From an uncultured Gammaproteobacteria bacterium (lineage in GTDB: Bacteria > Cyanobacteriota > Vampirovibrionia > LMEP-6097), in assembly GCA_964597205.1 (NCBI GenBank), contig CAZQXM010000001.1, forward strand, positions 1 to 51,633: a DNA stretch of 51,633 bases, written 5' to 3'. Under the pieces are notes generated by a model. That model did no database searches. It was given only the letters and a program-made list of their open reading frames with translations, and was not told where the DNA came from. The position numbers were made by a program, and so were the translations under genes. Each line of letters opens with the position of its first letter. Within the stretch, counting starts at the first letter, position 1. Shown here piece after piece: positions 1 through 51,633 of this stretch.

Positions 1-239
1 ATCAAGAACACGAACTCTACATCAAAAACAATAAATATAATGGCGAAAAGATAGTACTTAATATCAAACTGCACCTGAGCATCCATTTCAGATTTCATGC
101 CGCACTCATAAGTGTCAGCCTTCACTGCGTTCGGGCTATAAATACCAAATATTCGCTGCAAAACAGTGCTTAGGCCTAGAAGAACCAGACCATTAACCAG
201 AGCTAGAGCAGTAATTAAGCCAATTTGACCAATCATCAT
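1..239 (-). CDS. nuoA: NADH-quinone oxidoreductase subunit A (NuoA/NdhC). The N-terminal 79 aa are present and the gene runs off the left edge.
   Basis: Manual translation of the minus strand from the ATG at 239 gives MMIGQIGLITALALVNGLVLLGLSTVLQRIFGIYSPNAVKADTYECGMKSEMDAQVQFDIKYYLFAIIFIVFDVEFVFL. It contains the YECG and F..FDvE..F signature of subunit A. It is absent from the ORF track because there is no stop codon in the window. Confidence 0.8.
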   Translation of the reverse strand, partial: MMIGQIGLITALALVNGLVLLGLSTVLQRIFGIYSPNAVKADTYECGMKSEMDAQVQFDIKYYLFAIIFIVFDVEFVFL

Positions 240-298
240 AACCACTCGATTATACAGTAGGTTTTGGCTTTAGTCCTGTTATTGTGGCATAATACAAA

Positions 299-328
299 TG
301 TCCAGTTTTTTAATTAAAAAACTGGACA
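299..328. promoter_or_regulatory. Perfect 30-bp palindrome (13-bp arms, AATT centre) immediately upstream of the abiEi start. Candidate operator.
   Basis: TGTCCAGTTTTTT-AATT-AAAAAACTGGACA read directly. It ends 4 nt before the ATG at 333 and lies in the nuoA/abiEi divergent spacer. Confidence 0.5.
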
Positions 329-329
329 T

Positions 330-1058
330 TTGATGAAAACAGCTAAACAAATTGAAATATTTATCAGCAAGCTCCCCAAAGGCCAAACTTTTAACTACAG
401 CGACCTAGGGCTGGAGGCGAGTAAAAGGGAATCGGCGATTAAATACCTCAACAGGCTTGCTAGCAAAAATAAAATCAAGAAACTTGCAAAAGGCAAATTT
501 TATCAGCCTATTAATTCCCAATTTGGCACTCTGGCTCCGCCCCAAGATCAAGTAGTAAAGGATTTACTTGAAAAAAACGGCAAAACCATTGGTTACTTAA
601 CTGGCTACAGTGCTTATAACGAATTAGGCCTTAGTAGTCAAATTAGCGCAATTATTCAGATTGGTAAAAATGAAACACGTCCTGCATTCAGCAGAGGCAT
701 ATACAAGATACATCTCATTAAACAGAAAAATAAAATCACCGAGAAAAATATTCCATTACTAAAAATACTTGATGCCATTCGCTTTATCAAAAGCATCCCT
801 GACTCAACAATAGATCAAAGCTGCCTAAGGCTAATAGCAATAATAAAAGGGCTTTCCAACACTGAATTAACTTTAATAGTGAAGCTAGCCATAGTGTATC
901 CTCCTGCTACGCGAGCCTTACTAGGAGCTATAATCGAAAAGGCTAAGAAGAGCATTAACACTGAGATTTTGCTAAAATCACTTAATCCTATTAGCACTTA
1001 CAAGCTATCAATTTCTCGGCGTGTTTTACCAAACGCAGCGAGCTGGAATATTAAATGA
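330..1058 (+). CDS. AbiEi-like antitoxin/transcriptional regulator (type IV TA system). The likely true start is the ATG at 333.
   Basis: 242-aa ORF whose stop overlaps the start of the downstream AbiEii-like gene (ATGA). The N-terminus resembles a winged helix (KQIEIFISKLPKGQTFNYSDL...KYLNRLASKNKIKKLAKGKFY), as in AbiEi/DUF6088-type antitoxins. Confidence 0.6.
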   Translation: MMKTAKQIEIFISKLPKGQTFNYSDLGLEASKRESAIKYLNRLASKNKIKKLAKGKFYQPINSQFGTLAPPQDQVVKDLLEKNGKTIGYLTGYSAYNELGLSSQISAIIQIGKNETRPAFSRGIYKIHLIKQKNKITEKNIPLLKILDAIRFIKSIPDSTIDQSCLRLIAIIKGLSNTELTLIVKLAIVYPPATRALLGAIIEKAKKSINTEILLKSLNPISTYKLSISRRVLPNAASWNIK

Positions 1059-1999
1059 AATTACATCTTGATAAACAATTATTCAACGAAGCTATTCAAG
1101 CCAGCTCTGAGTATCTTTCTATAATTCCACCTTATATTGAAAAAGATTACTGGATAACGCTTGCGCTAAAACAGCTTGCTGCTAGTGAGTTCAGCCCCAA
1201 CATTGTTTTCAAGGGTGGCACATCACTATCTAAGGGATATAAATTAATAAATCGTTTCTCTGAAGATATAGATTTAGCCATTACTAGTGACCCAACCCTC
1301 TCAGGCAATGAGATAAAGACTCTAATTAGGTCTATAGAGAAAACTGCGACGCAAGGTTTAACAGAAACAATAATTGAAGGGGTATCAAGTAAAGGTTCTC
1401 GTTATCGCAAGTCTGTCTATAAATATCCGAGCTCTTACTCTGATTTTTCAAATCAATTAATAACAGAGATTAGCGCCTTCAATGATCATTTACCAAGCGA
1501 AGAGTTACTAATTCAAAGCCTTATCGGGCAGTTCCTAGCCGAGAAAGATATGCTAACTGACATCAAAGAGCATGGTTTAGCAGCCTTCAAGATTAATGTA
1601 CTTGATAAACGCCAAACTCTAATAGAGAAGCTAATCTCGCTAATTCGTTTCTCCTACGATATTAATGCCACTCAAAGTATCGGCTCTAAAATAAGACATT
1701 TCTATGATTTATATTACTTAGTATCAGACCCAGAGTGTGCAACGTTCATACAGAGTGGTGAGTTTATAAATAACTTCAATAGTTTACTCAAAAGTGATAA
1801 AGAGATATTTGATCACCCTGATGGCTGGGGCTCCAAGTCACTAAATGAATCACCTCTACTTAATAATTTTGACTCTTTGTGGGGTCAGCTAAAAAATATT
1901 TATCAAAAAGAGCTTGGGGCATTGGCTTATAAAGATGTACCAAAAGAAGAAGATATAGCTCGAAGCTTTAAACAGTTAATAAGTAAGCTAATGCCTTAA
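1055..1999 (+). CDS. AbiEii/AbiGii-family nucleotidyltransferase toxin (DUF1814)
   Basis: Hallmark N-terminal motif VFKGGTSLSKGYKLINRFSEDIDLAI (GGT..K...R.SxDIDl). Translationally coupled to the upstream antitoxin-like ORF. Confidence 0.8.
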   Translation: MKLHLDKQLFNEAIQASSEYLSIIPPYIEKDYWITLALKQLAASEFSPNIVFKGGTSLSKGYKLINRFSEDIDLAITSDPTLSGNEIKTLIRSIEKTATQGLTETIIEGVSSKGSRYRKSVYKYPSSYSDFSNQLITEISAFNDHLPSEELLIQSLIGQFLAEKDMLTDIKEHGLAAFKINVLDKRQTLIEKLISLIRFSYDINATQSIGSKIRHFYDLYYLVSDPECATFIQSGEFINNFNSLLKSDKEIFDHPDGWGSKSLNESPLLNNFDSLWGQLKNIYQKELGALAYKDVPKEEDIARSFKQLISKLMP

Positions 2000-2863
2000 A
2001 TACAACTCATAACAATTCTCCAGCAGCATCGCCACCGTCATCGGCCCGACACCACCCGGCACAGGGGTGATAGCCTCTGCTCTTGATAAAGCACTTTGAA
2101 ATTCAACATCACCAACCAGAGATCTTTCTTCTGGTTTCTTGTAAACAGCATTAATCCCCACATCTATAACTACCGCACCAGGCTTAAGCCAAGATCCTTG
2201 CACGAATTCTGGTTTACCAATAGCTGCTACTAATATATCTGCTTCACTAACTAACTGAGCTAAATCTTTAGAACGACTATGCGCCATGGTGACAGTAGCG
2301 TTAGCGTGATTGAGCATAATAGCAATCGGTTTACCAACCAGATTACTGCGACCTATCACCAGTGCGCGCTTACCAGAAAGTTCTACGCCAGCATCGCGCA
2401 GTAATTCCATACAACCCTTAGGTGTGCATGGATAGATAGTCTTAGTAGATCCTGTCATCAAGCGTCCCAGATTAATAGTAGTAAGACCATCGACATCTTT
2501 ATCTGGGTGAATATAATCTATGATTTCTTGAGTCTGCGCCGCAAGAGCAGCAGGCAAAGGTAACTGCAATAATATGCCGTCTACTTTAGGATCATTATTG
2601 TATTTTTCTAAGGTTTTAATTAGGTCTTCTTTAGTAGTACTCGCTGGAAGATCAGACTTAAAAGAAGCAATACCAACATCAGTGCAGGATTTTTGTTTAC
2701 TACGCACGTAGTAGTGTGAGGCGGGGTCATCGCCGACTATAATCACCGCTAAACCAGGTGCGCGCTTAGATGATTTAGTAGCTTCAGCGATCTTCTCGCT
2801 AAGCTTGCTTTTAATAGTATTAGCGACGGATTTGCCGTCGATGATTTTGGATGTTATGGGCAC
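1988..2863 (-). CDS. folD: Bifunctional methylenetetrahydrofolate dehydrogenase/cyclohydrolase
   Basis: Full-length FolD-like sequence (IIDGK..A, VIIVGDDPASHYYVRSK, DVDG, GRSNLVGKP, PVPGGVGPMT). Confidence 0.95.
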   Translation of the reverse strand: MPITSKIIDGKSVANTIKSKLSEKIAEATKSSKRAPGLAVIIVGDDPASHYYVRSKQKSCTDVGIASFKSDLPASTTKEDLIKTLEKYNNDPKVDGILLQLPLPAALAAQTQEIIDYIHPDKDVDGLTTINLGRLMTGSTKTIYPCTPKGCMELLRDAGVELSGKRALVIGRSNLVGKPIAIMLNHANATVTMAHSRSKDLAQLVSEADILVAAIGKPEFVQGSWLKPGAVVIDVGINAVYKKPEERSLVGDVEFQSALSRAEAITPVPGGVGPMTVAMLLENCYELYLRH

Positions 2864-2941
2864 AAGGAAATTGTATCAGCTAATTAAAATTATTCGCTAC
2901 TAGTGCTGGATTTCAGCTAGCTTAAATAGAATTAATTTTCC

Positions 2942-2949
2942 GGGGGGGG
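2942..2949. repeat. G8 homopolymer tract in the folD/fibre-gene-1 divergent promoter region
   Basis: CGGGGGGGGC read directly. It lies 58 nt upstream of the ATG at 3008 and about 20 nt upstream of a GATAAT -10-like hexamer (2969..2974). Confidence 0.9.
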
Positions 2950-3007
2950 CAAATAAAAAAATCTGTCGATAATAGTCTAGGCGCTTAAGCACCTGCAGGA
3001 GAATTCG

Positions 3008-5296
3008 ATGAATAAAAAATATCTAGCACTTGGATTAATATTTTTAACAACAACTAATTTTGTTAAAGCTGAAACTGTCGTTGACGCGAGATTAGATGAG
3101 CGTCTTAATAGCACTTATATCGGTAAAAAATATAACCAGAAATCAACAGCCTATCACAATACAGCATTAGGCTTCAACTCCATGCCTAAAAACTATAGAC
3201 TTGAGAGACCGGGCGTTTATGGTAGCGGCAACTCAGCACTTGGGAGCTACGCTCTATCTGAATTAACTACTGGTGAGTACAACACCGGCGTAGGGCTTGC
3301 AGCTCTACAATTCCTAACTACTGGAAGCAACAATACTGCTATCGGCGAAGGTGCTCTGAATAAAGCTTTGGAGAATTCTAACACCGCTCTTGGTTTTGAA
3401 GCTGGAATAGAACTAACAAAAGGTTCGATGAACACCCTATTAGGTTACAGAGCAGGTAAATCTAGTACTATCAATTTCACAGAAGGTAGTAACAATATTT
3501 TAATTGGTAACGAAGTAAGCACATGCACAGCAAAAGCATCTAATGAATTAAATATCGGCAACCTAATCAAAGGTGTTCTAGCTGGAACTAAGTCTGTGAC
3601 TGTAGATGGTAGCTTTGCGGCTAAGTCACTTAGCACAGCTGGTAATATAGCTGGTCAAACGCTGTCAATCACTGGACAAGGTGGGATTAAGAACCTTTCT
3701 AGCGACTCTATTGCCACTGGAACTCTTTTCAGCCGAGGACAGATTTTAACTAAAGGTATAACAAGTAATGGTGGAGCAGCTGTAACAGTAGGTAATCTAT
3801 TTGTTAGCCAAGGTTATGGAGATTTCTTCGGTGGTGTTACAACTAAAGCTACTGTCCAAGCTGATAAAGCGCTATTTCTTAAACAAAGATCATCAACTGA
3901 TACTGTCCCAACCATACCTAGTGGTTACGCCGGTTTATCAATTCATAATACTGGTAAACTTATGTACCATTCACCTATTACTGGTGAAGTTGCTGCTCCA
4001 GTAATGATAACGGAAGTGGCTAGTATTGGTGATTTAGCAGATGCCAAGACGACAAATGTAGGCGGAAGTATATTTGTTGGACAGAATAGTGGTCGTAGTG
4101 CAGGTGCCAGCTACCGCAATACAGCACTTGGTAGCGATACCATGAAAGAATCAGTAGGAACAACTGACAATACCGCAATTGGTCACTCTGCTTTAACGAA
4201 CAATACACAGGGAAATTATAACGTTGCAATTGGGTCTAACTCTTTGTTTAGTCATAGAACGGGTCATAGCAATATCGCAATCGGTCATACTGCATTATAC
4301 TTTCAAGAATCAAGCTATGACAATATCGCTATAGGTTCTGGTGCAATGTCACAGAACTTAATTGGTTCTGAATCTATAGCTATTGGAACCGAAGCTGGCG
4401 CTTCATCAAGAAAAGGTCGAGGTAATATCAACCTGGGATATCGTGCAGGTATTCGTAATGGTACGGTAGAGGATTATAGTACTGGTGATTACAATATTAA
4501 TATTGGCTATGAAGTTTCTTCTCCATCTAAAGATGGTTCAAACCAATTAAATATCGGCAACCTGATCAAAGGTAATATGGCTACAGGATCTAAGTCTGTG
4601 ACTATTGATGGTAATTTAACAACTACAGGTTTACTTAAAATTGCAGGCGGCAACCCAGGTGTCGGCAAAGTACTTACCTCAGACGCAACTGGTAACGCTA
4701 CTTGGCAAGCGGCTCCAACACCAATAATTGCAGACAATACTATTACTTCATCAAAAATACTTGACGGTTCAGTCAGTTCTGCTGATCTTGCAGTAGGTAG
4801 TGTAAAAGCTAGTCACGTAGGCTTAGGCGCCGTGGGTTCACCGCAAATACTTGATGGTTCTGTTAATGGCTCTGATCTTGCTAACAACAGTGTTTACGAC
4901 AATAAAATTGTAAATGTATCTGCAAGTAAAATCACTGGTGTAATTAGCCCAGCTCAAATACCTACAAATCTAAGTGTTCATACTGTGCAAACTCTTGGTG
5001 TTGGATTAACTACACCTCAGCGCCCTCTCCATATCAAAGATGTAATGCGTTTAGAGCCAAGATCAACTACTCCAAATCCAGCCAGTAAGGGTGATATATT
5101 CATGCACTCGACTGGCGCTCTTTGTGTCTATAATGGCAACAATTGGGATCAAATTAATGCTGGCTTAGCAGATTCTCGCTGTACAGATAGCAGCACTGAG
5201 CCAAGCATACTTTGGCAATTACAAGAAGGCTTAAGGCAACAGGCAGATCCTACTGAGCAGAAGAGATCTTTTGAGAATACACTAGGTAGAGGTTAA
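3008..5296 (+). CDS. Secreted fibre/adhesin-like repeat protein, paralog 1 (YadA-head/Hep_Hag-like repeats, no autotransporter anchor)
   Basis: AGGAG RBS. Sec-type signal peptide MNKKYLALGLIFLTTTNFVKA|ETV. Two blocks of degenerate N(T/S)A(L/I)G..AL repeats, each ending in (E/Q)LNIGNLIKG...KSVT(V/I)DG. GKVLTSDATGNATWQ and ITSSKILDGSV..DLA segments. C-terminal LHIKDVMRLEP...GDIFMHSTGALCVYNGNNWDQI motif. Confidence 0.75.
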   Translation: MNKKYLALGLIFLTTTNFVKAETVVDARLDERLNSTYIGKKYNQKSTAYHNTALGFNSMPKNYRLERPGVYGSGNSALGSYALSELTTGEYNTGVGLAALQFLTTGSNNTAIGEGALNKALENSNTALGFEAGIELTKGSMNTLLGYRAGKSSTINFTEGSNNILIGNEVSTCTAKASNELNIGNLIKGVLAGTKSVTVDGSFAAKSLSTAGNIAGQTLSITGQGGIKNLSSDSIATGTLFSRGQILTKGITSNGGAAVTVGNLFVSQGYGDFFGGVTTKATVQADKALFLKQRSSTDTVPTIPSGYAGLSIHNTGKLMYHSPITGEVAAPVMITEVASIGDLADAKTTNVGGSIFVGQNSGRSAGASYRNTALGSDTMKESVGTTDNTAIGHSALTNNTQGNYNVAIGSNSLFSHRTGHSNIAIGHTALYFQESSYDNIAIGSGAMSQNLIGSESIAIGTEAGASSRKGRGNINLGYRAGIRNGTVEDYSTGDYNINIGYEVSSPSKDGSNQLNIGNLIKGNMATGSKSVTIDGNLTTTGLLKIAGGNPGVGKVLTSDATGNATWQAAPTPIIADNTITSSKILDGSVSSADLAVGSVKASHVGLGAVGSPQILDGSVNGSDLANNSVYDNKIVNVSASKITGVISPAQIPTNLSVHTVQTLGVGLTTPQRPLHIKDVMRLEPRSTTPNPASKGDIFMHSTGALCVYNGNNWDQINAGLADSRCTDSSTEPSILWQLQEGLRQQADPTEQKRSFENTLGRG

Positions 5297-5320
5297 TAAC
5301 AAATAGGCTATTCATTAACA

Positions 5321-5353
5321 AAAAGCCCCCGATTTCTCGAGGGCTTTTTGTTT
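5321..5353 (+). terminator. Rho-independent terminator after fibre gene 1
   Basis: AGCCCCCGA-TTTC-TCGAGGGCT hairpin (9-bp stem, 1 mismatch) followed by TTTTTGTTT. An A-run upstream makes it potentially bidirectional. Confidence 0.8.
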
Positions 5354-5354
5354 C

Positions 5355-5540
5355 TAAATGGATTCTAGCAGCGCTAATTCCGTAATACAAACGCCGCAAT
5401 CCCTAGCTACAAAATGAGAGTTAATTAAGTTAAATATCAAAAATAGGCTTTAGGTCTAAACAACTAATGCCGTTAGTTGAATAAGGAAAAGCCCGCTTTA
5501 GGTATAGAGCCTTGGTGCGTCCCATTATTGAGGAAAATTT
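5355..5540 (+). repeat. Conserved leader/junction segment, copy 1 (upstream of fibre gene 2)
   Basis: About 93% identical by eye to 8868..9052. Contains the hairpin CAACTAA-TGCCG-TTAGTTG (5461..5479) and two GCTTTAGGT motifs (5448..5455, 5496..5503). Confidence 0.85.
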
Positions 5541-8408
5541 ATGAACAAGAAAATCATCGTAGCAGTGTTAGCAGCAACTACACTAAGCAACCTAGCTAGC
5601 CAAGCAGAGACAGTAACGCAAGCAAGAATTGCAACTCCTCAATACAGTACCTATATAGGTCAAGGTTATAACACCGCAGGCTACGGTCAACACAACACTG
5701 CCCTTGGTCACAATGCGCTGCCTAAGGCTGGTAGCAGCTATAACACTGCCGTTGGTAGCCATGCCTTAAGTCAATTAACTAGCGGACAGTTCAACACAGC
5801 AACAGGACTTGGCGCGCTGCAAAACTTAACCACAGGTTCTTACAACACTTCAATGGGTCAAGGCTCTATGGTTTCAGCATCAGGCAGTTCTAGTAACACT
5901 GCTATGGGCTGGTCAGCAATGTACAGCAACACAACTGGTAGCAACAACGTAGCTATCGGTAGAGATGCTGCTAACTATCTAACAACAGGTTCTAATAACG
6001 TTGCTATCGGTAGTAGCGTAGCCGGATCGACTCTGACAACAGGAAGTAACAACATCGTTATCGGTGCTAGTGCGACCCTGCCTAACGCAGCTGGTTGTCA
6101 CCAACTGAATATCGGTAATCTTATTCGCGGTATTATGACTGGAACTAAGTCAGTAACGGTAGATGGAACTTTTGCTGCTAATTCACTCAGCTCAGCAGCT
6201 GGAATTGCTGGTCAATCATTATCAGTAACTGGTGCTGGAACTTTCGGTTCAATTATCAGCACAGGGAATATAGTGAGCTTCGGATCAATTGGTACGACAG
6301 GAGCATTAACCGCAGGAACATTAGCCGTAAGCGGAGCTACCACTCTAGGTGCTGGTGCAACTATCACTAGTGGTAATTTACAAGTAAGTGCTGGTAACGT
6401 TTCTGCGCGCATTGGTAATTTCTCTGGTGGAGTGGAAGTTGGAAGCATTGCTAAATTCGATAAGAACATACTACTTAAGGAATTAGCTGACCAATCTAGC
6501 GTTGCACCACCTGCTGGATATGCAAGTCTATATGTTGGACCAACTGGCACTAAAAGACTTATTTATAAAAGCCCTGATAGCACAATACCTGCAGCAGCAG
6601 TGCTGACAGCTGAAGTTGCAAGAATTGATGAGTTATCAGATGTAATAACTACTTATAGCAGCATCCATATTGGTGCAGCTAGCGGACAAAAAGCTAGTCT
6701 CTGTCAAACTTGCAGTGATAATATCTCTCTTGGTACCTTCAACTTAAGATTGTCTAACTCTGGAGATAGTAATACCGCTCTTGGTTCTTATTCTATGAGT
6801 AATTATAACGGCGGACAAATGAATACCGCAGTAGGAGCTCATTCACTTTGGCAACTTACAAGTGGTAGCACTAACACTGTTGTTGGTCGTTCAGCCCTAT
6901 CAAATATGAGAACCGGAAACAAAAATATTGCTCTAGGTGATCATACGGGACAAAATTTAATGCAGGGTAATGGCAATATTATTATAGGTAGTTACATAAA
7001 CATTGATACAGTTGCAGGAGCTGCTTCAAACGTACTGAATATCGGAAACCTCATCAAAGGTAATATGGCAGCTGGATCTAAGTCAGTGACTATAGATGGT
7101 GCTATTAAGATTGGTTCATCAGAGCTAACAACAATTGGTACTAACAACGAGGTTCTTGTTCTTAAGAATACAACTGCTGGTCGTCCGCAGACATTGATAA
7201 ATACACTCACGGGCTCCTTATACTCAGCAAATATACGAACTGACAACCTATATATAACCAGTGGCAGTCCTCAAATGGGTTATGTGCTTACAGCTAAAGG
7301 TGCTAATGGTAGTGCAATGTGGATGCCAGCACCGACTCCAACAATTGCAGATGGTAGTATCACTTCTGCAAAAATATTAGATGGCACGATTACATCCACA
7401 GATATAGCAGATGGTTCTATCGCTGCAACTGATTTAGCTAACGCTAGCGTAAATAGCGCGAAAATCATTGACGGCTCTATCCTTCCTGTGGATATAGCTA
7501 GCGATTCAATAAGCATTAATGCTCTTAGCGATGTAATAGCAGATAAAGCAAAAAATAGCTTGTTTATCGCAACCAATGGTGGTTATTTAAGTACTGGAAT
7601 CTCAAACATTGGTATTGGTATTACAAGCTTAGGCAAAAATACTACGGGTGCAAACAACACAAGCATAGGTGCTTATAGCTTGCGCGACAACACTACTGGC
7701 GGTGCCAACGTAGCTTTAGGTCAAGCGGCTTTATTAAGAAACACCAGCGGAAACAGCAACACGGCACTAGGTTCTAATTCCTTAGAATACAACTCCACTG
7801 GAGCTACAAACGTTGCAATCGGCGTAACAACTATGAGTCTCAATACATCAGGCTCAAACAATACTGCCCTAGGAACTGGTGCCCTATTCGGTAATATTGA
7901 TGGCAATAACAATATTGGAGTTGGTCCAAATGCTGGCGGCAATATTAGTACTGGTAACGGCAATATCGCAATAGGCGCACACACAGCCGTACCTAATCCT
8001 GCAGGGTCAGACCAATTAAACATCGGCAACCTAATTACAGGTGTTATGACAGCTGGTAATAAGTCAGCAACTATCGATGGACTTCTCAATGTAGCCGGCA
8101 TAATGTCTAGTGCTCTAATAAAAGCTACGACATTACAATCTGACAAACTTAGAGTTGGTTTTGGTGGTAGTAGTCCATTTCAGGAAATAATAAATGCTCA
8201 AATTTTTGCAGCCAAGCCAAACACTCAGTTCTTGCTTAAAGGTTCTATGAATCTAGCACCACAAGCAGGTCCACCAACACTTCCAGCTGGTTACGGACAT
8301 GACATGGGCGACATGTATATGGACGACTCTGGTGCGCTTTGTGTATACAGCGGTACAGCTTGGGAAAAAGTAAGCGGACTTACTAATCCTAATGCTAACT
8401 GTAGCTAA
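5541..8408 (+). CDS. Secreted fibre/adhesin-like repeat protein, paralog 2
   Basis: Signal peptide MNKKIIVAVLAATTLSNLASQA|ETV. Three Hep_Hag-like repeat blocks, each ending in LNIGNLI(R/K/T)G...KS(V/A)T(V/I)DG. C-terminal GDMYMDDSGALCVYSGTAWEKV...NC motif. The first ~300 aa are ~80-85% identical to paralog 3. Confidence 0.75.
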   Translation: MNKKIIVAVLAATTLSNLASQAETVTQARIATPQYSTYIGQGYNTAGYGQHNTALGHNALPKAGSSYNTAVGSHALSQLTSGQFNTATGLGALQNLTTGSYNTSMGQGSMVSASGSSSNTAMGWSAMYSNTTGSNNVAIGRDAANYLTTGSNNVAIGSSVAGSTLTTGSNNIVIGASATLPNAAGCHQLNIGNLIRGIMTGTKSVTVDGTFAANSLSSAAGIAGQSLSVTGAGTFGSIISTGNIVSFGSIGTTGALTAGTLAVSGATTLGAGATITSGNLQVSAGNVSARIGNFSGGVEVGSIAKFDKNILLKELADQSSVAPPAGYASLYVGPTGTKRLIYKSPDSTIPAAAVLTAEVARIDELSDVITTYSSIHIGAASGQKASLCQTCSDNISLGTFNLRLSNSGDSNTALGSYSMSNYNGGQMNTAVGAHSLWQLTSGSTNTVVGRSALSNMRTGNKNIALGDHTGQNLMQGNGNIIIGSYINIDTVAGAASNVLNIGNLIKGNMAAGSKSVTIDGAIKIGSSELTTIGTNNEVLVLKNTTAGRPQTLINTLTGSLYSANIRTDNLYITSGSPQMGYVLTAKGANGSAMWMPAPTPTIADGSITSAKILDGTITSTDIADGSIAATDLANASVNSAKIIDGSILPVDIASDSISINALSDVIADKAKNSLFIATNGGYLSTGISNIGIGITSLGKNTTGANNTSIGAYSLRDNTTGGANVALGQAALLRNTSGNSNTALGSNSLEYNSTGATNVAIGVTTMSLNTSGSNNTALGTGALFGNIDGNNNIGVGPNAGGNISTGNGNIAIGAHTAVPNPAGSDQLNIGNLITGVMTAGNKSATIDGLLNVAGIMSSALIKATTLQSDKLRVGFGGSSPFQEIINAQIFAAKPNTQFLLKGSMNLAPQAGPPTLPAGYGHDMGDMYMDDSGALCVYSGTAWEKVSGLTNPNANCS

Positions 8409-8420
8409 AGGACAAAGACA

Positions 8421-8870
8421 ATGAACAAAATTACTAAAGCCACAGTATTAATAGCCTTCATCGCTGGTACTTTAACTGTAACAGCGGCTGAGACTACTAG
8501 TAACCCAGCGGCACTAATCCTGAATTACCATAATCCAGTTCAGGACATACCGCACTACCATCCAGCAGAAAGCCTGGAGAAGAATCTTGAGAAACACCAA
8601 AGCTACCTTAATACCCTAGCTAAGAAACAAGCAGAAGCAATTAAGACCTGCGAAGAGCTCTATATAAATGGTGAAAGAACTCGCTGCGAAGTTGAAATCA
8701 ACGATGCTTACAAGATGCTAGCGGAGATCCCAGATATTATGGATCACATTGCTCTTGAAGAAGCTAAGCCAGAAGATATTGAGATCGAAGTTGACACTGA
8801 GACGCGTCAAGTAGCTTTCTTCTTGATTAAAAAAGCATTTGGGCATCAAGCGAATAACTTAACACCATAA
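8421..8870 (+). CDS. Small secreted acidic protein, partner of fibre gene 2 (unknown function)
   Basis: 149 aa with an AAGGA RBS, starting 12 nt after the fibre-gene stop. Signal peptide ...LTVTAA|ETT and two Cys (C-x12-C). Nearly identical to 11914..12360. Confidence 0.7.
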   Translation: MNKITKATVLIAFIAGTLTVTAAETTSNPAALILNYHNPVQDIPHYHPAESLEKNLEKHQSYLNTLAKKQAEAIKTCEELYINGERTRCEVEINDAYKMLAEIPDIMDHIALEEAKPEDIEIEVDTETRQVAFFLIKKAFGHQANNLTP

Positions 8871-9052
8871 ATGGATTCTAGCAGCGCTAATTGCGCGATA
8901 CAAACACCGCAATCCCTAGCCTCAAAATGAGAGTTAATTAAGTTCAATATCAAAAATAGACTTTAGGTCTAAACAACTAATGCCGTTAGTTGAATAAGGA
9001 AAGCCCGCTTTAAGTATAGAGCCTTGGTGCGTCCCATTATTGAGGAAAATTT
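8868..9052 (+). repeat. Conserved leader/junction segment, copy 2 (upstream of fibre gene 3)
   Basis: Direct repeat of 5355..5540 that continues into the 5' ~900 bp of the downstream CDS. Confidence 0.85.
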
Positions 9053-11806
9053 ATGAACAAGAAAATCATCGCAGCAGTATTAGCAGCAAGCACTATCAGT
9101 AGTCTAGTTGCTAAAGCAGAGACAGTAACGCAAGCGAGAATTGCTGCTCCAAAATACAGCACCTATATAGGTCAAGGTTTTAACGCCGCTGGCGCAGGTC
9201 AGCACAATACAGCTATTGGTCACAGCGCTATGCCTACTGCTAGTAGCAGCTTTAATACTGCTGTCGGTAGCCATGCACTAAATAAATTAAGCAGCGGACA
9301 ATTTAATACTGGCGTCGGCCTTGGCGCATTGCAAAATTTAACGACAGGTTCAATGAACACTTCAATGGGCCAAGGTTCTATGGTCAGCGCAATTGGCTCA
9401 TCTAGCAACACTGCTATGGGCTGGTCAGCAATGTATAGCAATACTACTGGTAATAATAATGTGGCTATAGGTAAAGATGCTGCTAACTATCTCACCACAG
9501 GTTCTAACAACGTAGCAATCGGCGGTAGCGTAGCTGGATCTAGTTTAACAACTGGTTCTAATAATATTGTAATCGGTGCTAGTGCAACTCTGCCTAGCCC
9601 GACTGGATCTCACCAACTTAATATTGGTAATTTAATCAGAGGTATTATGACTGGTACTAAATCTGTAACAGTAGATGGCAGTTTCGCTGCTAACTCACTA
9701 AGTACAGCTGGTGGAATTGCTGGTGCATCACTGAAGGTAACAGGTCTCAGCACTCTAGGCACAATTACAAGCGGAGCTCTAACTAGCTCAGGGACTGTAA
9801 CAGCAACAGGCTTAAACGTAACTGGTGCTTCTACTCTAGGAGCTGGTGCAACTGTTACTACTGGCAACTTGCAAGTAAGTGCCGGTAATGTTTCTGCGCG
9901 TATTGGTAATTTTAGTGGCGGCGTTACTGTCGGTGATATAGCAACGTTCGACAAACAACTTAGCCTTAAAGAACAAGCGGCACCGACAACTGCAGCACAA
10001 GCAGGTCGCGCGGATCTATATCTAGACCAAACATCTAAGAAACTAGTTCTTCGTGATACTGCTGGTAATTCTCCAATATTAACAACAGAGAGAGCAATAC
10101 TAGGTGAACTTAAAGACGTAAGCTCTAATGATGCTCACTTCAATATCTATATTGGCTCAAATCACAAAGAGACAGACCCTAGTACGGCTCTAAGTAGCGT
10201 CTATGAATACCACAACACGGCTCTAGGTCACAACTCTCAATCTTCAGTTTTTCGCAAAACATGGAACGTAGTAGGCGAGAGAGGCACTGGTAACTCATCT
10301 TTTGGTAGCCATTCATTACAAAAACTTCAATACGGAGAGAACAATACAGCTGTTGGTCTTGCAGCACTTCAATTCGTAGAGACTGGCAGTAACAATACCG
10401 CGATTGGTAACGCAGCCCTGAATGTAGCCAAAGGCTCTTCGAATAGCGCTCTCGGAAACGATTCTTTACTAAAATTACAACAAGGTGCTGATAACGTGGC
10501 ATTTGGAGCTAGTGCTGCGAAGAATTTAACGACAGGAGATCAAAATATAATCATTGGTTCAGCTGCTGGTTATAACCTATCTAAGGGTGGCAATAATATT
10601 TTAATTGGATCTTATGCAGGATTTTCGAATACACCAGAGAAAAATTTGACCTTCGGATCTGACAATATATTAATTGGCACATATGTCACTACCACAAATA
10701 ACAATGCAACGAATGAATTAAATATCGGTAACTTAATTAAAGGTCAACTAGCAGACTTTAATGGCATACCAAAATCTGTCACTATTGAGGGTAATTTATC
10801 TACCACTGGTTCGCTCAAAGTCGCTGGTGGCAGCCCAGCAGCAGGTAAAGTACTAACATCTGATGCTACTGGTAATGCTACATGGCAAGCAGCTCCGACT
10901 TCAACTATTGCAGATGGTAGTATCACTTCCGCAAAAATACTTGATGGCACTATTGGCTCTGCTGATCTTGCAGACAAGAGCGTAACCGATGCAAAAATTG
11001 CCTCTGTAAGTGCTTCAAAGCTTGATTTCACTAATACTCCTAATACTGTAATTGGTAGTAAAGCATTATCAAAATTAAGTTCAGGTAATACAAACATTGC
11101 TATAGGACAAGAAGCTGGATCACAATTACAGTCAGGCTCAAACAATATACTCATTGGTAACAATGTACAAATAGATGTTGAGACAACAAGTAATGGTGAA
11201 ACAATGCCGGCAAACAACATGCTAAACATTGGGGATTTAATCACTGGTTACTTTGGTGACGATTGGAAACACGTCAACATTAAGGGTGACCTTTTCGTGG
11301 ACACCATACAAAATCGCCTACTACAAACAGAGAATGCAGAGATATATCAAAGTCTTTATGCGCCAAATATCAAGACTATGCATCTTGAATCAACGGTTAA
11401 CGGTACATTCTTAACAACCAGCAATGATAACTACATGGTGACAACATCTGCACAAACACTTTGGGAGAAGTATGACGCTGCATACGTAGTTATTTATACT
11501 GATAAACAAACAGCTGTAGATCCTGTGCAGATCAATATAGACTTAAGCGGGTTAAGTCATTACAGTAGAGAAGTAACCTTGCTTTTAGGTGAGATCAGGA
11601 GCACAAGTAATGCTACGTTAACCACCCAAGGTCCTGCGAAACTTAGACTTTGCCAAGGGTCACATACTAGCGTTAATGGCGGGAGGACATTTGGCAACTC
11701 CAATGATCCTGCCGACTGCCAGATGTATTCTGATTTCAACGTCCAGTTTGGCAAAGCATACAAACTGTTTAAGCATGGTGGCAATTGGAGTACAATAAAC
11801 TTCTAA
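9053..11806 (+). CDS. Secreted fibre/adhesin-like repeat protein, paralog 3 (different C-terminal domain)
   Basis: Signal peptide MNKKIIAAVLAASTISSLVAKA|ETV. Same N-terminal module as paralog 2, and shares the GKVLTSDATGNATWQAAPT.TIADGSITSAKILDG patch with paralogs 1 and 2. The last ~170 aa are unrelated to the GD(I/L/M)(F/Y)...C(V/F)Y.G..W terminus of the others. Confidence 0.75.
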   Translation: MNKKIIAAVLAASTISSLVAKAETVTQARIAAPKYSTYIGQGFNAAGAGQHNTAIGHSAMPTASSSFNTAVGSHALNKLSSGQFNTGVGLGALQNLTTGSMNTSMGQGSMVSAIGSSSNTAMGWSAMYSNTTGNNNVAIGKDAANYLTTGSNNVAIGGSVAGSSLTTGSNNIVIGASATLPSPTGSHQLNIGNLIRGIMTGTKSVTVDGSFAANSLSTAGGIAGASLKVTGLSTLGTITSGALTSSGTVTATGLNVTGASTLGAGATVTTGNLQVSAGNVSARIGNFSGGVTVGDIATFDKQLSLKEQAAPTTAAQAGRADLYLDQTSKKLVLRDTAGNSPILTTERAILGELKDVSSNDAHFNIYIGSNHKETDPSTALSSVYEYHNTALGHNSQSSVFRKTWNVVGERGTGNSSFGSHSLQKLQYGENNTAVGLAALQFVETGSNNTAIGNAALNVAKGSSNSALGNDSLLKLQQGADNVAFGASAAKNLTTGDQNIIIGSAAGYNLSKGGNNILIGSYAGFSNTPEKNLTFGSDNILIGTYVTTTNNNATNELNIGNLIKGQLADFNGIPKSVTIEGNLSTTGSLKVAGGSPAAGKVLTSDATGNATWQAAPTSTIADGSITSAKILDGTIGSADLADKSVTDAKIASVSASKLDFTNTPNTVIGSKALSKLSSGNTNIAIGQEAGSQLQSGSNNILIGNNVQIDVETTSNGETMPANNMLNIGDLITGYFGDDWKHVNIKGDLFVDTIQNRLLQTENAEIYQSLYAPNIKTMHLESTVNGTFLTTSNDNYMVTTSAQTLWEKYDAAYVVIYTDKQTAVDPVQINIDLSGLSHYSREVTLLLGEIRSTSNATLTTQGPAKLRLCQGSHTSVNGGRTFGNSNDPADCQMYSDFNVQFGKAYKLFKHGGNWSTINF

Positions 11807-11819
11807 TCAATGTCTAAAT

Positions 11820-11907
11820 GGATTGCTACATCGCTACGCTCCTCGCAATGACAAGTGCCGCGAATGACAGCTGGAGCACAGGGATCCTTCGCTTCGCTCA
11901 GGATGAC
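11820..11907. repeat. Short hairpin-unit repeat family B (units ending in ATGAC), 3 tandem units
   Basis: GGATTGCTACATCGCTACGCTCCTCGCAATGAC / GCCGCGAATGAC / GGGATCCTTCGCTTCGCTCAGGATGAC. Related to 13302..13349 and 37075..37168. Confidence 0.7.
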
Positions 11908-11913
11908 TAAAAC

Positions 11914-12360
11914 ATGAGAAACACCACATCACTACTATTAGCTTTCATCGCCGGCAGTTTCCTGACTGTAACAGCGGCTGAGACTACTAGTAATCCAGCG
12001 GCGCTAATCTTGAATTACCATAATCCAGTTCAGGACATACCGCACTATCATCCAGCAGAAAGCCTGGAGAAGAATCTTGAGAAACACCAAAGCTACCTTA
12101 ATACCCTAGCTAAGAAACAAGCAGAAGCAATTAAGACCTGCGAAGAGCTCTATATAAATGGTGAAAGAACTCGCTGCGAAGTTGAAATCAACGATGCTTA
12201 CAAGATGCTAGCGGAGATCCCAGATATTATGGATCACATTGCTCTTGAAGAAGCTAAGCCTGAAGAGATCGAGATTGAAGTGGACACTGAGACCCGGCAA
12301 GTAGCTTTCTTCTTGATTAAAAAAGCATTTGGGCATCAAGCCAATAATCCTCAGCCATAG
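11914..12360 (+). CDS. Small secreted acidic protein, partner of fibre gene 3 (paralog of 8421..8870)
   Basis: 148 aa. A stretch of >200 nt is identical by eye to the first copy. Only the signal-peptide N-terminus and the last few codons differ. Confidence 0.7.
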   Translation: MRNTTSLLLAFIAGSFLTVTAAETTSNPAALILNYHNPVQDIPHYHPAESLEKNLEKHQSYLNTLAKKQAEAIKTCEELYINGERTRCEVEINDAYKMLAEIPDIMDHIALEEAKPEEIEIEVDTETRQVAFFLIKKAFGHQANNPQP

Positions 12361-12364
12361 CTAA

Positions 12365-13255
12365 TTACATTACATAGAAACTACGATTAACTTCTCTTAC
12401 TAGAGGTTTTAATCCGATCATTTCTCGTATATCGTTTTCAATCTTCTGCGCAATGGTAGTCATAGGAGTATCTGTAGCTCTATTCTCAAAAGGATCTTGC
12501 ATATAGGTTGAGGTGTTCTCAATTAAGAAAAACACTATGGTGATGATTACAGTCAAACTAATCTCAATAAATATTGGGTACTGCTTTAAACTTAACGGGA
12601 ATATAGCCGTGAAAAGATAGATCAAAGAATGAATTAACACGCTATAAGTTTTCGGAAACACGGTGGTTTTGATGCGCTCACAAACGCCCATAGCATCAGT
12701 AAGATCTGCAATAGTCTCGTCTATCCTTACTTGCTGCACAGAATCTAATCCTTGAGTCTTAGCGAGCTTGCAGACTTGATTAGTATGCAAAGTAAGCAAA
12801 GCATTAGGTATATGTTGCTGATCTTTAACTACCTCTATATCAGCCGCACTTAGATACTTACTAATAGTAGCTATTTGATCGAGCCCTCTTAGTCTAAGAC
12901 CCAATGCGTAACACCAGGCGATTTGTCTATTAGCGAAATCCTGAATAAACTCAGGCTCAAGCTTAGTATCAAGTGACATCACCTGTCTAATTAAAGTTCT
13001 TGAACTGTTTACTACAACACCCCAGGCAGCTCTAGCTTCCCACCAGCGTTCATAAGATTGGCTAGTGCGAAATGCTATTAACAGTGAGATCGTGGTACCT
13101 AGTATGGTTGGCGCTGCAATTGGAATAATAATGCCCAGACCAGTATAGTTAGGATCTAATAGTTTAATGCCTATTAAGAACACTAAAATAGCCAGTAATT
13201 CTACTTTGACTTTACCTAGAATGAACCATATTGGTATTCGTTTGTTAATTAGCAC
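12365..13255 (-). CDS. Bestrophin/UPF0187 (YneE-like) family membrane channel protein
   Basis: Multi-TM ORF with FRTSQSYERWWEARAAWG motif, typical of bacterial bestrophin homologues. Confidence 0.7.
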   Translation of the reverse strand: MLINKRIPIWFILGKVKVELLAILVFLIGIKLLDPNYTGLGIIIPIAAPTILGTTISLLIAFRTSQSYERWWEARAAWGVVVNSSRTLIRQVMSLDTKLEPEFIQDFANRQIAWCYALGLRLRGLDQIATISKYLSAADIEVVKDQQHIPNALLTLHTNQVCKLAKTQGLDSVQQVRIDETIADLTDAMGVCERIKTTVFPKTYSVLIHSLIYLFTAIFPLSLKQYPIFIEISLTVIITIVFFLIENTSTYMQDPFENRATDTPMTTIAQKIENDIREMIGLKPLVREVNRSFYVM

Positions 13256-13301
13256 TCTAGCAGATTATAACCGTAGTAAAGGATCTCGGCTAGTTGTAAT
13301 A

Positions 13302-13349
13302 GATTGCTTCGCTTCGCTCGCAATGACAAGCGGAGCGACTCACAATGAC
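13302..13349. repeat. Repeat family B, two tandem units
   Basis: GATTGCTTCGCTTCGCTCGCAATGAC + CGGAGCGACTCACAATGAC. Confidence 0.65.
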
Positions 13350-13351
13350 TA

Positions 13352-13386
13352 CAAAAAAAAAGCCCCCGATTTCTCGAGGGCTTTTC
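13352..13386 (-). terminator. Rho-independent terminator of the RRM gene. The hairpin is identical to the one at 5321..5353.
   Basis: Same AGCCCCCGATTTCTCGAGGGCT hairpin. On the minus strand it is followed by T9. It lies 15 nt after the stop codon. Confidence 0.85.
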
Positions 13387-13397
13387 ATTTTTAGAAT

Positions 13398-13775
13398 TTA
13401 GTATCTAGAACTACTGCGATCACGATCGCGACCACCGCCGCCACCGCCGTAACCACCACGGTCACGTCCACCACCGCCGCCGTAGCCGCCGCCACCGCCG
13501 CCGCCGTAACTACGACGAGCACCGCCGCCGCCGCCACCGCCTTGGTTCTCACGTGCGAAATCGATTTTCAATTTGCGACCTTTGAACTCTTGATCATTAA
13601 GAGCATCTTTAGCTGCTCCAGCGCCTTCTGCTGATGCAAAAGTTATGAAGCCAAATCCTTTGCCTTCAATTACTCTGCAATCACTAACTTCGCCTGATTG
13701 ACTAAAAAGTTCTTTTAGTTCTTCTGATGTTACTGAGTAGCTTAGGTTCCCTACGTACAATTTATTACTTGACAT
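13398..13775 (-). CDS. Glycine-rich RNA-binding protein (single RRM plus Gly/Arg-rich tail)
   Basis: RNP2 LYVGNL and RNP1-like KGFGFITF motifs, plus a C-terminal GGGGGG/RGG-type tail. Confidence 0.9.
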   Translation of the reverse strand: MSSNKLYVGNLSYSVTSEELKELFSQSGEVSDCRVIEGKGFGFITFASAEGAGAAKDALNDQEFKGRKLKIDFARENQGGGGGGGARRSYGGGGGGGYGGGGGRDRGGYGGGGGGRDRDRSSSRY

Positions 13776-13817
13776 TTTTTCTCCTTAAGTATCTGGAAGC
13801 ATGTGTCGGAGAAAAAA
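13775..13817 (-). promoter_or_regulatory. 5'-UTR hairpin sequestering the Shine-Dalgarno sequence and start codon of the RRM gene
   Basis: On the mRNA, UUUUUUCUCC pairs with GGAGAAAAAA, the last A being the A of the AUG. The stem is 10 bp and the loop 23 nt. Confidence 0.5.
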
Positions 13818-13860
13818 TCTCTCGTTCAGCAGTATTCCGTACAGATATGATTCTAGCATA

Positions 13861-13890
13861 GCAAAAAGGTGACATACGTCACGTTTTTGC
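13861..13890. repeat. 30-bp palindrome, GTGAC-type (13-bp arms with 1 mismatch, 4-nt centre)
   Basis: GCAAAAAGGTGAC-ATAC-GTCACGTTTTTGC. It lies 43 nt downstream of the flgK stop and ~90 nt upstream of the RRM gene start. Confidence 0.8.
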
Positions 13891-13932
13891 GCTCTAAACA
13901 GTAAGTGCACAATCTAATTAACGCGTCTACTC

Positions 13933-16146
13933 TTATCTTAATAGATTAGTGATCTCTTCCATCATTCTATCTACAACGTTCATAACCCTTGCTGCTGCCT
14001 GAAATGCGCTTTGGAATCTTATCAGGTTGGAAGCTTCTTCTTCTAGTGAAACGCCCGAAACACTTTCTTTCTTGTTCTTAAGCTGGCTAACTTGAGCAGA
14101 GTCTATATCAGCAGTTTGCTCAGCGAAATTGGCCCTAGTAGCAAATTCTCCGACTACTTGGTTATAGGCTGAATTAATATTACGTGCGACTTTAGATTCA
14201 CTAGCATTACCTTGGTAAATAGATATATTAAAGTAGCCTTCGTTATTACTTAAAGTACTATCACGGAAACTAGCATTCATCTTCAAACGAACAAAAGCAG
14301 CGTCAGTAGGTACGTCACCACTATAACTAACTTTATCTGTCGGCGGTCCTTGAGTGCCTGTAAGGTTAATGGCTGAGCCTAAGACATTACCATCAGCATC
14401 AATAAACTCAATTTGTACTAAACTGCCACCACCATATCCATTAGTGCCAGCATTAACATCTATACCGTTATCGTCAATAATACCGCGAACATCCACTCTA
14501 AAATCATCACCAGGCACCACTGGCATAGTACTTAAAACAGTACTAGTACTCGAAGCATCTATATATAACTGGTCTGATTTAACACCATCACTAACCACAG
14601 CAGAATTACCGAAGAAAATATCAGCAATGGCGTTAGCGATAGAACCATCACCAAAAGCCCCACTATGACCAGGGTTAATAGAACTAGGGTCTGCATCAAT
14701 TGCATCAACCACCGCAAAAGTTGCAGCAGAATAACCTTCGAAAAGATTTGAACCTGCAACACCAGCTTCATCATAACCAAGATTCAAGAGGCGATTAACA
14801 TTGTTTTTAAGTGTCATCGCAAAAGCATCAAGCTCTGATCTGAGTTCTGGAATTTCTTTATTCACCGAATCAAAGAGTCCGCCCAATGTACCTTTAAAGT
14901 TATGCACCGAACCTTGAACAGTAGCAGCATCATCACTGGTAATAATTTCAAGTCTATATGGATCTACACCATTATCAACGCTACCTTCTGCCATTTGGAA
15001 TTTATAAAAGATTCCAGCTGTGCCAACTACAGTTAATTCATCAGCATTCTCTCCATTAGTAGTAGCTGCCGTAAGTCCTAGAGCTGTTAAAGCAGAACCA
15101 CCAATTATATCTACTTCAGCATCAGAATTACTTAATGCTCCGCGCATATTAGCAGTCTGTAGGATCAGCTTACCATCAGCATCCAGAGCCGCAATATTAC
15201 CGAAACCACCATTAGCAGCAAAAGTTTTATTGATTTTATTTACTATATCCGTAGCCGTAGAGTTATCATCGAAATTAACCGTAAAAGGACCTACCGCAGT
15301 ACCATTACCATTATTAACGCTAAGCTCCAAAGTGTTATTGCCTGAAGCGGCAAGGATAGCTGGAGAAATATTATTACTAGGATTAGTAAAGGCAACAGAA
15401 CCTGTAACTTTAGCTTCGCTCGCATTATAACTAATACCGAGTGAAGTAAATTCACCAGCACCATCACGATGAATAGTAAAGTTCATATACTTGCTAATTT
15501 TGTCGAGCAATAAATCACGTTTATCCTGCAAATAACTAATATCAGGAGCATTATCATCTTGCGCGGCAACTTGGTTAGCAATTTCAGCGAATTGACTCAA
15601 TAATTCATTAAGTTCATTAACAGCTACAGGAATAGCACCACTACCAGGTTCTACTAGATCAGCACTCATACTACTCAGATTAGAATCCACCAGATTAATA
15701 GTGTTAGCCAAAGTCTTAGCAGCGTTAACGAAGTTTACTTTAGCACTGCTTAATTGTGGGTTAGCAGCAAGATCACTTGCCGCATTATACATATCGCTGA
15801 CTCGTGCACTAATACCTGCATCACTAGGCTCTCCTAAGATTTGGTTAGCTGCAATATTCGTCTGAGCAATTTGATCGGAATGAGCAAGCCTAGAGTTCTG
15901 CACTCTATACTGATTATCGAGGAACATATCTCTAGCTCTCTCAACATTTGAAACTTTAACTCCATTGCGCAAGACCGTACTAAAACCACGAACATTCATC
16001 TCGTCAGCTTCAAAAGTCACAATACGACGAGAGTAACCTTCAGTATTGGCATTCGCAATGTTTTGACCAGTAATATTAATACCGGCTTGAGCAGCGTCCA
16101 TAGCTCTTAAACTTATATTTAATGCTCCTAGTGAATTACTACCCAT
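13933..16146 (-). CDS. flgK: Flagellar hook-associated protein 1
   Basis: N-terminal LRAMDAAQAGINITGQNIANANTEGYSRR and C-terminal EEASNLIRFQSAFQAAARV motifs. Confidence 0.9.
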   Translation of the reverse strand: MGSNSLGALNISLRAMDAAQAGINITGQNIANANTEGYSRRIVTFEADEMNVRGFSTVLRNGVKVSNVERARDMFLDNQYRVQNSRLAHSDQIAQTNIAANQILGEPSDAGISARVSDMYNAASDLAANPQLSSAKVNFVNAAKTLANTINLVDSNLSSMSADLVEPGSGAIPVAVNELNELLSQFAEIANQVAAQDDNAPDISYLQDKRDLLLDKISKYMNFTIHRDGAGEFTSLGISYNASEAKVTGSVAFTNPSNNISPAILAASGNNTLELSVNNGNGTAVGPFTVNFDDNSTATDIVNKINKTFAANGGFGNIAALDADGKLILQTANMRGALSNSDAEVDIIGGSALTALGLTAATTNGENADELTVVGTAGIFYKFQMAEGSVDNGVDPYRLEIITSDDAATVQGSVHNFKGTLGGLFDSVNKEIPELRSELDAFAMTLKNNVNRLLNLGYDEAGVAGSNLFEGYSAATFAVVDAIDADPSSINPGHSGAFGDGSIANAIADIFFGNSAVVSDGVKSDQLYIDASSTSTVLSTMPVVPGDDFRVDVRGIIDDNGIDVNAGTNGYGGGSLVQIEFIDADGNVLGSAINLTGTQGPPTDKVSYSGDVPTDAAFVRLKMNASFRDSTLSNNEGYFNISIYQGNASESKVARNINSAYNQVVGEFATRANFAEQTADIDSAQVSQLKNKKESVSGVSLEEEASNLIRFQSAFQAAARVMNVVDRMMEEITNLLR

Positions 16147-16152
16147 AATTTA

Positions 16153-17412
16153 TTATCCTCCGAGGAAACTTGCTAATCCTCTTAAACTAGTTTGAAAAAA
16201 ATTAGATGAAGTCTGAATTGCAGCCTGCAAAGCAGTTTGAGCATTAGTGTATTCTTGACCAACTTTAGCAATATCAACATCTTCAATATTAGAAAGATCT
16301 TTAGTTAGCTTAGCTCCTAAATCAATCTCGTAAGCAGTAGAGGACTCTAATTTGTTAGCAAGAGATCCTACTTGACCACGAATATTACTCAACTTCTCTA
16401 AATTATAATCAGCAATAGTAAGTAAACTTTGAATAGTAGAAACGTTATTAGTGTTAAGAGCACTCTCTAGACTAGCGAACATACTTAAAAGTCCTGAGCT
16501 ACCACCAGTAGTAACACTAGGCTTCAATCCTAAATCGTTAAGCACAGACTCAGAAGAATCATTACTAATAGTTATTGAAGCGGTTGAACCGGTAGCGCTA
16601 CCGATAGGCAAACTAGTAGATAGATTTAAGAACCCGGTTGGACTATTGCGAGCAATAGAACCAAGACCACCATCAACTGGGAACTGAGCATTGATTTTAG
16701 TAATGACGCTACTAAGACTGTCACCGGCTGCAAGAGTCACAGTAGATGTAGTAATACGTCCGGCACCATCATTAACAGTAAATTTCAAAGTACCAGCAGC
16801 ACTAATACTAGGATTGACTATGACACCAGTAGCTTCAGCAGAGCTAGCTGAAGATCGTAATAGATTATTAAGACTTACACTAGACTGATTGCCATCATAA
16901 GATCTTTCACCTAGGTCAGACTCGCCAGCTTTATAGACAGCTGAGGTGAAAGCCGCGTTAGTAGCTAGTTTTAGCGGTGGAACATTCCCTTGAATACCAG
17001 AAAAAATATACTTACCAGCAGCTTTGGTATTAACCATCGACACCATCAATTCACCTAACTGGCGAACTTCTTGGGCTTGTAATACTTTTTCAGCAGCTCC
17101 ACTAGTACCATTGCTGGCAGAGACGATCAATTCACGTGCTTTGCGCACCAAATCTGAAATCGCAGTTAAAGCGCCATCGGCAGAATCGAGTTCGAGTTTA
17201 GCGTAACCAGTATTAGCTTCACGTTGCTTATTAGCTTCGATATCACCTTTGATTACCAGTGCTTTAGCAGCCTGCATCGGTGCTTCATAAGCATAGTTGT
17301 AGTTTTTGCCGGTACTAAGCTTGCTAGTAAGACCGAACAGCTTATTCTGACCGCGAGCGATTTGCTCGGTGAGTATATTTACTAGTTGATTAGTGCTTAA
17401 GCGTTCGACCAT
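16153..17412 (-). CDS. flgL: Flagellar hook-associated protein 3 (FlgL-like), copy A
   Basis: Flagellin-N-like terminus (...STGKNYNYAYEAP..AAKAL...), GKYIFSG motif and a flagellin-C-like C-terminus. Confidence 0.75.
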   Translation of the reverse strand: MVERLSTNQLVNILTEQIARGQNKLFGLTSKLSTGKNYNYAYEAPMQAAKALVIKGDIEANKQREANTGYAKLELDSADGALTAISDLVRKARELIVSASNGTSGAAEKVLQAQEVRQLGELMVSMVNTKAAGKYIFSGIQGNVPPLKLATNAAFTSAVYKAGESDLGERSYDGNQSSVSLNNLLRSSASSAEATGVIVNPSISAAGTLKFTVNDGAGRITTSTVTLAAGDSLSSVITKINAQFPVDGGLGSIARNSPTGFLNLSTSLPIGSATGSTASITISNDSSESVLNDLGLKPSVTTGGSSGLLSMFASLESALNTNNVSTIQSLLTIADYNLEKLSNIRGQVGSLANKLESSTAYEIDLGAKLTKDLSNIEDVDIAKVGQEYTNAQTALQAAIQTSSNFFQTSLRGLASFLGG

Positions 17413-17415
17413 AAT

Positions 17416-18681
17416 TTATAAAAATGTAAGAAAATCAAAAATACTCTGAGAGAATATTCTTGAAGAAATATCCAAAGTACTATTCAAGGCATTCTGAGAT
17501 TTGGTGATAGCGTTAATCGCTTCAGCGACCGGGATATCATCATTATCAGAACGTCTAACTTCTAGACTGATTTTTTCAGCAGCCTCATAACTCATTTGCG
17601 CATCGACCCGTTTAGTGAGATGTCCTAATTCAGCGCGCTTAGCTAGTACTCGAGAAATATTAGAATCTAAATCTGTTTGTGCACTCGATATAATCGCCGT
17701 ATCATTCAAACGATAACCAGCTTCAAGTTTACTTATAGTATCTAGCAGACTACCATCAGTACCACGATAAGTTCCAACAGTAAGCCCAGTATTAGTGATA
17801 GCCGTACCAACAGTAGTACCTGGTCTAACGGTGATTCGCGCTTGACCATTAGTGGAGTTGCCCGTAATTAAACTGGTATCTAGATTTAAATAGCCTGTAG
17901 GATACTGCCTAGCAATCGCACCGCTACCACCAGCAGTAACAAACGCATTATTAATACGAGTAACCATGGTTGCAAGATTGCTACCACTAAAAGTAATGTC
18001 ACCAGTATCTCTGACATTACCATTACCATCATCAATAATTAAGCGTATTTGACCAGTAGCAACTGGGTTTAAACCTGTACCAGTAGTGCCAGCTGAAGTA
18101 CCTTCGGCAGTTAAGAGCTCAGTAAGATCAACACTAGTCTGCAGACCCATTACTTGCCTTTCAGCGATAGAACCTTCTCCGCCTCTATACAACGCTGAAC
18201 GAAAATCTGCACCTTCTTGAAGAGTGACAGCTTTCTGATCACTACTAACACCAGAGAAAATATATTTATTACCAATTTTAGAATTAAGTAATTGAATAAT
18301 ATTGAGACCTTGGTTACGAACCTGCTCAGCTAAAGCAGCACGCTCAGTTGAGCCCATAGTAGCGTTAGTACCTTGAACAGCATCCTGTTTCATCTTGCTT
18401 AGAACTTCTTGTAAACCTGATAAACTGCTTTCAGCAATCTCAAGTTCAGACTTGCTTGAAGCACGAACTTCATCTAAGTGAGCATTGCGCTTAATGTTGC
18501 TAGTAAATTGTTGACTCTTAAGAGCTGCTAGAGGATCTTCATAAATAGACAACCTACGTTTACCGAGATTCATACGCTGAGTATCCTCAAAAAGACTTTG
18601 CTGATTCATCAGCACATGATCCTGTGCTAGAGAGTATTTTTGCGAACTAGATATTCGACCAAATTCTGGCATGGTAAGCAC
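17416..18681 (-). CDS. FlgL-like hook-associated/junction protein, copy B
   Basis: Paralog of 16153..17412 (NKYIFSGV, ARQYPTGYLNLDTSL vs ARNSPTGFLNLSTSL). The start may be the internal Met (MPEFGR). Confidence 0.65.
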   Translation of the reverse strand: MLTMPEFGRISSSQKYSLAQDHVLMNQQSLFEDTQRMNLGKRRLSIYEDPLAALKSQQFTSNIKRNAHLDEVRASSKSELEIAESSLSGLQEVLSKMKQDAVQGTNATMGSTERAALAEQVRNQGLNIIQLLNSKIGNKYIFSGVSSDQKAVTLQEGADFRSALYRGGEGSIAERQVMGLQTSVDLTELLTAEGTSAGTTGTGLNPVATGQIRLIIDDGNGNVRDTGDITFSGSNLATMVTRINNAFVTAGGSGAIARQYPTGYLNLDTSLITGNSTNGQARITVRPGTTVGTAITNTGLTVGTYRGTDGSLLDTISKLEAGYRLNDTAIISSAQTDLDSNISRVLAKRAELGHLTKRVDAQMSYEAAEKISLEVRRSDNDDIPVAEAINAITKSQNALNSTLDISSRIFSQSIFDFLTFL

Positions 18682-18856
18682 TTTAAGCCCATAAACAGGC
18701 TATTCTGGCTAGATTTGCTGTATTATTTAACCCTTCACCAGCACCCACCAAACGACTAAAAATTGCTATTATTGATTAGGTCAAGATACTTTATATAACC
18801 TAGCTTGGAGCTTTAGCTAGGCTCTAAAGTCTAGATCGAGATTTAAATAGGTAGAA

Positions 18857-20044
18857 ATGCTCATTCAGGACAGCATCTTAAGTAAATACGCCAGTGCCTC
18901 TACCGGCCCGGCTAATTATTTACCAGATCCCAAGAAAGGGAAAATCGCCGTTGCTTTAAGTGGTGGCGTTGATAGTTCTGTAGCGATTTATTTACTTAAA
19001 GAAGCTGGCTACGATGTAGTTGGTATAACAGCTTGGTTAATTGCTGGCACTGGTCGCTGCTGCGATACTGGTATGGTTGATGCTGTTAGAATTTGCGATC
19101 AACTTGGCGTCGAACATCATTCCGTAGATCTGCGTGAAGCTTTCGCAAAAGGCATCATTAAAGACTTCCACGAATCATACGCGCGTGGTGAAACTCCTAT
19201 CCCTTGTATTAGTTGTAACAACGATATGAAATGGGGACATCTCTTGGATTACAGTATCAACGTGCTTGGTGCTACTCATTTAGCTTCTGGACATTATGGA
19301 CGCATAGTAAAACTAGCCCATCCGCATCGAACGATGCGTGAAGATGGGCGTATAGAAAATACTGACGAGTATATTCTCTATAAATCTGCCCACGATAAAA
19401 AAGACCAAAGCTATATGCTCTGGGGTCTTAGTCAAAAACAACTCGCTCACACTTTATTTCCTTTAGCTGATATGGCGAAAGATGCTGTAAGGCAGATAGC
19501 AAGAGAGGCTCAGCTTTCTGTAGCCAACAAACCAGATTCGCAAGATATCTGCTTCGTTAGTGTTGGCATGACTAATTCTGACTATTTAACTAGAATCTTA
19601 GGTGAAAAATCTGGCGATATAGTTTTGATTAGTGATGGTACTGTGCTTGGTCAACACAAAGGTAGCTTTAATTATACTTACGGTCAACGCAAAGGTATAG
19701 GTATCGCTTACTCGGAGCCGCTCTATGTAGTAAAAATAGATCCTGAGCTTAATACAGTTTATGTTGGCACTAAGGGTGAACTCCTTTCTCAAAGAGCAGT
19801 TGGTAAAGATGCAAATTTTATTGGTGATGCTGAAATGGAAACAGATTTACTTGGCGAAAAATATTTTAATGCTCGTGTAAAAATACGCTACAACTCAAGC
19901 CCAGTTGCAGCTAAAGTTTATCCTGAAGATGGCGGACGCGTTAGTGTCGAGTTCGAAGATACAGTAGAAGCAGTAACTCCTGGACAAGCCATGGCTTTCT
20001 ACGGTGATGGTGACCGGGTTATAGGTGGGGCTTGGATAGCATGA
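18857..20044 (+). CDS. mnmA: tRNA 2-thiouridine(34) synthase
   Basis: SGGVDSSVA PP-loop, CCD.., IPCISCN and KDQSY motifs. Confidence 0.95.
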   Translation: MLIQDSILSKYASASTGPANYLPDPKKGKIAVALSGGVDSSVAIYLLKEAGYDVVGITAWLIAGTGRCCDTGMVDAVRICDQLGVEHHSVDLREAFAKGIIKDFHESYARGETPIPCISCNNDMKWGHLLDYSINVLGATHLASGHYGRIVKLAHPHRTMREDGRIENTDEYILYKSAHDKKDQSYMLWGLSQKQLAHTLFPLADMAKDAVRQIAREAQLSVANKPDSQDICFVSVGMTNSDYLTRILGEKSGDIVLISDGTVLGQHKGSFNYTYGQRKGIGIAYSEPLYVVKIDPELNTVYVGTKGELLSQRAVGKDANFIGDAEMETDLLGEKYFNARVKIRYNSSPVAAKVYPEDGGRVSVEFEDTVEAVTPGQAMAFYGDGDRVIGGAWIA

Positions 20045-20988
20045 TGACATTAAGTAAAAAACATTTACTATCGATTAATGATCTTAGTGTCGCGGAGATA
20101 GAAGCGATATTAGATCGTGGCGATCATTGGGCACATAAACCTAATAACCAACTTTCTTACACGCCGCGCCTTGATAATAATCCGATCATCTGTAATTTGT
20201 TTTTTGAAGCTAGTACTAGAACCAGATTTTCTTTCGAGGTAGCCGCTAAGCGCCTTGGTTATTACGTTCTGAATTTTCACCCATTTAACTCCAGCGTGCA
20301 GAAAGGTGAAACTCTCTACGACTCACTTAAGACTCTTGAAGCGATGGGAGTATCAGCAGCCGTGATTCGCACCCCTGAAGAAAGAGGACTAGAGGAGATG
20401 GCGCGCTCGGTAAATCTCTCTATCATCAATGCTGGTGACGGTAGCAATCAACACCCAACTCAGGGTCTATTGGATCTATTAACTCTTAGGCAACATTTCG
20501 GTAGACTCACTGGTCTGAAGATCGCTATTATCGGTGATATCAAACACAGTCGGGTAGCACAATCCAACATTAACGGTATTGGCAAGTTCGACTCGACAGT
20601 AATGCTTAGTGGTCCGCCACAATTAATGCCAGAAGCAAGTAGTCTGCCAAGTCATGCCCGCCTAGTAGGTATGGATGAAGCCATAGAAACTGCTGATGTG
20701 GTGATGATGTTGCGCGTACAAAAAGAAAGACATCTTGGCAGTATTTCTTACGAGAACTATTTAGAAGAATATGGTTTGAATAAAAAACGTGAACTGCATA
20801 TGTTAAAACACGCCATGATTATGCATCCAGCCCCATTCAATCGCGGCATAGAAATTGATGGTGATCTAGTTGAGTCTAAGCGCTCATTAATATATTGTCA
20901 GGTCTCTAATGGTGTAGCCGTGCGTATGGCGATACTGGAAGGGATATTAGCCGGAGATTTTTTAAGTATCAATGAGGTTGTTTCGTAA
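20032..20988 (+). CDS. pyrB: Aspartate carbamoyltransferase catalytic subunit. The start may be the ATG at 20041, which overlaps the mnmA stop as ATGA.
   Basis: FFEASTRTR, HPTQ, HSRV and HPAP motifs. The last codons and the stop lie inside MITE-like element A. Confidence 0.93.
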   Translation: MDSMMTLSKKHLLSINDLSVAEIEAILDRGDHWAHKPNNQLSYTPRLDNNPIICNLFFEASTRTRFSFEVAAKRLGYYVLNFHPFNSSVQKGETLYDSLKTLEAMGVSAAVIRTPEERGLEEMARSVNLSIINAGDGSNQHPTQGLLDLLTLRQHFGRLTGLKIAIIGDIKHSRVAQSNINGIGKFDSTVMLSGPPQLMPEASSLPSHARLVGMDEAIETADVVMMLRVQKERHLGSISYENYLEEYGLNKKRELHMLKHAMIMHPAPFNRGIEIDGDLVESKRSLIYCQVSNGVAVRMAILEGILAGDFLSINEVVS

Positions 20989-21168
20989 TGTCCGATAACT
21001 GCGTTACGCTCGCCCTCACAATGCTCGTTTACGTTTCAGTAAGGCTTTCGCCTTGTTTTTGTTTGGCTCAGCTGATTGAGCAAGCTCATCAGCAATTCGC
21101 CTTCACAAAAATAAACTCCGCTTGCTCGGGCTCGCAAGCCTTGTTCTCGAACATCACGAAACAACCCC
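20974..21168. repeat. MITE-like palindromic element family A, long copy in inverted orientation
   Basis: Termini GAGGTTGTTTCGTAATG ... CATCACGAAACAACCCC (15/17 complementary). Internal segments match the reverse complement of 33450..33574 and 42671..42793, with ~70 bp of extra central sequence. Confidence 0.8.
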
Positions 21169-21169
21169 T

Positions 21170-21982
21170 ATGACCAAGTTGATCAACCCTATCATCAAAT
21201 CAAATCGCGAAATCGCAGATAAGATTTACGAACTAGTAGTTGCTGGTGATTTTAGTAATTTTAAACCTGGTGCCTTCGTGCATATCAAGTGCTCAGGCGG
21301 TTTTGATCCATTATTAAGAAGACCTATAAGTATTTGTGATGTTAGGAAGAATGAGCTGGTCTTGCTTTATAGAGCTGAGGGTAGAGGCACTAGTTTATTG
21401 AGCGCATATAACGAAGGCGATAGTCTTGATATGCTAGCCCCCCTGGGTAATGGTTTTGATTTGAATGCCTCCGCTCCTGGTAGCACCGCACTATTAATTG
21501 GTGGTGGTATTGGTGTGCCGCCTTTATATTATTTAGGACGTTTGCTTAAAGAGCGCGGAGTTATAGTTAAAACTATTATTGGTTTTAATCAAGCTAAAGA
21601 TGTTTTTTATGCTGAAGAGTTTGCTGAACTTGGGGAGACTTACGTTAGCATAATCGACACCAACGTGTCGATTATGCGCTCTCAACCACAAGTGCAAAAT
21701 CTACATTACTCAACCGGTCTAGTTACAGACCTTCTTGATAAGGTCGGCTCTTGGGATCAACTCTACAGCTGCGGTCCTACAGCCATGCTTAAAGCTTTGC
21801 AAAAAAATATTAATCCAGAGAAAACTGCTTTCATCTCACTGGAAGAGCGTATGGGTTGCGGGGTTGGAGCTTGCCTTGCTTGTGTTTGTGATCTTAGCGA
21901 GCCAGAGCCTGGCGAGAAAGCATATGTACGAGTCTGCACTGAGGGACCGGTGTTTCCAATAAATGACATTGTGCTGAGATGA
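21170..21982 (+). CDS. pyrK: Dihydroorotate dehydrogenase electron-transfer subunit (FAD/[2Fe-2S])
   Basis: LLRRPISI, GGGIGVPP and C-terminal MGCGVGACLACVC cluster motif. Start moved to ATG 21170 (MTKLINP) because the track start at 21122 lies inside the repeat element. Confidence 0.85.
   Translation: MTKLINPIIKSNREIADKIYELVVAGDFSNFKPGAFVHIKCSGGFDPLLRRPISICDVRKNELVLLYRAEGRGTSLLSAYNEGDSLDMLAPLGNGFDLNASAPGSTALLIGGGIGVPPLYYLGRLLKERGVIVKTIIGFNQAKDVFYAEEFAELGETYVSIIDTNVSIMRSQPQVQNLHYSTGLVTDLLDKVGSWDQLYSCGPTAMLKALQKNINPEKTAFISLEERMGCGVGACLACVCDLSEPEPGEKAYVRVCTEGPVFPINDIVLR
21648..21677. repeat. Perfect 30-bp palindrome (13+4+13) inside the pyrK CDS
   Basis: GCATAATCGACAC-CAAC-GTGTCGATTATGC read directly. 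It encodes S-IIDTNVSIM-R in frame, within a segment longer than remembered PyrK homologues. Confidence 0.85.
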
Positions 21983-22002
21983 TAGAGATTATTGTTATAA
22001 TA

Positions 22003-22032
22003 GCAGAAATGTGACGTCAGTCACATTTCTGC
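22003..22032. promoter_or_regulatory. Perfect 30-bp palindrome with a TGTGA-N6-TCACA core between pyrK and grpE
   Basis: GCAGAAATGTGAC-GTCA-GTCACATTTCTGC. It lies 21 nt after the pyrK stop and ~30-36 nt before the grpE start. Confidence 0.6.
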
Positions 22033-22061
22033 GCTTTCAAGGCGAATGCAAAATCTAAACT

Positions 22062-22622
22062 GTGTATATGACTCAAAACGAAGACAACTTAAATAACCTA
22101 CATAAAAACGAAGATAGTTTTGTGGCTAGTAAAGCTGAGGATTTAAGAACTAATAGCTGCGCCACTGCTCCCACTGAGCTCGAATTACTTAAACAAGAAT
22201 TCGCTGAACTGGATGATAAATATAAACGCATCTGGGCGGACCAACAAAACATGCAAAAGCGCATGCAACGTGAACGTGAAGATACTTACAAATACGCTGC
22301 CGTCACTACTATTGAAGCGATATTGCCTGCCATAGACAACTGCGAGTTCGCACTAAAAAGTATCAACCCTAATACGAAGATCGAAGAAGTAGTTAAAGGC
22401 ATAGAGATGCTCAAAGCTCAACTCTTAATGTCTTTGCAGGGTATTGGACTAGAAGAAATCAATACCAGTGGTGTTTATAACGCTGAGTTGCACGAAGCAA
22501 TTAGCAGCATAGTGGATGCAACTAAAACTGAAGGTACTATCGTGGATGTAGTTAAAAAAGGTTTCAAACTAAGAGATAAGGTTGTAAGACCAGCGACTGT
22601 AGTAGTATCTAAGCAGTCATAA
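22062..22622 (+). CDS. grpE: Nucleotide exchange factor GrpE (start GTG 22062 or ATG 22068)
   Basis: Coiled-coil N-terminus, then DKYKR..AD..N..KR..RE and a C-terminal beta domain (GYKL.D.VvRPA-like: GFKLRDKVVRPATV). Confidence 0.9.
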   Translation: MYMTQNEDNLNNLHKNEDSFVASKAEDLRTNSCATAPTELELLKQEFAELDDKYKRIWADQQNMQKRMQREREDTYKYAAVTTIEAILPAIDNCEFALKSINPNTKIEEVVKGIEMLKAQLLMSLQGIGLEEINTSGVYNAELHEAISSIVDATKTEGTIVDVVKKGFKLRDKVVRPATVVVSKQS

Positions 22623-22625
22623 TTA

Positions 22626-23351
22626 ATGTTCAACTATAAACTAAGCCTTGAATATAATGGCGCGAATTTCTGCGGCTCGCAAATTCAAAACAATCAAGAT
22701 CTTAGAACCGTTCAAGGCGAGCTAGAAAAGGCGCTATCAATATATTTTAGAGAAGCCATTAGCTCTAGTTTCTCAAGTCGAACCGACGCTGGGGTGCATG
22801 CTTTAGGGCAAGTGGTGAATTTTAAAACTGAACATAAATTAGAAAATCTGGATACTAACCCCGATAAATTTCTAATTTCACTCAATGGCATCTTGCCTGA
22901 AGATATAGCAGTAGCCTCTATTACCGAAGTAGCTGAAGGCTTTAACGCTAGGTTCGATGCTAAGTCACGTGAATATCTCTATAAAATCTTTAACCGCAGA
23001 GCAAGACCAGTATTGCGCTTAGATAGCTTAGCTTGGGAAAAAGAACCCTTAGATTTCGATGCTATGGCTAATCACGCTAAAAGTTTTATTGGCACTCATG
23101 ATTTTCTTAAATACACTAAGCTTGAACCTGGTGAAGCTGCTAAGCCTAATTATCTCTGTACTATCTATGAGTCTGAGCTAATTAAAGAAAGCAAGATTTG
23201 TTTTAAATATAAAATTCGCGCTAATAGATTTCTTAGACATATGGTGCGCAAGATTGTCGCAGAGTTAATTGCTGTTGGCAAGGGTGAAGAGTTGTCAGGA
23301 ACTGCGATGGCGCCGGCGGAAGGGTTAACCTTGGTTAAAGTAGAATACTAG
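22626..23351 (+). CDS. truA: tRNA pseudouridine(38-40) synthase
   Basis: Y.G..F.G.Q and SSRTDAGVHALGQV catalytic motif. Confidence 0.9.
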   Translation: MFNYKLSLEYNGANFCGSQIQNNQDLRTVQGELEKALSIYFREAISSSFSSRTDAGVHALGQVVNFKTEHKLENLDTNPDKFLISLNGILPEDIAVASITEVAEGFNARFDAKSREYLYKIFNRRARPVLRLDSLAWEKEPLDFDAMANHAKSFIGTHDFLKYTKLEPGEAAKPNYLCTIYESELIKESKICFKYKIRANRFLRHMVRKIVAELIAVGKGEELSGTAMAPAEGLTLVKVEY

Positions 23352-23370
23352 GCGAAAAGTGCCATTTCGC

Positions 23371-23955
23371 TTACTGACAGGTATGTTCGTAGAGCAGTTC
23401 AGCTCCAGCTTTACCAAGTTCGCAAGTATCAGAATAAGTTTTCTTAGCTCCGCCTAGTAAACCACAAACCGGCTTATGCTCCAAACAAAAAGTGCTTTGG
23501 ACGGGAATAACATAGTCTTCAAGCGGCAGGTATGAACTGTCACTAACTTTAGTAAAAGTCTTGATGCGCAGTTCGCCATAGTTTACGTAATCGTCATTAG
23601 AACAGACGCTAACACTATTAGGATCTAAATCACAGTCTGCTTGAGATCTCTTCTGAGCTTGCGGTAGTTGCAAGCCAAAACTAAGACTAGGACCATCAAT
23701 TTCAATACTACGCTCACCTAGGATACGCAGTTCGATAAAATCAGTGCGCAATCTTGGCATGATCTGTGCCAAATAAGCTTCAGTAGGGACTCCTAGCACC
23801 TTGATTGAGTACTTGCTATTAGCGTAAAGCTTAAGCGGCGCTCTATCTCCGTACTGTATATCAAGCTGAGTTAAATCTGCGCGTTCAGTAGCTATAGCTG
23901 CCGAACTAAATAAGGCTAATAATAAAGTGCTTAGATTAAGCTGCCAGCTACGCAT
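23371..23955 (-). CDS. Secreted protein with a C-terminal Kazal-like cysteine motif
   Basis: Signal peptide, and C...PVCG...KTYSDTCEL......C at the C-terminus, which resembles a Kazal-type inhibitor domain. Confidence 0.45.
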   Translation of the reverse strand: MRSWQLNLSTLLLALFSSAAIATERADLTQLDIQYGDRAPLKLYANSKYSIKVLGVPTEAYLAQIMPRLRTDFIELRILGERSIEIDGPSLSFGLQLPQAQKRSQADCDLDPNSVSVCSNDDYVNYGELRIKTFTKVSDSSYLPLEDYVIPVQSTFCLEHKPVCGLLGGAKKTYSDTCELGKAGAELLYEHTCQ

Positions 23956-24055
23956 ATTAATAGAGATATTCTAACTCTACTTATATAACTATCGGATTAA
24001 CTAAGTCTAAAATTATCCATCACCTGGACTAGGTGAAATTACTTAAGGCAAACGC

Positions 24056-24637
24056 TTAGATATTGCACTCGCGTGGTGAGCGCAGAATCGCGCCGTCGGG
24101 TGCGATTCTACTATCAAGTCGCGCAACAATAGACTTCAAATCATCTATCTCTAATTGTTTAGCCTCTGCTTGAGCTTTGTATTTGGCGTTATCACGCTCT
24201 AGCTGCTCTAGCTTACGGCTAAATATATAGTTGTCTTCGACTTGCAAGTTTAATGAAGCGATATTATGCTCAAGCTGATCGATAGAGAGTCTCTGCTGTG
24301 ATTCACGCGCTTGAAACTCTTCTATAATCATTTGATATTGTCTAACTGCTTCACCAAGATAGCGTAGTGGTGAGAGTTCAGCGAATTGACTAAGCGCCGG
24401 TAGTATCTCACTATACTGCTCAGCACAGAGACTTAGATAACGAATATCATGCAAGCTCATACCCTTAAGCACTAAATCATGGATTTTAGCTATGGCTCTA
24501 GCGAGTGTATAGTAATAAGACTGTTGCGGCTCAGCAATACCAAGCTGATTCTCGTAATTAACCAAAACACTTTCAGTAATATTTAACTGATCACGAATTT
24601 CTTTACGAGAAATATATCTACTACTAAGATCCGACAT
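24056..24637 (-). CDS. MerR-like HTH protein with a long C-terminal coiled coil
   Basis: YISRKEIRDQLNITESVLVNYENQLGI...YYYT....I..I..L...GMSLHDI fits the MerR N-terminal pattern. The start overlaps the stop of the upstream SLH gene (TAATG). Confidence 0.5.
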   Translation of the reverse strand: MSDLSSRYISRKEIRDQLNITESVLVNYENQLGIAEPQQSYYYTLARAIAKIHDLVLKGMSLHDIRYLSLCAEQYSEILPALSQFAELSPLRYLGEAVRQYQMIIEEFQARESQQRLSIDQLEHNIASLNLQVEDNYIFSRKLEQLERDNAKYKAQAEAKQLEIDDLKSIVARLDSRIAPDGAILRSPRECNI

Positions 24638-25752
24638 TAATGCATCTCCTGCAAGGTTTGGTGGATTTCTTGGATAAGCTCGCCGTCAAGTTCTTGGCTA
24701 CTGTGATACTCGTGACTATCTTCAACTTTTGTTGCTTTAGGACTAGGTGCTTGAGCTTTAGCTGTTTCATAGCTTGGTGCTGCACTGCGCTGCAAAGGTG
24801 GTGTCTGCATGCGCGGCACATAACTATGAGTACCAGTATCTTGAATCGGAGTTACCTGTTTAGGTTCTTCAACTTTTTTAGTTTCAACCTTTGTTTCTAC
24901 TGTTGTTTTTTTAACTGTTTTTTTGGTCTCAACAACCGGTGGAGTGACTGGAGCTGGCTCTGCTTCTGGTTCTGCCTCTATAACTGGAGCCTCTTCTTGA
25001 GGTTCTTCTACCTCTGTAACAGTTTTAACAGTCTTAGTAACAGTCTCTACAGCGGCCTTAGCAGGTAATGGCACCACTACCTGTTCTATAACTTCAGCAT
25101 CAACTTCTTTAGTTCTATTAAAATCTTTTTTACCTTTATCGTCATTATTAGTAATTTTCTTAGCAGCATAGACGATACCTTTGGCTGCAGTGTTCGCATC
25201 ATTAGCTACACCTTTAATAAGAGTGCCGTATATAAGTCCACGATTTTTGAGCTTCTCAACATCGCCTTTAATTACAGCAATCTCAGCACCAGTTGCATCT
25301 ATCTTAGTAGAAACTTCTTCGCTCTGCTCTTGCACCGCACCAACAGTGCCATAGACAATACCAAGCTCTGAACTGATCTTACTGAGTTTTGCATCAATAG
25401 CACTAAGTTCGTTTTGGAATTGCTCCATGATATTAACTAGGCTAGCTAAATCTTCTCTATCCTCTAGTAGTTCACGATTATTGTTACTAATAAGATTAGA
25501 TAGTGCTATCGCCATCTCATAACGAGTGATAGGAGTATTACCGCGAAAAGCACCGTTAGGATCACCAACCATTACGCCACTCTCATAAAGTTCTCGCACT
25601 TCATCAGCTGCCCAATGATTCGCCGGAACATCTCTCAAAGCTTTAGGTGGAACTGCCTTAGATCGAGCAAGACTTGGAGCTATTAGGCTTAGAGTCAAGG
25701 GGATTATCACGAGTAATTTGAGGCGCTTATTCATACATCTATAGTCTATCAA
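24637..25752 (-). CDS. SLH-domain envelope protein with a coiled-coil and Pro/Glu/Lys/Thr/Val-rich tail. The likely start is Met at 25734.
   Basis: Signal peptide MNKRLKLLVIIPLTLSLIAPSLA. SLH motif VPANHWAADEVRELYESGVMVGDPNGAFRGNTPITRYEMA. No beta-barrel-like C-terminus. Confidence 0.8.
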   Translation of the reverse strand: MIDYRCMNKRLKLLVIIPLTLSLIAPSLARSKAVPPKALRDVPANHWAADEVRELYESGVMVGDPNGAFRGNTPITRYEMAIALSNLISNNNRELLEDREDLASLVNIMEQFQNELSAIDAKLSKISSELGIVYGTVGAVQEQSEEVSTKIDATGAEIAVIKGDVEKLKNRGLIYGTLIKGVANDANTAAKGIVYAAKKITNNDDKGKKDFNRTKEVDAEVIEQVVVPLPAKAAVETVTKTVKTVTEVEEPQEEAPVIEAEPEAEPAPVTPPVVETKKTVKKTTVETKVETKKVEEPKQVTPIQDTGTHSYVPRMQTPPLQRSAAPSYETAKAQAPSPKATKVEDSHEYHSSQELDGELIQEIHQTLQEMH

Positions 25753-25770
25753 TAAGGCATAATTATTACT

Positions 25771-26298
25771 ATGCTCCCAGAACTAAAAATAGGCCACGGT
25801 TTCGACGCCCATCAGCTTCTAGAGCTTGCTGAGTTCAAAACTAAATATCCAAATCGTAATACAGATGGTTTGATCCTTGGCGGAGTGACTATAGATTATC
25901 CGCGTAGGCTCTCAGGCCACTCTGATGCTGATGTTGCTGTGCATGCCATTATTGATTCTTTATTAGGTGCTGCTGGTTTAGAGGATATTGGCTGTCAATT
26001 TCCGCCTAGCGATAAACAATATGAAGCCATTAGTAGTTTAGATCTGCTTAGTAAAACTTTAAGTCTAATTGCTGATTATAGAATCTCAAATATCGATATC
26101 ACCTTAGTAGCCGAGAAACCAAAACTCAGACCTTATATTTTAGAGATGCGCACCAAATTAGCTACTGTATTAAAAATTAAGCTTGATCAAATCAATATTA
26201 AAGCTACAACCACTGAGGGACTGGGTTTCACTGGCAAGGAAGAGGGGATTGCTGCTCACTCGGTTTGCTTACTGATAAAAAATCCAAACAATGTTTAA
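25771..26298 (+). CDS. ispF: 2-C-methyl-D-erythritol 2,4-cyclodiphosphate synthase
   Basis: IGHGFDAH and GHSDADV motifs, TTTE.LGF.G near the C-terminus. Confidence 0.93.
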   Translation: MLPELKIGHGFDAHQLLELAEFKTKYPNRNTDGLILGGVTIDYPRRLSGHSDADVAVHAIIDSLLGAAGLEDIGCQFPPSDKQYEAISSLDLLSKTLSLIADYRISNIDITLVAEKPKLRPYILEMRTKLATVLKIKLDQINIKATTTEGLGFTGKEEGIAAHSVCLLIKNPNNV

Positions 26299-27385
26299 CT
26301 ATGCGAGCACTAGCTTTGCCGTCACCATAAATACCTGGATTAGTTTTGATCGCTAAACGCATTTGCACTAAAGCTAGTGGATCTTGAATTAACTCGTTAA
26401 TGTTGCGGCTGATAGTTTTAGCATTAGTTCCAGCAAGTTTACTTAGACCAAGTAGAAGACTTTCAACTCTTTCAGTAATCTCTCTTAGAACTAAAACTGG
26501 CACGCCGAAGTATGGCGCTTCTTCCTGGATGCCACCACTATCACTAATAACAAAACTCGCTTTAGCTAGTAAAGAGAGAAAATCAATGTAAGTTTGAGGA
26601 TTTAAGAACCTGATATTATCCAGATTTATTTTAGATTCAAGCTCGGTGAAGGGGCCGTTAGCAATAGGATTAGCATGCTTAATTACAATAAAATTATAAT
26701 GCGGATTATCCTTAGCGGTTGTTTCTAAAGCCAAAGCCAATTCTGAGATAACTTTAGCTTGGTTTTCGCGGCGATGCGCAGTAACCAAAACATAAGGTTT
26801 TCCATCAGTCTCTAACTCTGCTAAATTATCAAGACTAAAATTCAAAGCATCAACTACTGTGTTGCCAGTAAGGTAGCATCTGGCTTGTACTTTTTCATTA
26901 CTTAGATTATCCATCGCTGAAGGTGTCGGCGCAAAATTAAGCGCAGCTAAATGATCTATAGTACGTCTACCTAATTCCTCTGGGTAAGGTTGAGTAACAT
27001 CATAGGTGCGCAGACCAGCTTCTATATGCGCTACAGGAATTCCTAAATACCAAGCAGCTAAAGCAACCTGAGTTGCCGACTGAGTATCGCCTTGAACCAT
27101 AACTAGACTTGGTTTATGTTCAGAGAGGAATTTAGTGGCGGCGCTTAGAAGAGCGACGCTAAGGTCGGCGAGTTGGGTAGAGGGAGAGGAAAAGCTTAGA
27201 TCTTGCACTAGTGGTGGGAAGCGCAAATACGTGACGTCGGTCACGTATTTGCTGTGCTGACCGGTTTCTACTAGATAGCTCTCGACGCTATCTATCGCAC
27301 GCAAAGCCTTAATAACCGGATAAGTTTTAATGTACTCAGGTCTAGTACCAACGAAACAAAAAATACTAGGCTTTTTTGAGTTCAT
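26228..27385 (-). CDS. wecB: UDP-N-acetylglucosamine 2-epimerase (non-hydrolysing)
   Basis: GTRPE.IK, GDT.S, HIEAGLRT and SDSGGIQEEAP motifs. 71-bp convergent overlap with ispF. Confidence 0.9.
   Translation of the reverse strand: MNSKKPSIFCFVGTRPEYIKTYPVIKALRAIDSVESYLVETGQHSKYVTDVTYLRFPPLVQDLSFSSPSTQLADLSVALLSAATKFLSEHKPSLVMVQGDTQSATQVALAAWYLGIPVAHIEAGLRTYDVTQPYPEELGRRTIDHLAALNFAPTPSAMDNLSNEKVQARCYLTGNTVVDALNFSLDNLAELETDGKPYVLVTAHRRENQAKVISELALALETTAKDNPHYNFIVIKHANPIANGPFTELESKINLDNIRFLNPQTYIDFLSLLAKASFVISDSGGIQEEAPYFGVPVLVLREITERVESLLLGLSKLAGTNAKTISRNINELIQDPLALVQMRLAIKTNPGIYGDGKASARIVKHCLDFLSVSKPSEQQSPLPCQ
27223..27252. repeat. Perfect 30-bp GTGAC-type palindrome inside the wecB CDS
   Basis: GCAAATACGTGAC-GTCG-GTCACGTATTTGC. 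On the coding strand it encodes S-KYVTDVTYL-R, in the same codon phase as the pyrK palindrome. Confidence 0.85.
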
Positions 27386-28487
27386 CCAACTCCTTACGCA
27401 AAGCTGCTACCTCGTCTTTAATTTTAGGTAATCTAATATATGCGCGTTGTCTATTCATATACTCACCATAAGGTACAGCAGGAGTACCTAGCATCGGCAT
27501 AAAAGCATCGATATTAGAATTAGCCGCTGAGAAAGCACCAAGCACAGAATCATTACCCATCTCAACGCCATCACCAACACCGGCCCCACCAGCGATAGTG
27601 ACTCTATCACCGATCTTAGCGCTACCAGCAATGCCAGTATTAGCAATCACTATAGAATCTTTACCGATACTTACGTTATGCGCGATTTGACATAAATTAT
27701 CAATCTTAGTGCCAGCACCAATATAAGTAGGACCTAAAGTACCCTTATCAATAGTAGTACAGGAACCGATTTCGACATCATCACCAATAATCACATTACC
27801 AGCAGATAGAATTTTGTATTGGATTTGTCTTTCAGTATTAAAACTAAAATTAGCTGCTTTAAGTTTCTCCAGATTACTTGGCTCACTAGTGGTATAACTA
27901 AAACCATCAGAACCAATAACTGAATTAGCGTGCACTATTACTCGCTCACCTAAGATACAAGCATCTTCTATCACCACACCTGGGTGCAGCTCAGAGTCAG
28001 CACCAATACTAACGTCAGCACCAATAGTAACTCGCGGCATCAAAACCACATTAGCAGCTATCTTAGACCTTGGACCAATATAAACAAAAGCACCGATGCA
28101 AGCAGAAGCATCGACAGCCGCAGTAACATCTACGCAAGCAGAAGCATGCACACCACGCGCCGGAATAGATCTAGGCTTAGCAAATAATCTAATGATTTGA
28201 CTCAGAGCATAGCGCGGTCTCTCGACAAAAAGGAAATTAATATTCGGGTTCTCACGAATAAACTTTCGCATAGGTTCATCAGTTTGCAATTTACTAGAAA
28301 GCACCAAAGCTGTTGCCTTAGTAGTTTTTATTAATTTAAGGGCTTTAGGACCTTTATCCGGAAAAACAAAAGCTATCTCAGAAGCTACTGCTAGTTCTGG
28401 CATAGTTGCAATGGCACTAATCTCGATAGCCGGATTCCCCTGCAATTGAGCAGAGCTAGTCTTGGATATTAAATCAAGGTTAGGCAT
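27366..28487 (-). CDS. lpxD: UDP-3-O-acylglucosamine N-acyltransferase
   Basis: Left-handed beta-helix hexapeptide repeats, GSDGF motif, C-terminal helical extension. Confidence 0.9.
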   Translation of the reverse strand: MPNLDLISKTSSAQLQGNPAIEISAIATMPELAVASEIAFVFPDKGPKALKLIKTTKATALVLSSKLQTDEPMRKFIRENPNINFLFVERPRYALSQIIRLFAKPRSIPARGVHASACVDVTAAVDASACIGAFVYIGPRSKIAANVVLMPRVTIGADVSIGADSELHPGVVIEDACILGERVIVHANSVIGSDGFSYTTSEPSNLEKLKAANFSFNTERQIQYKILSAGNVIIGDDVEIGSCTTIDKGTLGPTYIGAGTKIDNLCQIAHNVSIGKDSIVIANTGIAGSAKIGDRVTIAGGAGVGDGVEMGNDSVLGAFSAANSNIDAFMPMLGTPAVPYGEYMNRQRAYIRLPKIKDEVAALRKELDELKKA

Positions 28488-28972
28488 TAATTAGCAGTTT
28501 TTGCTGGAGGATTTAACTTCTCAAGCTTAACAATAAACTCATCAGTAAGATCAAGACCAGAACTAGCAACAAAAGCTCTATCAAGAATTAGATCTATTGA
28601 CTTCTCTTTAACCAAGGCATCAACAACAGCTTTAATATCATTCTTAATCTTCAGATCAAAAGCAGATTTCATTACTTGAATCTCAGAAACACGCTTATCA
28701 ACTAATGCTTGAATTTCTGCTTGCTTCTTCTTAAGATCAGCTTCTGCAGTACCTTTCTCTTTGAGAGTTTTAAGCTCAGCTTCTGCTGTCTGCATCAGAC
28801 GATTCAGTGATTGCTCAGCTGTGTTCACTTGAACAAGTACAGATTGCACCGAAGCAGCTTCTCTACCAACTCTCCCCATATCAACCACAGCTATTTTACT
28901 AGCAGCTTCTTCAGCCATCACCGCTGGAGCGAATAGAACTAAAGACAATAGCGCAATTAAAATTGTTCTCAT
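28487..28972 (-). CDS. OmpH/Skp-family periplasmic chaperone, copy 1
   Basis: Signal peptide plus Lys/Glu-rich helical protein. Sits immediately upstream of lpxD, the classical skp-lpxD arrangement. Confidence 0.75.
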   Translation of the reverse strand: MRTILIALLSLVLFAPAVMAEEAASKIAVVDMGRVGREAASVQSVLVQVNTAEQSLNRLMQTAEAELKTLKEKGTAEADLKKKQAEIQALVDKRVSEIQVMKSAFDLKIKNDIKAVVDALVKEKSIDLILDRAFVASSGLDLTDEFIVKLEKLNPPAKTAN

Positions 28973-28974
28973 TA

Positions 28975-29448
28975 TTATTTTTTAGTAGCTCCACCAAGTT
29001 TCTTAACTACGGCATCACTAATATCTGTACCACCAAAAAGTACAGCTTCTTGAACTAAAACTACATCAAGTTTCAACTCAGTAGCAGTATCTTTAATAGC
29101 AGTCTCAACAGCAGTTTGAACTTTTTCGCTCTTAGCTTTGCTTTCAGCTTCTAGCTTCTTAGCCTCTGGCTCAATTTCAAGTTGGAATTGCTCAGCCATC
29201 ATCTGCAGTTCAGTTTCAGTTTTATTGGCTGTGCGGGCATCTTCTATAAGTTTACGTTTAGCGGCAATCTTATCTTTGAGTGCAGCATCGGCCTTTTGGA
29301 TCTCTTCAAGAGCCTTGCGCGCATCATCATAGCTACCCATAACTTTAGCGGCATTGATAGTACCGATTTTAGATTTAGTCTCAGCCACAGCTGGACTTAA
29401 GGATAATAGGGCTGGAATAACTAATATTGGAATAACTTTACGCATCAT
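28975..29448 (-). CDS. OmpH/Skp-family periplasmic chaperone, copy 2
   Basis: Same architecture as 28487..28972, in tandem. Confidence 0.7.
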   Translation of the reverse strand: MMRKVIPILVIPALLSLSPAVAETKSKIGTINAAKVMGSYDDARKALEEIQKADAALKDKIAAKRKLIEDARTANKTETELQMMAEQFQLEIEPEAKKLEAESKAKSEKVQTAVETAIKDTATELKLDVVLVQEAVLFGGTDISDAVVKKLGGATKK

Positions 29449-29505
29449 AAGGCTAATTATAGCAAAAAATCTCCAAAAGAAAAGTTGCTAGAATAACTAA
29501 GGTAT

Positions 29506-30003
29506 ATGCTCAAAAAGCTAGTTATTTTATTATCTGCGTGTTTTTTAGTCGCTGGCTGCTCGGGGATAGATTCTCTGCCTGGATTTGGTGGACGCAATAA
29601 TAAAGTCAAAGTTTATTTCACCAAAGCAAACGATGAACTTGGTGCAGTTTTAATTACAGTAGATCGCAAAGTTCCAAAAGGACAAAGTCCATATGAAACA
29701 GCAATGCGTGAACTTTTCAAAGGTCCAAGCGCCGAAGAGAGGGGAAGAGAAGAACTTAATACCGAGATTCCTGATGGCACTCGCTTAATCAAAATTAAAG
29801 AGACTAAAGAAGCTGTAGAAATAAATGTTAGCTCACAATTTATGGTAGGCGGCGGCTCAGAGAGTATGCAGGTCAGGTTCAGGCAGCTACGCGAAACCGC
29901 TCTTAGTCTAGCTAAAGGCAGACCAGTATTCTTGCTTATAGACGGACAACAATTAGACGCCATTGGTGGTGAAGGCTTAGAGATACCTCGTCCGCTTAAT
30001 TAG
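29506..30003 (+). CDS. GerMN-domain lipoprotein
   Basis: Lipobox LVAGC. VKVYF...ETAMRELFKGPSAEER...TEIPDGTRL pattern typical of GerMN domains. Confidence 0.7.
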   Translation: MLKKLVILLSACFLVAGCSGIDSLPGFGGRNNKVKVYFTKANDELGAVLITVDRKVPKGQSPYETAMRELFKGPSAEERGREELNTEIPDGTRLIKIKETKEAVEINVSSQFMVGGGSESMQVRFRQLRETALSLAKGRPVFLLIDGQQLDAIGGEGLEIPRPLN

Positions 30004-30431
30004 TGAAAACTGGTAGATATAGCAGTTCAGAAACTACAGCGGGGGAACTTGCTAAATATCTATTAGCTATTGAAGGGAATATTCTGATCCTAGCTAATGG
30101 TGCTATGGCAAGCGGTAAAACTACTTTTACGCGTATGCTGGGTAGAGCCTTAGGAATTGCTGCAAATATTACTAGTCCTACTTTCGTTGGCTTGCATGAA
30201 TACAAAGGTCAGGGTTTTGATTTTTTGCACTTTGATATTTATCAAGTGCCTCTGAGTTACTACGATATCAAGGAATTATTACTGCGCAATGCTTCTCCTA
30301 AAATATTATTTATCGAGTGGGCAGAGAAACTCGATACTGGAACAGTAGATAAGTTAAAGCTTGAAGGGATAAGAATTATAAACTTGAAATTTTCCGTGGA
30401 TAGCGAAGAGCATTTTATAGATCTAGGCTAG
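30003..30431 (+). CDS. tsaE: tRNA t6A biosynthesis ATPase TsaE
   Basis: G.MASGKTTFTR P-loop, SPTF, H.D.Y motifs. GTG start. Confidence 0.85.
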   Translation: MKTGRYSSSETTAGELAKYLLAIEGNILILANGAMASGKTTFTRMLGRALGIAANITSPTFVGLHEYKGQGFDFLHFDIYQVPLSYYDIKELLLRNASPKILFIEWAEKLDTGTVDKLKLEGIRIINLKFSVDSEEHFIDLG

Positions 30432-30445
30432 TCATCATAAGCCTC

Positions 30446-31243
30446 TTACTTAGTTTTGTATTCTAAATTAAAGTCTTTCGCGATTAATTCTTTCAAGTCA
30501 TCATCTAGCGTTGATTTAACGAAACGATAGCCACCATGGCGAGATTGGGCATGGGTATAAAAAACTACTATTCGTTTTTCGGCAGTATTAAAGCAAGTTG
30601 GCTCAAATTCAACTATGGAAAACTTTCTATGTTTCTTGTGCTTACTAAAACGTTTCAAGTCGTAAGCACTAAACTTTTCAAAAAAACTATTGGAAGGATA
30701 ATCACTTAACATTGAAACCTGATCACAAACTTTTACATAGTCTCCTGCTTCGTTTTTGGTAACAACTATCGCTTTTTGTAAATCTTGATTAGGATGACTA
30801 GACGAATAAGTCCTATCGTATGTTGCTTTATCGTACATAAGTGCAAGAGGTATGCCAATAATGCCCAACCCCGCACCCATAGCCAAACCCAATGCTATAT
30901 CTTTTGCTGTATCTGAAGAATCAGCTTTTAAGCCAGTATCCTTTTTTAATTTAGTTCCTCGGTCACCTACTTCTTGAAGTATTTTATCCCTAGTAGGTAT
31001 AACTAATATTGATACCGTGTCCTTCAAAACAGTTGGGTGCGTCTCTTGCAAGGGTGAAGCTTCATAACGTAAATGTGCTTGGTTATGCTTAGCTGTTTCT
31101 ACTTCTATGTTATATATTATGGTGCCTTTAGCCGCTGGTAAAATACCATGCTTGTAGTAAGCATCGTTCGGCTTTTTCTCGCGCTGTTCAGCAAAACTTG
31201 GTAGTAAGCTAAATATAGTTATAAAAATTGCTATTAGTCTCAT
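30446..31243 (-). CDS. Secreted/membrane hypothetical protein, paralog of 37877..38443 with an inserted glycine-zipper TM segment
   Basis: Signal peptide. Shares KDTVS(I/V)LV(I/V) and HRK..I.EFEP(T/S)CF blocks with 37877..38443. Confidence 0.55.
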   Translation of the reverse strand: MRLIAIFITIFSLLPSFAEQREKKPNDAYYKHGILPAAKGTIIYNIEVETAKHNQAHLRYEASPLQETHPTVLKDTVSILVIPTRDKILQEVGDRGTKLKKDTGLKADSSDTAKDIALGLAMGAGLGIIGIPLALMYDKATYDRTYSSSHPNQDLQKAIVVTKNEAGDYVKVCDQVSMLSDYPSNSFFEKFSAYDLKRFSKHKKHRKFSIVEFEPTCFNTAEKRIVVFYTHAQSRHGGYRFVKSTLDDDLKELIAKDFNLEYKTK

Positions 31244-31254
31244 AACTTAAATTA

Positions 31255-32130
31255 CTAGCTTTTTGCAGCCAAACTCTTGCTCGCTTCTAAGTAAAGCTTC
31301 GACGCTGCCTCAGCTAGTAAACGTATATCTAGAATATATTTTTGGCGCTCATCCTTGCTAATAGCTCCGCGGGCATCTAATAAGTTAAAAGTATGCGAAC
31401 ACTTAAGAATATAATCGTAGGCTGGAATAGCAAGCTTAGCTTCTAGACAGCTAGTAGCTTCAGCGAAATACTCAGTGTATAAACGCGCTAGACGGCTAGC
31501 ATCTGAAACTTCGAAGTTATACTTACTCTGCTCAACTTCGTTGCGATGATAAATATCACCGTATTTAATCACTCGCTCGCCATCACGGTGCCAGACTAGA
31601 TCATAAACAGAATCTACGCCTTGAAGATACATAGCGATGCGCTCAAGCCCGTAAGTAAGCTCAGCAGCAACAGGTTTGATTTCTATGCCACCAGCTTGCT
31701 GGAAATAAGTGAATTGAGTAATCTCCATGCCATTAAGCCAGACTTCCCAACCACAACCCCAAGCACCTAGTGTTGGACTTTCCCAGTTATCTTCGACGAA
31801 ACGAATATCATGCTCAAGTGGATTTACGCCCATAGCCTTCAAACTATTTAAATATAGTTCTTGAGTGTTGGGTGGATTAGGTTGCAATATAACTTGATAT
31901 TGAAAATAATGCTGGAGGCGATTAGGATTCTCACCATAACGACCATCAGTAGGACGGCGGCAAGGTTCTATGCATGCCATTTTCCAAGGCTTCTCATCTA
32001 AGACCCTAAGAAAAGTTGCCGGATTCATGGTGCTAGCACCCTTCTCAGTGTCGTATGGTTGCATGATGATACAACCCTGATCTGACCAGTATTGATTGAG
32101 CTTGAAGACTAGTTCTTGGAAGCTGAGCAT
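31255..32130 (-). CDS. glyQ: Glycine--tRNA ligase alpha subunit
   Basis: Highly conserved GlyQ sequence ([34 protein letters not shown]). Confidence 0.97.
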
Positions 32131-32142
32131 GATTTTAGTTTA

Positions 32143-32466
32143 TCACGCAATTAAATAGCGCCTAAACTTCTCCATCTTCTTGGCCCCTATGCCTTTCACT
32201 CTGCTTATATCTTCTACGCTGCGAAAACGACCACGCTTCTCTCTATCATCTACTATGCGCTGAGCTAATGCTGGACCTATGCCTGGCAGGTTCTCAAACT
32301 CACGAGCGTTAGCAAGGTTAATATTGATCTGATATTTTTTCTTGATACTGGATTGAGCATCGAGTGGCTTAATACGATACTGCTCGAAGCCACGGGATTT
32401 AGCGAAGTAATAAGTCCCACCCAACAATAGTGAAGTTAAAAAAAGCAAGAGCGAGAATTTACGCAT
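32143..32466 (-). CDS. comEA: ComEA-family helix-hairpin-helix DNA-binding protein
   Basis: N-terminal TM segment. ININLANAREFENLPGIGPALAQRIVDDRE..G.F.SVEDI..VKGIG HhH motifs. Confidence 0.8.
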   Translation of the reverse strand: MRKFSLLLFLTSLLLGGTYYFAKSRGFEQYRIKPLDAQSSIKKKYQININLANAREFENLPGIGPALAQRIVDDREKRGRFRSVEDISRVKGIGAKKMEKFRRYLIA

Positions 32467-33437
32467 TAGACTTTCAGTTCCCTGCTATTTACTTCTAATA
32501 ATTTTTGGCACTCTTCAACGTAGCGCACTATCTGTGAACCGTTGATACCATCGCTGGTTGGCACTTGCTTATGCTGAATACAATCAAGAAAATGTTTGCA
32601 CTCTAATCTTAGTGGCTCATCGTTAGAGTAAACTGGTTTCTCTACGGTGGTAGAGCCATCAGCGGTTCGACTATAAATTTCTAGTTTGTTTTCTTTAAAG
32701 GTGTCATTCAATACAGCAGTCTTCTTACTACCATTAATAGTTAGCAAGGCTTGTTTCTGCGGGTCTAGCCAACTGTTGTGTATATGTCCGCCGACATTGT
32801 TAGGGAAAATCAAATCTATATGCACTACATCGATAACACCATCATCAGCACTAGCCCAGCCGCGCACGCTCATCACCCGCTCAGGTACAGCGCCGAGTAT
32901 ATAAGCCATCATTGAAAAATCATGCGGGGCTAAATCCCACATGACGTTACTGTCACGGCGGTGACTACGAATAAAATTACGACGGTCAGAATTAATGTAT
33001 TGTATTTCACCAAGTTCACCAGAAGCCACTAGGCGTTTAAGTTTGTTGACAGCAGGATGATACATCAGTAAATGTCCAACCATTAGCACCAAATCTTTTT
33101 CTTTAGAGATTGCTACCAATTCTTCAGCTTCCTGAAAATTCTGAGCCATTGGCTTTTCGACATAAACATTCTTGCCAGCTAAGAGTGCTTGACGAGCGAG
33201 TCTATAGTGAGTGCTTGCTGGAGTCGCGATAACGATGCCGTCTAAATCTTTGCGCGCAACTACCTCATCAAAGGACGCCGTAATATCTATGGAGTTATAT
33301 ATAAAAGGATAAGTCTCTTCAAGAACAGCGAGACTATTAGGGTTGCTATCACAGACCTGTGCAAGCACACCCAGTTCGTAAAAGTTACGAACTAAGTTTT
33401 TGCCCCAATGACCGCTGCCAACTACTGCTATTTTCAT
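32466..33437 (-). CDS. Gfo/Idh/MocA-family NAD(P)-dependent oxidoreductase
   Basis: MKIAVVGSGHWG Rossmann start and the EKP motif (VYVEKPMA). Confidence 0.85.
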   Translation of the reverse strand: MKIAVVGSGHWGKNLVRNFYELGVLAQVCDSNPNSLAVLEETYPFIYNSIDITASFDEVVARKDLDGIVIATPASTHYRLARQALLAGKNVYVEKPMAQNFQEAEELVAISKEKDLVLMVGHLLMYHPAVNKLKRLVASGELGEIQYINSDRRNFIRSHRRDSNVMWDLAPHDFSMMAYILGAVPERVMSVRGWASADDGVIDVVHIDLIFPNNVGGHIHNSWLDPQKQALLTINGSKKTAVLNDTFKENKLEIYSRTADGSTTVEKPVYSNDEPLRLECKHFLDCIQHKQVPTSDGINGSQIVRYVEECQKLLEVNSRELKV

Positions 33438-33449
33438 GTTTATGACGTT

Positions 33450-33574
33450 AGAGTTGTTGCCTAATGCTCGAGAACAAGGCTTGCGAGTTCGAGCAACCGG
33501 AGTTGACTATAGTACGTCAATGAGGATTGCGAGGACGAGCGTAACGCAGTTATCGGGCATTAGGCAACAACTCT
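33450..33574. repeat. MITE-like palindromic element family A
   Basis: Perfect 18-bp terminal inverted repeats AGAGTTGTTGCCTAATGC ... GCATTAGGCAACAACTCT. It fills the spacer between two co-oriented genes. Confidence 0.85.
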
Positions 33575-33575
33575 G

Positions 33576-34559
33576 CTATTTTAGCTTAATGGTGATGGTA
33601 TTGCTCTTGTATTCGCCACCACGAGTGAGGAACAGCTGATATTCACCTTTAGCCCACTTCTTATCAGCCATAATAGTCAAGACATTATTCTCTGAATCCT
33701 CAGTTCTTACTGAACTTACAGGAGCTTCGAATTGTTTTTGAGATTTAATTTCAGTGAACTTCAAGACGTTCTCACTAGGCTCACTAGAGAAGTACTTACC
33801 ATTGAGTTGTATATCGGCACCAAGTACAAACTCAGCTTTATCAGCAGCTGGTGCTACTAGTTCAGGGTACATATAACGATAAGTTTCTAAGAAATAATCA
33901 TCTTCTTTACCTTCATTGCTAATATGCAAGCTTCCACTAAGTTCAAAACCGACACTAGATTTACGCAAAGTGCCAGTGAAGTCAAAACCATAAGTTAGTT
34001 TAGTGTAAACATTATTGTCTTTAGCGAATTGAATATTCCAGGTATCTTTACCATTACCTTTGGCTTCCCAATAAAATCTCTGAGTAATATTTCTAAATGT
34101 CAGCATACCAATACCCACATCATCAGCGGGATCTAGAGGTAGTAGAACTATTTTTACTAAACGCGATTTGTCTATCTTCGGTTTAACAACAGCAACAACG
34201 GGTGCTTCAGTTTTAGTTTCTTCTTCGCCTTTTTTCTTTTTCGAAGATTTTTTCTCTTCTGGTTTTTTTTCTTCGACTTTTTTCTCAGGCTCTTTAGTCG
34301 CGGCAGCACCGTTAGCTGTTGCGCCATTAGCAGCAGCAAGAGTCTCAGCGGCTAACTTAGCGGCTTTCTCGGCTTGAGCAGCTTCCTCAAGCTTCTCATC
34401 TTGAAACTGCCAAGTACCGGTGAAATCACCAACTGGAATCTCAGCGCCAGTATCAATAGCTCCTGGTACAACCTTGTTAATTAGATCCTGCACCATGCCA
34501 CATCCGCTTAAAGAGAATAAGAAGGCAAAAACAAAAGTTAATTTATATAAACGAAGCAC
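33576..34559 (-). CDS. Lipoprotein of unknown function with an Ala/Lys/Glu-rich linker
   Basis: Lipobox LSGC and a low-complexity KEPEKKVEEKKPEEKK region. Confidence 0.55.
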   Translation of the reverse strand: MLRLYKLTFVFAFLFSLSGCGMVQDLINKVVPGAIDTGAEIPVGDFTGTWQFQDEKLEEAAQAEKAAKLAAETLAAANGATANGAAATKEPEKKVEEKKPEEKKSSKKKKGEEETKTEAPVVAVVKPKIDKSRLVKIVLLPLDPADDVGIGMLTFRNITQRFYWEAKGNGKDTWNIQFAKDNNVYTKLTYGFDFTGTLRKSSVGFELSGSLHISNEGKEDDYFLETYRYMYPELVAPAADKAEFVLGADIQLNGKYFSSEPSENVLKFTEIKSQKQFEAPVSSVRTEDSENNVLTIMADKKWAKGEYQLFLTRGGEYKSNTITIKLK

Positions 34560-34584
34560 AACTTTATTATAATCTTGATAAGAG

Positions 34585-35448
34585 ATGTCGGTAGCAAGAG
34601 TACTATTAATCAGCAGCAGCGTTATTCTTTTGGTTCTTGCCCTTAATTTTGCGCGCCGTGTGGTATTGCCGCAACCAGAAGATGATGGCTACTATACTGT
34701 GCTGGTACTGGGTACAGACGTGGTGCAGCCTAATAAACTGGATGACTGGAATGGGCGCTCAGACTTAATACTACTAATAATCTATAACCGCAAAGACAAT
34801 AGAGTCGCTATTGTCAGCGTGCCGCGCGACTGCACAGTTTATCTTAAGAGACGAGGCGGGGTGATTAAGCCTGCGCGCATTAATAGCACCAATCAATTAG
34901 GTGGCTATCAACTTGCAAGAACTGCTGTTGAAACTCTGCTTGGAATAAAAGTAGATAAGGTGGTAGTTTTTAGCATTACAGGTTTTAAGAAGTTGCTAGA
35001 TAAAATTGGCAAAGTAGAAATCAATGTGCCTAAACAACTTAGTTATCATGATCATAAACAGAACTTGCATATAGAAATTGCGCCAGGTAAACAGTTGATG
35101 GATGGCGAGACTATGATTAAGTTTCTGCGCTATCGAGATAAAGATCAAGGTGATATTGGACGCATTAAACGCCAGCAAATATTTTTCAGAGCTGCTATTA
35201 AAAAACTCACCGAACCAGCTGTAATTACTAAAGCTCCAGAATTAGTTAAAGCAGCTAGTGAGCTTTTCCTTACTGATATGAAGGCTAGAGAAATGCTCAG
35301 TCTTGGTAACAATCTTAAATCAGTACCTAAGCGTAATTATAGCGGCTATCTAGTGCCTGGTGATTTCGCCAAAGACGGCTCCTGGACAGTAAATCAGCCA
35401 GAACTGCATGCTATGATGGGCAAGATTATAAGAAACGATGATCACTGA
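34585..35448 (+). CDS. LytR-CpsA-Psr (LCP) family protein
   Basis: N-terminal TM segment, LVLGTD....GRSDLILL....VSVPRD motif and a later R...R..D..R pattern. Confidence 0.85.
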   Translation: MSVARVLLISSSVILLVLALNFARRVVLPQPEDDGYYTVLVLGTDVVQPNKLDDWNGRSDLILLIIYNRKDNRVAIVSVPRDCTVYLKRRGGVIKPARINSTNQLGGYQLARTAVETLLGIKVDKVVVFSITGFKKLLDKIGKVEINVPKQLSYHDHKQNLHIEIAPGKQLMDGETMIKFLRYRDKDQGDIGRIKRQQIFFRAAIKKLTEPAVITKAPELVKAASELFLTDMKAREMLSLGNNLKSVPKRNYSGYLVPGDFAKDGSWTVNQPELHAMMGKIIRNDDH

Positions 35449-36871
35449 GACTTTGAACCACGCCAAAGAAAAACTTAAAGGACGCAAGTGGCAGGATTTA
35501 TGGCAGGGCACAAATCGAGATCGATTACTACTCTTCAGTATTATTTTTGGTGTCTACTTAGTTAACAAAGCAGCTGAAGAATTATTACCTGAAAGATATC
35601 TAGCCGCTTTACCTTCACACGTATCTTTAACTATATTAGCGATCATAGTTTTAATGATGCTCTTGCATACTATTTATACTTTCTTCGCTCAGTTCCATCA
35701 TCGCCACAATCCACGCCCACTGAATAATAGTTATCAACCAACGGTAGATATTTTCGTCTCAGCTCATAATGAAGAAAATGTTATCCGTGGCACCTTAGAG
35801 CATTTATTAGCCTTAACTTATCCTAAGTTATCTATTTATATGATTAATGATAGGAGCAGTGATGCTACTTGGGATGAGATGCACTGCGCCAAAACTAGCT
35901 ATAGCGACATGTCTAGTATTGAAACAACTACTGCAACAGTGGTGAGAATCAATAAAAAACTGACTTATATAAATCGCAAGCCCAATGCTTTCCCTGGTAA
36001 AGCTGCTGCTCTTAATGATGCCTTAGCTGCTTCCCATGCTGAGGTGATCTGCGTGCTCGATGCTGATGCGCGCATTACTGATGATTTTCTCACTACAATA
36101 GTACGCTACCTCGATGATCCTAGTGTTGGAGCTGTGCAAGCTCAAAAAGTAATCTCCAACCCAGAGAAAAATTTCCTTACCTACTGTCAATTCAATGAAT
36201 ACGCCATGGATACATACTTACAGATGGGACGCGATAGCGTTAGAGGAGCTACCGAGCTACGTGGTAATGGTGAATTAATTAAACGTGAAGCGCTAGAACA
36301 TATAGGTGGCTGGAATGAAGACACACTAACTGACGATTTAGATCTTTCAACTTGCTTGCATGTTAACGATTGGGATATAAGATTCAGCCCAGAATGCATA
36401 GTATTAGAAGAGGGAGTGGTTAGCTGGGATGGTTTCGTGAAGCAACGCTTACGTTGGGCAGAAGGTAGTATGCGCCGCTATCTTAACTATCTATTGCAGT
36501 TATTTACACCAGGCAATTTATCACTAACACAAATATTTGATACTTTCTTTTTCTTTGGACAATTCTGTCTACCACTATGGCTGACCCTAGATATGAGTTA
36601 CGAACTATTTAGGCTGGCAACTCATCAAAGTACTTGTTTTAGTTTTTATATGTTAATTACCGTTGCAATCTCGGTAATAACTTTTATTACTCAATTTAAT
36701 GGTCTTAGAATCTATAAGAAGCAAAAATTCTGGCAAGCAGTGCTGAATACTTTAATTACTAATGCCTACCTCTGTAGTACTTGGCTAGTAGTGATCTTAC
36801 TCACCTACCGCAAAATATTATTTAGCCGCACTGTTGGTAAATGGACTAGAACCGAGCATGGAGTAACTTAA
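35438..36871 (+). CDS. Processive family-2 glycosyltransferase (cellulose/PNAG-synthase-like)
   Basis: HNEE, DRSSD, LDAD, TDDLDLS and QRLRWAEG (QxxRW) motifs, with flanking TM segments. Confidence 0.85.
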   Translation: MITETLNHAKEKLKGRKWQDLWQGTNRDRLLLFSIIFGVYLVNKAAEELLPERYLAALPSHVSLTILAIIVLMMLLHTIYTFFAQFHHRHNPRPLNNSYQPTVDIFVSAHNEENVIRGTLEHLLALTYPKLSIYMINDRSSDATWDEMHCAKTSYSDMSSIETTTATVVRINKKLTYINRKPNAFPGKAAALNDALAASHAEVICVLDADARITDDFLTTIVRYLDDPSVGAVQAQKVISNPEKNFLTYCQFNEYAMDTYLQMGRDSVRGATELRGNGELIKREALEHIGGWNEDTLTDDLDLSTCLHVNDWDIRFSPECIVLEEGVVSWDGFVKQRLRWAEGSMRRYLNYLLQLFTPGNLSLTQIFDTFFFFGQFCLPLWLTLDMSYELFRLATHQSTCFSFYMLITVAISVITFITQFNGLRIYKKQKFWQAVLNTLITNAYLCSTWLVVILLTYRKILFSRTVGKWTRTEHGVT

Positions 36872-37851
36872 TGTTCGATTTACAAGTTAATGGGCTAACT
36901 ATCTTAGATCGTGGTTTGCATTGTGACTTTTGGCAGGCGCCCGCAAATGCTGATATAGAGAAGCTTTGCGACTATCTGGGTTCGGAAGGGGTTACAGGCT
37001 TCTATGCGACGCTGATTACGGCGCCGTATGAGGAGATTGATAGGAATTTGGCGAGAATAAGTAATTATTACCATTGTCATTCTGAGCAGTTCGCTGACGC
37101 TCACTGCAGGCTTCGCGAAGAATCTCCATTCAAACAAGAAGGGGTCCTTCGCGATGCTCAGGATGACAGGGCACACTTAGCAGGTGTCCACGTCGAAGGC
37201 GGCTATATAAGCCGTGCTGGCATTCACCCTAGTGCTCATTTGCGCGAATTTGATTTAGTTAAAGTGCGCTCTTTAGTAGAAAAATATCCTGGCTTAATTA
37301 AACTCTGGACTCTATGCCCCTTAGTAGATAGTGACGGTGCTCTCACTAAATATCTTCAAAGCCAAGGCGTGCGTGTTGCTTACGGACATAGCAATGCTAG
37401 TGCTAATCAGGCAGATAGGGCTTTTGATGCTTATGGCGTGGATCTAGTAACTCACTGGCCTAATGCTATGACTGTAGTTCGCGACCCACTTAATTCTAGT
37501 CGCTTCGATCATCGCAAGCCTAGTGCTGAATATTTAGAGTTTCTCTCTATGTCGCGTAGTGAGGCTGAAGCTTGGGCTAGCGTGCAAGGATTAGAGCTAG
37601 GTTTGGGTTTTAGTGCTTATCATCGAGAGGATGTAAGCGTTACTGCTATCTGCGGTAGTGTCGCTGATGGGGATTTACATATGGCGCCAGAAATATTTAA
37701 ATTACTAAGAGCACATAAAGGCACTCAATTATTCTTAGTTTCAGATGATGTAGCTTACAGTACTGAAGAGCTTAAAACCGGGCGCATACTAGGTCTTAGA
37801 GGTGGCAGAGTATCACTTGCTAAACATTTTATTAACGCAGAAAAAATATGA
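36871..37851 (+). CDS. NagA-like amidohydrolase (N-acetylglucosamine-6-phosphate deacetylase family), short form with a repeat-derived insertion
   Basis: DLQVNG, TLIT, GVHVEGGYIS, GHSNAS and THWPNAM align with remembered NagA motifs. There are ~30 extra aa between the SNYY and GVHVEG regions. Confidence 0.55.
   Translation: MFDLQVNGLTILDRGLHCDFWQAPANADIEKLCDYLGSEGVTGFYATLITAPYEEIDRNLARISNYYHCHSEQFADAHCRLREESPFKQEGVLRDAQDDRAHLAGVHVEGGYISRAGIHPSAHLREFDLVKVRSLVEKYPGLIKLWTLCPLVDSDGALTKYLQSQGVRVAYGHSNASANQADRAFDAYGVDLVTHWPNAMTVVRDPLNSSRFDHRKPSAEYLEFLSMSRSEAEAWASVQGLELGLGFSAYHREDVSVTAICGSVADGDLHMAPEIFKLLRAHKGTQLFLVSDDVAYSTEELKTGRILGLRGGRVSLAKHFINAEKI
37075..37168. repeat. Repeat family B element (inverted pair TGTCATTCTGAGCA ... 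TGCTCAGGATGACA) inside the nagA-like CDS
   Basis: 13/14 complementary termini. The internal CTTCGCGAAGAATC and GTCCTTCGCGATGCTCAGGATGAC units match family B and are translated in frame. Confidence 0.7.
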
Positions 37852-37876
37852 TAAATTATTCAGCGGAGGAATTATT

Positions 37877-38443
37877 ATGCAAAAACTAACTATCTATTTA
37901 TTCTTAGCAGCTTGCATACTAAATGGTACGCAGGCTATTGCCCATCCTTACAAAATTAAAGCCATCGCTAAAGATGGTCCCGCCTATCAAGCTGAAATTA
38001 TGACTGCCGCTCGCAATAAAAGAGAAGCTGGTAAACAGATTATTGAAAGTCCTTTATTCAACAAAGACACTGTATCAGTTTTAGTTGTTTCTAAGATTCC
38101 CTATATCAATCCGGGTAAGAAAGACCCGCATGTACTTGAAGCAGAGCTTGTAGATGCTCGCGTTAGACTGGTATGCCGCCCTCGGACACGGGTTATTGGC
38201 ACTATTGATGATGATTTCTGGGCTAAGTTTTCAGTAAATAAAATGAAAGATTTTAAACGCTATAAAGATCATCGTAAAGCTACTATATTCGAGTTTGAGC
38301 CATCTTGCTTTGATGATACTACTGCTGAAATACGTTTCTATGCTGATGTACAGAACCCAGATGAAAGCTATAGATATAGTGCGCAGAAATTATCAGAGAA
38401 AACTAAAAAGGCACTAATTGCAGATCTTAAGATCAGCAATTAA
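37877..38443 (+). CDS. Secreted hypothetical protein, paralog of 30446..31243
   Basis: GGAGGA RBS 7 nt upstream of ATG 37877. Signal peptide MQKLTIYLFLAACILNGTQA. The track start at 37802 overlaps the upstream gene and was rejected. Confidence 0.6.
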   Translation: MQKLTIYLFLAACILNGTQAIAHPYKIKAIAKDGPAYQAEIMTAARNKREAGKQIIESPLFNKDTVSVLVVSKIPYINPGKKDPHVLEAELVDARVRLVCRPRTRVIGTIDDDFWAKFSVNKMKDFKRYKDHRKATIFEFEPSCFDDTTAEIRFYADVQNPDESYRYSAQKLSEKTKKALIADLKISN

Positions 38444-38532
38444 CTTATTGTCACCCGTCTCGCTTAGAAGATAACAGTAATATTTCAGCTAAAGGTCTTA
38501 GTACTTACAGGGCATAAGATACAAGTACCTTT

Positions 38533-39093
38533 ATGAAGAGATTAATACGAATATTACTAACAGTATTTATAGCTTTACAAAGCAGCTATATGCCTTGCTT
38601 TGCAGAAGACACGGCAAGTGCCGTAGCTATTGAATTAACAGCAAAAGAAGTTCAACTAGGAAGTAAATTAAGCAAATACGTTAAAGGTTATGAGATTTTT
38701 CTGCACAACAAAGGTACTAATCCTATAAACATCGATGATATAAAAATTCAAAATGCGATGAGTGGAGAGACCGCTTATAACTTGTATAAAAATAAAAACT
38801 CTGCTATTGGAGGCATGTGGATAGGTGCAACTTTATTTTGGTGGTTATTCTTTATTCCACCCATCTTAGCTGCAATTGCAACACCTTTCATGGCTTCAAA
38901 AAACAATAAGGTTAATAAATTAGCATGGAACGAAGGGTCTCAATTTCCAAACCAGCTAGAGAAAACTATTCTAGAGCCTGATGAGAAGATCAGTTACAAA
39001 ACAATACTAAACCCTAGCGACCCCTTATCTGTGGAAATCGCCTACACAGATACTGTGAGCTCAGAATCTAAGAGATATAAGATGGATTTCTAA
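38533..39093 (+). CDS. Hypothetical exported/membrane protein
   Basis: Signal peptide plus an internal hydrophobic segment GGMWIGATLFWWLFFIPPILAAIATPF. Confidence 0.45.
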   Translation: MKRLIRILLTVFIALQSSYMPCFAEDTASAVAIELTAKEVQLGSKLSKYVKGYEIFLHNKGTNPINIDDIKIQNAMSGETAYNLYKNKNSAIGGMWIGATLFWWLFFIPPILAAIATPFMASKNNKVNKLAWNEGSQFPNQLEKTILEPDEKISYKTILNPSDPLSVEIAYTDTVSSESKRYKMDF

Positions 39094-39626
39094 GCCATAG
39101 TACCATTCATTGCTTTTTGCATGAATTTGATAGGAACTATAACTATCTTAGTAGAACCATCCTCTAGCTGTAATTGAATAGGGAACTCTACTATAACTTC
39201 ATCAGGGTATCTATCTGATGAGGCTTTATTATTCGAGCCATCTTTTTTAACCATCTTGGCACTAACTACCTTAGGTTTAGGTGTCCACATATTGCCAGTT
39301 GAAGCATCGACAATTAAACCGATAATGCCACCGAAAAGAATATTGCCAAAATACCAACCATTGAGACCACGCTTAAGTGTAATCTCTTCAGAAATATAAT
39401 CTGGCGATTCAAGAACCAAAGTATAAGAAGCTTTTCTATCAACTCTTAAATTAAAAGAGCCTTGTCTAACGAAGTCTTCACCTTGATTACTCTTCACATG
39501 GATTCTTGCATTGCTAGGCTCCACATTAATAGACACGAACTTATCACCGCCATCAACGATGGTTGCGCAGGACGTTTGAGTCACAATCAGGACTAAAACA
39601 ACTAAAACTTTAAGTAGTTTGAACAT
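39090..39626 (-). CDS. Hypothetical secreted protein or lipoprotein with a glycine-zipper segment
   Basis: Signal peptide ending ...TQTSC, and a GNILFGGIIGLIVDASTGNMW motif. Confidence 0.45.
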   Translation of the reverse strand: MFKLLKVLVVLVLIVTQTSCATIVDGGDKFVSINVEPSNARIHVKSNQGEDFVRQGSFNLRVDRKASYTLVLESPDYISEEITLKRGLNGWYFGNILFGGIIGLIVDASTGNMWTPKPKVVSAKMVKKDGSNNKASSDRYPDEVIVEFPIQLQLEDGSTKIVIVPIKFMQKAMNGTMA

Positions 39627-39694
39627 ATTAGGAATTATTTTACTACAAACTGAAATTTTGGCAAGTATTTTTTCGTGACATATCGGCTACCGTC

Positions 39695-42499
39695 TTAGAG
39701 ACAGATGCCTTTAAGGTTCAACCTATCCCAATTAGTACCATTGTAGAAACAAATAGCTCCTGAAGTATGCACGAACAAATCACCCATAGCTGCATCAAAT
39801 GGTGCTTGAGCTATTGGTTCTAAGCGCATTACATCTTTAATATGCAATGTACGAGCTGGCTTATTTATACCGATACCAATTTTACCAGTCACTAAATCAC
39901 CAACAATAACGCCACCAATATTCAGTGTTGAACTCATGTCTGAGCCGTTCATTACATCGAGATGGTGACCGATAATAATATTATTACTACCATTAACGAT
40001 ACTATTACCTGATTCAATACCGATAACAATATTCTTAGTACCACGAGTATTGTTCTTAAGTGCGAAACGTCCGACAGCTATGTTACCGTTAGCAAGACCT
40101 AAAGCATCACCATTTGATATCAAGCTAGAAAGTGCAAGAGTACCTACTGCAATGTTGTCACTAGCGCCAGCGTTATTCAATGCACCAAAACCAATTGCAA
40201 CGTTATGAGAATTAGTAGTCGCGTATTCACTCATCACTGATGACGAAGCTTTGCCCAAAGCAAATCTACCCATTGCGATATCACCGTTACGACTGCTCAA
40301 GCCAGAGCTATCTCCGACAGCGATATTGCTACTACCATGAGTCCCAGATAAGGCATCAGAACCCAAAGCAACGTTATATTGTGGGATGACAGATTTAGTA
40401 GAACTAGTACTAATATTAGTCACCGATTCAACTGACGAAGCTCTTAAAGCTCTTATACCAATTGCGATGTTATTTAAGCCAACAGAAAGCTCATAAGCTG
40501 AATTACCAATAGCGATGTTAGAACTACCAGATCCGCGATAGTATGCTCTGTTACCAATTGCGATGTTACTATGTGCAGACTTGCGTTTAGCATTAGTGTT
40601 ATTCGTCATCTCATAAGCCGTGCCAAGTGCAAAGCGACCCATGGCGCTATGACCAATCGTGATATTACTAACCAAATTACCAGCTTCATATGACTGCAAT
40701 GAGCTAGAACCCAATGAAATATTGTTATATAACCTGGAGACACTAGAACCAGAACTACTACGATGACCGATAGCAATATTGTTCTCAAAAGCAACACCAC
40801 GTAAGTTTCTATTACCCAAGACTATATTATCCTGGGCACCTTCTGGGTCAGTAGTAGAACTAGTAGCCCATAAATTCTTATGTCCCACTAAAACGTTGTT
40901 AAATGATGAATACGCTGGAACTACACTTGCAAGCGCATCTGTACCTATCAACAATGTATCAAAAAGATTTTCTTGTCCTTTAGCTAAATTTTCGCCGATC
41001 ATCATGTTCTTACGAAAACCATTTAAAGTTGTTTCTAGGTGCAATCCATTCACTGAATTAAACGGAATAGACAGTAATGAACCATTAGCTCCGGTATAAC
41101 CAATAGCAGTTTTAATTTTGTTAAGATCTTGAACAAGATTAGCAACATCAAGTGGAAGAACTGCTCTGATAGATGACCACTGAGCGGTACCATTCTTATC
41201 AATAGCCGTTAGTATAGAACCACGTGCTGGAGAGCCACCACGAATAGTCACAGAACCATTAACATCAAGAGTCGATATTGGATTATATCTACCAATAGCT
41301 ACTCGCTTAGTATCAAGCTTACCGGTGATGGTGTTACCAATATTGAGTTCATTAGTAGCAGAGTATAAGTTATATGGATTGCCAGTATAAGCAGCACCCT
41401 GAACATCTTTACCAATAAAAATATTATTATCACCAGATCTCATCGAGTCACCTGCTTCAAGACCAATGGCAATATTATTAGATCCGGATTGCAAGCTGTA
41501 TAAAGCTGACCAACCATAAGCAGTAGATCCAGTTGCGTTAGATGCTGATACCATTGCACCTTGACCTACAACCGTATTCTGAGAACCAGTAGATAGACTT
41601 TGTAATGCACCAAGACCAACAGCAGTATTGAACTGACCAGAAGTTAATGAACTTAAAGTAAGACTTCCTAAAGCAGTGTTGTAACTCGGAGAACTAGATC
41701 TGCCTAAAGCACTATGACCTAGAGCCGTGTTATGAACACCACTAGCACCGACAGCACCAGCACCAACACCGACATAAGTACTATATGAATTAGCTACTAT
41801 GCGAGCATCTTTAAGATTATCGACAGACGCCACTTCACTAACAAGGAAACTCGCTGGATTAAGAGTTGTTCCAGCAACTTTCAAACTACTGAATTCACCA
41901 GCCGTTGCAGTAATAGTATTTCTCACGTTAAGCTTGCCGATCATAGTCCAATCGCCAGCACCAGTTACTTCGGTATGCTTATTAGTAGCATTTGAATAGA
42001 AACTAATAGTCTTAGTTGATGGCGCATTGATACGCAACTCACCAACAGAACTCTGAGCTATTGCATACTGATTAGAAGCTTTGAGAGCCTTATGACCAAA
42101 GGCAGCTGGAGCAACAGCATCATTAGTAGAACCTATAAAAGAATTACCAATCACAGCATAAGCTGACGTATTCGATCCAAGCTCTAAGCTCGGTATAGTT
42201 TTTAACTGCGCAGCAGTCAATTTGGTTTTAAGCAATAAGAGTGGCGTAGAATTATTACGTTCAAAAACTAAATCGCCGTTTGCCGAGTTGTGGCGAATTG
42301 AAATTCCGCTATAGACACCAAAGCGCCCAAAACCTTCAGAGAAAATTATTTTTGAAGAAGCTGCTGTGTTTATTGGACCTAATAAAACAAGGTTAGCGTT
42401 ATCGCGCGCGTTACCAATTTCACTGTTATAATCTGCCGCATTTGCTGAACTTATAGTTGCGATTAATACTAAAGACCCAATTATTTTTTTGAACATCAA
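39695..42499 (-). CDS. Secreted fibre/adhesin-like repeat protein, paralog 4
   Basis: Signal peptide MMFKKIIGSLVLIATISSANA|AD and a unique ~230-aa N-terminal domain. This is followed by an SYSTYVG...HNTALGH module like paralogs 2 and 3, many N(I/V)A(I/V)G repeats, and a C-terminal LHIKDVMRLEP...GDLFVHTSGAICFYNGTNWDRL...C motif. Confidence 0.75.
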   Translation of the reverse strand: MMFKKIIGSLVLIATISSANAADYNSEIGNARDNANLVLLGPINTAASSKIIFSEGFGRFGVYSGISIRHNSANGDLVFERNNSTPLLLLKTKLTAAQLKTIPSLELGSNTSAYAVIGNSFIGSTNDAVAPAAFGHKALKASNQYAIAQSSVGELRINAPSTKTISFYSNATNKHTEVTGAGDWTMIGKLNVRNTITATAGEFSSLKVAGTTLNPASFLVSEVASVDNLKDARIVANSYSTYVGVGAGAVGASGVHNTALGHSALGRSSSPSYNTALGSLTLSSLTSGQFNTAVGLGALQSLSTGSQNTVVGQGAMVSASNATGSTAYGWSALYSLQSGSNNIAIGLEAGDSMRSGDNNIFIGKDVQGAAYTGNPYNLYSATNELNIGNTITGKLDTKRVAIGRYNPISTLDVNGSVTIRGGSPARGSILTAIDKNGTAQWSSIRAVLPLDVANLVQDLNKIKTAIGYTGANGSLLSIPFNSVNGLHLETTLNGFRKNMMIGENLAKGQENLFDTLLIGTDALASVVPAYSSFNNVLVGHKNLWATSSTTDPEGAQDNIVLGNRNLRGVAFENNIAIGHRSSSGSSVSRLYNNISLGSSSLQSYEAGNLVSNITIGHSAMGRFALGTAYEMTNNTNAKRKSAHSNIAIGNRAYYRGSGSSNIAIGNSAYELSVGLNNIAIGIRALRASSVESVTNISTSSTKSVIPQYNVALGSDALSGTHGSSNIAVGDSSGLSSRNGDIAMGRFALGKASSSVMSEYATTNSHNVAIGFGALNNAGASDNIAVGTLALSSLISNGDALGLANGNIAVGRFALKNNTRGTKNIVIGIESGNSIVNGSNNIIIGHHLDVMNGSDMSSTLNIGGVIVGDLVTGKIGIGINKPARTLHIKDVMRLEPIAQAPFDAAMGDLFVHTSGAICFYNGTNWDRLNLKGICL

Positions 42500-42670
42500 T
42501 TTTCCCTCGATTGGTTTTACTATTTGTAAATTATCTTTAGGTTAAGATCTTGCTTAACAAAATCAACCTAAAGGACAAAGCCAAATTCTAACCCACTTTG
42601 AGAGCCAACAACTAAAGATAAGATTAATTTAACTTAAATTAATTATAACATTATTATAACTAAGTTCGAC

Positions 42671-42793
42671 AGAGTTGTTGCGTAATGTTCGAGAACAAGG
42701 CTTGCGAGCCCGAGCAACCGGAGCTTACTAAAACGTAAGTGAAGATTGCGAGGGCGAGCGTAACGCAGTTATCGGGCATTACGCAACAACTCT
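42671..42793. repeat. MITE-like palindromic element family A
   Basis: Termini AGAGTTGTTGCGTAATG ... CATTACGCAACAACTCT. The interior is ~85-90% identical to 33450..33574. It ends 20 nt upstream of the hisC-like start. Confidence 0.85.
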
Positions 42794-42813
42794 GGTCAGT
42801 ATAATGGTAGAGC

Positions 42814-43935
42814 ATGAGCTTTCAGCCTCCTATCAACTCTTGGATCTTATCCGCTGAAGCTTACCCAGCCGGTAAAACCTTCGAGGAGGTAGCGCAGCAG
42901 TATGGTCTTAAAGAATCTGAGATCCTAAGGTTAGCTGGTAATGAGACTACTTTAGGTCCAAGTCCGCGCGCAATTAAAGCGGCGCAAAAAGAATTAGAGC
43001 GCAGTAATTTTTATGGCGAGCCTTTTTCGGAAAGTCTTACACGCAAACTAGAAAGCAAGTTCAAGGTGGATGCTAATAAAGCCGGAATAGTAGTTGGTAA
43101 TGGCATGGATAGCGTGCTTGATCATCTTGCTAGCCTCTTGCTTGATTCTAAAAGCAGCATAGTTATTCAATCACCAACTTTTGCTTACTATAAATCCATT
43201 GCTGAGCGCGCTGGTGTTGAGATTATAGATGTGGCACGTAATAGCCCAGAATCTAGTGTTGGAGCGGCTTACAACGTGGATGCAGAACGTATAGTAGCTG
43301 CCATTCAAGACAATACTAAAATCGTTTTTTTATGTACGCCGAATAATCCTACTGGTAATTCTTTTAGTCGTACTGAGATTGAATATTTGGCTGTCGAAAC
43401 TCAGAAGCGCAATATTTATCTCTTCGTTGATGAAGCTTATATCGATTTTAGTCGTCATAGTTCAGTTGTAGATCTAGTGAGTAGATATCCTAATCTTATA
43501 GTCGGCAGAACCTTCTCCAAAGCTTTTGCACTAGCGGGTTTTAGAGTTGGCTATGCTCTGATGTCGGCTGAACTTAAGCGTGAATATAATAAAATCATGG
43601 TGCCTTTCTTGGTTTCGCGTGCAAGCTTAGCAGCGGCGGAAGCGGCTTTAGATGATGAGGGACACTTAAAACGCGTGCTAGATACCGTGACTAAAGGTCG
43701 CGAGCAACTCTATAAAGAATTCATCAGGCTTAAGATCGAACATTATCCTAGCGACGGTAATTTTATTTTATTTAAGACTGCAAAACCAGCTGGAGAAATT
43801 ATTGAAGGTTTAGCTAAGCAAGGTCTAATTATTCGCGCCCAGAAAGCTGTCTGTCCGCGCGCTCTAAGAGTAACCGTAGGTGCAGAGAAGGAGAATAAGC
43901 GTTTTATTAAGGCTTTAACAAATGTACTCTCTTAA
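42814..43935 (+). CDS. hisC: Histidinol-phosphate aminotransferase-like class I/II aminotransferase
   Basis: NE...GPSP, NPTGN, DEAY and the TFSKAF.LAG.R.GY PLP-lysine motif. Confidence 0.75.
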   Translation: MSFQPPINSWILSAEAYPAGKTFEEVAQQYGLKESEILRLAGNETTLGPSPRAIKAAQKELERSNFYGEPFSESLTRKLESKFKVDANKAGIVVGNGMDSVLDHLASLLLDSKSSIVIQSPTFAYYKSIAERAGVEIIDVARNSPESSVGAAYNVDAERIVAAIQDNTKIVFLCTPNNPTGNSFSRTEIEYLAVETQKRNIYLFVDEAYIDFSRHSSVVDLVSRYPNLIVGRTFSKAFALAGFRVGYALMSAELKREYNKIMVPFLVSRASLAAAEAALDDEGHLKRVLDTVTKGREQLYKEFIRLKIEHYPSDGNFILFKTAKPAGEIIEGLAKQGLIIRAQKAVCPRALRVTVGAEKENKRFIKALTNVLS

Positions 43936-45799
43936 AAATCTACTAAGAATAATTCTTGATCTGGCGCTGCTGCTGGCGGCTTTTATTCTTGCTACTTATA
44001 TAAGGCTTGAAGGTAGCATCAATACCCCAACTGAGAAATTTATTTGGACAGAGCAGTTGCCGCAAATCTTAGTTCTGGTGATTGTTTTGAAACTTGCATC
44101 TCTATTAATTTGGGGCACTTATAAACGTTTCTGGCGCTACACCGATTCGCACGAGATTGTATATCTCGCACGTGCTCTTTTCATACCGAGTCTATTAATG
44201 GTATTGCCGCGCTTCACAGGAATAAGCCCGCAGGCTGGAGATCTCTACGCACTTTCTTATGGTGTAGTGTTGATTGATTTCCTTTTAAGTCTTACTCTAC
44301 TTGGTGGTGTTAGATTACTGCGTTACTACATGGTACGTAGCGGTAATATCCATGAGCGCCGGGCTTCAACTGATCCTAGCCTTGGACGCAAACGCACTCT
44401 AGTACTAGGTGCTGGTGAGGCTGCTATCCAAGCTGCTAAAGCCATTCGCGAGCATCCAGAACAAGGATTAGATATAGTAGCTGCGCTAGATGATAATCCT
44501 AAGAAGCTTGGCATGCAGATACTGCGCGGAGTTACTGTTAAAGGTCACTTAGATGATCTTGCTCGGGTTGTGCGCGAATCTAATATTCAACAAATCATTA
44601 TCGCTATTCCAAGTGCTAACCAAGAGCTTAAACGCAAATTAAGTCTAGCGGCTAACGAAACTGGCATCGATGTGCGCGTCTTGCCTGGTGTCGATCAACT
44701 TGCTGGCGGCAAAGTTACCGTAGATCAAATCCGCAAGCTAAGTATGGAAGATTTACTTGGGCGCGCCGAAGTAGATCTTAACGAAGCTGATGTAATCCAG
44801 TATTTAAGTGGTAAGCGCGTACTAGTTACTGGTGCTGGCGGGTCTATCGGTTCTGAACTCTGCAGGCAGCTAGTCTCTAAATGCGAAATTGCAAGTTTAT
44901 GTTTACTTGGTAAAGGCGAGAATTCGATTTTCGAAGCTGCAAGTAGTTTGCGCGGGAAAGTGCAGCTAGAAACTAAGATCGCTGATATTCGTAACTATAG
45001 CCGCGTACTGCATATAGTACGTGAGTTCAAGCCAGATATTATATTCCACGCTGCAGCGCATAAACACGTACATCTAATGGAACTTAATTCCTGTGAAGCT
45101 TTCGACAATAATGTAATTGGTAGCCGCAATATTGCTCAGATCGCTGGCGAGTGCGGCGTCAAGAGTATGGTTCTAATCAGCACTGATAAAGCAGTGAACC
45201 CAACTAGCATAATGGGCAGCACTAAGAACCTTGCTGAGAAAACCGTACTTATGGTTTCGCGTAAATATCCTGCCACTAAATACACCGCAGTGCGCTTCGG
45301 TAATGTACTAGGAAGCCGCGGCTCAGTGATTAAAGTATGGGAAGATCAACTGCGTCAGGGCTTGCCGCTGACTGTCACTCACGCTGAAGCGATTAGATAT
45401 TTTATGACTATACCTGAGGCAGCACAGCTGGTGATTCAAGGTGCAGCTAAAGCTAACAATGGTGAGATTATGGTTCTGGATATGGGCACGCCAATTAAGA
45501 TCTACGAACTCGCTCAGCAATTCATTAAACTAGCCGGATTTAGTCTTGAAGAAATTCCTATTAAAGTTATTGGGCTTCGTGAAGGTGAGAAGCTCTATGA
45601 AGAACTGCTTACTGATAGTGAGTTCGTTGAATCTAAACTCACGGATAAAATTTATAAAGCGCGCATAGATACTAGTATTAGTGAGGCAGAGTTGGCTGCA
45701 AGTATAGAGAGATTTACGGCTTTATCAGCGGTGGATAATGATACGGAATTAAAAATTGAACTTAGGAAGTTGATTGCTTCGAATGCAGTGAAAGTTTAA
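43922..45799 (+). CDS. CapD/PglF/WbpM-like membrane-bound nucleotide-sugar 4,6-dehydratase
   Basis: Four N-terminal TM segments, two Rossmann folds (LGAGEAA; VTGAGGSIGSEL) and AAHKHV, STDKAV, YxxxK-like motifs. Confidence 0.88.
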   Translation: MYSLKNLLRIILDLALLLAAFILATYIRLEGSINTPTEKFIWTEQLPQILVLVIVLKLASLLIWGTYKRFWRYTDSHEIVYLARALFIPSLLMVLPRFTGISPQAGDLYALSYGVVLIDFLLSLTLLGGVRLLRYYMVRSGNIHERRASTDPSLGRKRTLVLGAGEAAIQAAKAIREHPEQGLDIVAALDDNPKKLGMQILRGVTVKGHLDDLARVVRESNIQQIIIAIPSANQELKRKLSLAANETGIDVRVLPGVDQLAGGKVTVDQIRKLSMEDLLGRAEVDLNEADVIQYLSGKRVLVTGAGGSIGSELCRQLVSKCEIASLCLLGKGENSIFEAASSLRGKVQLETKIADIRNYSRVLHIVREFKPDIIFHAAAHKHVHLMELNSCEAFDNNVIGSRNIAQIAGECGVKSMVLISTDKAVNPTSIMGSTKNLAEKTVLMVSRKYPATKYTAVRFGNVLGSRGSVIKVWEDQLRQGLPLTVTHAEAIRYFMTIPEAAQLVIQGAAKANNGEIMVLDMGTPIKIYELAQQFIKLAGFSLEEIPIKVIGLREGEKLYEELLTDSEFVESKLTDKIYKARIDTSISEAELAASIERFTALSAVDNDTELKIELRKLIASNAVKV

Positions 45800-45851
45800 A
45801 CTCTGATAAAGAAGATAAAGATATGAGTTAATCGTGGTAAGATAAGTCGCG

Positions 45852-47675
45852 ATGTCTACTCCTGTCGCCCCACAATTATCTGCTATACATGACTGGCAAA
45901 GAAGGTCTTTATGGCAAGATATGGCCGTATACCATCCAGATAATGGCGTGCCATTAAATATTGGTGATTTGAAGGGGGATCTTAAATCTTTTAGACTTCA
46001 ACTTGAGAGATTGGGGATTGATCAATTGTTACCCGTTGCAGATGGATTGATGACAAGAGAAGGTGGATCGCCACTTGCAAAAGCTATGCCTTGCAAGATT
46101 GCAGGAAAAACTCCAGGAAATAAAATTGTTATTCATCCAATGGAAGGTTGGGATGGAACTACAACTGGTTATCCAACTAGATTAGGTTTTAAAAGGGCAG
46201 AAGATTTTGGTAAAAGTGGTGCTAAATTAATTTGGTTTGAGGCAACAGCCGTAGAAGCTGGAGCAAGAGCAAATCCTAATCAACTATACATAGATAACGG
46301 TCAACAATATGATCAAACTAAAGCAACTGGTGCCCAGGGTTTAGCTACGGCGATGCGCGAATGTAACAGTAGAATGGATGGTGCACAAGGCACTATCAAA
46401 GATCTCTTTGATGCAACTGTAGCAGCTCATCAAAAGCAATATGGTAGAACTGACGATCTGGTTACAGTGCTTCAGTTAACCCATTCAGGCAGATGGTCAA
46501 AACCCAATCATAATGACAAACCAGAACCTAGGATTATGTACCATCATCCAGTTCTTGATAAGCGAGTTGGTATTAAAGCAGAGGATAATTCTGTAGTTTT
46601 CTCTGATGATCAATTAGATCTATTGGTAGATAAATATGTTGCAGCTGCTAAAAAAGCTAAAGCGATTGGCTTTGACATGGTAGATATCAAAGCTTGTCAT
46701 GGCTATTTACTGCATGAAGCTTTGGGAGCATTTAGCAGAACCAATCCTGATGGCACTAAGAGTAAATATGGTGGTGAAAGCTACGAGGATAGGACCAGAT
46801 TACTAAAAACTATTATTAAGCGTGTTCAAGATGAAGCTGGCATCAAGGTTGCTGTTAGGTTAAGTGCTTTTGATACCTTTCCTCTGACAGAGAAAGATGA
46901 AACCGTGCCTCACATGAAAGGTCCAGGAATGCTTAAACCTCCACATCTTACTGAAAGATTTAGTTTTGGGACTGATGCCGCAGATGCTAAAAAAATTAAC
47001 TTAGATGAACCTAAAAGATTAATCAAAGACCTATATGATATGGGTGTTGAACTAGTTAACCTTACAGCAGGTAGCCCATATTATTCATCGCAGATTCAAA
47101 GACCAACAATCAAACCGACACCAGGAAATTTACCACCTGAAGAACCTTTGCATGGCATTGCTAGGCTTGTTGATGTTGGAAACTATTTAAGAACACAATT
47201 CCCAGAAAAGCCTTTTATTCTAAGTGGTCTAACTGGTTTGAGAGATTTTCTTCCACATGTTTGCCAGGCAATATCTAAAAAAGATCCTTATATGATGTTT
47301 GGATTGGGGCGTATGGCACTTTCATATCCAGATTTATTTGAAGATGTTTTTAAACATGGTTCGGTGCAAACAGATCGTGAAGATGTTCATCTGTGTACTG
47401 AAGCCGGAGACTGTACAAAACGAACAAGAATGACAGATGCGAATGGTCGCCCTCTTGTCTCAGGCTGCACACCACATAGTAGGCTTTATACTGCAATGTC
47501 AAGAGCTGAATTACGTGGTAGGGCTACTTTTGAAGAATATTTACGTCAAACTGGGAGGTTGACTCTAAAAGAACCGGCACTGCCAGCAAAACCTATTGAG
47601 CGAGTCCTTGGTGTAAATCAAACCCCAATAGAATATTTTGTAGCAGCTCAAAAGCAGTTGCAAACTAACCAATAA
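45852..47675 (+). CDS. Old-yellow-enzyme-family NADH:flavin oxidoreductase-like protein with N- and C-terminal extensions
   Basis: LQLTHSGR and KACHGYLLHEALGAFSRTNPDGTKSKYGGESYEDRTRLL match the OYE TIM-barrel signature. There is a Cys-rich segment near the C-terminus. Confidence 0.7.
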   Translation: MSTPVAPQLSAIHDWQRRSLWQDMAVYHPDNGVPLNIGDLKGDLKSFRLQLERLGIDQLLPVADGLMTREGGSPLAKAMPCKIAGKTPGNKIVIHPMEGWDGTTTGYPTRLGFKRAEDFGKSGAKLIWFEATAVEAGARANPNQLYIDNGQQYDQTKATGAQGLATAMRECNSRMDGAQGTIKDLFDATVAAHQKQYGRTDDLVTVLQLTHSGRWSKPNHNDKPEPRIMYHHPVLDKRVGIKAEDNSVVFSDDQLDLLVDKYVAAAKKAKAIGFDMVDIKACHGYLLHEALGAFSRTNPDGTKSKYGGESYEDRTRLLKTIIKRVQDEAGIKVAVRLSAFDTFPLTEKDETVPHMKGPGMLKPPHLTERFSFGTDAADAKKINLDEPKRLIKDLYDMGVELVNLTAGSPYYSSQIQRPTIKPTPGNLPPEEPLHGIARLVDVGNYLRTQFPEKPFILSGLTGLRDFLPHVCQAISKKDPYMMFGLGRMALSYPDLFEDVFKHGSVQTDREDVHLCTEAGDCTKRTRMTDANGRPLVSGCTPHSRLYTAMSRAELRGRATFEEYLRQTGRLTLKEPALPAKPIERVLGVNQTPIEYFVAAQKQLQTNQ

Positions 47676-49440
47676 CCTGTGCAGCCTTAGCACTTTCAAC
47701 AATTTGCTTAGCATTTTTAATATCCACAGCCCCAGTCAGGAACTGCCAAGCAAGCAACTGACCATTAATTGCTTTTTGAGCAGTAGAGCTATCAGCATAT
47801 TTCATTTGACGATGACTTAGCGGACGTTGATTTTCATGAATATCTAAAACACCATTAAACTGATGTGCCCGCGTGACGAAGTCAGTATATGCGCTAGTTG
47901 GATTTGTTTTGCCGAAAAATACTTGCGTTGACATGCCCATAGCTGGGCTCATCAAGTTCATATAATTATCCAAATGTTGTTGAGCGCTGTCTTTCTGACC
48001 GGCAAGTTCAGCATAGAACCATTTAGTGAGCTCTACGATTGCTACTACTGTTTGTTTAGGATTAAGACCTATATAACCCAATAAGGCATGAACATTGCCT
48101 TGGCTTAGGAAGCTGTAACCATTACGCTTATGGGTTTTGAGTAACTTATAAAATTCAGGACTGCCAAAATTCTTAGCAAGTGTGGCAGGGCTCCAACCTT
48201 TTTCTTTTTCTGCTTGAGTTCTTATTTCAGTTAGTGCTTTTCTTGCACCCCAAAGCCAATCTAAGGCAAAATTCCTATCGTCACCCGTATAAGTTTTACT
48301 GCCAGCTTTAGCGATAGTCTCTATATCTTTAAATTGTTTAGCTAACAATGGATGTGATGTTTTAACTGCTTGAGCAAAACCAGCCGCTCCGGCTAGTACA
48401 TTCTCGTTTACAAAATTAGTATCCGCCCTAAAAGGAGAACCGAGCTTATGTAAGATTCCAGATTTATATCCGTATTGTTTTTCACAGTACTCAAGTAACT
48501 CTTTATAGATCTTGATATTGTCTTCATCACTTAAACCGTTTTGCTCAGCACCTGGAAATATAATAGGGTCCATCGGGTTCTCTCTGAGTCCGTATCTTTT
48601 ATTAAGATCATGCACAAAATCAATTTGCTCTTTTCTAGCAGCAATATATTGTTCTTTAGTTAAGCCACCTTTAGCAGCTTTTATAGCGCCATCGCCACGT
48701 TTATATGGTGCTAGGCTCTCAGTACCAGTTCCCATCCAGATTTTAGTTCCGTGTTTACGTGCTAATTTGCTATAAAAATCCATCACATGCTCGATAAAAC
48801 CCTTACTCATAATTTCAGGAGTTCTAGATGCTGTATCCATCAGCGTTGCGATGCCATAAAAATTTTTTGCAGTCTCGTCATCAAAACCTGCTTTGGCAAG
48901 ATACTCAAATATTTTGCGGTTTGGTTCTTCGAGAAAATCCCCAGCTTCTATTTGCTTTCCAGCTTGAATATTGTTTCTATAAGTAGCTAAAGCTGCAACA
49001 TATGGATCAACGAGAAGAGGTAATTTTTGACTCAAAGCTTTTAGATCTTCGAACTCCTCATTTAGAGGACCAATTTTGCTTGTCTTTGAGTCTAAGTCTG
49101 GAACAAGTGCAAAAGTATTTTCTGCTCTTTGTTCAGGTTTAGTAGCAACAGCATTGAAGCTAATTGTATTATCGTCCCAGATAGTTACTTGGCGTGTACC
49201 CTCATGAAGACCTTTAATCCCTATTTTATGCTCACCATCATTCCAGGCTGTATCCAAATAGGGGACAGCTAATGGATTTGGTTCTATAACAGTCGCTTTT
49301 CTTTCATGTAAGAGACTCGCTCTATTCAAACCATCAACAAAATCTTTTCCTGGATTATTGCTACCGTTAGCTAATCGCGCAAACTGCGCAACGGTCTTAG
49401 AATCAAGAAGAGCATTAAAACTTACAACAGGCTCAACCAT
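47665..49440 (-). CDS. Hypothetical 591-aa protein (no family recognised)
   Basis: Long uninterrupted ORF with non-repetitive composition. 11-bp convergent overlap with the OYE-like gene. Confidence 0.5.
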   Translation of the reverse strand: MVEPVVSFNALLDSKTVAQFARLANGSNNPGKDFVDGLNRASLLHERKATVIEPNPLAVPYLDTAWNDGEHKIGIKGLHEGTRQVTIWDDNTISFNAVATKPEQRAENTFALVPDLDSKTSKIGPLNEEFEDLKALSQKLPLLVDPYVAALATYRNNIQAGKQIEAGDFLEEPNRKIFEYLAKAGFDDETAKNFYGIATLMDTASRTPEIMSKGFIEHVMDFYSKLARKHGTKIWMGTGTESLAPYKRGDGAIKAAKGGLTKEQYIAARKEQIDFVHDLNKRYGLRENPMDPIIFPGAEQNGLSDEDNIKIYKELLEYCEKQYGYKSGILHKLGSPFRADTNFVNENVLAGAAGFAQAVKTSHPLLAKQFKDIETIAKAGSKTYTGDDRNFALDWLWGARKALTEIRTQAEKEKGWSPATLAKNFGSPEFYKLLKTHKRNGYSFLSQGNVHALLGYIGLNPKQTVVAIVELTKWFYAELAGQKDSAQQHLDNYMNLMSPAMGMSTQVFFGKTNPTSAYTDFVTRAHQFNGVLDIHENQRPLSHRQMKYADSSTAQKAINGQLLAWQFLTGAVDIKNAKQIVESAKAAQVIG

Positions 49441-49490
49441 TCGCTAAGATAATAGCATACCTATTGAGCTTAAAATTGAGTTGTGAAACT

Positions 49491-49531
49491 ATTGCATCTA
49501 ACGTGACGTAAGTCACATTTTTCTATGCAAT
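49491..49531. repeat. Imperfect 41-bp palindrome with a CGTGA-N6-TCACA core
   Basis: ATTGCAT...ACGTGAC-GTAA-GTCACAT...ATGCAAT. It spans the 3' end of the SCP2 gene and sits ~55 nt upstream of the 591-aa gene start. Confidence 0.65.
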
Positions 49532-49846
49532 AGGAAACATCGTCTGTAACTTCATAGCCAGATTCATATCGCCACGAATCTTCAATTTACCTTGCATAAA
49601 CGCCATTTGGCTATTGAGCTTGCCTTCGCGAATAGACATCCAATCTCTGTCAGCTAGTGCAATAGTTACTGATGGGGTTGGAACGCCGCCTAGAACTAGA
49701 TTGCATTTGCCATCTTTAATATCTAGTGCCCAAATGCCACCTTGCTCGCCGCTAATATCAAATTGATAAGAAGCAGTAACACCAGAAGCCGCACCCGGAT
49801 TGAAGTGCTTGACCATTTCGTTAAATACATCGCCTATTGCTACCAT
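49523..49846 (-). CDS. SCP2 sterol-carrier-like domain protein
   Basis: ...GKLNSQMAFMQGKLKIRGDMNLAMKL... is the characteristic SCP2 C-terminal motif. Confidence 0.85.
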   Translation of the reverse strand: MVAIGDVFNEMVKHFNPGAASGVTASYQFDISGEQGGIWALDIKDGKCNLVLGGVPTPSVTIALADRDWMSIREGKLNSQMAFMQGKLKIRGDMNLAMKLQTMFPIA

Positions 49847-49932
49847 AACTCAGATAGTATACCCTGAAAAATTAGCTTATAACCGAACAAAAAATCACCC
49901 TATAATTACAAGACTTGGACTAAAGAGAATAT

Positions 49933-50439
49933 TCAGGCAACTTTTCCTTTAAGTAGTTTGTACAAACTTTGCCTTAAGTTAGGATAGAGCTTATCTAAGG
50001 AACTATCTTCTAGACCATAGATAGTGAGAAAAGCTCTTGGCTCCTGCTCTTCGCTGAAATCTCTCAATGGTACAAGTCTAGGCTTCTTCAAGCAAAGTGT
50101 ACGAAGCTTAAATGGCTGTGAGCGAATATCAAAACCTAACTCAACTTGAATCTCTCCATGCTGCCATTTCATTGAACTTGGAACTTCATTGGCGAAATTA
50201 CGACAGAATCTAATTTGTTTTAGATCTGGGAATTTCTCATTTGCTAGATCAGTTAAGACACTTGACCAAGGAGTTGAGACTGATTCTGAAGATAGGATTC
50301 TTAACTGCTCATGAGCTGATTTTGAAGATAGGATTCTTAACTGCTCACGAGCTGGTTTTGAAGCTACCGGCAGCCCTGGGCTAGGATTACGAGTTAGCCT
50401 AGCTAATAATTTGATGAATAAGTTTGGTCCAATCTGCAA
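49933..50439 (-). CDS. Hypothetical protein containing a 12-aa tandem repeat
   Basis: 168-aa ORF with SKPAREQLRILS/SKSAHEQLRILS repeats. Confidence 0.4.
   Translation of the reverse strand: MQIGPNLFIKLLARLTRNPSPGLPVASKPAREQLRILSSKSAHEQLRILSSESVSTPWSSVLTDLANEKFPDLKQIRFCRNFANEVPSSMKWQHGEIQVELGFDIRSQPFKLRTLCLKKPRLVPLRDFSEEQEPRAFLTIYGLEDSSLDKLYPNLRQSLYKLLKGKVA
50287..50364. repeat. 36-bp tandem repeat, ~2.2 copies
   Basis: TGAAGATAGGATTCTTAACTGCTCATGAGCTGATTT repeated with 3 substitutions, followed by a partial third copy. Confidence 0.85.
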
Positions 50440-50537
50440 TATAGATCCTGATAACTTTCAGGTTCTATAGAGTAATACACAAACCTAGTTTTCCTAATAT
50501 TATTTATCCTATTTTCACGTTATGATAAAGAACGATT

Positions 50538-51633
50538 ATGAGATTGTTTGAATTTGAAGCTAAAGCCCTTTTCCGTGAGTTCGGTATTCCTACTCCTAAA
50601 GGCAGAACTATTAAGGTAGCCGAAGAGGTTTTCGGACTTACTGAGTTTCCTTGTACGCTTAAGACCCAAGTACTAGTTGGCGGTCGCGGCAAAGCTGGTG
50701 GTATCAAATTCGCCGACAACCAAGATGATGCTTACGAGAAAGCACAACAGATTTTCAAACTACCTATTAAAGGTTCTTTACCAAGTGCGATTCTTGTTGA
50801 GCCTAAAGTAACTATCAAAAAAGAAATCTACATTTCTATCCTTATCGATAGAGCCTACAGAGGTCCTATATTAATGGGAAGCTCAGAGGGCGGAGTAGAG
50901 ATTGAATCTTCTAACAGCATACAGATCGTTCCAGTGCCGGGCGGTAACTACAAACCATTCCTCGGTCGCAAAATGGCTGCACAATTAGGTTTCGCTGGTA
51001 AAGATTTATTGAAGATGGCTTCTATCATTGATAAATTATGGAATGTTTATTCTTCGCTTGATGCTGATCTTTGTGAAATCAACCCGCTCATCATCGATGG
51101 TGATGATAATTTTATTGCGCTTGATGGCAAGGTCACTCTGAACGAAGATGCTCTAGATCGTCATCCTAGATTTGATGGCATGTTAGTGGATCACCTCACG
51201 GATATGGGTGAGCGCGAATTCAAAGGTAAAATGTGCGGGCTTAACATAGTAGAGCTTGATGGTAGTATCGGCATACTTTGTAATGGTGCAGGTTTAACTA
51301 TGGCGACTATGGATTTAGTTTTCCACAAAGGTGGCAAGCCTTCTAATTTCCTGGATGTCGGTGGTGGTGCTTCTAAAGCTCACGTTAAACGCGCTCTAGA
51401 TCTAGTTGCGTCAAGTAAGGATGTGAAAGTGCTTCTAGTTAATATTCTTGGTGGTATTACGGCTTGTGACGAGGTAGCAGCTGCGCTTGCTTACTATAAA
51501 GAGCAAAGACCAGAAGCTAAAATGATAGTGCGCTTAGTTGGTAACAACGAAGAGAAGGCAGCAGAGATCATGAAAAAGGCTGGCATCCCGATGACTAATG
51601 TTCTCGATGATGCTGTCGAGCAAGCAATAAAGG
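50538..51633 (+). CDS. sucC: Succinate--CoA ligase (ADP-forming) beta subunit. The C-terminus runs off the right edge.
   Basis: Manual translation from ATG 50538 gives MRLFEFEAKALFREFGIPTPKG...VLVGGRGKAGGIKF...EINPL...NGAGLTMATMD...LDVGGGA...NI(L)GGIT.CD. These are canonical SucC ATP-grasp motifs. It is absent from the ORF track because there is no stop codon in the window. Confidence 0.9.
   Translation, partial: MRLFEFEAKALFREFGIPTPKGRTIKVAEEVFGLTEFPCTLKTQVLVGGRGKAGGIKFADNQDDAYEKAQQIFKLPIKGSLPSAILVEPKVTIKKEIYISILIDRAYRGPILMGSSEGGVEIESSNSIQIVPVPGGNYKPFLGRKMAAQLGFAGKDLLKMASIIDKLWNVYSSLDADLCEINPLIIDGDDNFIALDGKVTLNEDALDRHPRFDGMLVDHLTDMGEREFKGKMCGLNIVELDGSIGILCNGAGLTMATMDLVFHKGGKPSNFLDVGGGASKAHVKRALDLVASSKDVKVLLVNILGGITACDEVAAALAYYKEQRPEAKMIVRLVGNNEEKAAEIMKKAGIPMTNVLDDAVEQAIK

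Follow-up and report, generated by a model that had tools for sequence, protein, structure and literature searches.

Background

The closest described counterparts of the proteins analysed here are the mosaic adhesive trimer (MAT) fibres of Bdellovibrio bacteriovorus. In this superfamily of exported mosaic fibres the N-terminus is conserved and the tips can be exchanged, and no anchor is known (Caulton et al. 2024; PMC10769870). Their N-terminal domain, which is conserved, approximately 130 aa long and β-rich, is located directly after the signal peptide, and the tips are either of the S74 or of the non-S74 ('NS74') type (PMC10769870).

The locus described in this study lies within a stretch of 51,633 nucleotides (the window) from a Caenarcaniphilales-like lineage of the Vampirovibrionia, in a chromosome with housekeeping neighbours. 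Vampirovibrionia are non-photosynthetic relatives of cyanobacteria. An earlier note on this DNA had described chromosomal, fibre-like exported proteins with no recognisable export or anchoring partner, a description with which the housekeeping neighbours and the signal peptides agree. To this our analysis adds the Vampirovibrionia host, a variable island, tip cassettes and an orphan, fibre-linked family of partner proteins.

Fibre genes and their products

The ORF list and module annotation delimit three fibre genes on the plus strand: P1 (positions 3008-5296; 762 aa), P2 (5541-8408; 955 aa) and P3 (9053-11806; 917 aa). Both the ORFs and the hydropathy values are in agreement with the earlier report of three same-strand genes of these sizes encoding Sec signal peptides. 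The signal peptides of P1-P3 are composed of MNKK, a hydrophobic core (maximum 10-aa hydropathy 2.25-2.52) and VKA, SQA or AKA preceding E. An ORF scan of the window revealed a fourth paralog, P4 (39695-42499, minus strand; 934 aa). A Sec signal peptide is present in all four. The array had been placed at 3008-12360, which holds for the three genes but leaves this paralog outside.

P1 contains (i) a signal peptide (residues 1-21), (ii) head 1 (23-207), followed by a G/S/T/A stalk, (iii) head 2 (346-540), (iv) a GKVLTSDATGNATWQ segment, 10-aa repeats of the ITS.KILDG type and a capping-loop-like sequence, LGVGLTTPQRPLHI, and (v) a small Cys-Cys tip, GDIFMHSTGALCVYNGNNWD, with a hydrophilic tail. 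Besides its signal peptide and a stalk, P2 comprises three heads (23-215, 355-525 and 658-852), a GYVLTAKGANGSAMW segment, ITSAKILDG repeats and, as its tip, a small Cys-Cys domain, GDMYMDDSGALCVYSGTAWE. The N-terminal ~320 aa of P3 are close to those of P2 (72-89% identity of the underlying DNA), and the first heads of these two proteins share 86% aa sequence identity, vs 43% between P1 and P3. The second head of P3 differs from that of P2 and precedes a GKVLTSDATGNATWQ segment with ITSAKILDG repeats, a mini-head (~660-750) and a unique tip of ~170 aa, which contains two Cys residues and ends with ..GGNWSTINF. In P4, the signal peptide is followed by an extra N-terminal domain of ~200 aa, absent from P1-P3, then by a head (229-402) with 49-50% identity to head 1 of P2 and P3, degenerate heads and a P1-type tip.

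Head modules

The iterated construction noted previously (2-3 modules per protein) is borne out by two heads in P1 and three each in P2 and P3, every one of which closes with LNIG(N/D)LI.G (8 copies). The head repeat is 17 aa long (N-T-A-x-G-x-x-A-L-x-x-N-T-T-G-x-x). In all eight heads, autocorrelation gave a sole positive peak at offset 17 (identity 0.30, vs 0.05 at offset 14), so the period of ~14 aa proposed in the earlier note has to be replaced. The same note described a neck-like element, QLNIGNLI, followed by a stalk; the G/S/T/A-rich stalk is indeed found after the first head in P1-P3, but QLNIGNLIxG is in register with the head repeats and constitutes the last 17-aa turn. Similarly, the start AETV..AR...STYIG is present, but it is the ordinary opening of every head; since internal heads start alike (e.g. 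LTAEVARIDEL..SSIHIG), it cannot be regarded as a special N-terminal anchor motif.

In the AF2 monomer model of full-length P3 the heads reach a pLDDT of 80-93, and the stalks and tips remain below 50. This model contains no long helix except the signal peptide, and no coiled-coil stalk. A head-only model (pLDDT 75, pTM 0.77) shows a short strand each 16-17 residues. The heads are accordingly predicted to be left-handed β-rolls with 17 residues per turn, capped by the QLNIGNLIxG turn.

Relatives of the heads and search for an anchor

Neither Pfam nor NCBIfam (E≤1) contained a domain matched by the products of P1-P3, and no sequence match was obtained in the PDB. Fibre families of PHROGs were matched, the heads being related to tail spike phrog_4636, virion structural phrog_6002 and phrog_23837 (E 1e-18 to 1e-46). 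By tblastn, matching sequences were also located in pelagiphages, roseophages, cyanomyoviruses and others, within their tail-fibre and structural proteins. The likeness of the GKVLTSDATGNATWQ and ITS.KILDG (ITSAKILDG) segments to phage fibres, suggested in the earlier note, was confirmed by weak but significant matches to phage tail-fibre, tail-spike and structural proteins. Foldseek comparison with predicted viral structures (BFVD) yielded 60 matches at E≤1e-3, with a TM-score of up to 0.78; these include a T4-like proximal tail fibre, S74/intramolecular-chaperone fibres and proteins named 'YadA-like head domain'. The heads have more than 3,378 homologs, and those that are named are mostly 'tail fiber domain-containing protein' of Bacteroidota, with PF13884. 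Signal peptides are present in the cellular homologs and absent from those on viral contigs.

The absence of a recognisable anchor, also pointed out in the earlier note, stands: Pfam and NCBIfam searches of P1-P3 at E≤1 retrieved no T9SS C-terminal domain, sortase, SLH or two-partner secretion TPS domain, and neither an LPxTG nor an SDxxxK motif occurs in the fibres, which also lack a match to PF13884 (Peptidase_S74). The YadA-type barrel anchor (PF03895) was not matched by P1-P3 (E≤1) or by P4 (E≤0.01), and P1, P2 and P4 terminate in small Cys-Cys domains or hydrophilic tails. As for the proposed resemblance to Hep_Hag/YadA heads, it extends to the fold class only. The nearest solved structures in Foldseek are heads of trimeric autotransporter adhesins (TAAs), i.e. 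CbpF, BpaC, YadA, BoaA and EibD, at non-significant values (E 0.08-0.7, TM 0.3-0.46) and interleaved with left-handed β-helix enzymes. At the level of sequence and profile there is no match, either to YadA_head/Hep_Hag (PF05658; P1-P3, E≤1) or of the head profile to any TAA chain in the PDB (E≤1), and the repeat period is 17 instead of 14.

Island and partner genes

The three fibre genes, two partner genes and a gene of the bestrophin channel family (12365-13255, minus strand) occupy a 10.5-kb indel (2880-13353), defined by blastn comparison with the contig L011 of a related population (86% nucleotide identity). In L011 the indel is absent and the FolD and RRM genes are adjacent: positions 2424-9967 of L011 correspond to 20974-13354 of the window, and 9985-10875 to 2879-1989. 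In another population (contig L013), the right end of the island is found beside an RRM gene, and the bestrophin gene again follows a partner gene. These alignments indicate that the fibre array sits in a strain-variable island, whose G+C content (0.40-0.43) equals that of the remaining window. At its right border lies the intrinsic-terminator hairpin of the RRM gene (13354-13393, minus strand), of which a 90% copy, resembling an intrinsic terminator, is located 3′ of P1 (5317-5356). A short dispersed (MITE-like) repeat lies between P3 and the second partner gene (11815-11910), with a related copy at ~13295-13350. No phage capsid, tail, baseplate, sheath, lysis or integrase genes were found in the indel or among the scanned ORFs of the 51.6-kb window, in keeping with the lack of phage structural and lysis genes reported before. 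Nor did these window ORFs include a secretion system, a TpsB-like or a usher-like gene.

The partner genes, taken from the ORF list, encode proteins of 149 aa (8421-8870, plus strand) and 148 aa (11914-12360, plus strand); no such gene adjoins P4. Partner 1 starts with a signal peptide (..VTA|AE), and two of its Cys residues are conserved. The partner has no known domain (PHROGs, Pfam, PDB, NCBIfam) and no relatives in IMG/VR or PHROGs, and its family comprises only 3 clusters among 1.84 billion representative proteins. The earlier note had proposed a survey of its co-occurrence with the fibres, and this gave a positive result: of the 12 partner copies examined, 10 have a fibre-like gene next to them, and these include relatives that share only 28-34% identity. 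The partner family is an orphan one, linked to fibre genes. Despite the different tips that precede them, partners 1 and 2 are 94% identical as proteins (98-100% in the core DNA), and the partner may act as a generic, rather than a tip-specific, fibre helper.

Mosaic structure of the duplicated units

The promoter/5′UTR region of P2 (5355-5540, plus strand) is duplicated upstream of P3 (8868-9052, plus strand; 94-95% identity). Along the two units, identity is 95% in the upstream region, falls to 72-89% over the 5′ portion of the fibre gene and to 35-50% in the tip half, and is 88-100% in the partner gene. In the nearest relatives (P0002, P0003 and P0006), near-identical N-terminal regions are combined with three different tips. 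Conserved 5′ ends and partner genes thus surround divergent tips in a mosaic pattern, and the tips are arranged like swappable cassettes.

Proposed function and alternative explanations

We favour, with a probability of roughly 0.6, the explanation that P1-P4 are Sec-exported adhesins resembling phage tail fibres, probably trimeric and with swappable tips, which are functionally equivalent to NS74 MAT fibres. The signal peptide seen in each sequence would send the chain to the periplasm and presumably be cleaved. Judging from homologous phage fibres and S74-bearing relatives, the chains probably trimerise into a beaded fibre, in which thin G/S/T/A stalks and decapeptide-repeat segments would separate rigid heads of the predicted fold. 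By analogy, the fibre would be oriented with its conserved N-terminal head close to the cell, and its variable C-terminal tip would bind to a ligand carried by another cell or by a particle. Recombination may create new specificities, with exchange of the tip-coding half between two conserved flanks, the head-coding region at the 5′ end and the partner gene; this is suggested by the mosaic identity profile and by closely related N-terminal regions that bear tips of different types. The partner, whose linkage to the fibres is observed, would be a lineage-restricted helper, which could serve in assembly or export in the periplasm or in attachment to the surface. A bolder version, which we consider distinctly unlikely, is that fibres and orphan partner form an undescribed, lineage-specific system for the assembly, export or attachment of phage-like fibres on the OmpM/SLH-tethered outer membrane of Vampirovibrionia, in which the partner would be a dedicated adaptor or chaperone and the fibres would attach to other cells, for instance prey or hosts. 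If true, this would represent a second predatory or epibiotic lineage with such fibres, independent of Bdellovibrio. Membership of the superfamily does not in itself imply a role in cell-cell attachment, because the superfamily is abundant in non-predatory Bacteroidota.

The proteins could also be exported adhesins that are not anchored to the cell, such as fibres of a matrix or sheath, agglutinating lectin-like fibres or an S-layer-like coat, with the partner as an unrelated small periplasmic protein. The combination of signal peptides with no anchor of any kind, the lack of a secretion or anchoring partner encoded nearby, and a mature N-terminus that is a plain head-module start instead of a dedicated attachment domain are all compatible with this possibility, but we judge it rather unlikely: a conserved N-terminus, variable tips and several paralogs typify fibres attached at their conserved end, as in phages and MATs (PMC10769870), and the linkage of partner and fibre argues against coincidental adjacency because it persists across relatives at only 28-34% identity. 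Far less probable is an origin as tail fibres of a phage-derived particle (a prophage, a tailocin or an extracellular contractile injection system) encoded elsewhere, or as its remnants. Every recognisable module is common to phage tail-fibre or virion proteins, a related population lacks the array, which is located in an indel, and a small gene follows the fibre gene, like the chaperone genes of phages; however, Sec signal peptides on four of four paralogs are incompatible with cytoplasmic virion assembly (the viral-contig homologs have none), virion, lysis and integrase genes are missing from the indel and the scanned window ORFs, the island does not differ from the surrounding chromosome in G+C content, and neither IMG/VR nor PHROGs contains a relative of the partner. 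We give hardly any credence to TAAs (type Vc secretion) with an unrecognised anchor. The best, though weak, head fold matches among solved structures are with CbpF, BpaC, YadA, BoaA and EibD, some homologs are named 'trimeric autotransporter adhesin' in JGI annotation, and the C-terminal residue of P3 is aromatic (..WSTINF). Against these stand Foldseek values that are all E≥0.08 and mixed with left-handed β-helix enzymes, the lack of YadA_anchor and YadA_head matches at E≤1 and of a TAA match of the head profile in the PDB, the 17-aa period, the absence of a predicted coiled-coil stalk, and the Cys-Cys domains or hydrophilic tails ending P1, P2 and P4.

Comparison with known systems

TAA heads (YadA 1P9H, BpaC 7O23, BoaA 3S6L, CbpF 9GH5) are alike in fold class, a left-handed parallel β-roll with short repeats containing Asn and Gly, but have a period of 14 and share no sequence or profile match with the window heads, whose proteins also lack the TAA neck, coiled coil and β-barrel anchor. 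Head fold and repeats are common to fibres of phages and giant viruses (the tail fibre of pelagiphage HTVC111P, the 'T4-like proximal tail fiber' of Prochlorococcus phage P-SSM2 and an S74 protein of Tupanvirus), with 37-44% identity over the heads and a BFVD TM-score of up to 0.78; these viral proteins have no signal peptide and are encoded in virion gene clusters, whereas the window genes are chromosomal and their products exported.

The heads are also homologous (E down to 1e-97) to 'tail fiber domain-containing' and 'beta strand repeat-containing' proteins of Bacteroidota (PF13884, PF26696), for which our literature search found no experimental characterisation. Common features include the 17-aa repeats, the NIGNLI end-turn, GxxLTSDxxGxxxW segments and N-terminal signal peptides. 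The Bacteroidota S74 proteins are mostly longer (1,000-1,650 aa); in 7 of 11 named examples a VGIGTTxPxAxL capping loop stands right behind the signal peptide, and about half of the top 120 end with the S74 intramolecular chaperone, both of which are lacking in the window proteins. The analogy of the partner gene with Tfa/gp38-type assembly chaperones of phage tail fibres is purely functional; these chaperones are likewise encoded by a small gene directly 3′ of a fibre gene without an intramolecular chaperone. The partner shows no detectable homology to them (PHROGs, Pfam, PDB, IMG/VR) and differs in having a signal peptide of its own and a conserved pair of Cys residues, in not being tip-specific (copies 94% identical behind different tips) and in its convergent orientation, without co-transcription, in distant relatives.

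The MATs, in particular the non-S74 subgroup, are alike in size (about 600-1,100 aa), Sec export and the presence of several paralogs. As in the window fibres, a conserved N-terminal region is combined with exchanged C-terminal tips, modules are common with phage fibres and tailspikes, and the tips contain disulfides; in neither group can a membrane anchor or a dedicated secretion partner be recognised. The MAT capping-loop motif (V-G-G/N-pi-x-x-P-x-x-x-L) is found in P1 (LGVGLTTPQRPLHI) and P4 (IGIGINKPARTLHI and IGRYNPISTLDV), and is absent from P2 and P3. The two differ in their hosts (Bdellovibrionota vs Vampirovibrionia), in their body, which in MATs is mainly a trimeric β-helix with capping loops and in the window fibres consists of iterated 17-residue β-roll heads, and in the small partner gene that accompanies P1-P3. 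The likeness concerns the architecture; the PDB entries of MATs are C-terminal fragments only. To designate the locus a probable undescribed system, as the earlier note did, is too strong, because the superfamily is very large (the >3,378 homologs), its modules are common with phage and giant-virus fibres, and MATs were described in 2024 (PMC10769870). On this comparison, the window fibres appear to be a genuine type of surface fibre, but one with a precedent in the MATs, which they resemble.

Organization of the fibre gene array

The array of exported fibre genes that the earlier note had described was confirmed, at the same location, by the ORFs, signal peptides and modules identified. It comprises three fibre ORFs, designated P1 (3008-5296, + strand; 762 aa), P2 (5541-8408, +; 955 aa) and P3 (9053-11806, +; 917 aa), and two small ORFs, partner 1 (8421-8870, +; 149 aa) and partner 2 (11914-12360, +; 148 aa), which follow P2 and P3, respectively. 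The N-termini of all five predicted proteins contain (i) a basic n-region, (ii) a hydrophobic core (top 10-aa hydropathy of 2.25-2.61) and (iii) an A-x-A-type site.

The fibres contain iterated head modules, each ending with a copy of the sequence LNIG(N/D)LI (two copies in P1 and three in both P2 and P3). Alignment of these eight heads revealed a shared plan: a '..(A/E)xxARI..L.D....S.YIG' start, 6-9 repeats, and a QLNIGNLIxG...KSVTxDG end. Internal heads begin in the same way, so the N-terminal 'ETV..AR..STYIG' sequence, given in the earlier note as a conserved start of these proteins (AETV..AR...STYIG), is the ordinary start of a head and not a special N-terminal motif. The repeat period of ~14 aa proposed earlier has to be revised, since 17 was the single positive autocorrelation offset in all eight heads (identity of 0.30 at 17 vs 0.05 at 14). 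The QLNIGNLIxG sequence, which had been taken for a neck-like element, is in register with the 17-residue repeats and constitutes the last turn of the head.

A fourth paralog, P4 (39695-42499, - strand; 934 aa), is located elsewhere in the window. Head 1 of P2 and P3 is 49-50% identical to the head of P4, and the variable C-terminal end (tip) of P4 is of the P1 type. P4 carries an additional ~200-aa N-terminal domain behind its signal peptide and lacks an adjoining partner ORF.

Sequence relatives of the fibres

The five proteins of the array produced no usable match in Pfam or NCBIfam, and PDB sequence searches with P1-P3 and with profiles of the head, partner and tip returned nothing meaningful. 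Fibres P1-P3 matched a tail spike family (phrog_4636) and two virion structural families (phrog_6002 and phrog_23837) of the PHROGs database (E values of 1e-18 to 1e-46), and P4 matched the same families. In phage genomes, tblastn aligned the heads at 37-44% identity with tail-fibre or structural proteins; the phages include pelagiphages, roseophages, cyanomyoviruses and an Achromobacter N4-like phage. Phage tail-fibre, tail-spike and minor-tail proteins also contain the GKVLTSDATGNATWQ / ITSAKILDG segment. No phage match was obtained for the P3 tip, whose only observed relative is the end of the metagenomic protein P0006 (weak similarity over ~54 aa).

A search of 5.8 billion proteins yielded more than 3,378 matches to the fibres. 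The closest among the matches listed are metagenomic proteins of the same architecture (P0002, 46% identical over the full length, P0003 and P0006). The stalk segment encoded at 6108-6620 is shared by P3 and P0002; a homolog search with this segment alone retrieved nothing, probably owing to a composition filter. The remaining homologs are mostly of 1,000-1,650 aa, and those with a named source are mostly 'tail fiber domain-containing protein' entries of Bacteroidota, many with the intramolecular chaperone domain Peptidase_S74 (S74). An S74-like motif lies near the C-terminus in 55 of the best 120 matches of the whole search. A literature search found no studies of the Bacteroidota S74 proteins. 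Signal peptides are present in the named cellular homologs and absent from the head-bearing proteins encoded on viral contigs. Among GTDB representative genomes, a set that does not include the genome of the window, matches were limited to distant loci of Bacteroidota and Alphaproteobacteria. The head module is abundant in bacteria and viruses, yet the window proteins have no match in the Pfam copy used.

Predicted structure of the head module

In the AF2 model of full-length P3 (mean pLDDT of 57), only the heads were well modelled (80-93, as opposed to <50 for the stalks and tip), which made its Foldseek comparison with the PDB uninformative. A model of the head alone (P3 residues 23-215; alignment of 37 head-module sequences) reached a pLDDT of 75 and a pTM of 0.77, with a short strand every 16-17 residues. 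Foldseek retrieved no PDB entry for this model at E<=1e-3, and neither this search nor the PDB profile search identified a significantly similar solved structure. The best weak PDB fold matches were heads of trimeric autotransporter adhesins (TAAs), i.e. CbpF (9GH5), BpaC (7O23; probability 0.82, TM 0.40), YadA (1P9H), BoaA (3S6L) and EibD, interleaved with left-handed beta-helix acyltransferases. The comparison with predicted viral structures gave 60 matches at E<=1e-3 (TM-score up to 0.78), including S74/intramolecular-chaperone fibres, 'YadA-like head domain' proteins and a T4-like proximal tail fibre. Judging from the viral and PDB fold matches, the predicted head is a left-handed beta-roll, a module typically found in viral fibres. 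The resemblance to Hep_Hag/YadA heads suggested earlier therefore holds for the fold class, as seen in the weak Foldseek matches; it does not extend to the sequence, for which no match was found, nor to the period, which is 17 and not 14. The likeness between TAA heads and the window heads is at the level of fold class only.

Host and genomic context

For the MnmA protein encoded in the window, identity is 63-68% with proteins named Caenarcaniphilales, Melainabacteria or 'Cyanobacteria bacterium REEB446', and ~50% with those from Obscuribacterales and photosynthetic cyanobacteria, which places the host within the Vampirovibrionia. This class is the non-photosynthetic sister lineage of cyanobacteria and includes an algal predator. 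The other housekeeping neighbours encode FolD, an RRM protein, FlgK, FlgL, PyrB, GrpE, TruA, an SLH-domain protein, IspF, LpxD, Skp and GlyQ, along with polysaccharide synthesis functions. Scans for RNA and tRNA genes detected none in the window.

The SLH domain is N-terminal in a 371-aa protein (24637-25752, -) encoded in the same region as two Skp genes, LpxD and IspF; this arrangement is consistent with a tether of the OmpM type linking the outer membrane to peptidoglycan, like that of cyanobacteria and other diderm Terrabacteria. Several ORFs of the window had no Pfam or PHROG match (47665-49440, -; 33576-34559, -; 36871-37851, +; 23371-23955, -; 24056-24637, -) or no Pfam match (30446-31243, -; 37802-38443, +; 38533-39093, +; 39090-39626, -; 49933-50439, -). 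Some of the unmatched ORFs have a signal peptide or a lipoprotein-like N-terminus, e.g. 39090-39626, just downstream of P4.

The window is collinear with L011, a contig of a related population (86% nt identity). In L011, however, FolD directly adjoins the RRM gene, which defines window positions 2880-13353 as a 10.5-kb indel (island). The island does not differ in G+C content from its surroundings. A link of the fibres to the nearby flagellar genes FlgK and FlgL was considered and rejected: the region is otherwise syntenic, with the array inserted between FolD and the RRM gene. On a second contig, L013, the order is fibre 3′ end, partner, bestrophin, hairpin and RRM gene; the island therefore exists in some related populations. 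The bestrophin-family channel gene of the window (12365-13255, -), which lies inside the indel, matches phrog_35011 (unknown function; E value of 2e-32), and no link between it and the fibres was established. An AbiEi-like (DUF6088)/AbiEii toxin-antitoxin pair (276-1988) constitutes a second indel relative to L011, in which NuoA directly follows FolD.

A 40-nt terminator-like hairpin of the RRM gene (13354-13393) is duplicated just after P1 (5317-5356), which suggests that the block from P2 to bestrophin was inserted, or expanded, between these two genes. Furthermore, a short dispersed MITE-like repeat (..GATTGCTTCGCT.CGCTC.CGCAATGAC..) is present between P3 and partner 2 (11815-11910) and at the right border of the island (13295-13350). 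The related contigs L012 (2680-2810), L013 (~1490-1530) and L014 (~1020-1060) have similar copies downstream of a fibre or partner gene, and the repeat might mark sites of recombination or insertion.

Mosaic fibres and a conserved partner family

P2 and P3, each with its partner, represent a tandem duplication of ~3.5 kb. Identity between the two units is 95% in the upstream region, 72-89% in the first ~1 kb of the gene, 35-50% in the tip-coding half (with a single local rise to 78% at the ITSAKILDG segment) and 88-100% in the partner gene. P0002, P0003 and P0006 have in common the N-terminal region of P2/P3 and carry three different tips. On L014, a P1-type tip is followed by a partner.

An exhaustive HMMER search of 1.84 billion representative proteins retrieved three partner clusters only, and no partner match was found in Pfam, NCBIfam, PHROGs, PDB or IMG/VR. 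The aligned partners share two invariant Cys residues and the motifs LNYxNP and ARxxAFxLxKxAF. A fibre-like gene adjoins the partner in 10 of the 12 copies examined, including relatives at 28-34% identity: an S74 fibre on L017 and multi-gene fibre arrays on L020 and L021, where it is the partner that has a convergent orientation. One remaining copy is on a contig too short to judge, and the other (L019) has different neighbours. Partners 1 and 2 are 94% identical, yet follow different tips, which indicates that the partner is not tip-specific.

In the arrays next to the distant partner homologs on L020 (8432-15929) and L021 (426-4330), there are three or four different genes for exported fibre-like proteins. 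These include a protein with heads, a capping-loop protein with a Gly-rich domain (PF21722) and a protein weakly matching a phage depolymerase C-terminal domain. On L020, a BRO-N gene adjoins the array.

Comparison with known fibre systems

The fibres were compared with TAAs, with tail fibres of a particle (prophage or tailocin) and with S74 fibres, as well as with cargo of T9SS, sortase, SLH or two-partner secretion (TPS) systems. Each of these identities was rejected, as defining features tested for it were absent, although the fibre modules are shared with phage tail fibres. Among the scanned ORFs of the window, none matched phage structural, lysis or integrase families.

The best-supported reading is that the fibres are phage-fibre-like adhesins, Sec-exported and probably trimeric, which form a repertoire in which the proximal part is conserved and the distal tips are swappable. 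The adhesins would be displayed on the cell surface in this orientation and may bind ligands, and the partner may take part in their function. Literature searches found no adhesins described in Vampirovibrionia, including Caenarcaniphilales; the genes of this variable, cassette-like repertoire of exported phage-type fibres are concrete candidates for a role in cell-cell or particle attachment in the class.

The system had been put forward as the most likely candidate for an undescribed one; its MAT-like architecture and phage-fibre modules make it a variant of a known fibre type rather than a categorically new one. The non-S74 mosaic adhesive trimer (MAT) fibres of Bdellovibrio have no known anchor (PMC10769870). 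They resemble the window fibres in this respect, as well as in their conserved proximal part and swappable tips, a comparison that covers these architectural features. The orphan partner family and the route of fibre export and anchoring are the aspects worth following. The family offers a handle on how anchorless fibres are assembled, exported and retained on a diderm surface, a question common to MAT fibres. The fibres of the window would extend the 'MAT-like' strategy beyond Bdellovibrio.

Follow-up and report, generated by a model that had tools for sequence, protein, structure and literature searches.

Tandem fibre-gene cassettes with young flanks and diverged bodies in a Caenarcaniphilales chromosomal island, probably shaped by patchy gene conversion

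Two tandem copies of a leader, a fibre gene and a small open reading frame (S) occupy positions 5355–12360 of the 51,633-nt stretch of DNA that we analysed (the window). Sequence comparison suggests that they are old duplicates whose flanks were recently copied onto each other by patchy gene conversion and whose fibre bodies have diverged, and we regard this as the probable history. Each copy is a whole operon unit: a leader/promoter, a gene for a secreted, phage-tail-fibre-like beta-repeat protein and a gene for a small secreted helical protein. This leader–fibre–small-ORF operon would have been duplicated in tandem long ago, and the two fibre genes would then have diverged over a long time (dS ∼0.9), with modules gained and lost mid-gene and the C-terminal tips becoming different. 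General homologous recombination would later have pasted short patches between the copies, namely the entire leader together with 19 nt at the start of the coding sequence, and 212 nt forming the core of the small ORF; this would be why the flanks look far younger than the genes. Gene conversion between paralogs is a familiar evolutionary route for surface-protein families.

The host is a Caenarcaniphilales (Vampirovibrionia) bacterium, an uncultured non-photosynthetic relative of cyanobacteria, and the source genome is a MAG of 253 contigs and 1.8 Mb with an estimated contamination of 5.4%. The locus is a variable chromosomal island flanked by folD and the gene of an RRM protein. The island is polymorphic: in the relative L006 the RRM gene, a dispersed repeat (repeat B), the terminator and folD follow one another with an empty site in between. 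The features are as follows; f2 and f3 denote fibres 2 and 3, and S2 and S3 their small ORFs.

3008..5296, plus strand: fibre paralog 1 (762 aa), with signal peptide and f2-type C-terminal tip
5317..5352, plus strand: G+C-rich terminator-type hairpin after fibre 1, repeat family D13
5355..5540, plus strand: leader 1
5541..8408, plus strand: fibre paralog 2 (955 aa), phrog_4636 tail spike match, E 7e-38
8421..8870, plus strand: small ORF S2 (149 aa), secreted, helical, 12 nt past the fibre 2 stop codon
8559..8770, plus strand: gene-conversion tract, copy 1, 212 nt, identical to 12049–12260
8868..9052, plus strand: leader 2, starting within the S2 stop codon
9053..11806, plus strand: fibre paralog 3 (917 aa), N-terminal module as in fibre 2
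11813..11907, plus strand: spacer of dispersed short repeats, A at ∼11813–11856 and B at 11880–11907
11914..12360, plus strand: small ORF S3 (148 aa), core identical to S2
12049..12260, plus strand: gene-conversion tract, copy 2, repeat family D1
12365..13255, minus strand: bestrophin-family channel gene, right end of the island, missing from the L006 empty site
39695..42499, minus strand: fibre paralog 4 (934 aa), outside the island, with ∼215 extra N-terminal residues

An earlier note on this DNA had mentioned four fibre paralogs and described tandem duplicate cassettes with conserved flanks; the fourth paralog is that on the minus strand. BLASTN and sliding windows confirmed the tandem layout, with cassette 1 at 5355–8870 and cassette 2 at 8868–12360, each in the order leader, fibre gene, small ORF. 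The cassettes gave two colinear BLASTN matches, 5355–6421/8868–9912 (79.4%) and 8443–8857/11930–12347 (94.5%), with just three or four short patches between them. Divergence is strongly non-uniform, the flanks being younger than the gene bodies: window identity is 90–97% over the leader (5359–5540) and 70–87% in the fibre 5' coding region, down to 37–40% near 6230–6320. The leaders, which the note had put at ∼93%, are 94.6% identical, with 10 differences at scattered sites in 186 columns. The difference-free stretch of >200 nt that it had seen in the small ORFs measures 212 nt (8559–8770 = 12049–12260); across 20,000 column shuffles, the longest such run was 70 nt. S codons 48–107 (60 codons) show no differences between S2 and S3 (dS 0). 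Beyond this core, dS is 0.35–0.63 towards the 5' end and 0.20–0.43 towards the 3' end, and the signal-peptide (5') end and the last codons differ.

The fibre genes themselves look much older. Their N-terminal module (first 880 nt) is 76–79% identical between fibres 2 and 3, with dS of 0.87, dN of 0.14 and dN/dS of ∼0.16 over 286 codons, and is under purifying selection. At the protein level its identity is 80% over 293 aa, within the ∼80–85% estimated earlier. The rest of the core had been called non-homologous, and no colinear DNA match extends beyond ∼6420; yet the two proteins remain 49% identical over ∼780 columns, up to about residue 700, and only their last ∼200 aa are unrelated. Short mosaic patches within the genes had also been noted. 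The shared 33-mer reported near ∼7347 and ∼10908 is indeed present, at 7344–7376 and 10907–10939, but the patches have pS of 0.40 and 0.59 against a background of 0.52, and are conserved protein motifs. Fibre 1, which is 37–38% identical to fibres 2 and 3, has neither a homologous leader nor a small ORF; the 144 nt in front of the gene match neither leader. A G8 run is present upstream of fibre 1.

At its 5' end (∼5355–5405), leader 1 consists of dispersed repeat A in degenerate form. Its core contains GCTTTAGGT as a direct repeat, at 5447 and again at 5495, and a palindrome, CAACTAA/TTAGTTG, at 5461–5479; the leader terminates in a ribosome-binding site, GAGGAAAA; a promoter scan of the leaders found no sigma-70-type consensus site. 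The motif AAATGGATT(C/G)... is found at 5356, 8869 and 11816, reading CATAAATGGATT rather than TCTAAATGGATT at 8866 because the small-ORF stop codon overlaps it. It recurs after paralog 3, as had been noticed, but it forms the first part of an intergenic repeat of the dispersed kind and is not a special junction site. Repeat B has 65 copies in the 1.8-Mb genome (≤2 mismatches), and the fibre genes of contigs L094 and L095 are trailed by the same dispersed repeats as the spacer at 11813..11907. The terminator-type hairpin has a second copy at 13354–13393 and one copy in the L006 empty site; one copy is on the minus strand. Both fibres are presumably driven by nearly the same regulatory region and made together; such co-production would give one shaft base bearing different tips.

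A second species, K (contigs L098+L094 and L096), has two leader–fibre cassettes in the same order from folD to the RRM gene. The first fibre, KA, has an f2-type tip; the second, KB, has an f3-type tip, though the tip similarity of f3 and KB is weak (26% over 54 aa, E 2e-5), and its middle is nearer f3 (57%) than f2 (47%). Orthology by tip type and gene order crosses genomes, pairing f2 with KA and f3 with KB; the tree of N-terminal modules groups by genome, ((f2,f3)77,(KA,KB)85), with moderate bootstrap support. KA and KB are 92–100% identical across the core of the leader and the greater part of the N-terminal module, so 5' parts are homogenised in this species as well. The duplication is old and common to the window genome and species K.

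The same pattern of young flanks and old core is predicted by a recent whole-cassette duplication in which one body was then replaced by a diverged allele from another strain, leader and small ORF serving as arms. We consider this possible but unlikely. Since species K carries one cassette of each type, f2 and f3, in the same order, the pair is old; and since the identical S tract is internal and bordered on either side by diverged sequence, to which the final 100 nt of the ORF belong, a crossover arm explains it less well than a conversion patch does. Two other metagenome contigs do speak for exchange. In L095 the fibre combines a piece resembling f2 with a different body, and its 3' flank resembles the one behind fibre 3; a 164-nt tract matches fibre 2 with one mismatch (99%) where f2 and f3 are 33–69% alike, and past it the sequence is closer to fibre 3. 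In L102 the small ORF is a hybrid, S3-type at its 5' end and S2-type at its 3' end, and leader 2 and fibre 3 come after it; from the S core on, the contig is 99% identical to the window, and the upstream arrangement differs (repeat B and the S3-type 5' end). These contigs display the shuffling among related genomes that the earlier note had proposed to look for and are consistent with fibre-body exchange between strains, but both could instead be assembly chimeras. The near-identical flanks might also act as homology arms by which fibre bodies are duplicated, deleted or exchanged within or between related strains.

Assembly error could in principle reach further, if repeat collapse or path choice had made the perfect tract and the hybrid and mosaic contigs out of copies that are uniformly diverged or are strain alleles. 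The contamination of the MAG leaves room for this, as do the 3x coverage of L102 and the contigs of relatives, which end exactly at cassette borders; the 212-nt perfect repeat is longer than usual k-mer sizes, and copy-to-copy assignment of the sequence around it rests on the assembler. We nonetheless find this explanation improbable. The junction from S through leader 2 to fibre 3 recurs at 99% identity in L102, an independent ENA assembly, and the two S copies have distinct, ancient 5' contexts, each of which is also found in a relative: L100 has the S2 type and L095 the S3 type. Identity falls stepwise from the tract with no abrupt switch, the leaders differ at scattered sites and so are not collapsed, and the other contigs of the MAG hold no stray cassette fragments.

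Gene conversion also accounts for the flanks better than purifying selection alone, by which a regulatory leader and a constrained S would simply have evolved slowly after one old duplication. Constraint is certainly present: the leader core (5431–5510) is 79–84% kept in species K, against 46–50% at both ends, and is more conserved across species than coding sequence; in relatives with just ∼82% DNA identity, the mature S protein is still ≥95% identical. Synonymous sites in S nevertheless vary freely. Within the 212-nt tract, comparison of S2 with the relatives L100 and L101 gives 24 and 30 differences, almost purely synonymous, with one amino-acid change each, whereas S2 and S3 do not differ at all. 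Likewise, the leader's 5' third shows 92% identity within the genome and 46–49% against species K, and its 3' end 100% and 50%, respectively. Selection alone therefore cannot explain the identity and is a very improbable account. With dS at 0.87 in the fibre module and 0 in the S core, concerted evolution, suggested earlier as the reason that the flanks are more alike, is supported.

The earlier note had gone on to propose a surface-variation mechanism. A dedicated one, with high-frequency tip switching or shuffling by an invertase, silent cassettes or a diversity-generating retroelement, would suit conserved flanks enclosing a variable body, the L102 hybrid junction (which could be an excised or amplified cassette) and the G8 run; but we hold it to be highly doubtful, as each copy is complete and promoter-proximal and has a separate leader, ribosome-binding site, start codon and signal peptide, the repeats run in direct, not inverted, orientation, and synonymous divergence in the in-gene patches is ordinary. 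No recombinase or reverse transcriptase occurs among the neighbouring ORFs scanned, which were part of those in the window, and no silent cassettes or inverted repeats were found at the locus; thus there is no sign of a programmed switch.

Concerted evolution in which gene conversion links tandem or dispersed paralogs is known from bacterial surface proteins, such as those of the Neisseria opa genes, and from duplicated housekeeping genes (tufA/tufB). As in those systems, we see short identical tracts attributable to general homologous recombination, heterogeneous synonymous divergence and paralogs that group by genome. Unlike them, the homogenised parts here are the conserved flanks (leader and partner gene) rather than variable exposed parts, and the fibre family and host lineage are uncharacterised.

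The fibres are putative surface or adhesive proteins. Fibre 2 carries a signal peptide, three "head" modules of beta repeats that all close with LNIGNLI.G...SVT(I/V)DG, a tail-fibre-like segment (IADGSITSAKILDG) and a tip with a Cys pair (YMDDSGALCVYSGTAW); fibre 3 has a diverged middle and a different C-terminal domain of ∼190 aa closing in ...NWSTINF. PHROG tail-spike and virion-structural families match the fibres at E 1e-18 to 1e-46, among them phrog_4636 (tail spike, E 1.8e-28 to 7.2e-38), phrog_6002 and phrog_23837, in the repeat modules only. Pfam gave no match for fibres 1–3 at E ≤ 0.01 or for fibre 4 at E ≤ 0.001, and NCBIfam gave none for the fibres; YadA-like head/stalk repeat domains were not recognised by these family models. 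The model of the N-terminal module consists of repeated short beta strands (pLDDT 70–88), and a fold search with it returned nothing below E 1.

Thousands of homologs are annotated as "tail fiber domain-containing", and only some have "trimeric autotransporter adhesin" as their source annotation. With such cellular proteins of Bacteroidota the window fibres share xGxxNTAxGxxAL modules (E to 1e-96), a signal peptide and large size. The Bacteroidota homologs carry a Peptidase_S74 C-terminal chaperone domain; the window fibres lack, by Pfam, Peptidase_S74 (PF13884), a C-terminal YadA-type beta-barrel anchor (in all four paralogs) and any other Pfam domain, and have lineage-specific tips. Without such an anchor or recognised head/stalk repeats, they do not qualify as trimeric autotransporter adhesins.

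Phages lambda (stf-tfa), P2 (H-G) and Mu (S-U, in the invertible G segment) pair a fibre with a downstream assembly chaperone and have mosaic C-termini. The cassettes resemble these in that a long fibre gene, conserved in its N-terminal part and exchangeable distally, precedes a small ORF; they also share repeat-level homology to tail-spike and structural families, and mosaicism between relatives. They differ in lying at a chromosomal site among housekeeping genes with no other phage genes nearby, in encoding Sec-type signal peptides, and, compared with the Mu G segment, in having neither inverted repeats nor an invertase. Homology to phage fibre and spike families is thus present, confined to the repeat modules, and neither Peptidase_S74 nor a phage/tailocin neighbourhood was found, the neighbours being folD, bestrophin, RRM, flgK and AbiE. 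A Tfa-like chaperone role for the small ORF was rejected: searches of PHROG, Pfam and PDB gave it no match by fold or family, Tfa homology is lacking, and it does not co-vary with the tip, S2 and S3 being 94% identical although the fibre tips are unrelated.

Polymorphic toxin loci, such as CdiA-CT/CdiI with its orphan modules, likewise encode a protein conserved at its N terminus and variable at its C terminus, with a small ORF downstream and additional copies in tandem. Near-identical small ORFs behind unrelated tips are the opposite of toxin–immunity co-variation, and with no toxin domain found by Pfam and the small ORFs secreted, this identity was rejected. The AF2 model of S2 is a helical bundle (pLDDT 78). 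S also occurs downstream of other tip types, in L100, L101 and L095; in L100, an f2-type tip is followed by S and then by bestrophin.

The metagenome-assembled genome (MAG) whose entire longest contig (C1) is the window totals 1.8 Mb in 253 contigs and is 92% complete, with contamination estimated at 5.4%. Judged by FolD relatives, it belongs to the Melainabacteria/Vampirovibrionia, order Caenarcaniphilales. Gene order around the cassettes, with the distant fourth fibre paralog, is as follows.

330-1999, AbiE toxin-antitoxin pair (AbiEii/DUF6088)
1988-2863, minus strand, folD
3008-5296, fibre 1
5317-5352, hairpin terminator (second copy at 13354-13393)
5355-5540, leader 1
5541-8408, fibre 2
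8421-8870, small ORF S2
8868-9052, leader 2
9053-11806, fibre 3
107-nt spacer between fibre 3 and S3
11914-12360, small ORF S3
12365-13255, minus strand, bestrophin gene
13398-13775, minus strand, RRM/glycine-rich protein gene, with flgK next in order
39695-42499, minus strand, fibre 4 (fourth paralog)

The 144-nt divergent spacer separating folD from fibre 1 contains a run of eight G at 2942-2949.

Tandem cassettes whose flanks are more alike than the gene body, as described in the earlier note, were borne out by BLASTN and by 60-nt windows. Cassette-against-cassette BLASTN gave two colinear blocks, 5355-6421 with 8868-9912 (79.4%) and 8443-8857 with 11930-12347 (94.5%), and only a few short patches between them. 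Window identity was 90–97% across the leaders and 70–87% in the 5' coding region of fibres 2 and 3, falling to ∼40% at about 6230-6320. Differences numbered 10 in 186 columns of the leaders and 214 in the first 880 coding nt of the fibres. The variable core had been called largely non-homologous; colinear DNA similarity does end near 6420, but the two proteins remain homologous to about residue 700, with 49% identity over about 780 columns.

The N-terminal fibre module has accumulated many silent changes (dS 0.87, dN 0.14; Nei-Gojobori, 286 aligned codons). By contrast, codons 48–107 of S2 and S3 show zero differences, while dS climbs to 0.35–0.63 toward the 5' end of these ORFs and to 0.20–0.43 toward the 3' end. 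The two ORFs match without interruption for up to 212 nt (8559-8770 and 12049-12260), whereas shuffling the aligned columns 20,000 times gave no run longer than 70 nt. Sites in this tract are free to change: across the same 212 nt, the orthologous small ORFs of L100 and L101, both related metagenome contigs, depart from S2 at 24 and 30 positions, with only one amino-acid change in each. The leader core (5431-5510) is 79–84% conserved in a second related species, species K. The leader ends are not; identity within the genome is 92% for the 5' third and 100% for the last 30 nt, but across species it is 46–49% and 50%, respectively. The silent differences in relatives, together with the diverged leader ends, indicate that the flanks share a younger history than the gene bodies. 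Concerted evolution of the flanks, as had been proposed, is thus upheld by the dS contrast, the 212-nt run and the silent changes in relatives. Since the identical tract is flanked on both sides by older divergence, a patch of non-reciprocal conversion is the simplest reading.

A surface-variation mechanism had also been suggested. As a programmed switch it found no support, since the neighbouring ORFs scanned included no recombinase or reverse transcriptase, the locus showed no inverted repeat, and each copy is a complete gene. This argues instead for general homologous recombination between direct repeats. Within the genome it would take the form of gene conversion, probably accompanied by unequal crossing-over and by allelic exchange among strains. 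Since the type of process is well known, the result is of use as annotation and comes as no surprise; this family and lineage, along with the conserved leader and partner gene, are new instances of it. The locus is a clean, quantified case in which patchy gene conversion holds regulatory and partner-gene flanks alike within a diversifying surface-fibre family. Its host lineage, Caenarcaniphilales, comprises non-photosynthetic cyanobacterial relatives with little-charted cell-surface biology.

Relatives bear on the age of the pair. A related MAG contig, L006 (about 78% nucleotide identity), is colinear with the window from the flagellar genes to folD, yet only the terminator hairpin and a dispersed repeat of 31 nt separate its RRM gene from folD (L006 3356-3431 vs window 2879-13353). 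The whole 10.4-kb fibre-S-bestrophin block is absent. The AbiE pair, just past folD in the window, is missing from L006 and from L098, where window positions 6-254 directly adjoin folD, and so looks like a separate insertion.

Species K, represented by JGI contigs L098+L094 and L096/L097, has folD, a leader and fibre KA (859 aa) and, separately, a leader and fibre KB directly adjoining the RRM gene. The KA C-terminus is the same Cys-pair tip as in fibres 1 and 2. The KB tip is of the fibre 3 type (pairwise E 2e-5), and its middle is nearer fibre 3 than fibre 2 (57% vs 47%). Position and tip type therefore pair fibre 2 with KA and fibre 3 with KB. The N-terminal module tree instead groups by genome, ((f2,f3)77,(KA,KB)85), with fibres 1 and 4 outside. 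Over most of the N-terminal module and the leader core, KA matches KB at 92–100%, vs about 60–88% for all cross-species pairs and for fibres 2 and 3. This pattern bears the mark of concerted evolution in the 5' part, and in species K that evolution covers a longer stretch than in the window. The N-terminal module was missing from same-genus genomes. One additional G in a GGG run of the KB gene (L096 about 468-472; ATGGGGTTGG vs ATGGGTTGG) leaves two ORFs, one of 130 and one of 674 aa, and L097 has it at the same place. The identical change in contigs from two samples points to a pseudogene or a short slippery run.

Contigs from other assemblies would fit swapping of fibre bodies between conserved flanks. 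L095, from another metagenome, encodes a fibre (M). The contig's nt 72-235 differ at one position from 6201-6364 in fibre 2, matching in runs of 35 and 128 nt, precisely in the stretch over which fibres 2 and 3 share just 33–69% identity and a 21-nt indel sets them apart. Its nt 271-470 are nearer fibre 3 (0.70–0.96) than fibre 2 (0.40–0.78), the remainder is different, and its 3' flank consists of the repeat spacer and an S3-type start. L102, from an independent ENA assembly at 3x coverage, is 99% identical to the window from the small-ORF core through leader 2 into fibre 3, while its first 170 nt are of S3 type (repeat B and small-ORF start). It could come from a strain with a different body at position 2, or could be an unequal-crossover product amplifying the fibre 3 cassette; equally, it could be a mis-join through the 212-nt repeat. 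In L100 and L101, the small ORF follows still other fibre ends. Chimeric assembly may account for the signals in these contigs, each of which is short; exchange of bodies is nonetheless consistent with all of them.

Two further claims of recombination fared less well. The quoted 33-mer and the AAATGGATT motif were found where they had been placed. The in-gene mosaic patches (7302-7409 and 4592-4792 vs fibre 3), however, have pS of 0.40 and 0.59, not lower than the background of 0.52, and code for strongly conserved motifs such as GKVLTSDATGNATWQAAPT and IADGSITSAKILDG. The positions of the AAATGGATT junction motif were right, with the correction that the copy at 8866 overlaps the S2 stop codon. 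It is not a special recombination site but the opening bases of a dispersed repeat, A, which also lies behind relatives' fibre genes. Repeat A and a second family, B, fill the spacer after fibre 3 and occur 3' of fibre genes in L094 and L095. The first 45–55 nt of each leader resemble a degenerate repeat A (39/59 identical), while clear copies match one another at 40–46 of 61–63 positions. Repeat A resembles GGATTGCT.C..CGCTACGCTCCTCGCAATGACA; repeat B, CCTTCGCTTCGCTCAGGATGAC, occurs 17 times exactly in 1.8 Mb, or 65 times when up to 2 mismatches are allowed. Both families (window 11813-11907 and 13306-13344, and genome-wide) are often at gene 3' ends, in related species too.

Conservation is what would suggest a promoter function for the leader; a consensus scan listed no sigma-70 promoter in either copy. 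Structured RNA was rejected, with no Rfam match and a fold energy equal to that of shuffles (z = 0.03). The leader core had zero matches in public genomes and was found in only two contigs of the JGI metagenomes. A direct repeat, GCTTTAGGT, occurs in the core at 5447-5455 and 5495-5503, 48 nt apart, and also in leader 2; the window has 5 exact copies vs 0.5 expected by chance. The core holding these repeats is conserved across species.

The fibres open with Sec-type signal peptides, read directly from the sequences. The body consists of two or three beta-repeat modules (xGxxNTAxGxxAL), each ending LNIGNLI.G...SVT(I/V)DG, with stalk and tail-fibre-like segments in between. Searches of Pfam, NCBIfam and PDB sequences gave no match; PHROG tail-spike and virion-structural families did match (E 1e-18 to 1e-46). 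Homologs number in the thousands, mostly Bacteroidota proteins annotated as having tail-fibre domains, and many carry a Peptidase_S74 domain, which the window fibres lack. AF2 modelled the N-terminal module as short repeated strands (pLDDT 70–88 in the first 140 residues, 57 overall), and Foldseek matched this model only to generic beta-helices and tailspikes, all at E > 1. A literature search found nothing on such fibre proteins in this lineage.

The small ORF product, S, is a predicted secreted protein that AF2 folds into a helical bundle (pLDDT about 90 for residues 45–145). It matched nothing in Pfam, NCBIfam, PHROG or PDB sequences, fold matches to the bundle were all insignificant, and a word-based homolog search found nothing outside its own cluster. 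Mature S is at least 95% identical in relatives with a DNA identity of about 82%. The near identity of S2 and S3, set against unrelated fibre tips, makes it unlikely that S serves as a tip-specific chaperone or immunity protein; should it act on the fibres at all, we infer that their constant part would be the target. Distant homologs (32%) occur next to a tail-fibre-like gene in one case and next to a Fic gene in two. In L003 1456-3370 (G007:C19), a distant homolog (31% identity) is convergent with a tail-fibre-like gene, whose C-terminus reads by eye as a Peptidase_S74-type chaperone domain.

The locus draws attention to a family of secreted tail-fibre-like proteins, uncharacterised and lacking a recognised anchor, to a very conserved small secreted partner and to a conserved leader element. 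A broader reading, which we think rather improbable when taken as a whole, sees the folD-RRM island as a place of natural 'fibre-tip exchange' in a Vampirovibrionia lineage that may live as an epibiont or predator. Gene conversion would keep the shared regulatory leader, the N-terminal base and the invariant secreted partner S nearly identical, and these would serve as portable homology arms through which strains swap or amplify whole fibre bodies whose tips bind different hosts or prey. S, binding the constant fibre base, would act as a universal factor for anchoring or assembly. If true, this would be a new, anchor-less display of tail-fibre-like adhesins on a cell.

Beyond the island, two flagellin/FlgL-like genes, encoding 419 and 421 aa, sit side by side upstream of flgK at 16153-18681 on the minus strand. 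The 419-aa product, the one of the two that was scanned, matched Pfam Flagellin_N and Flagellin_C.
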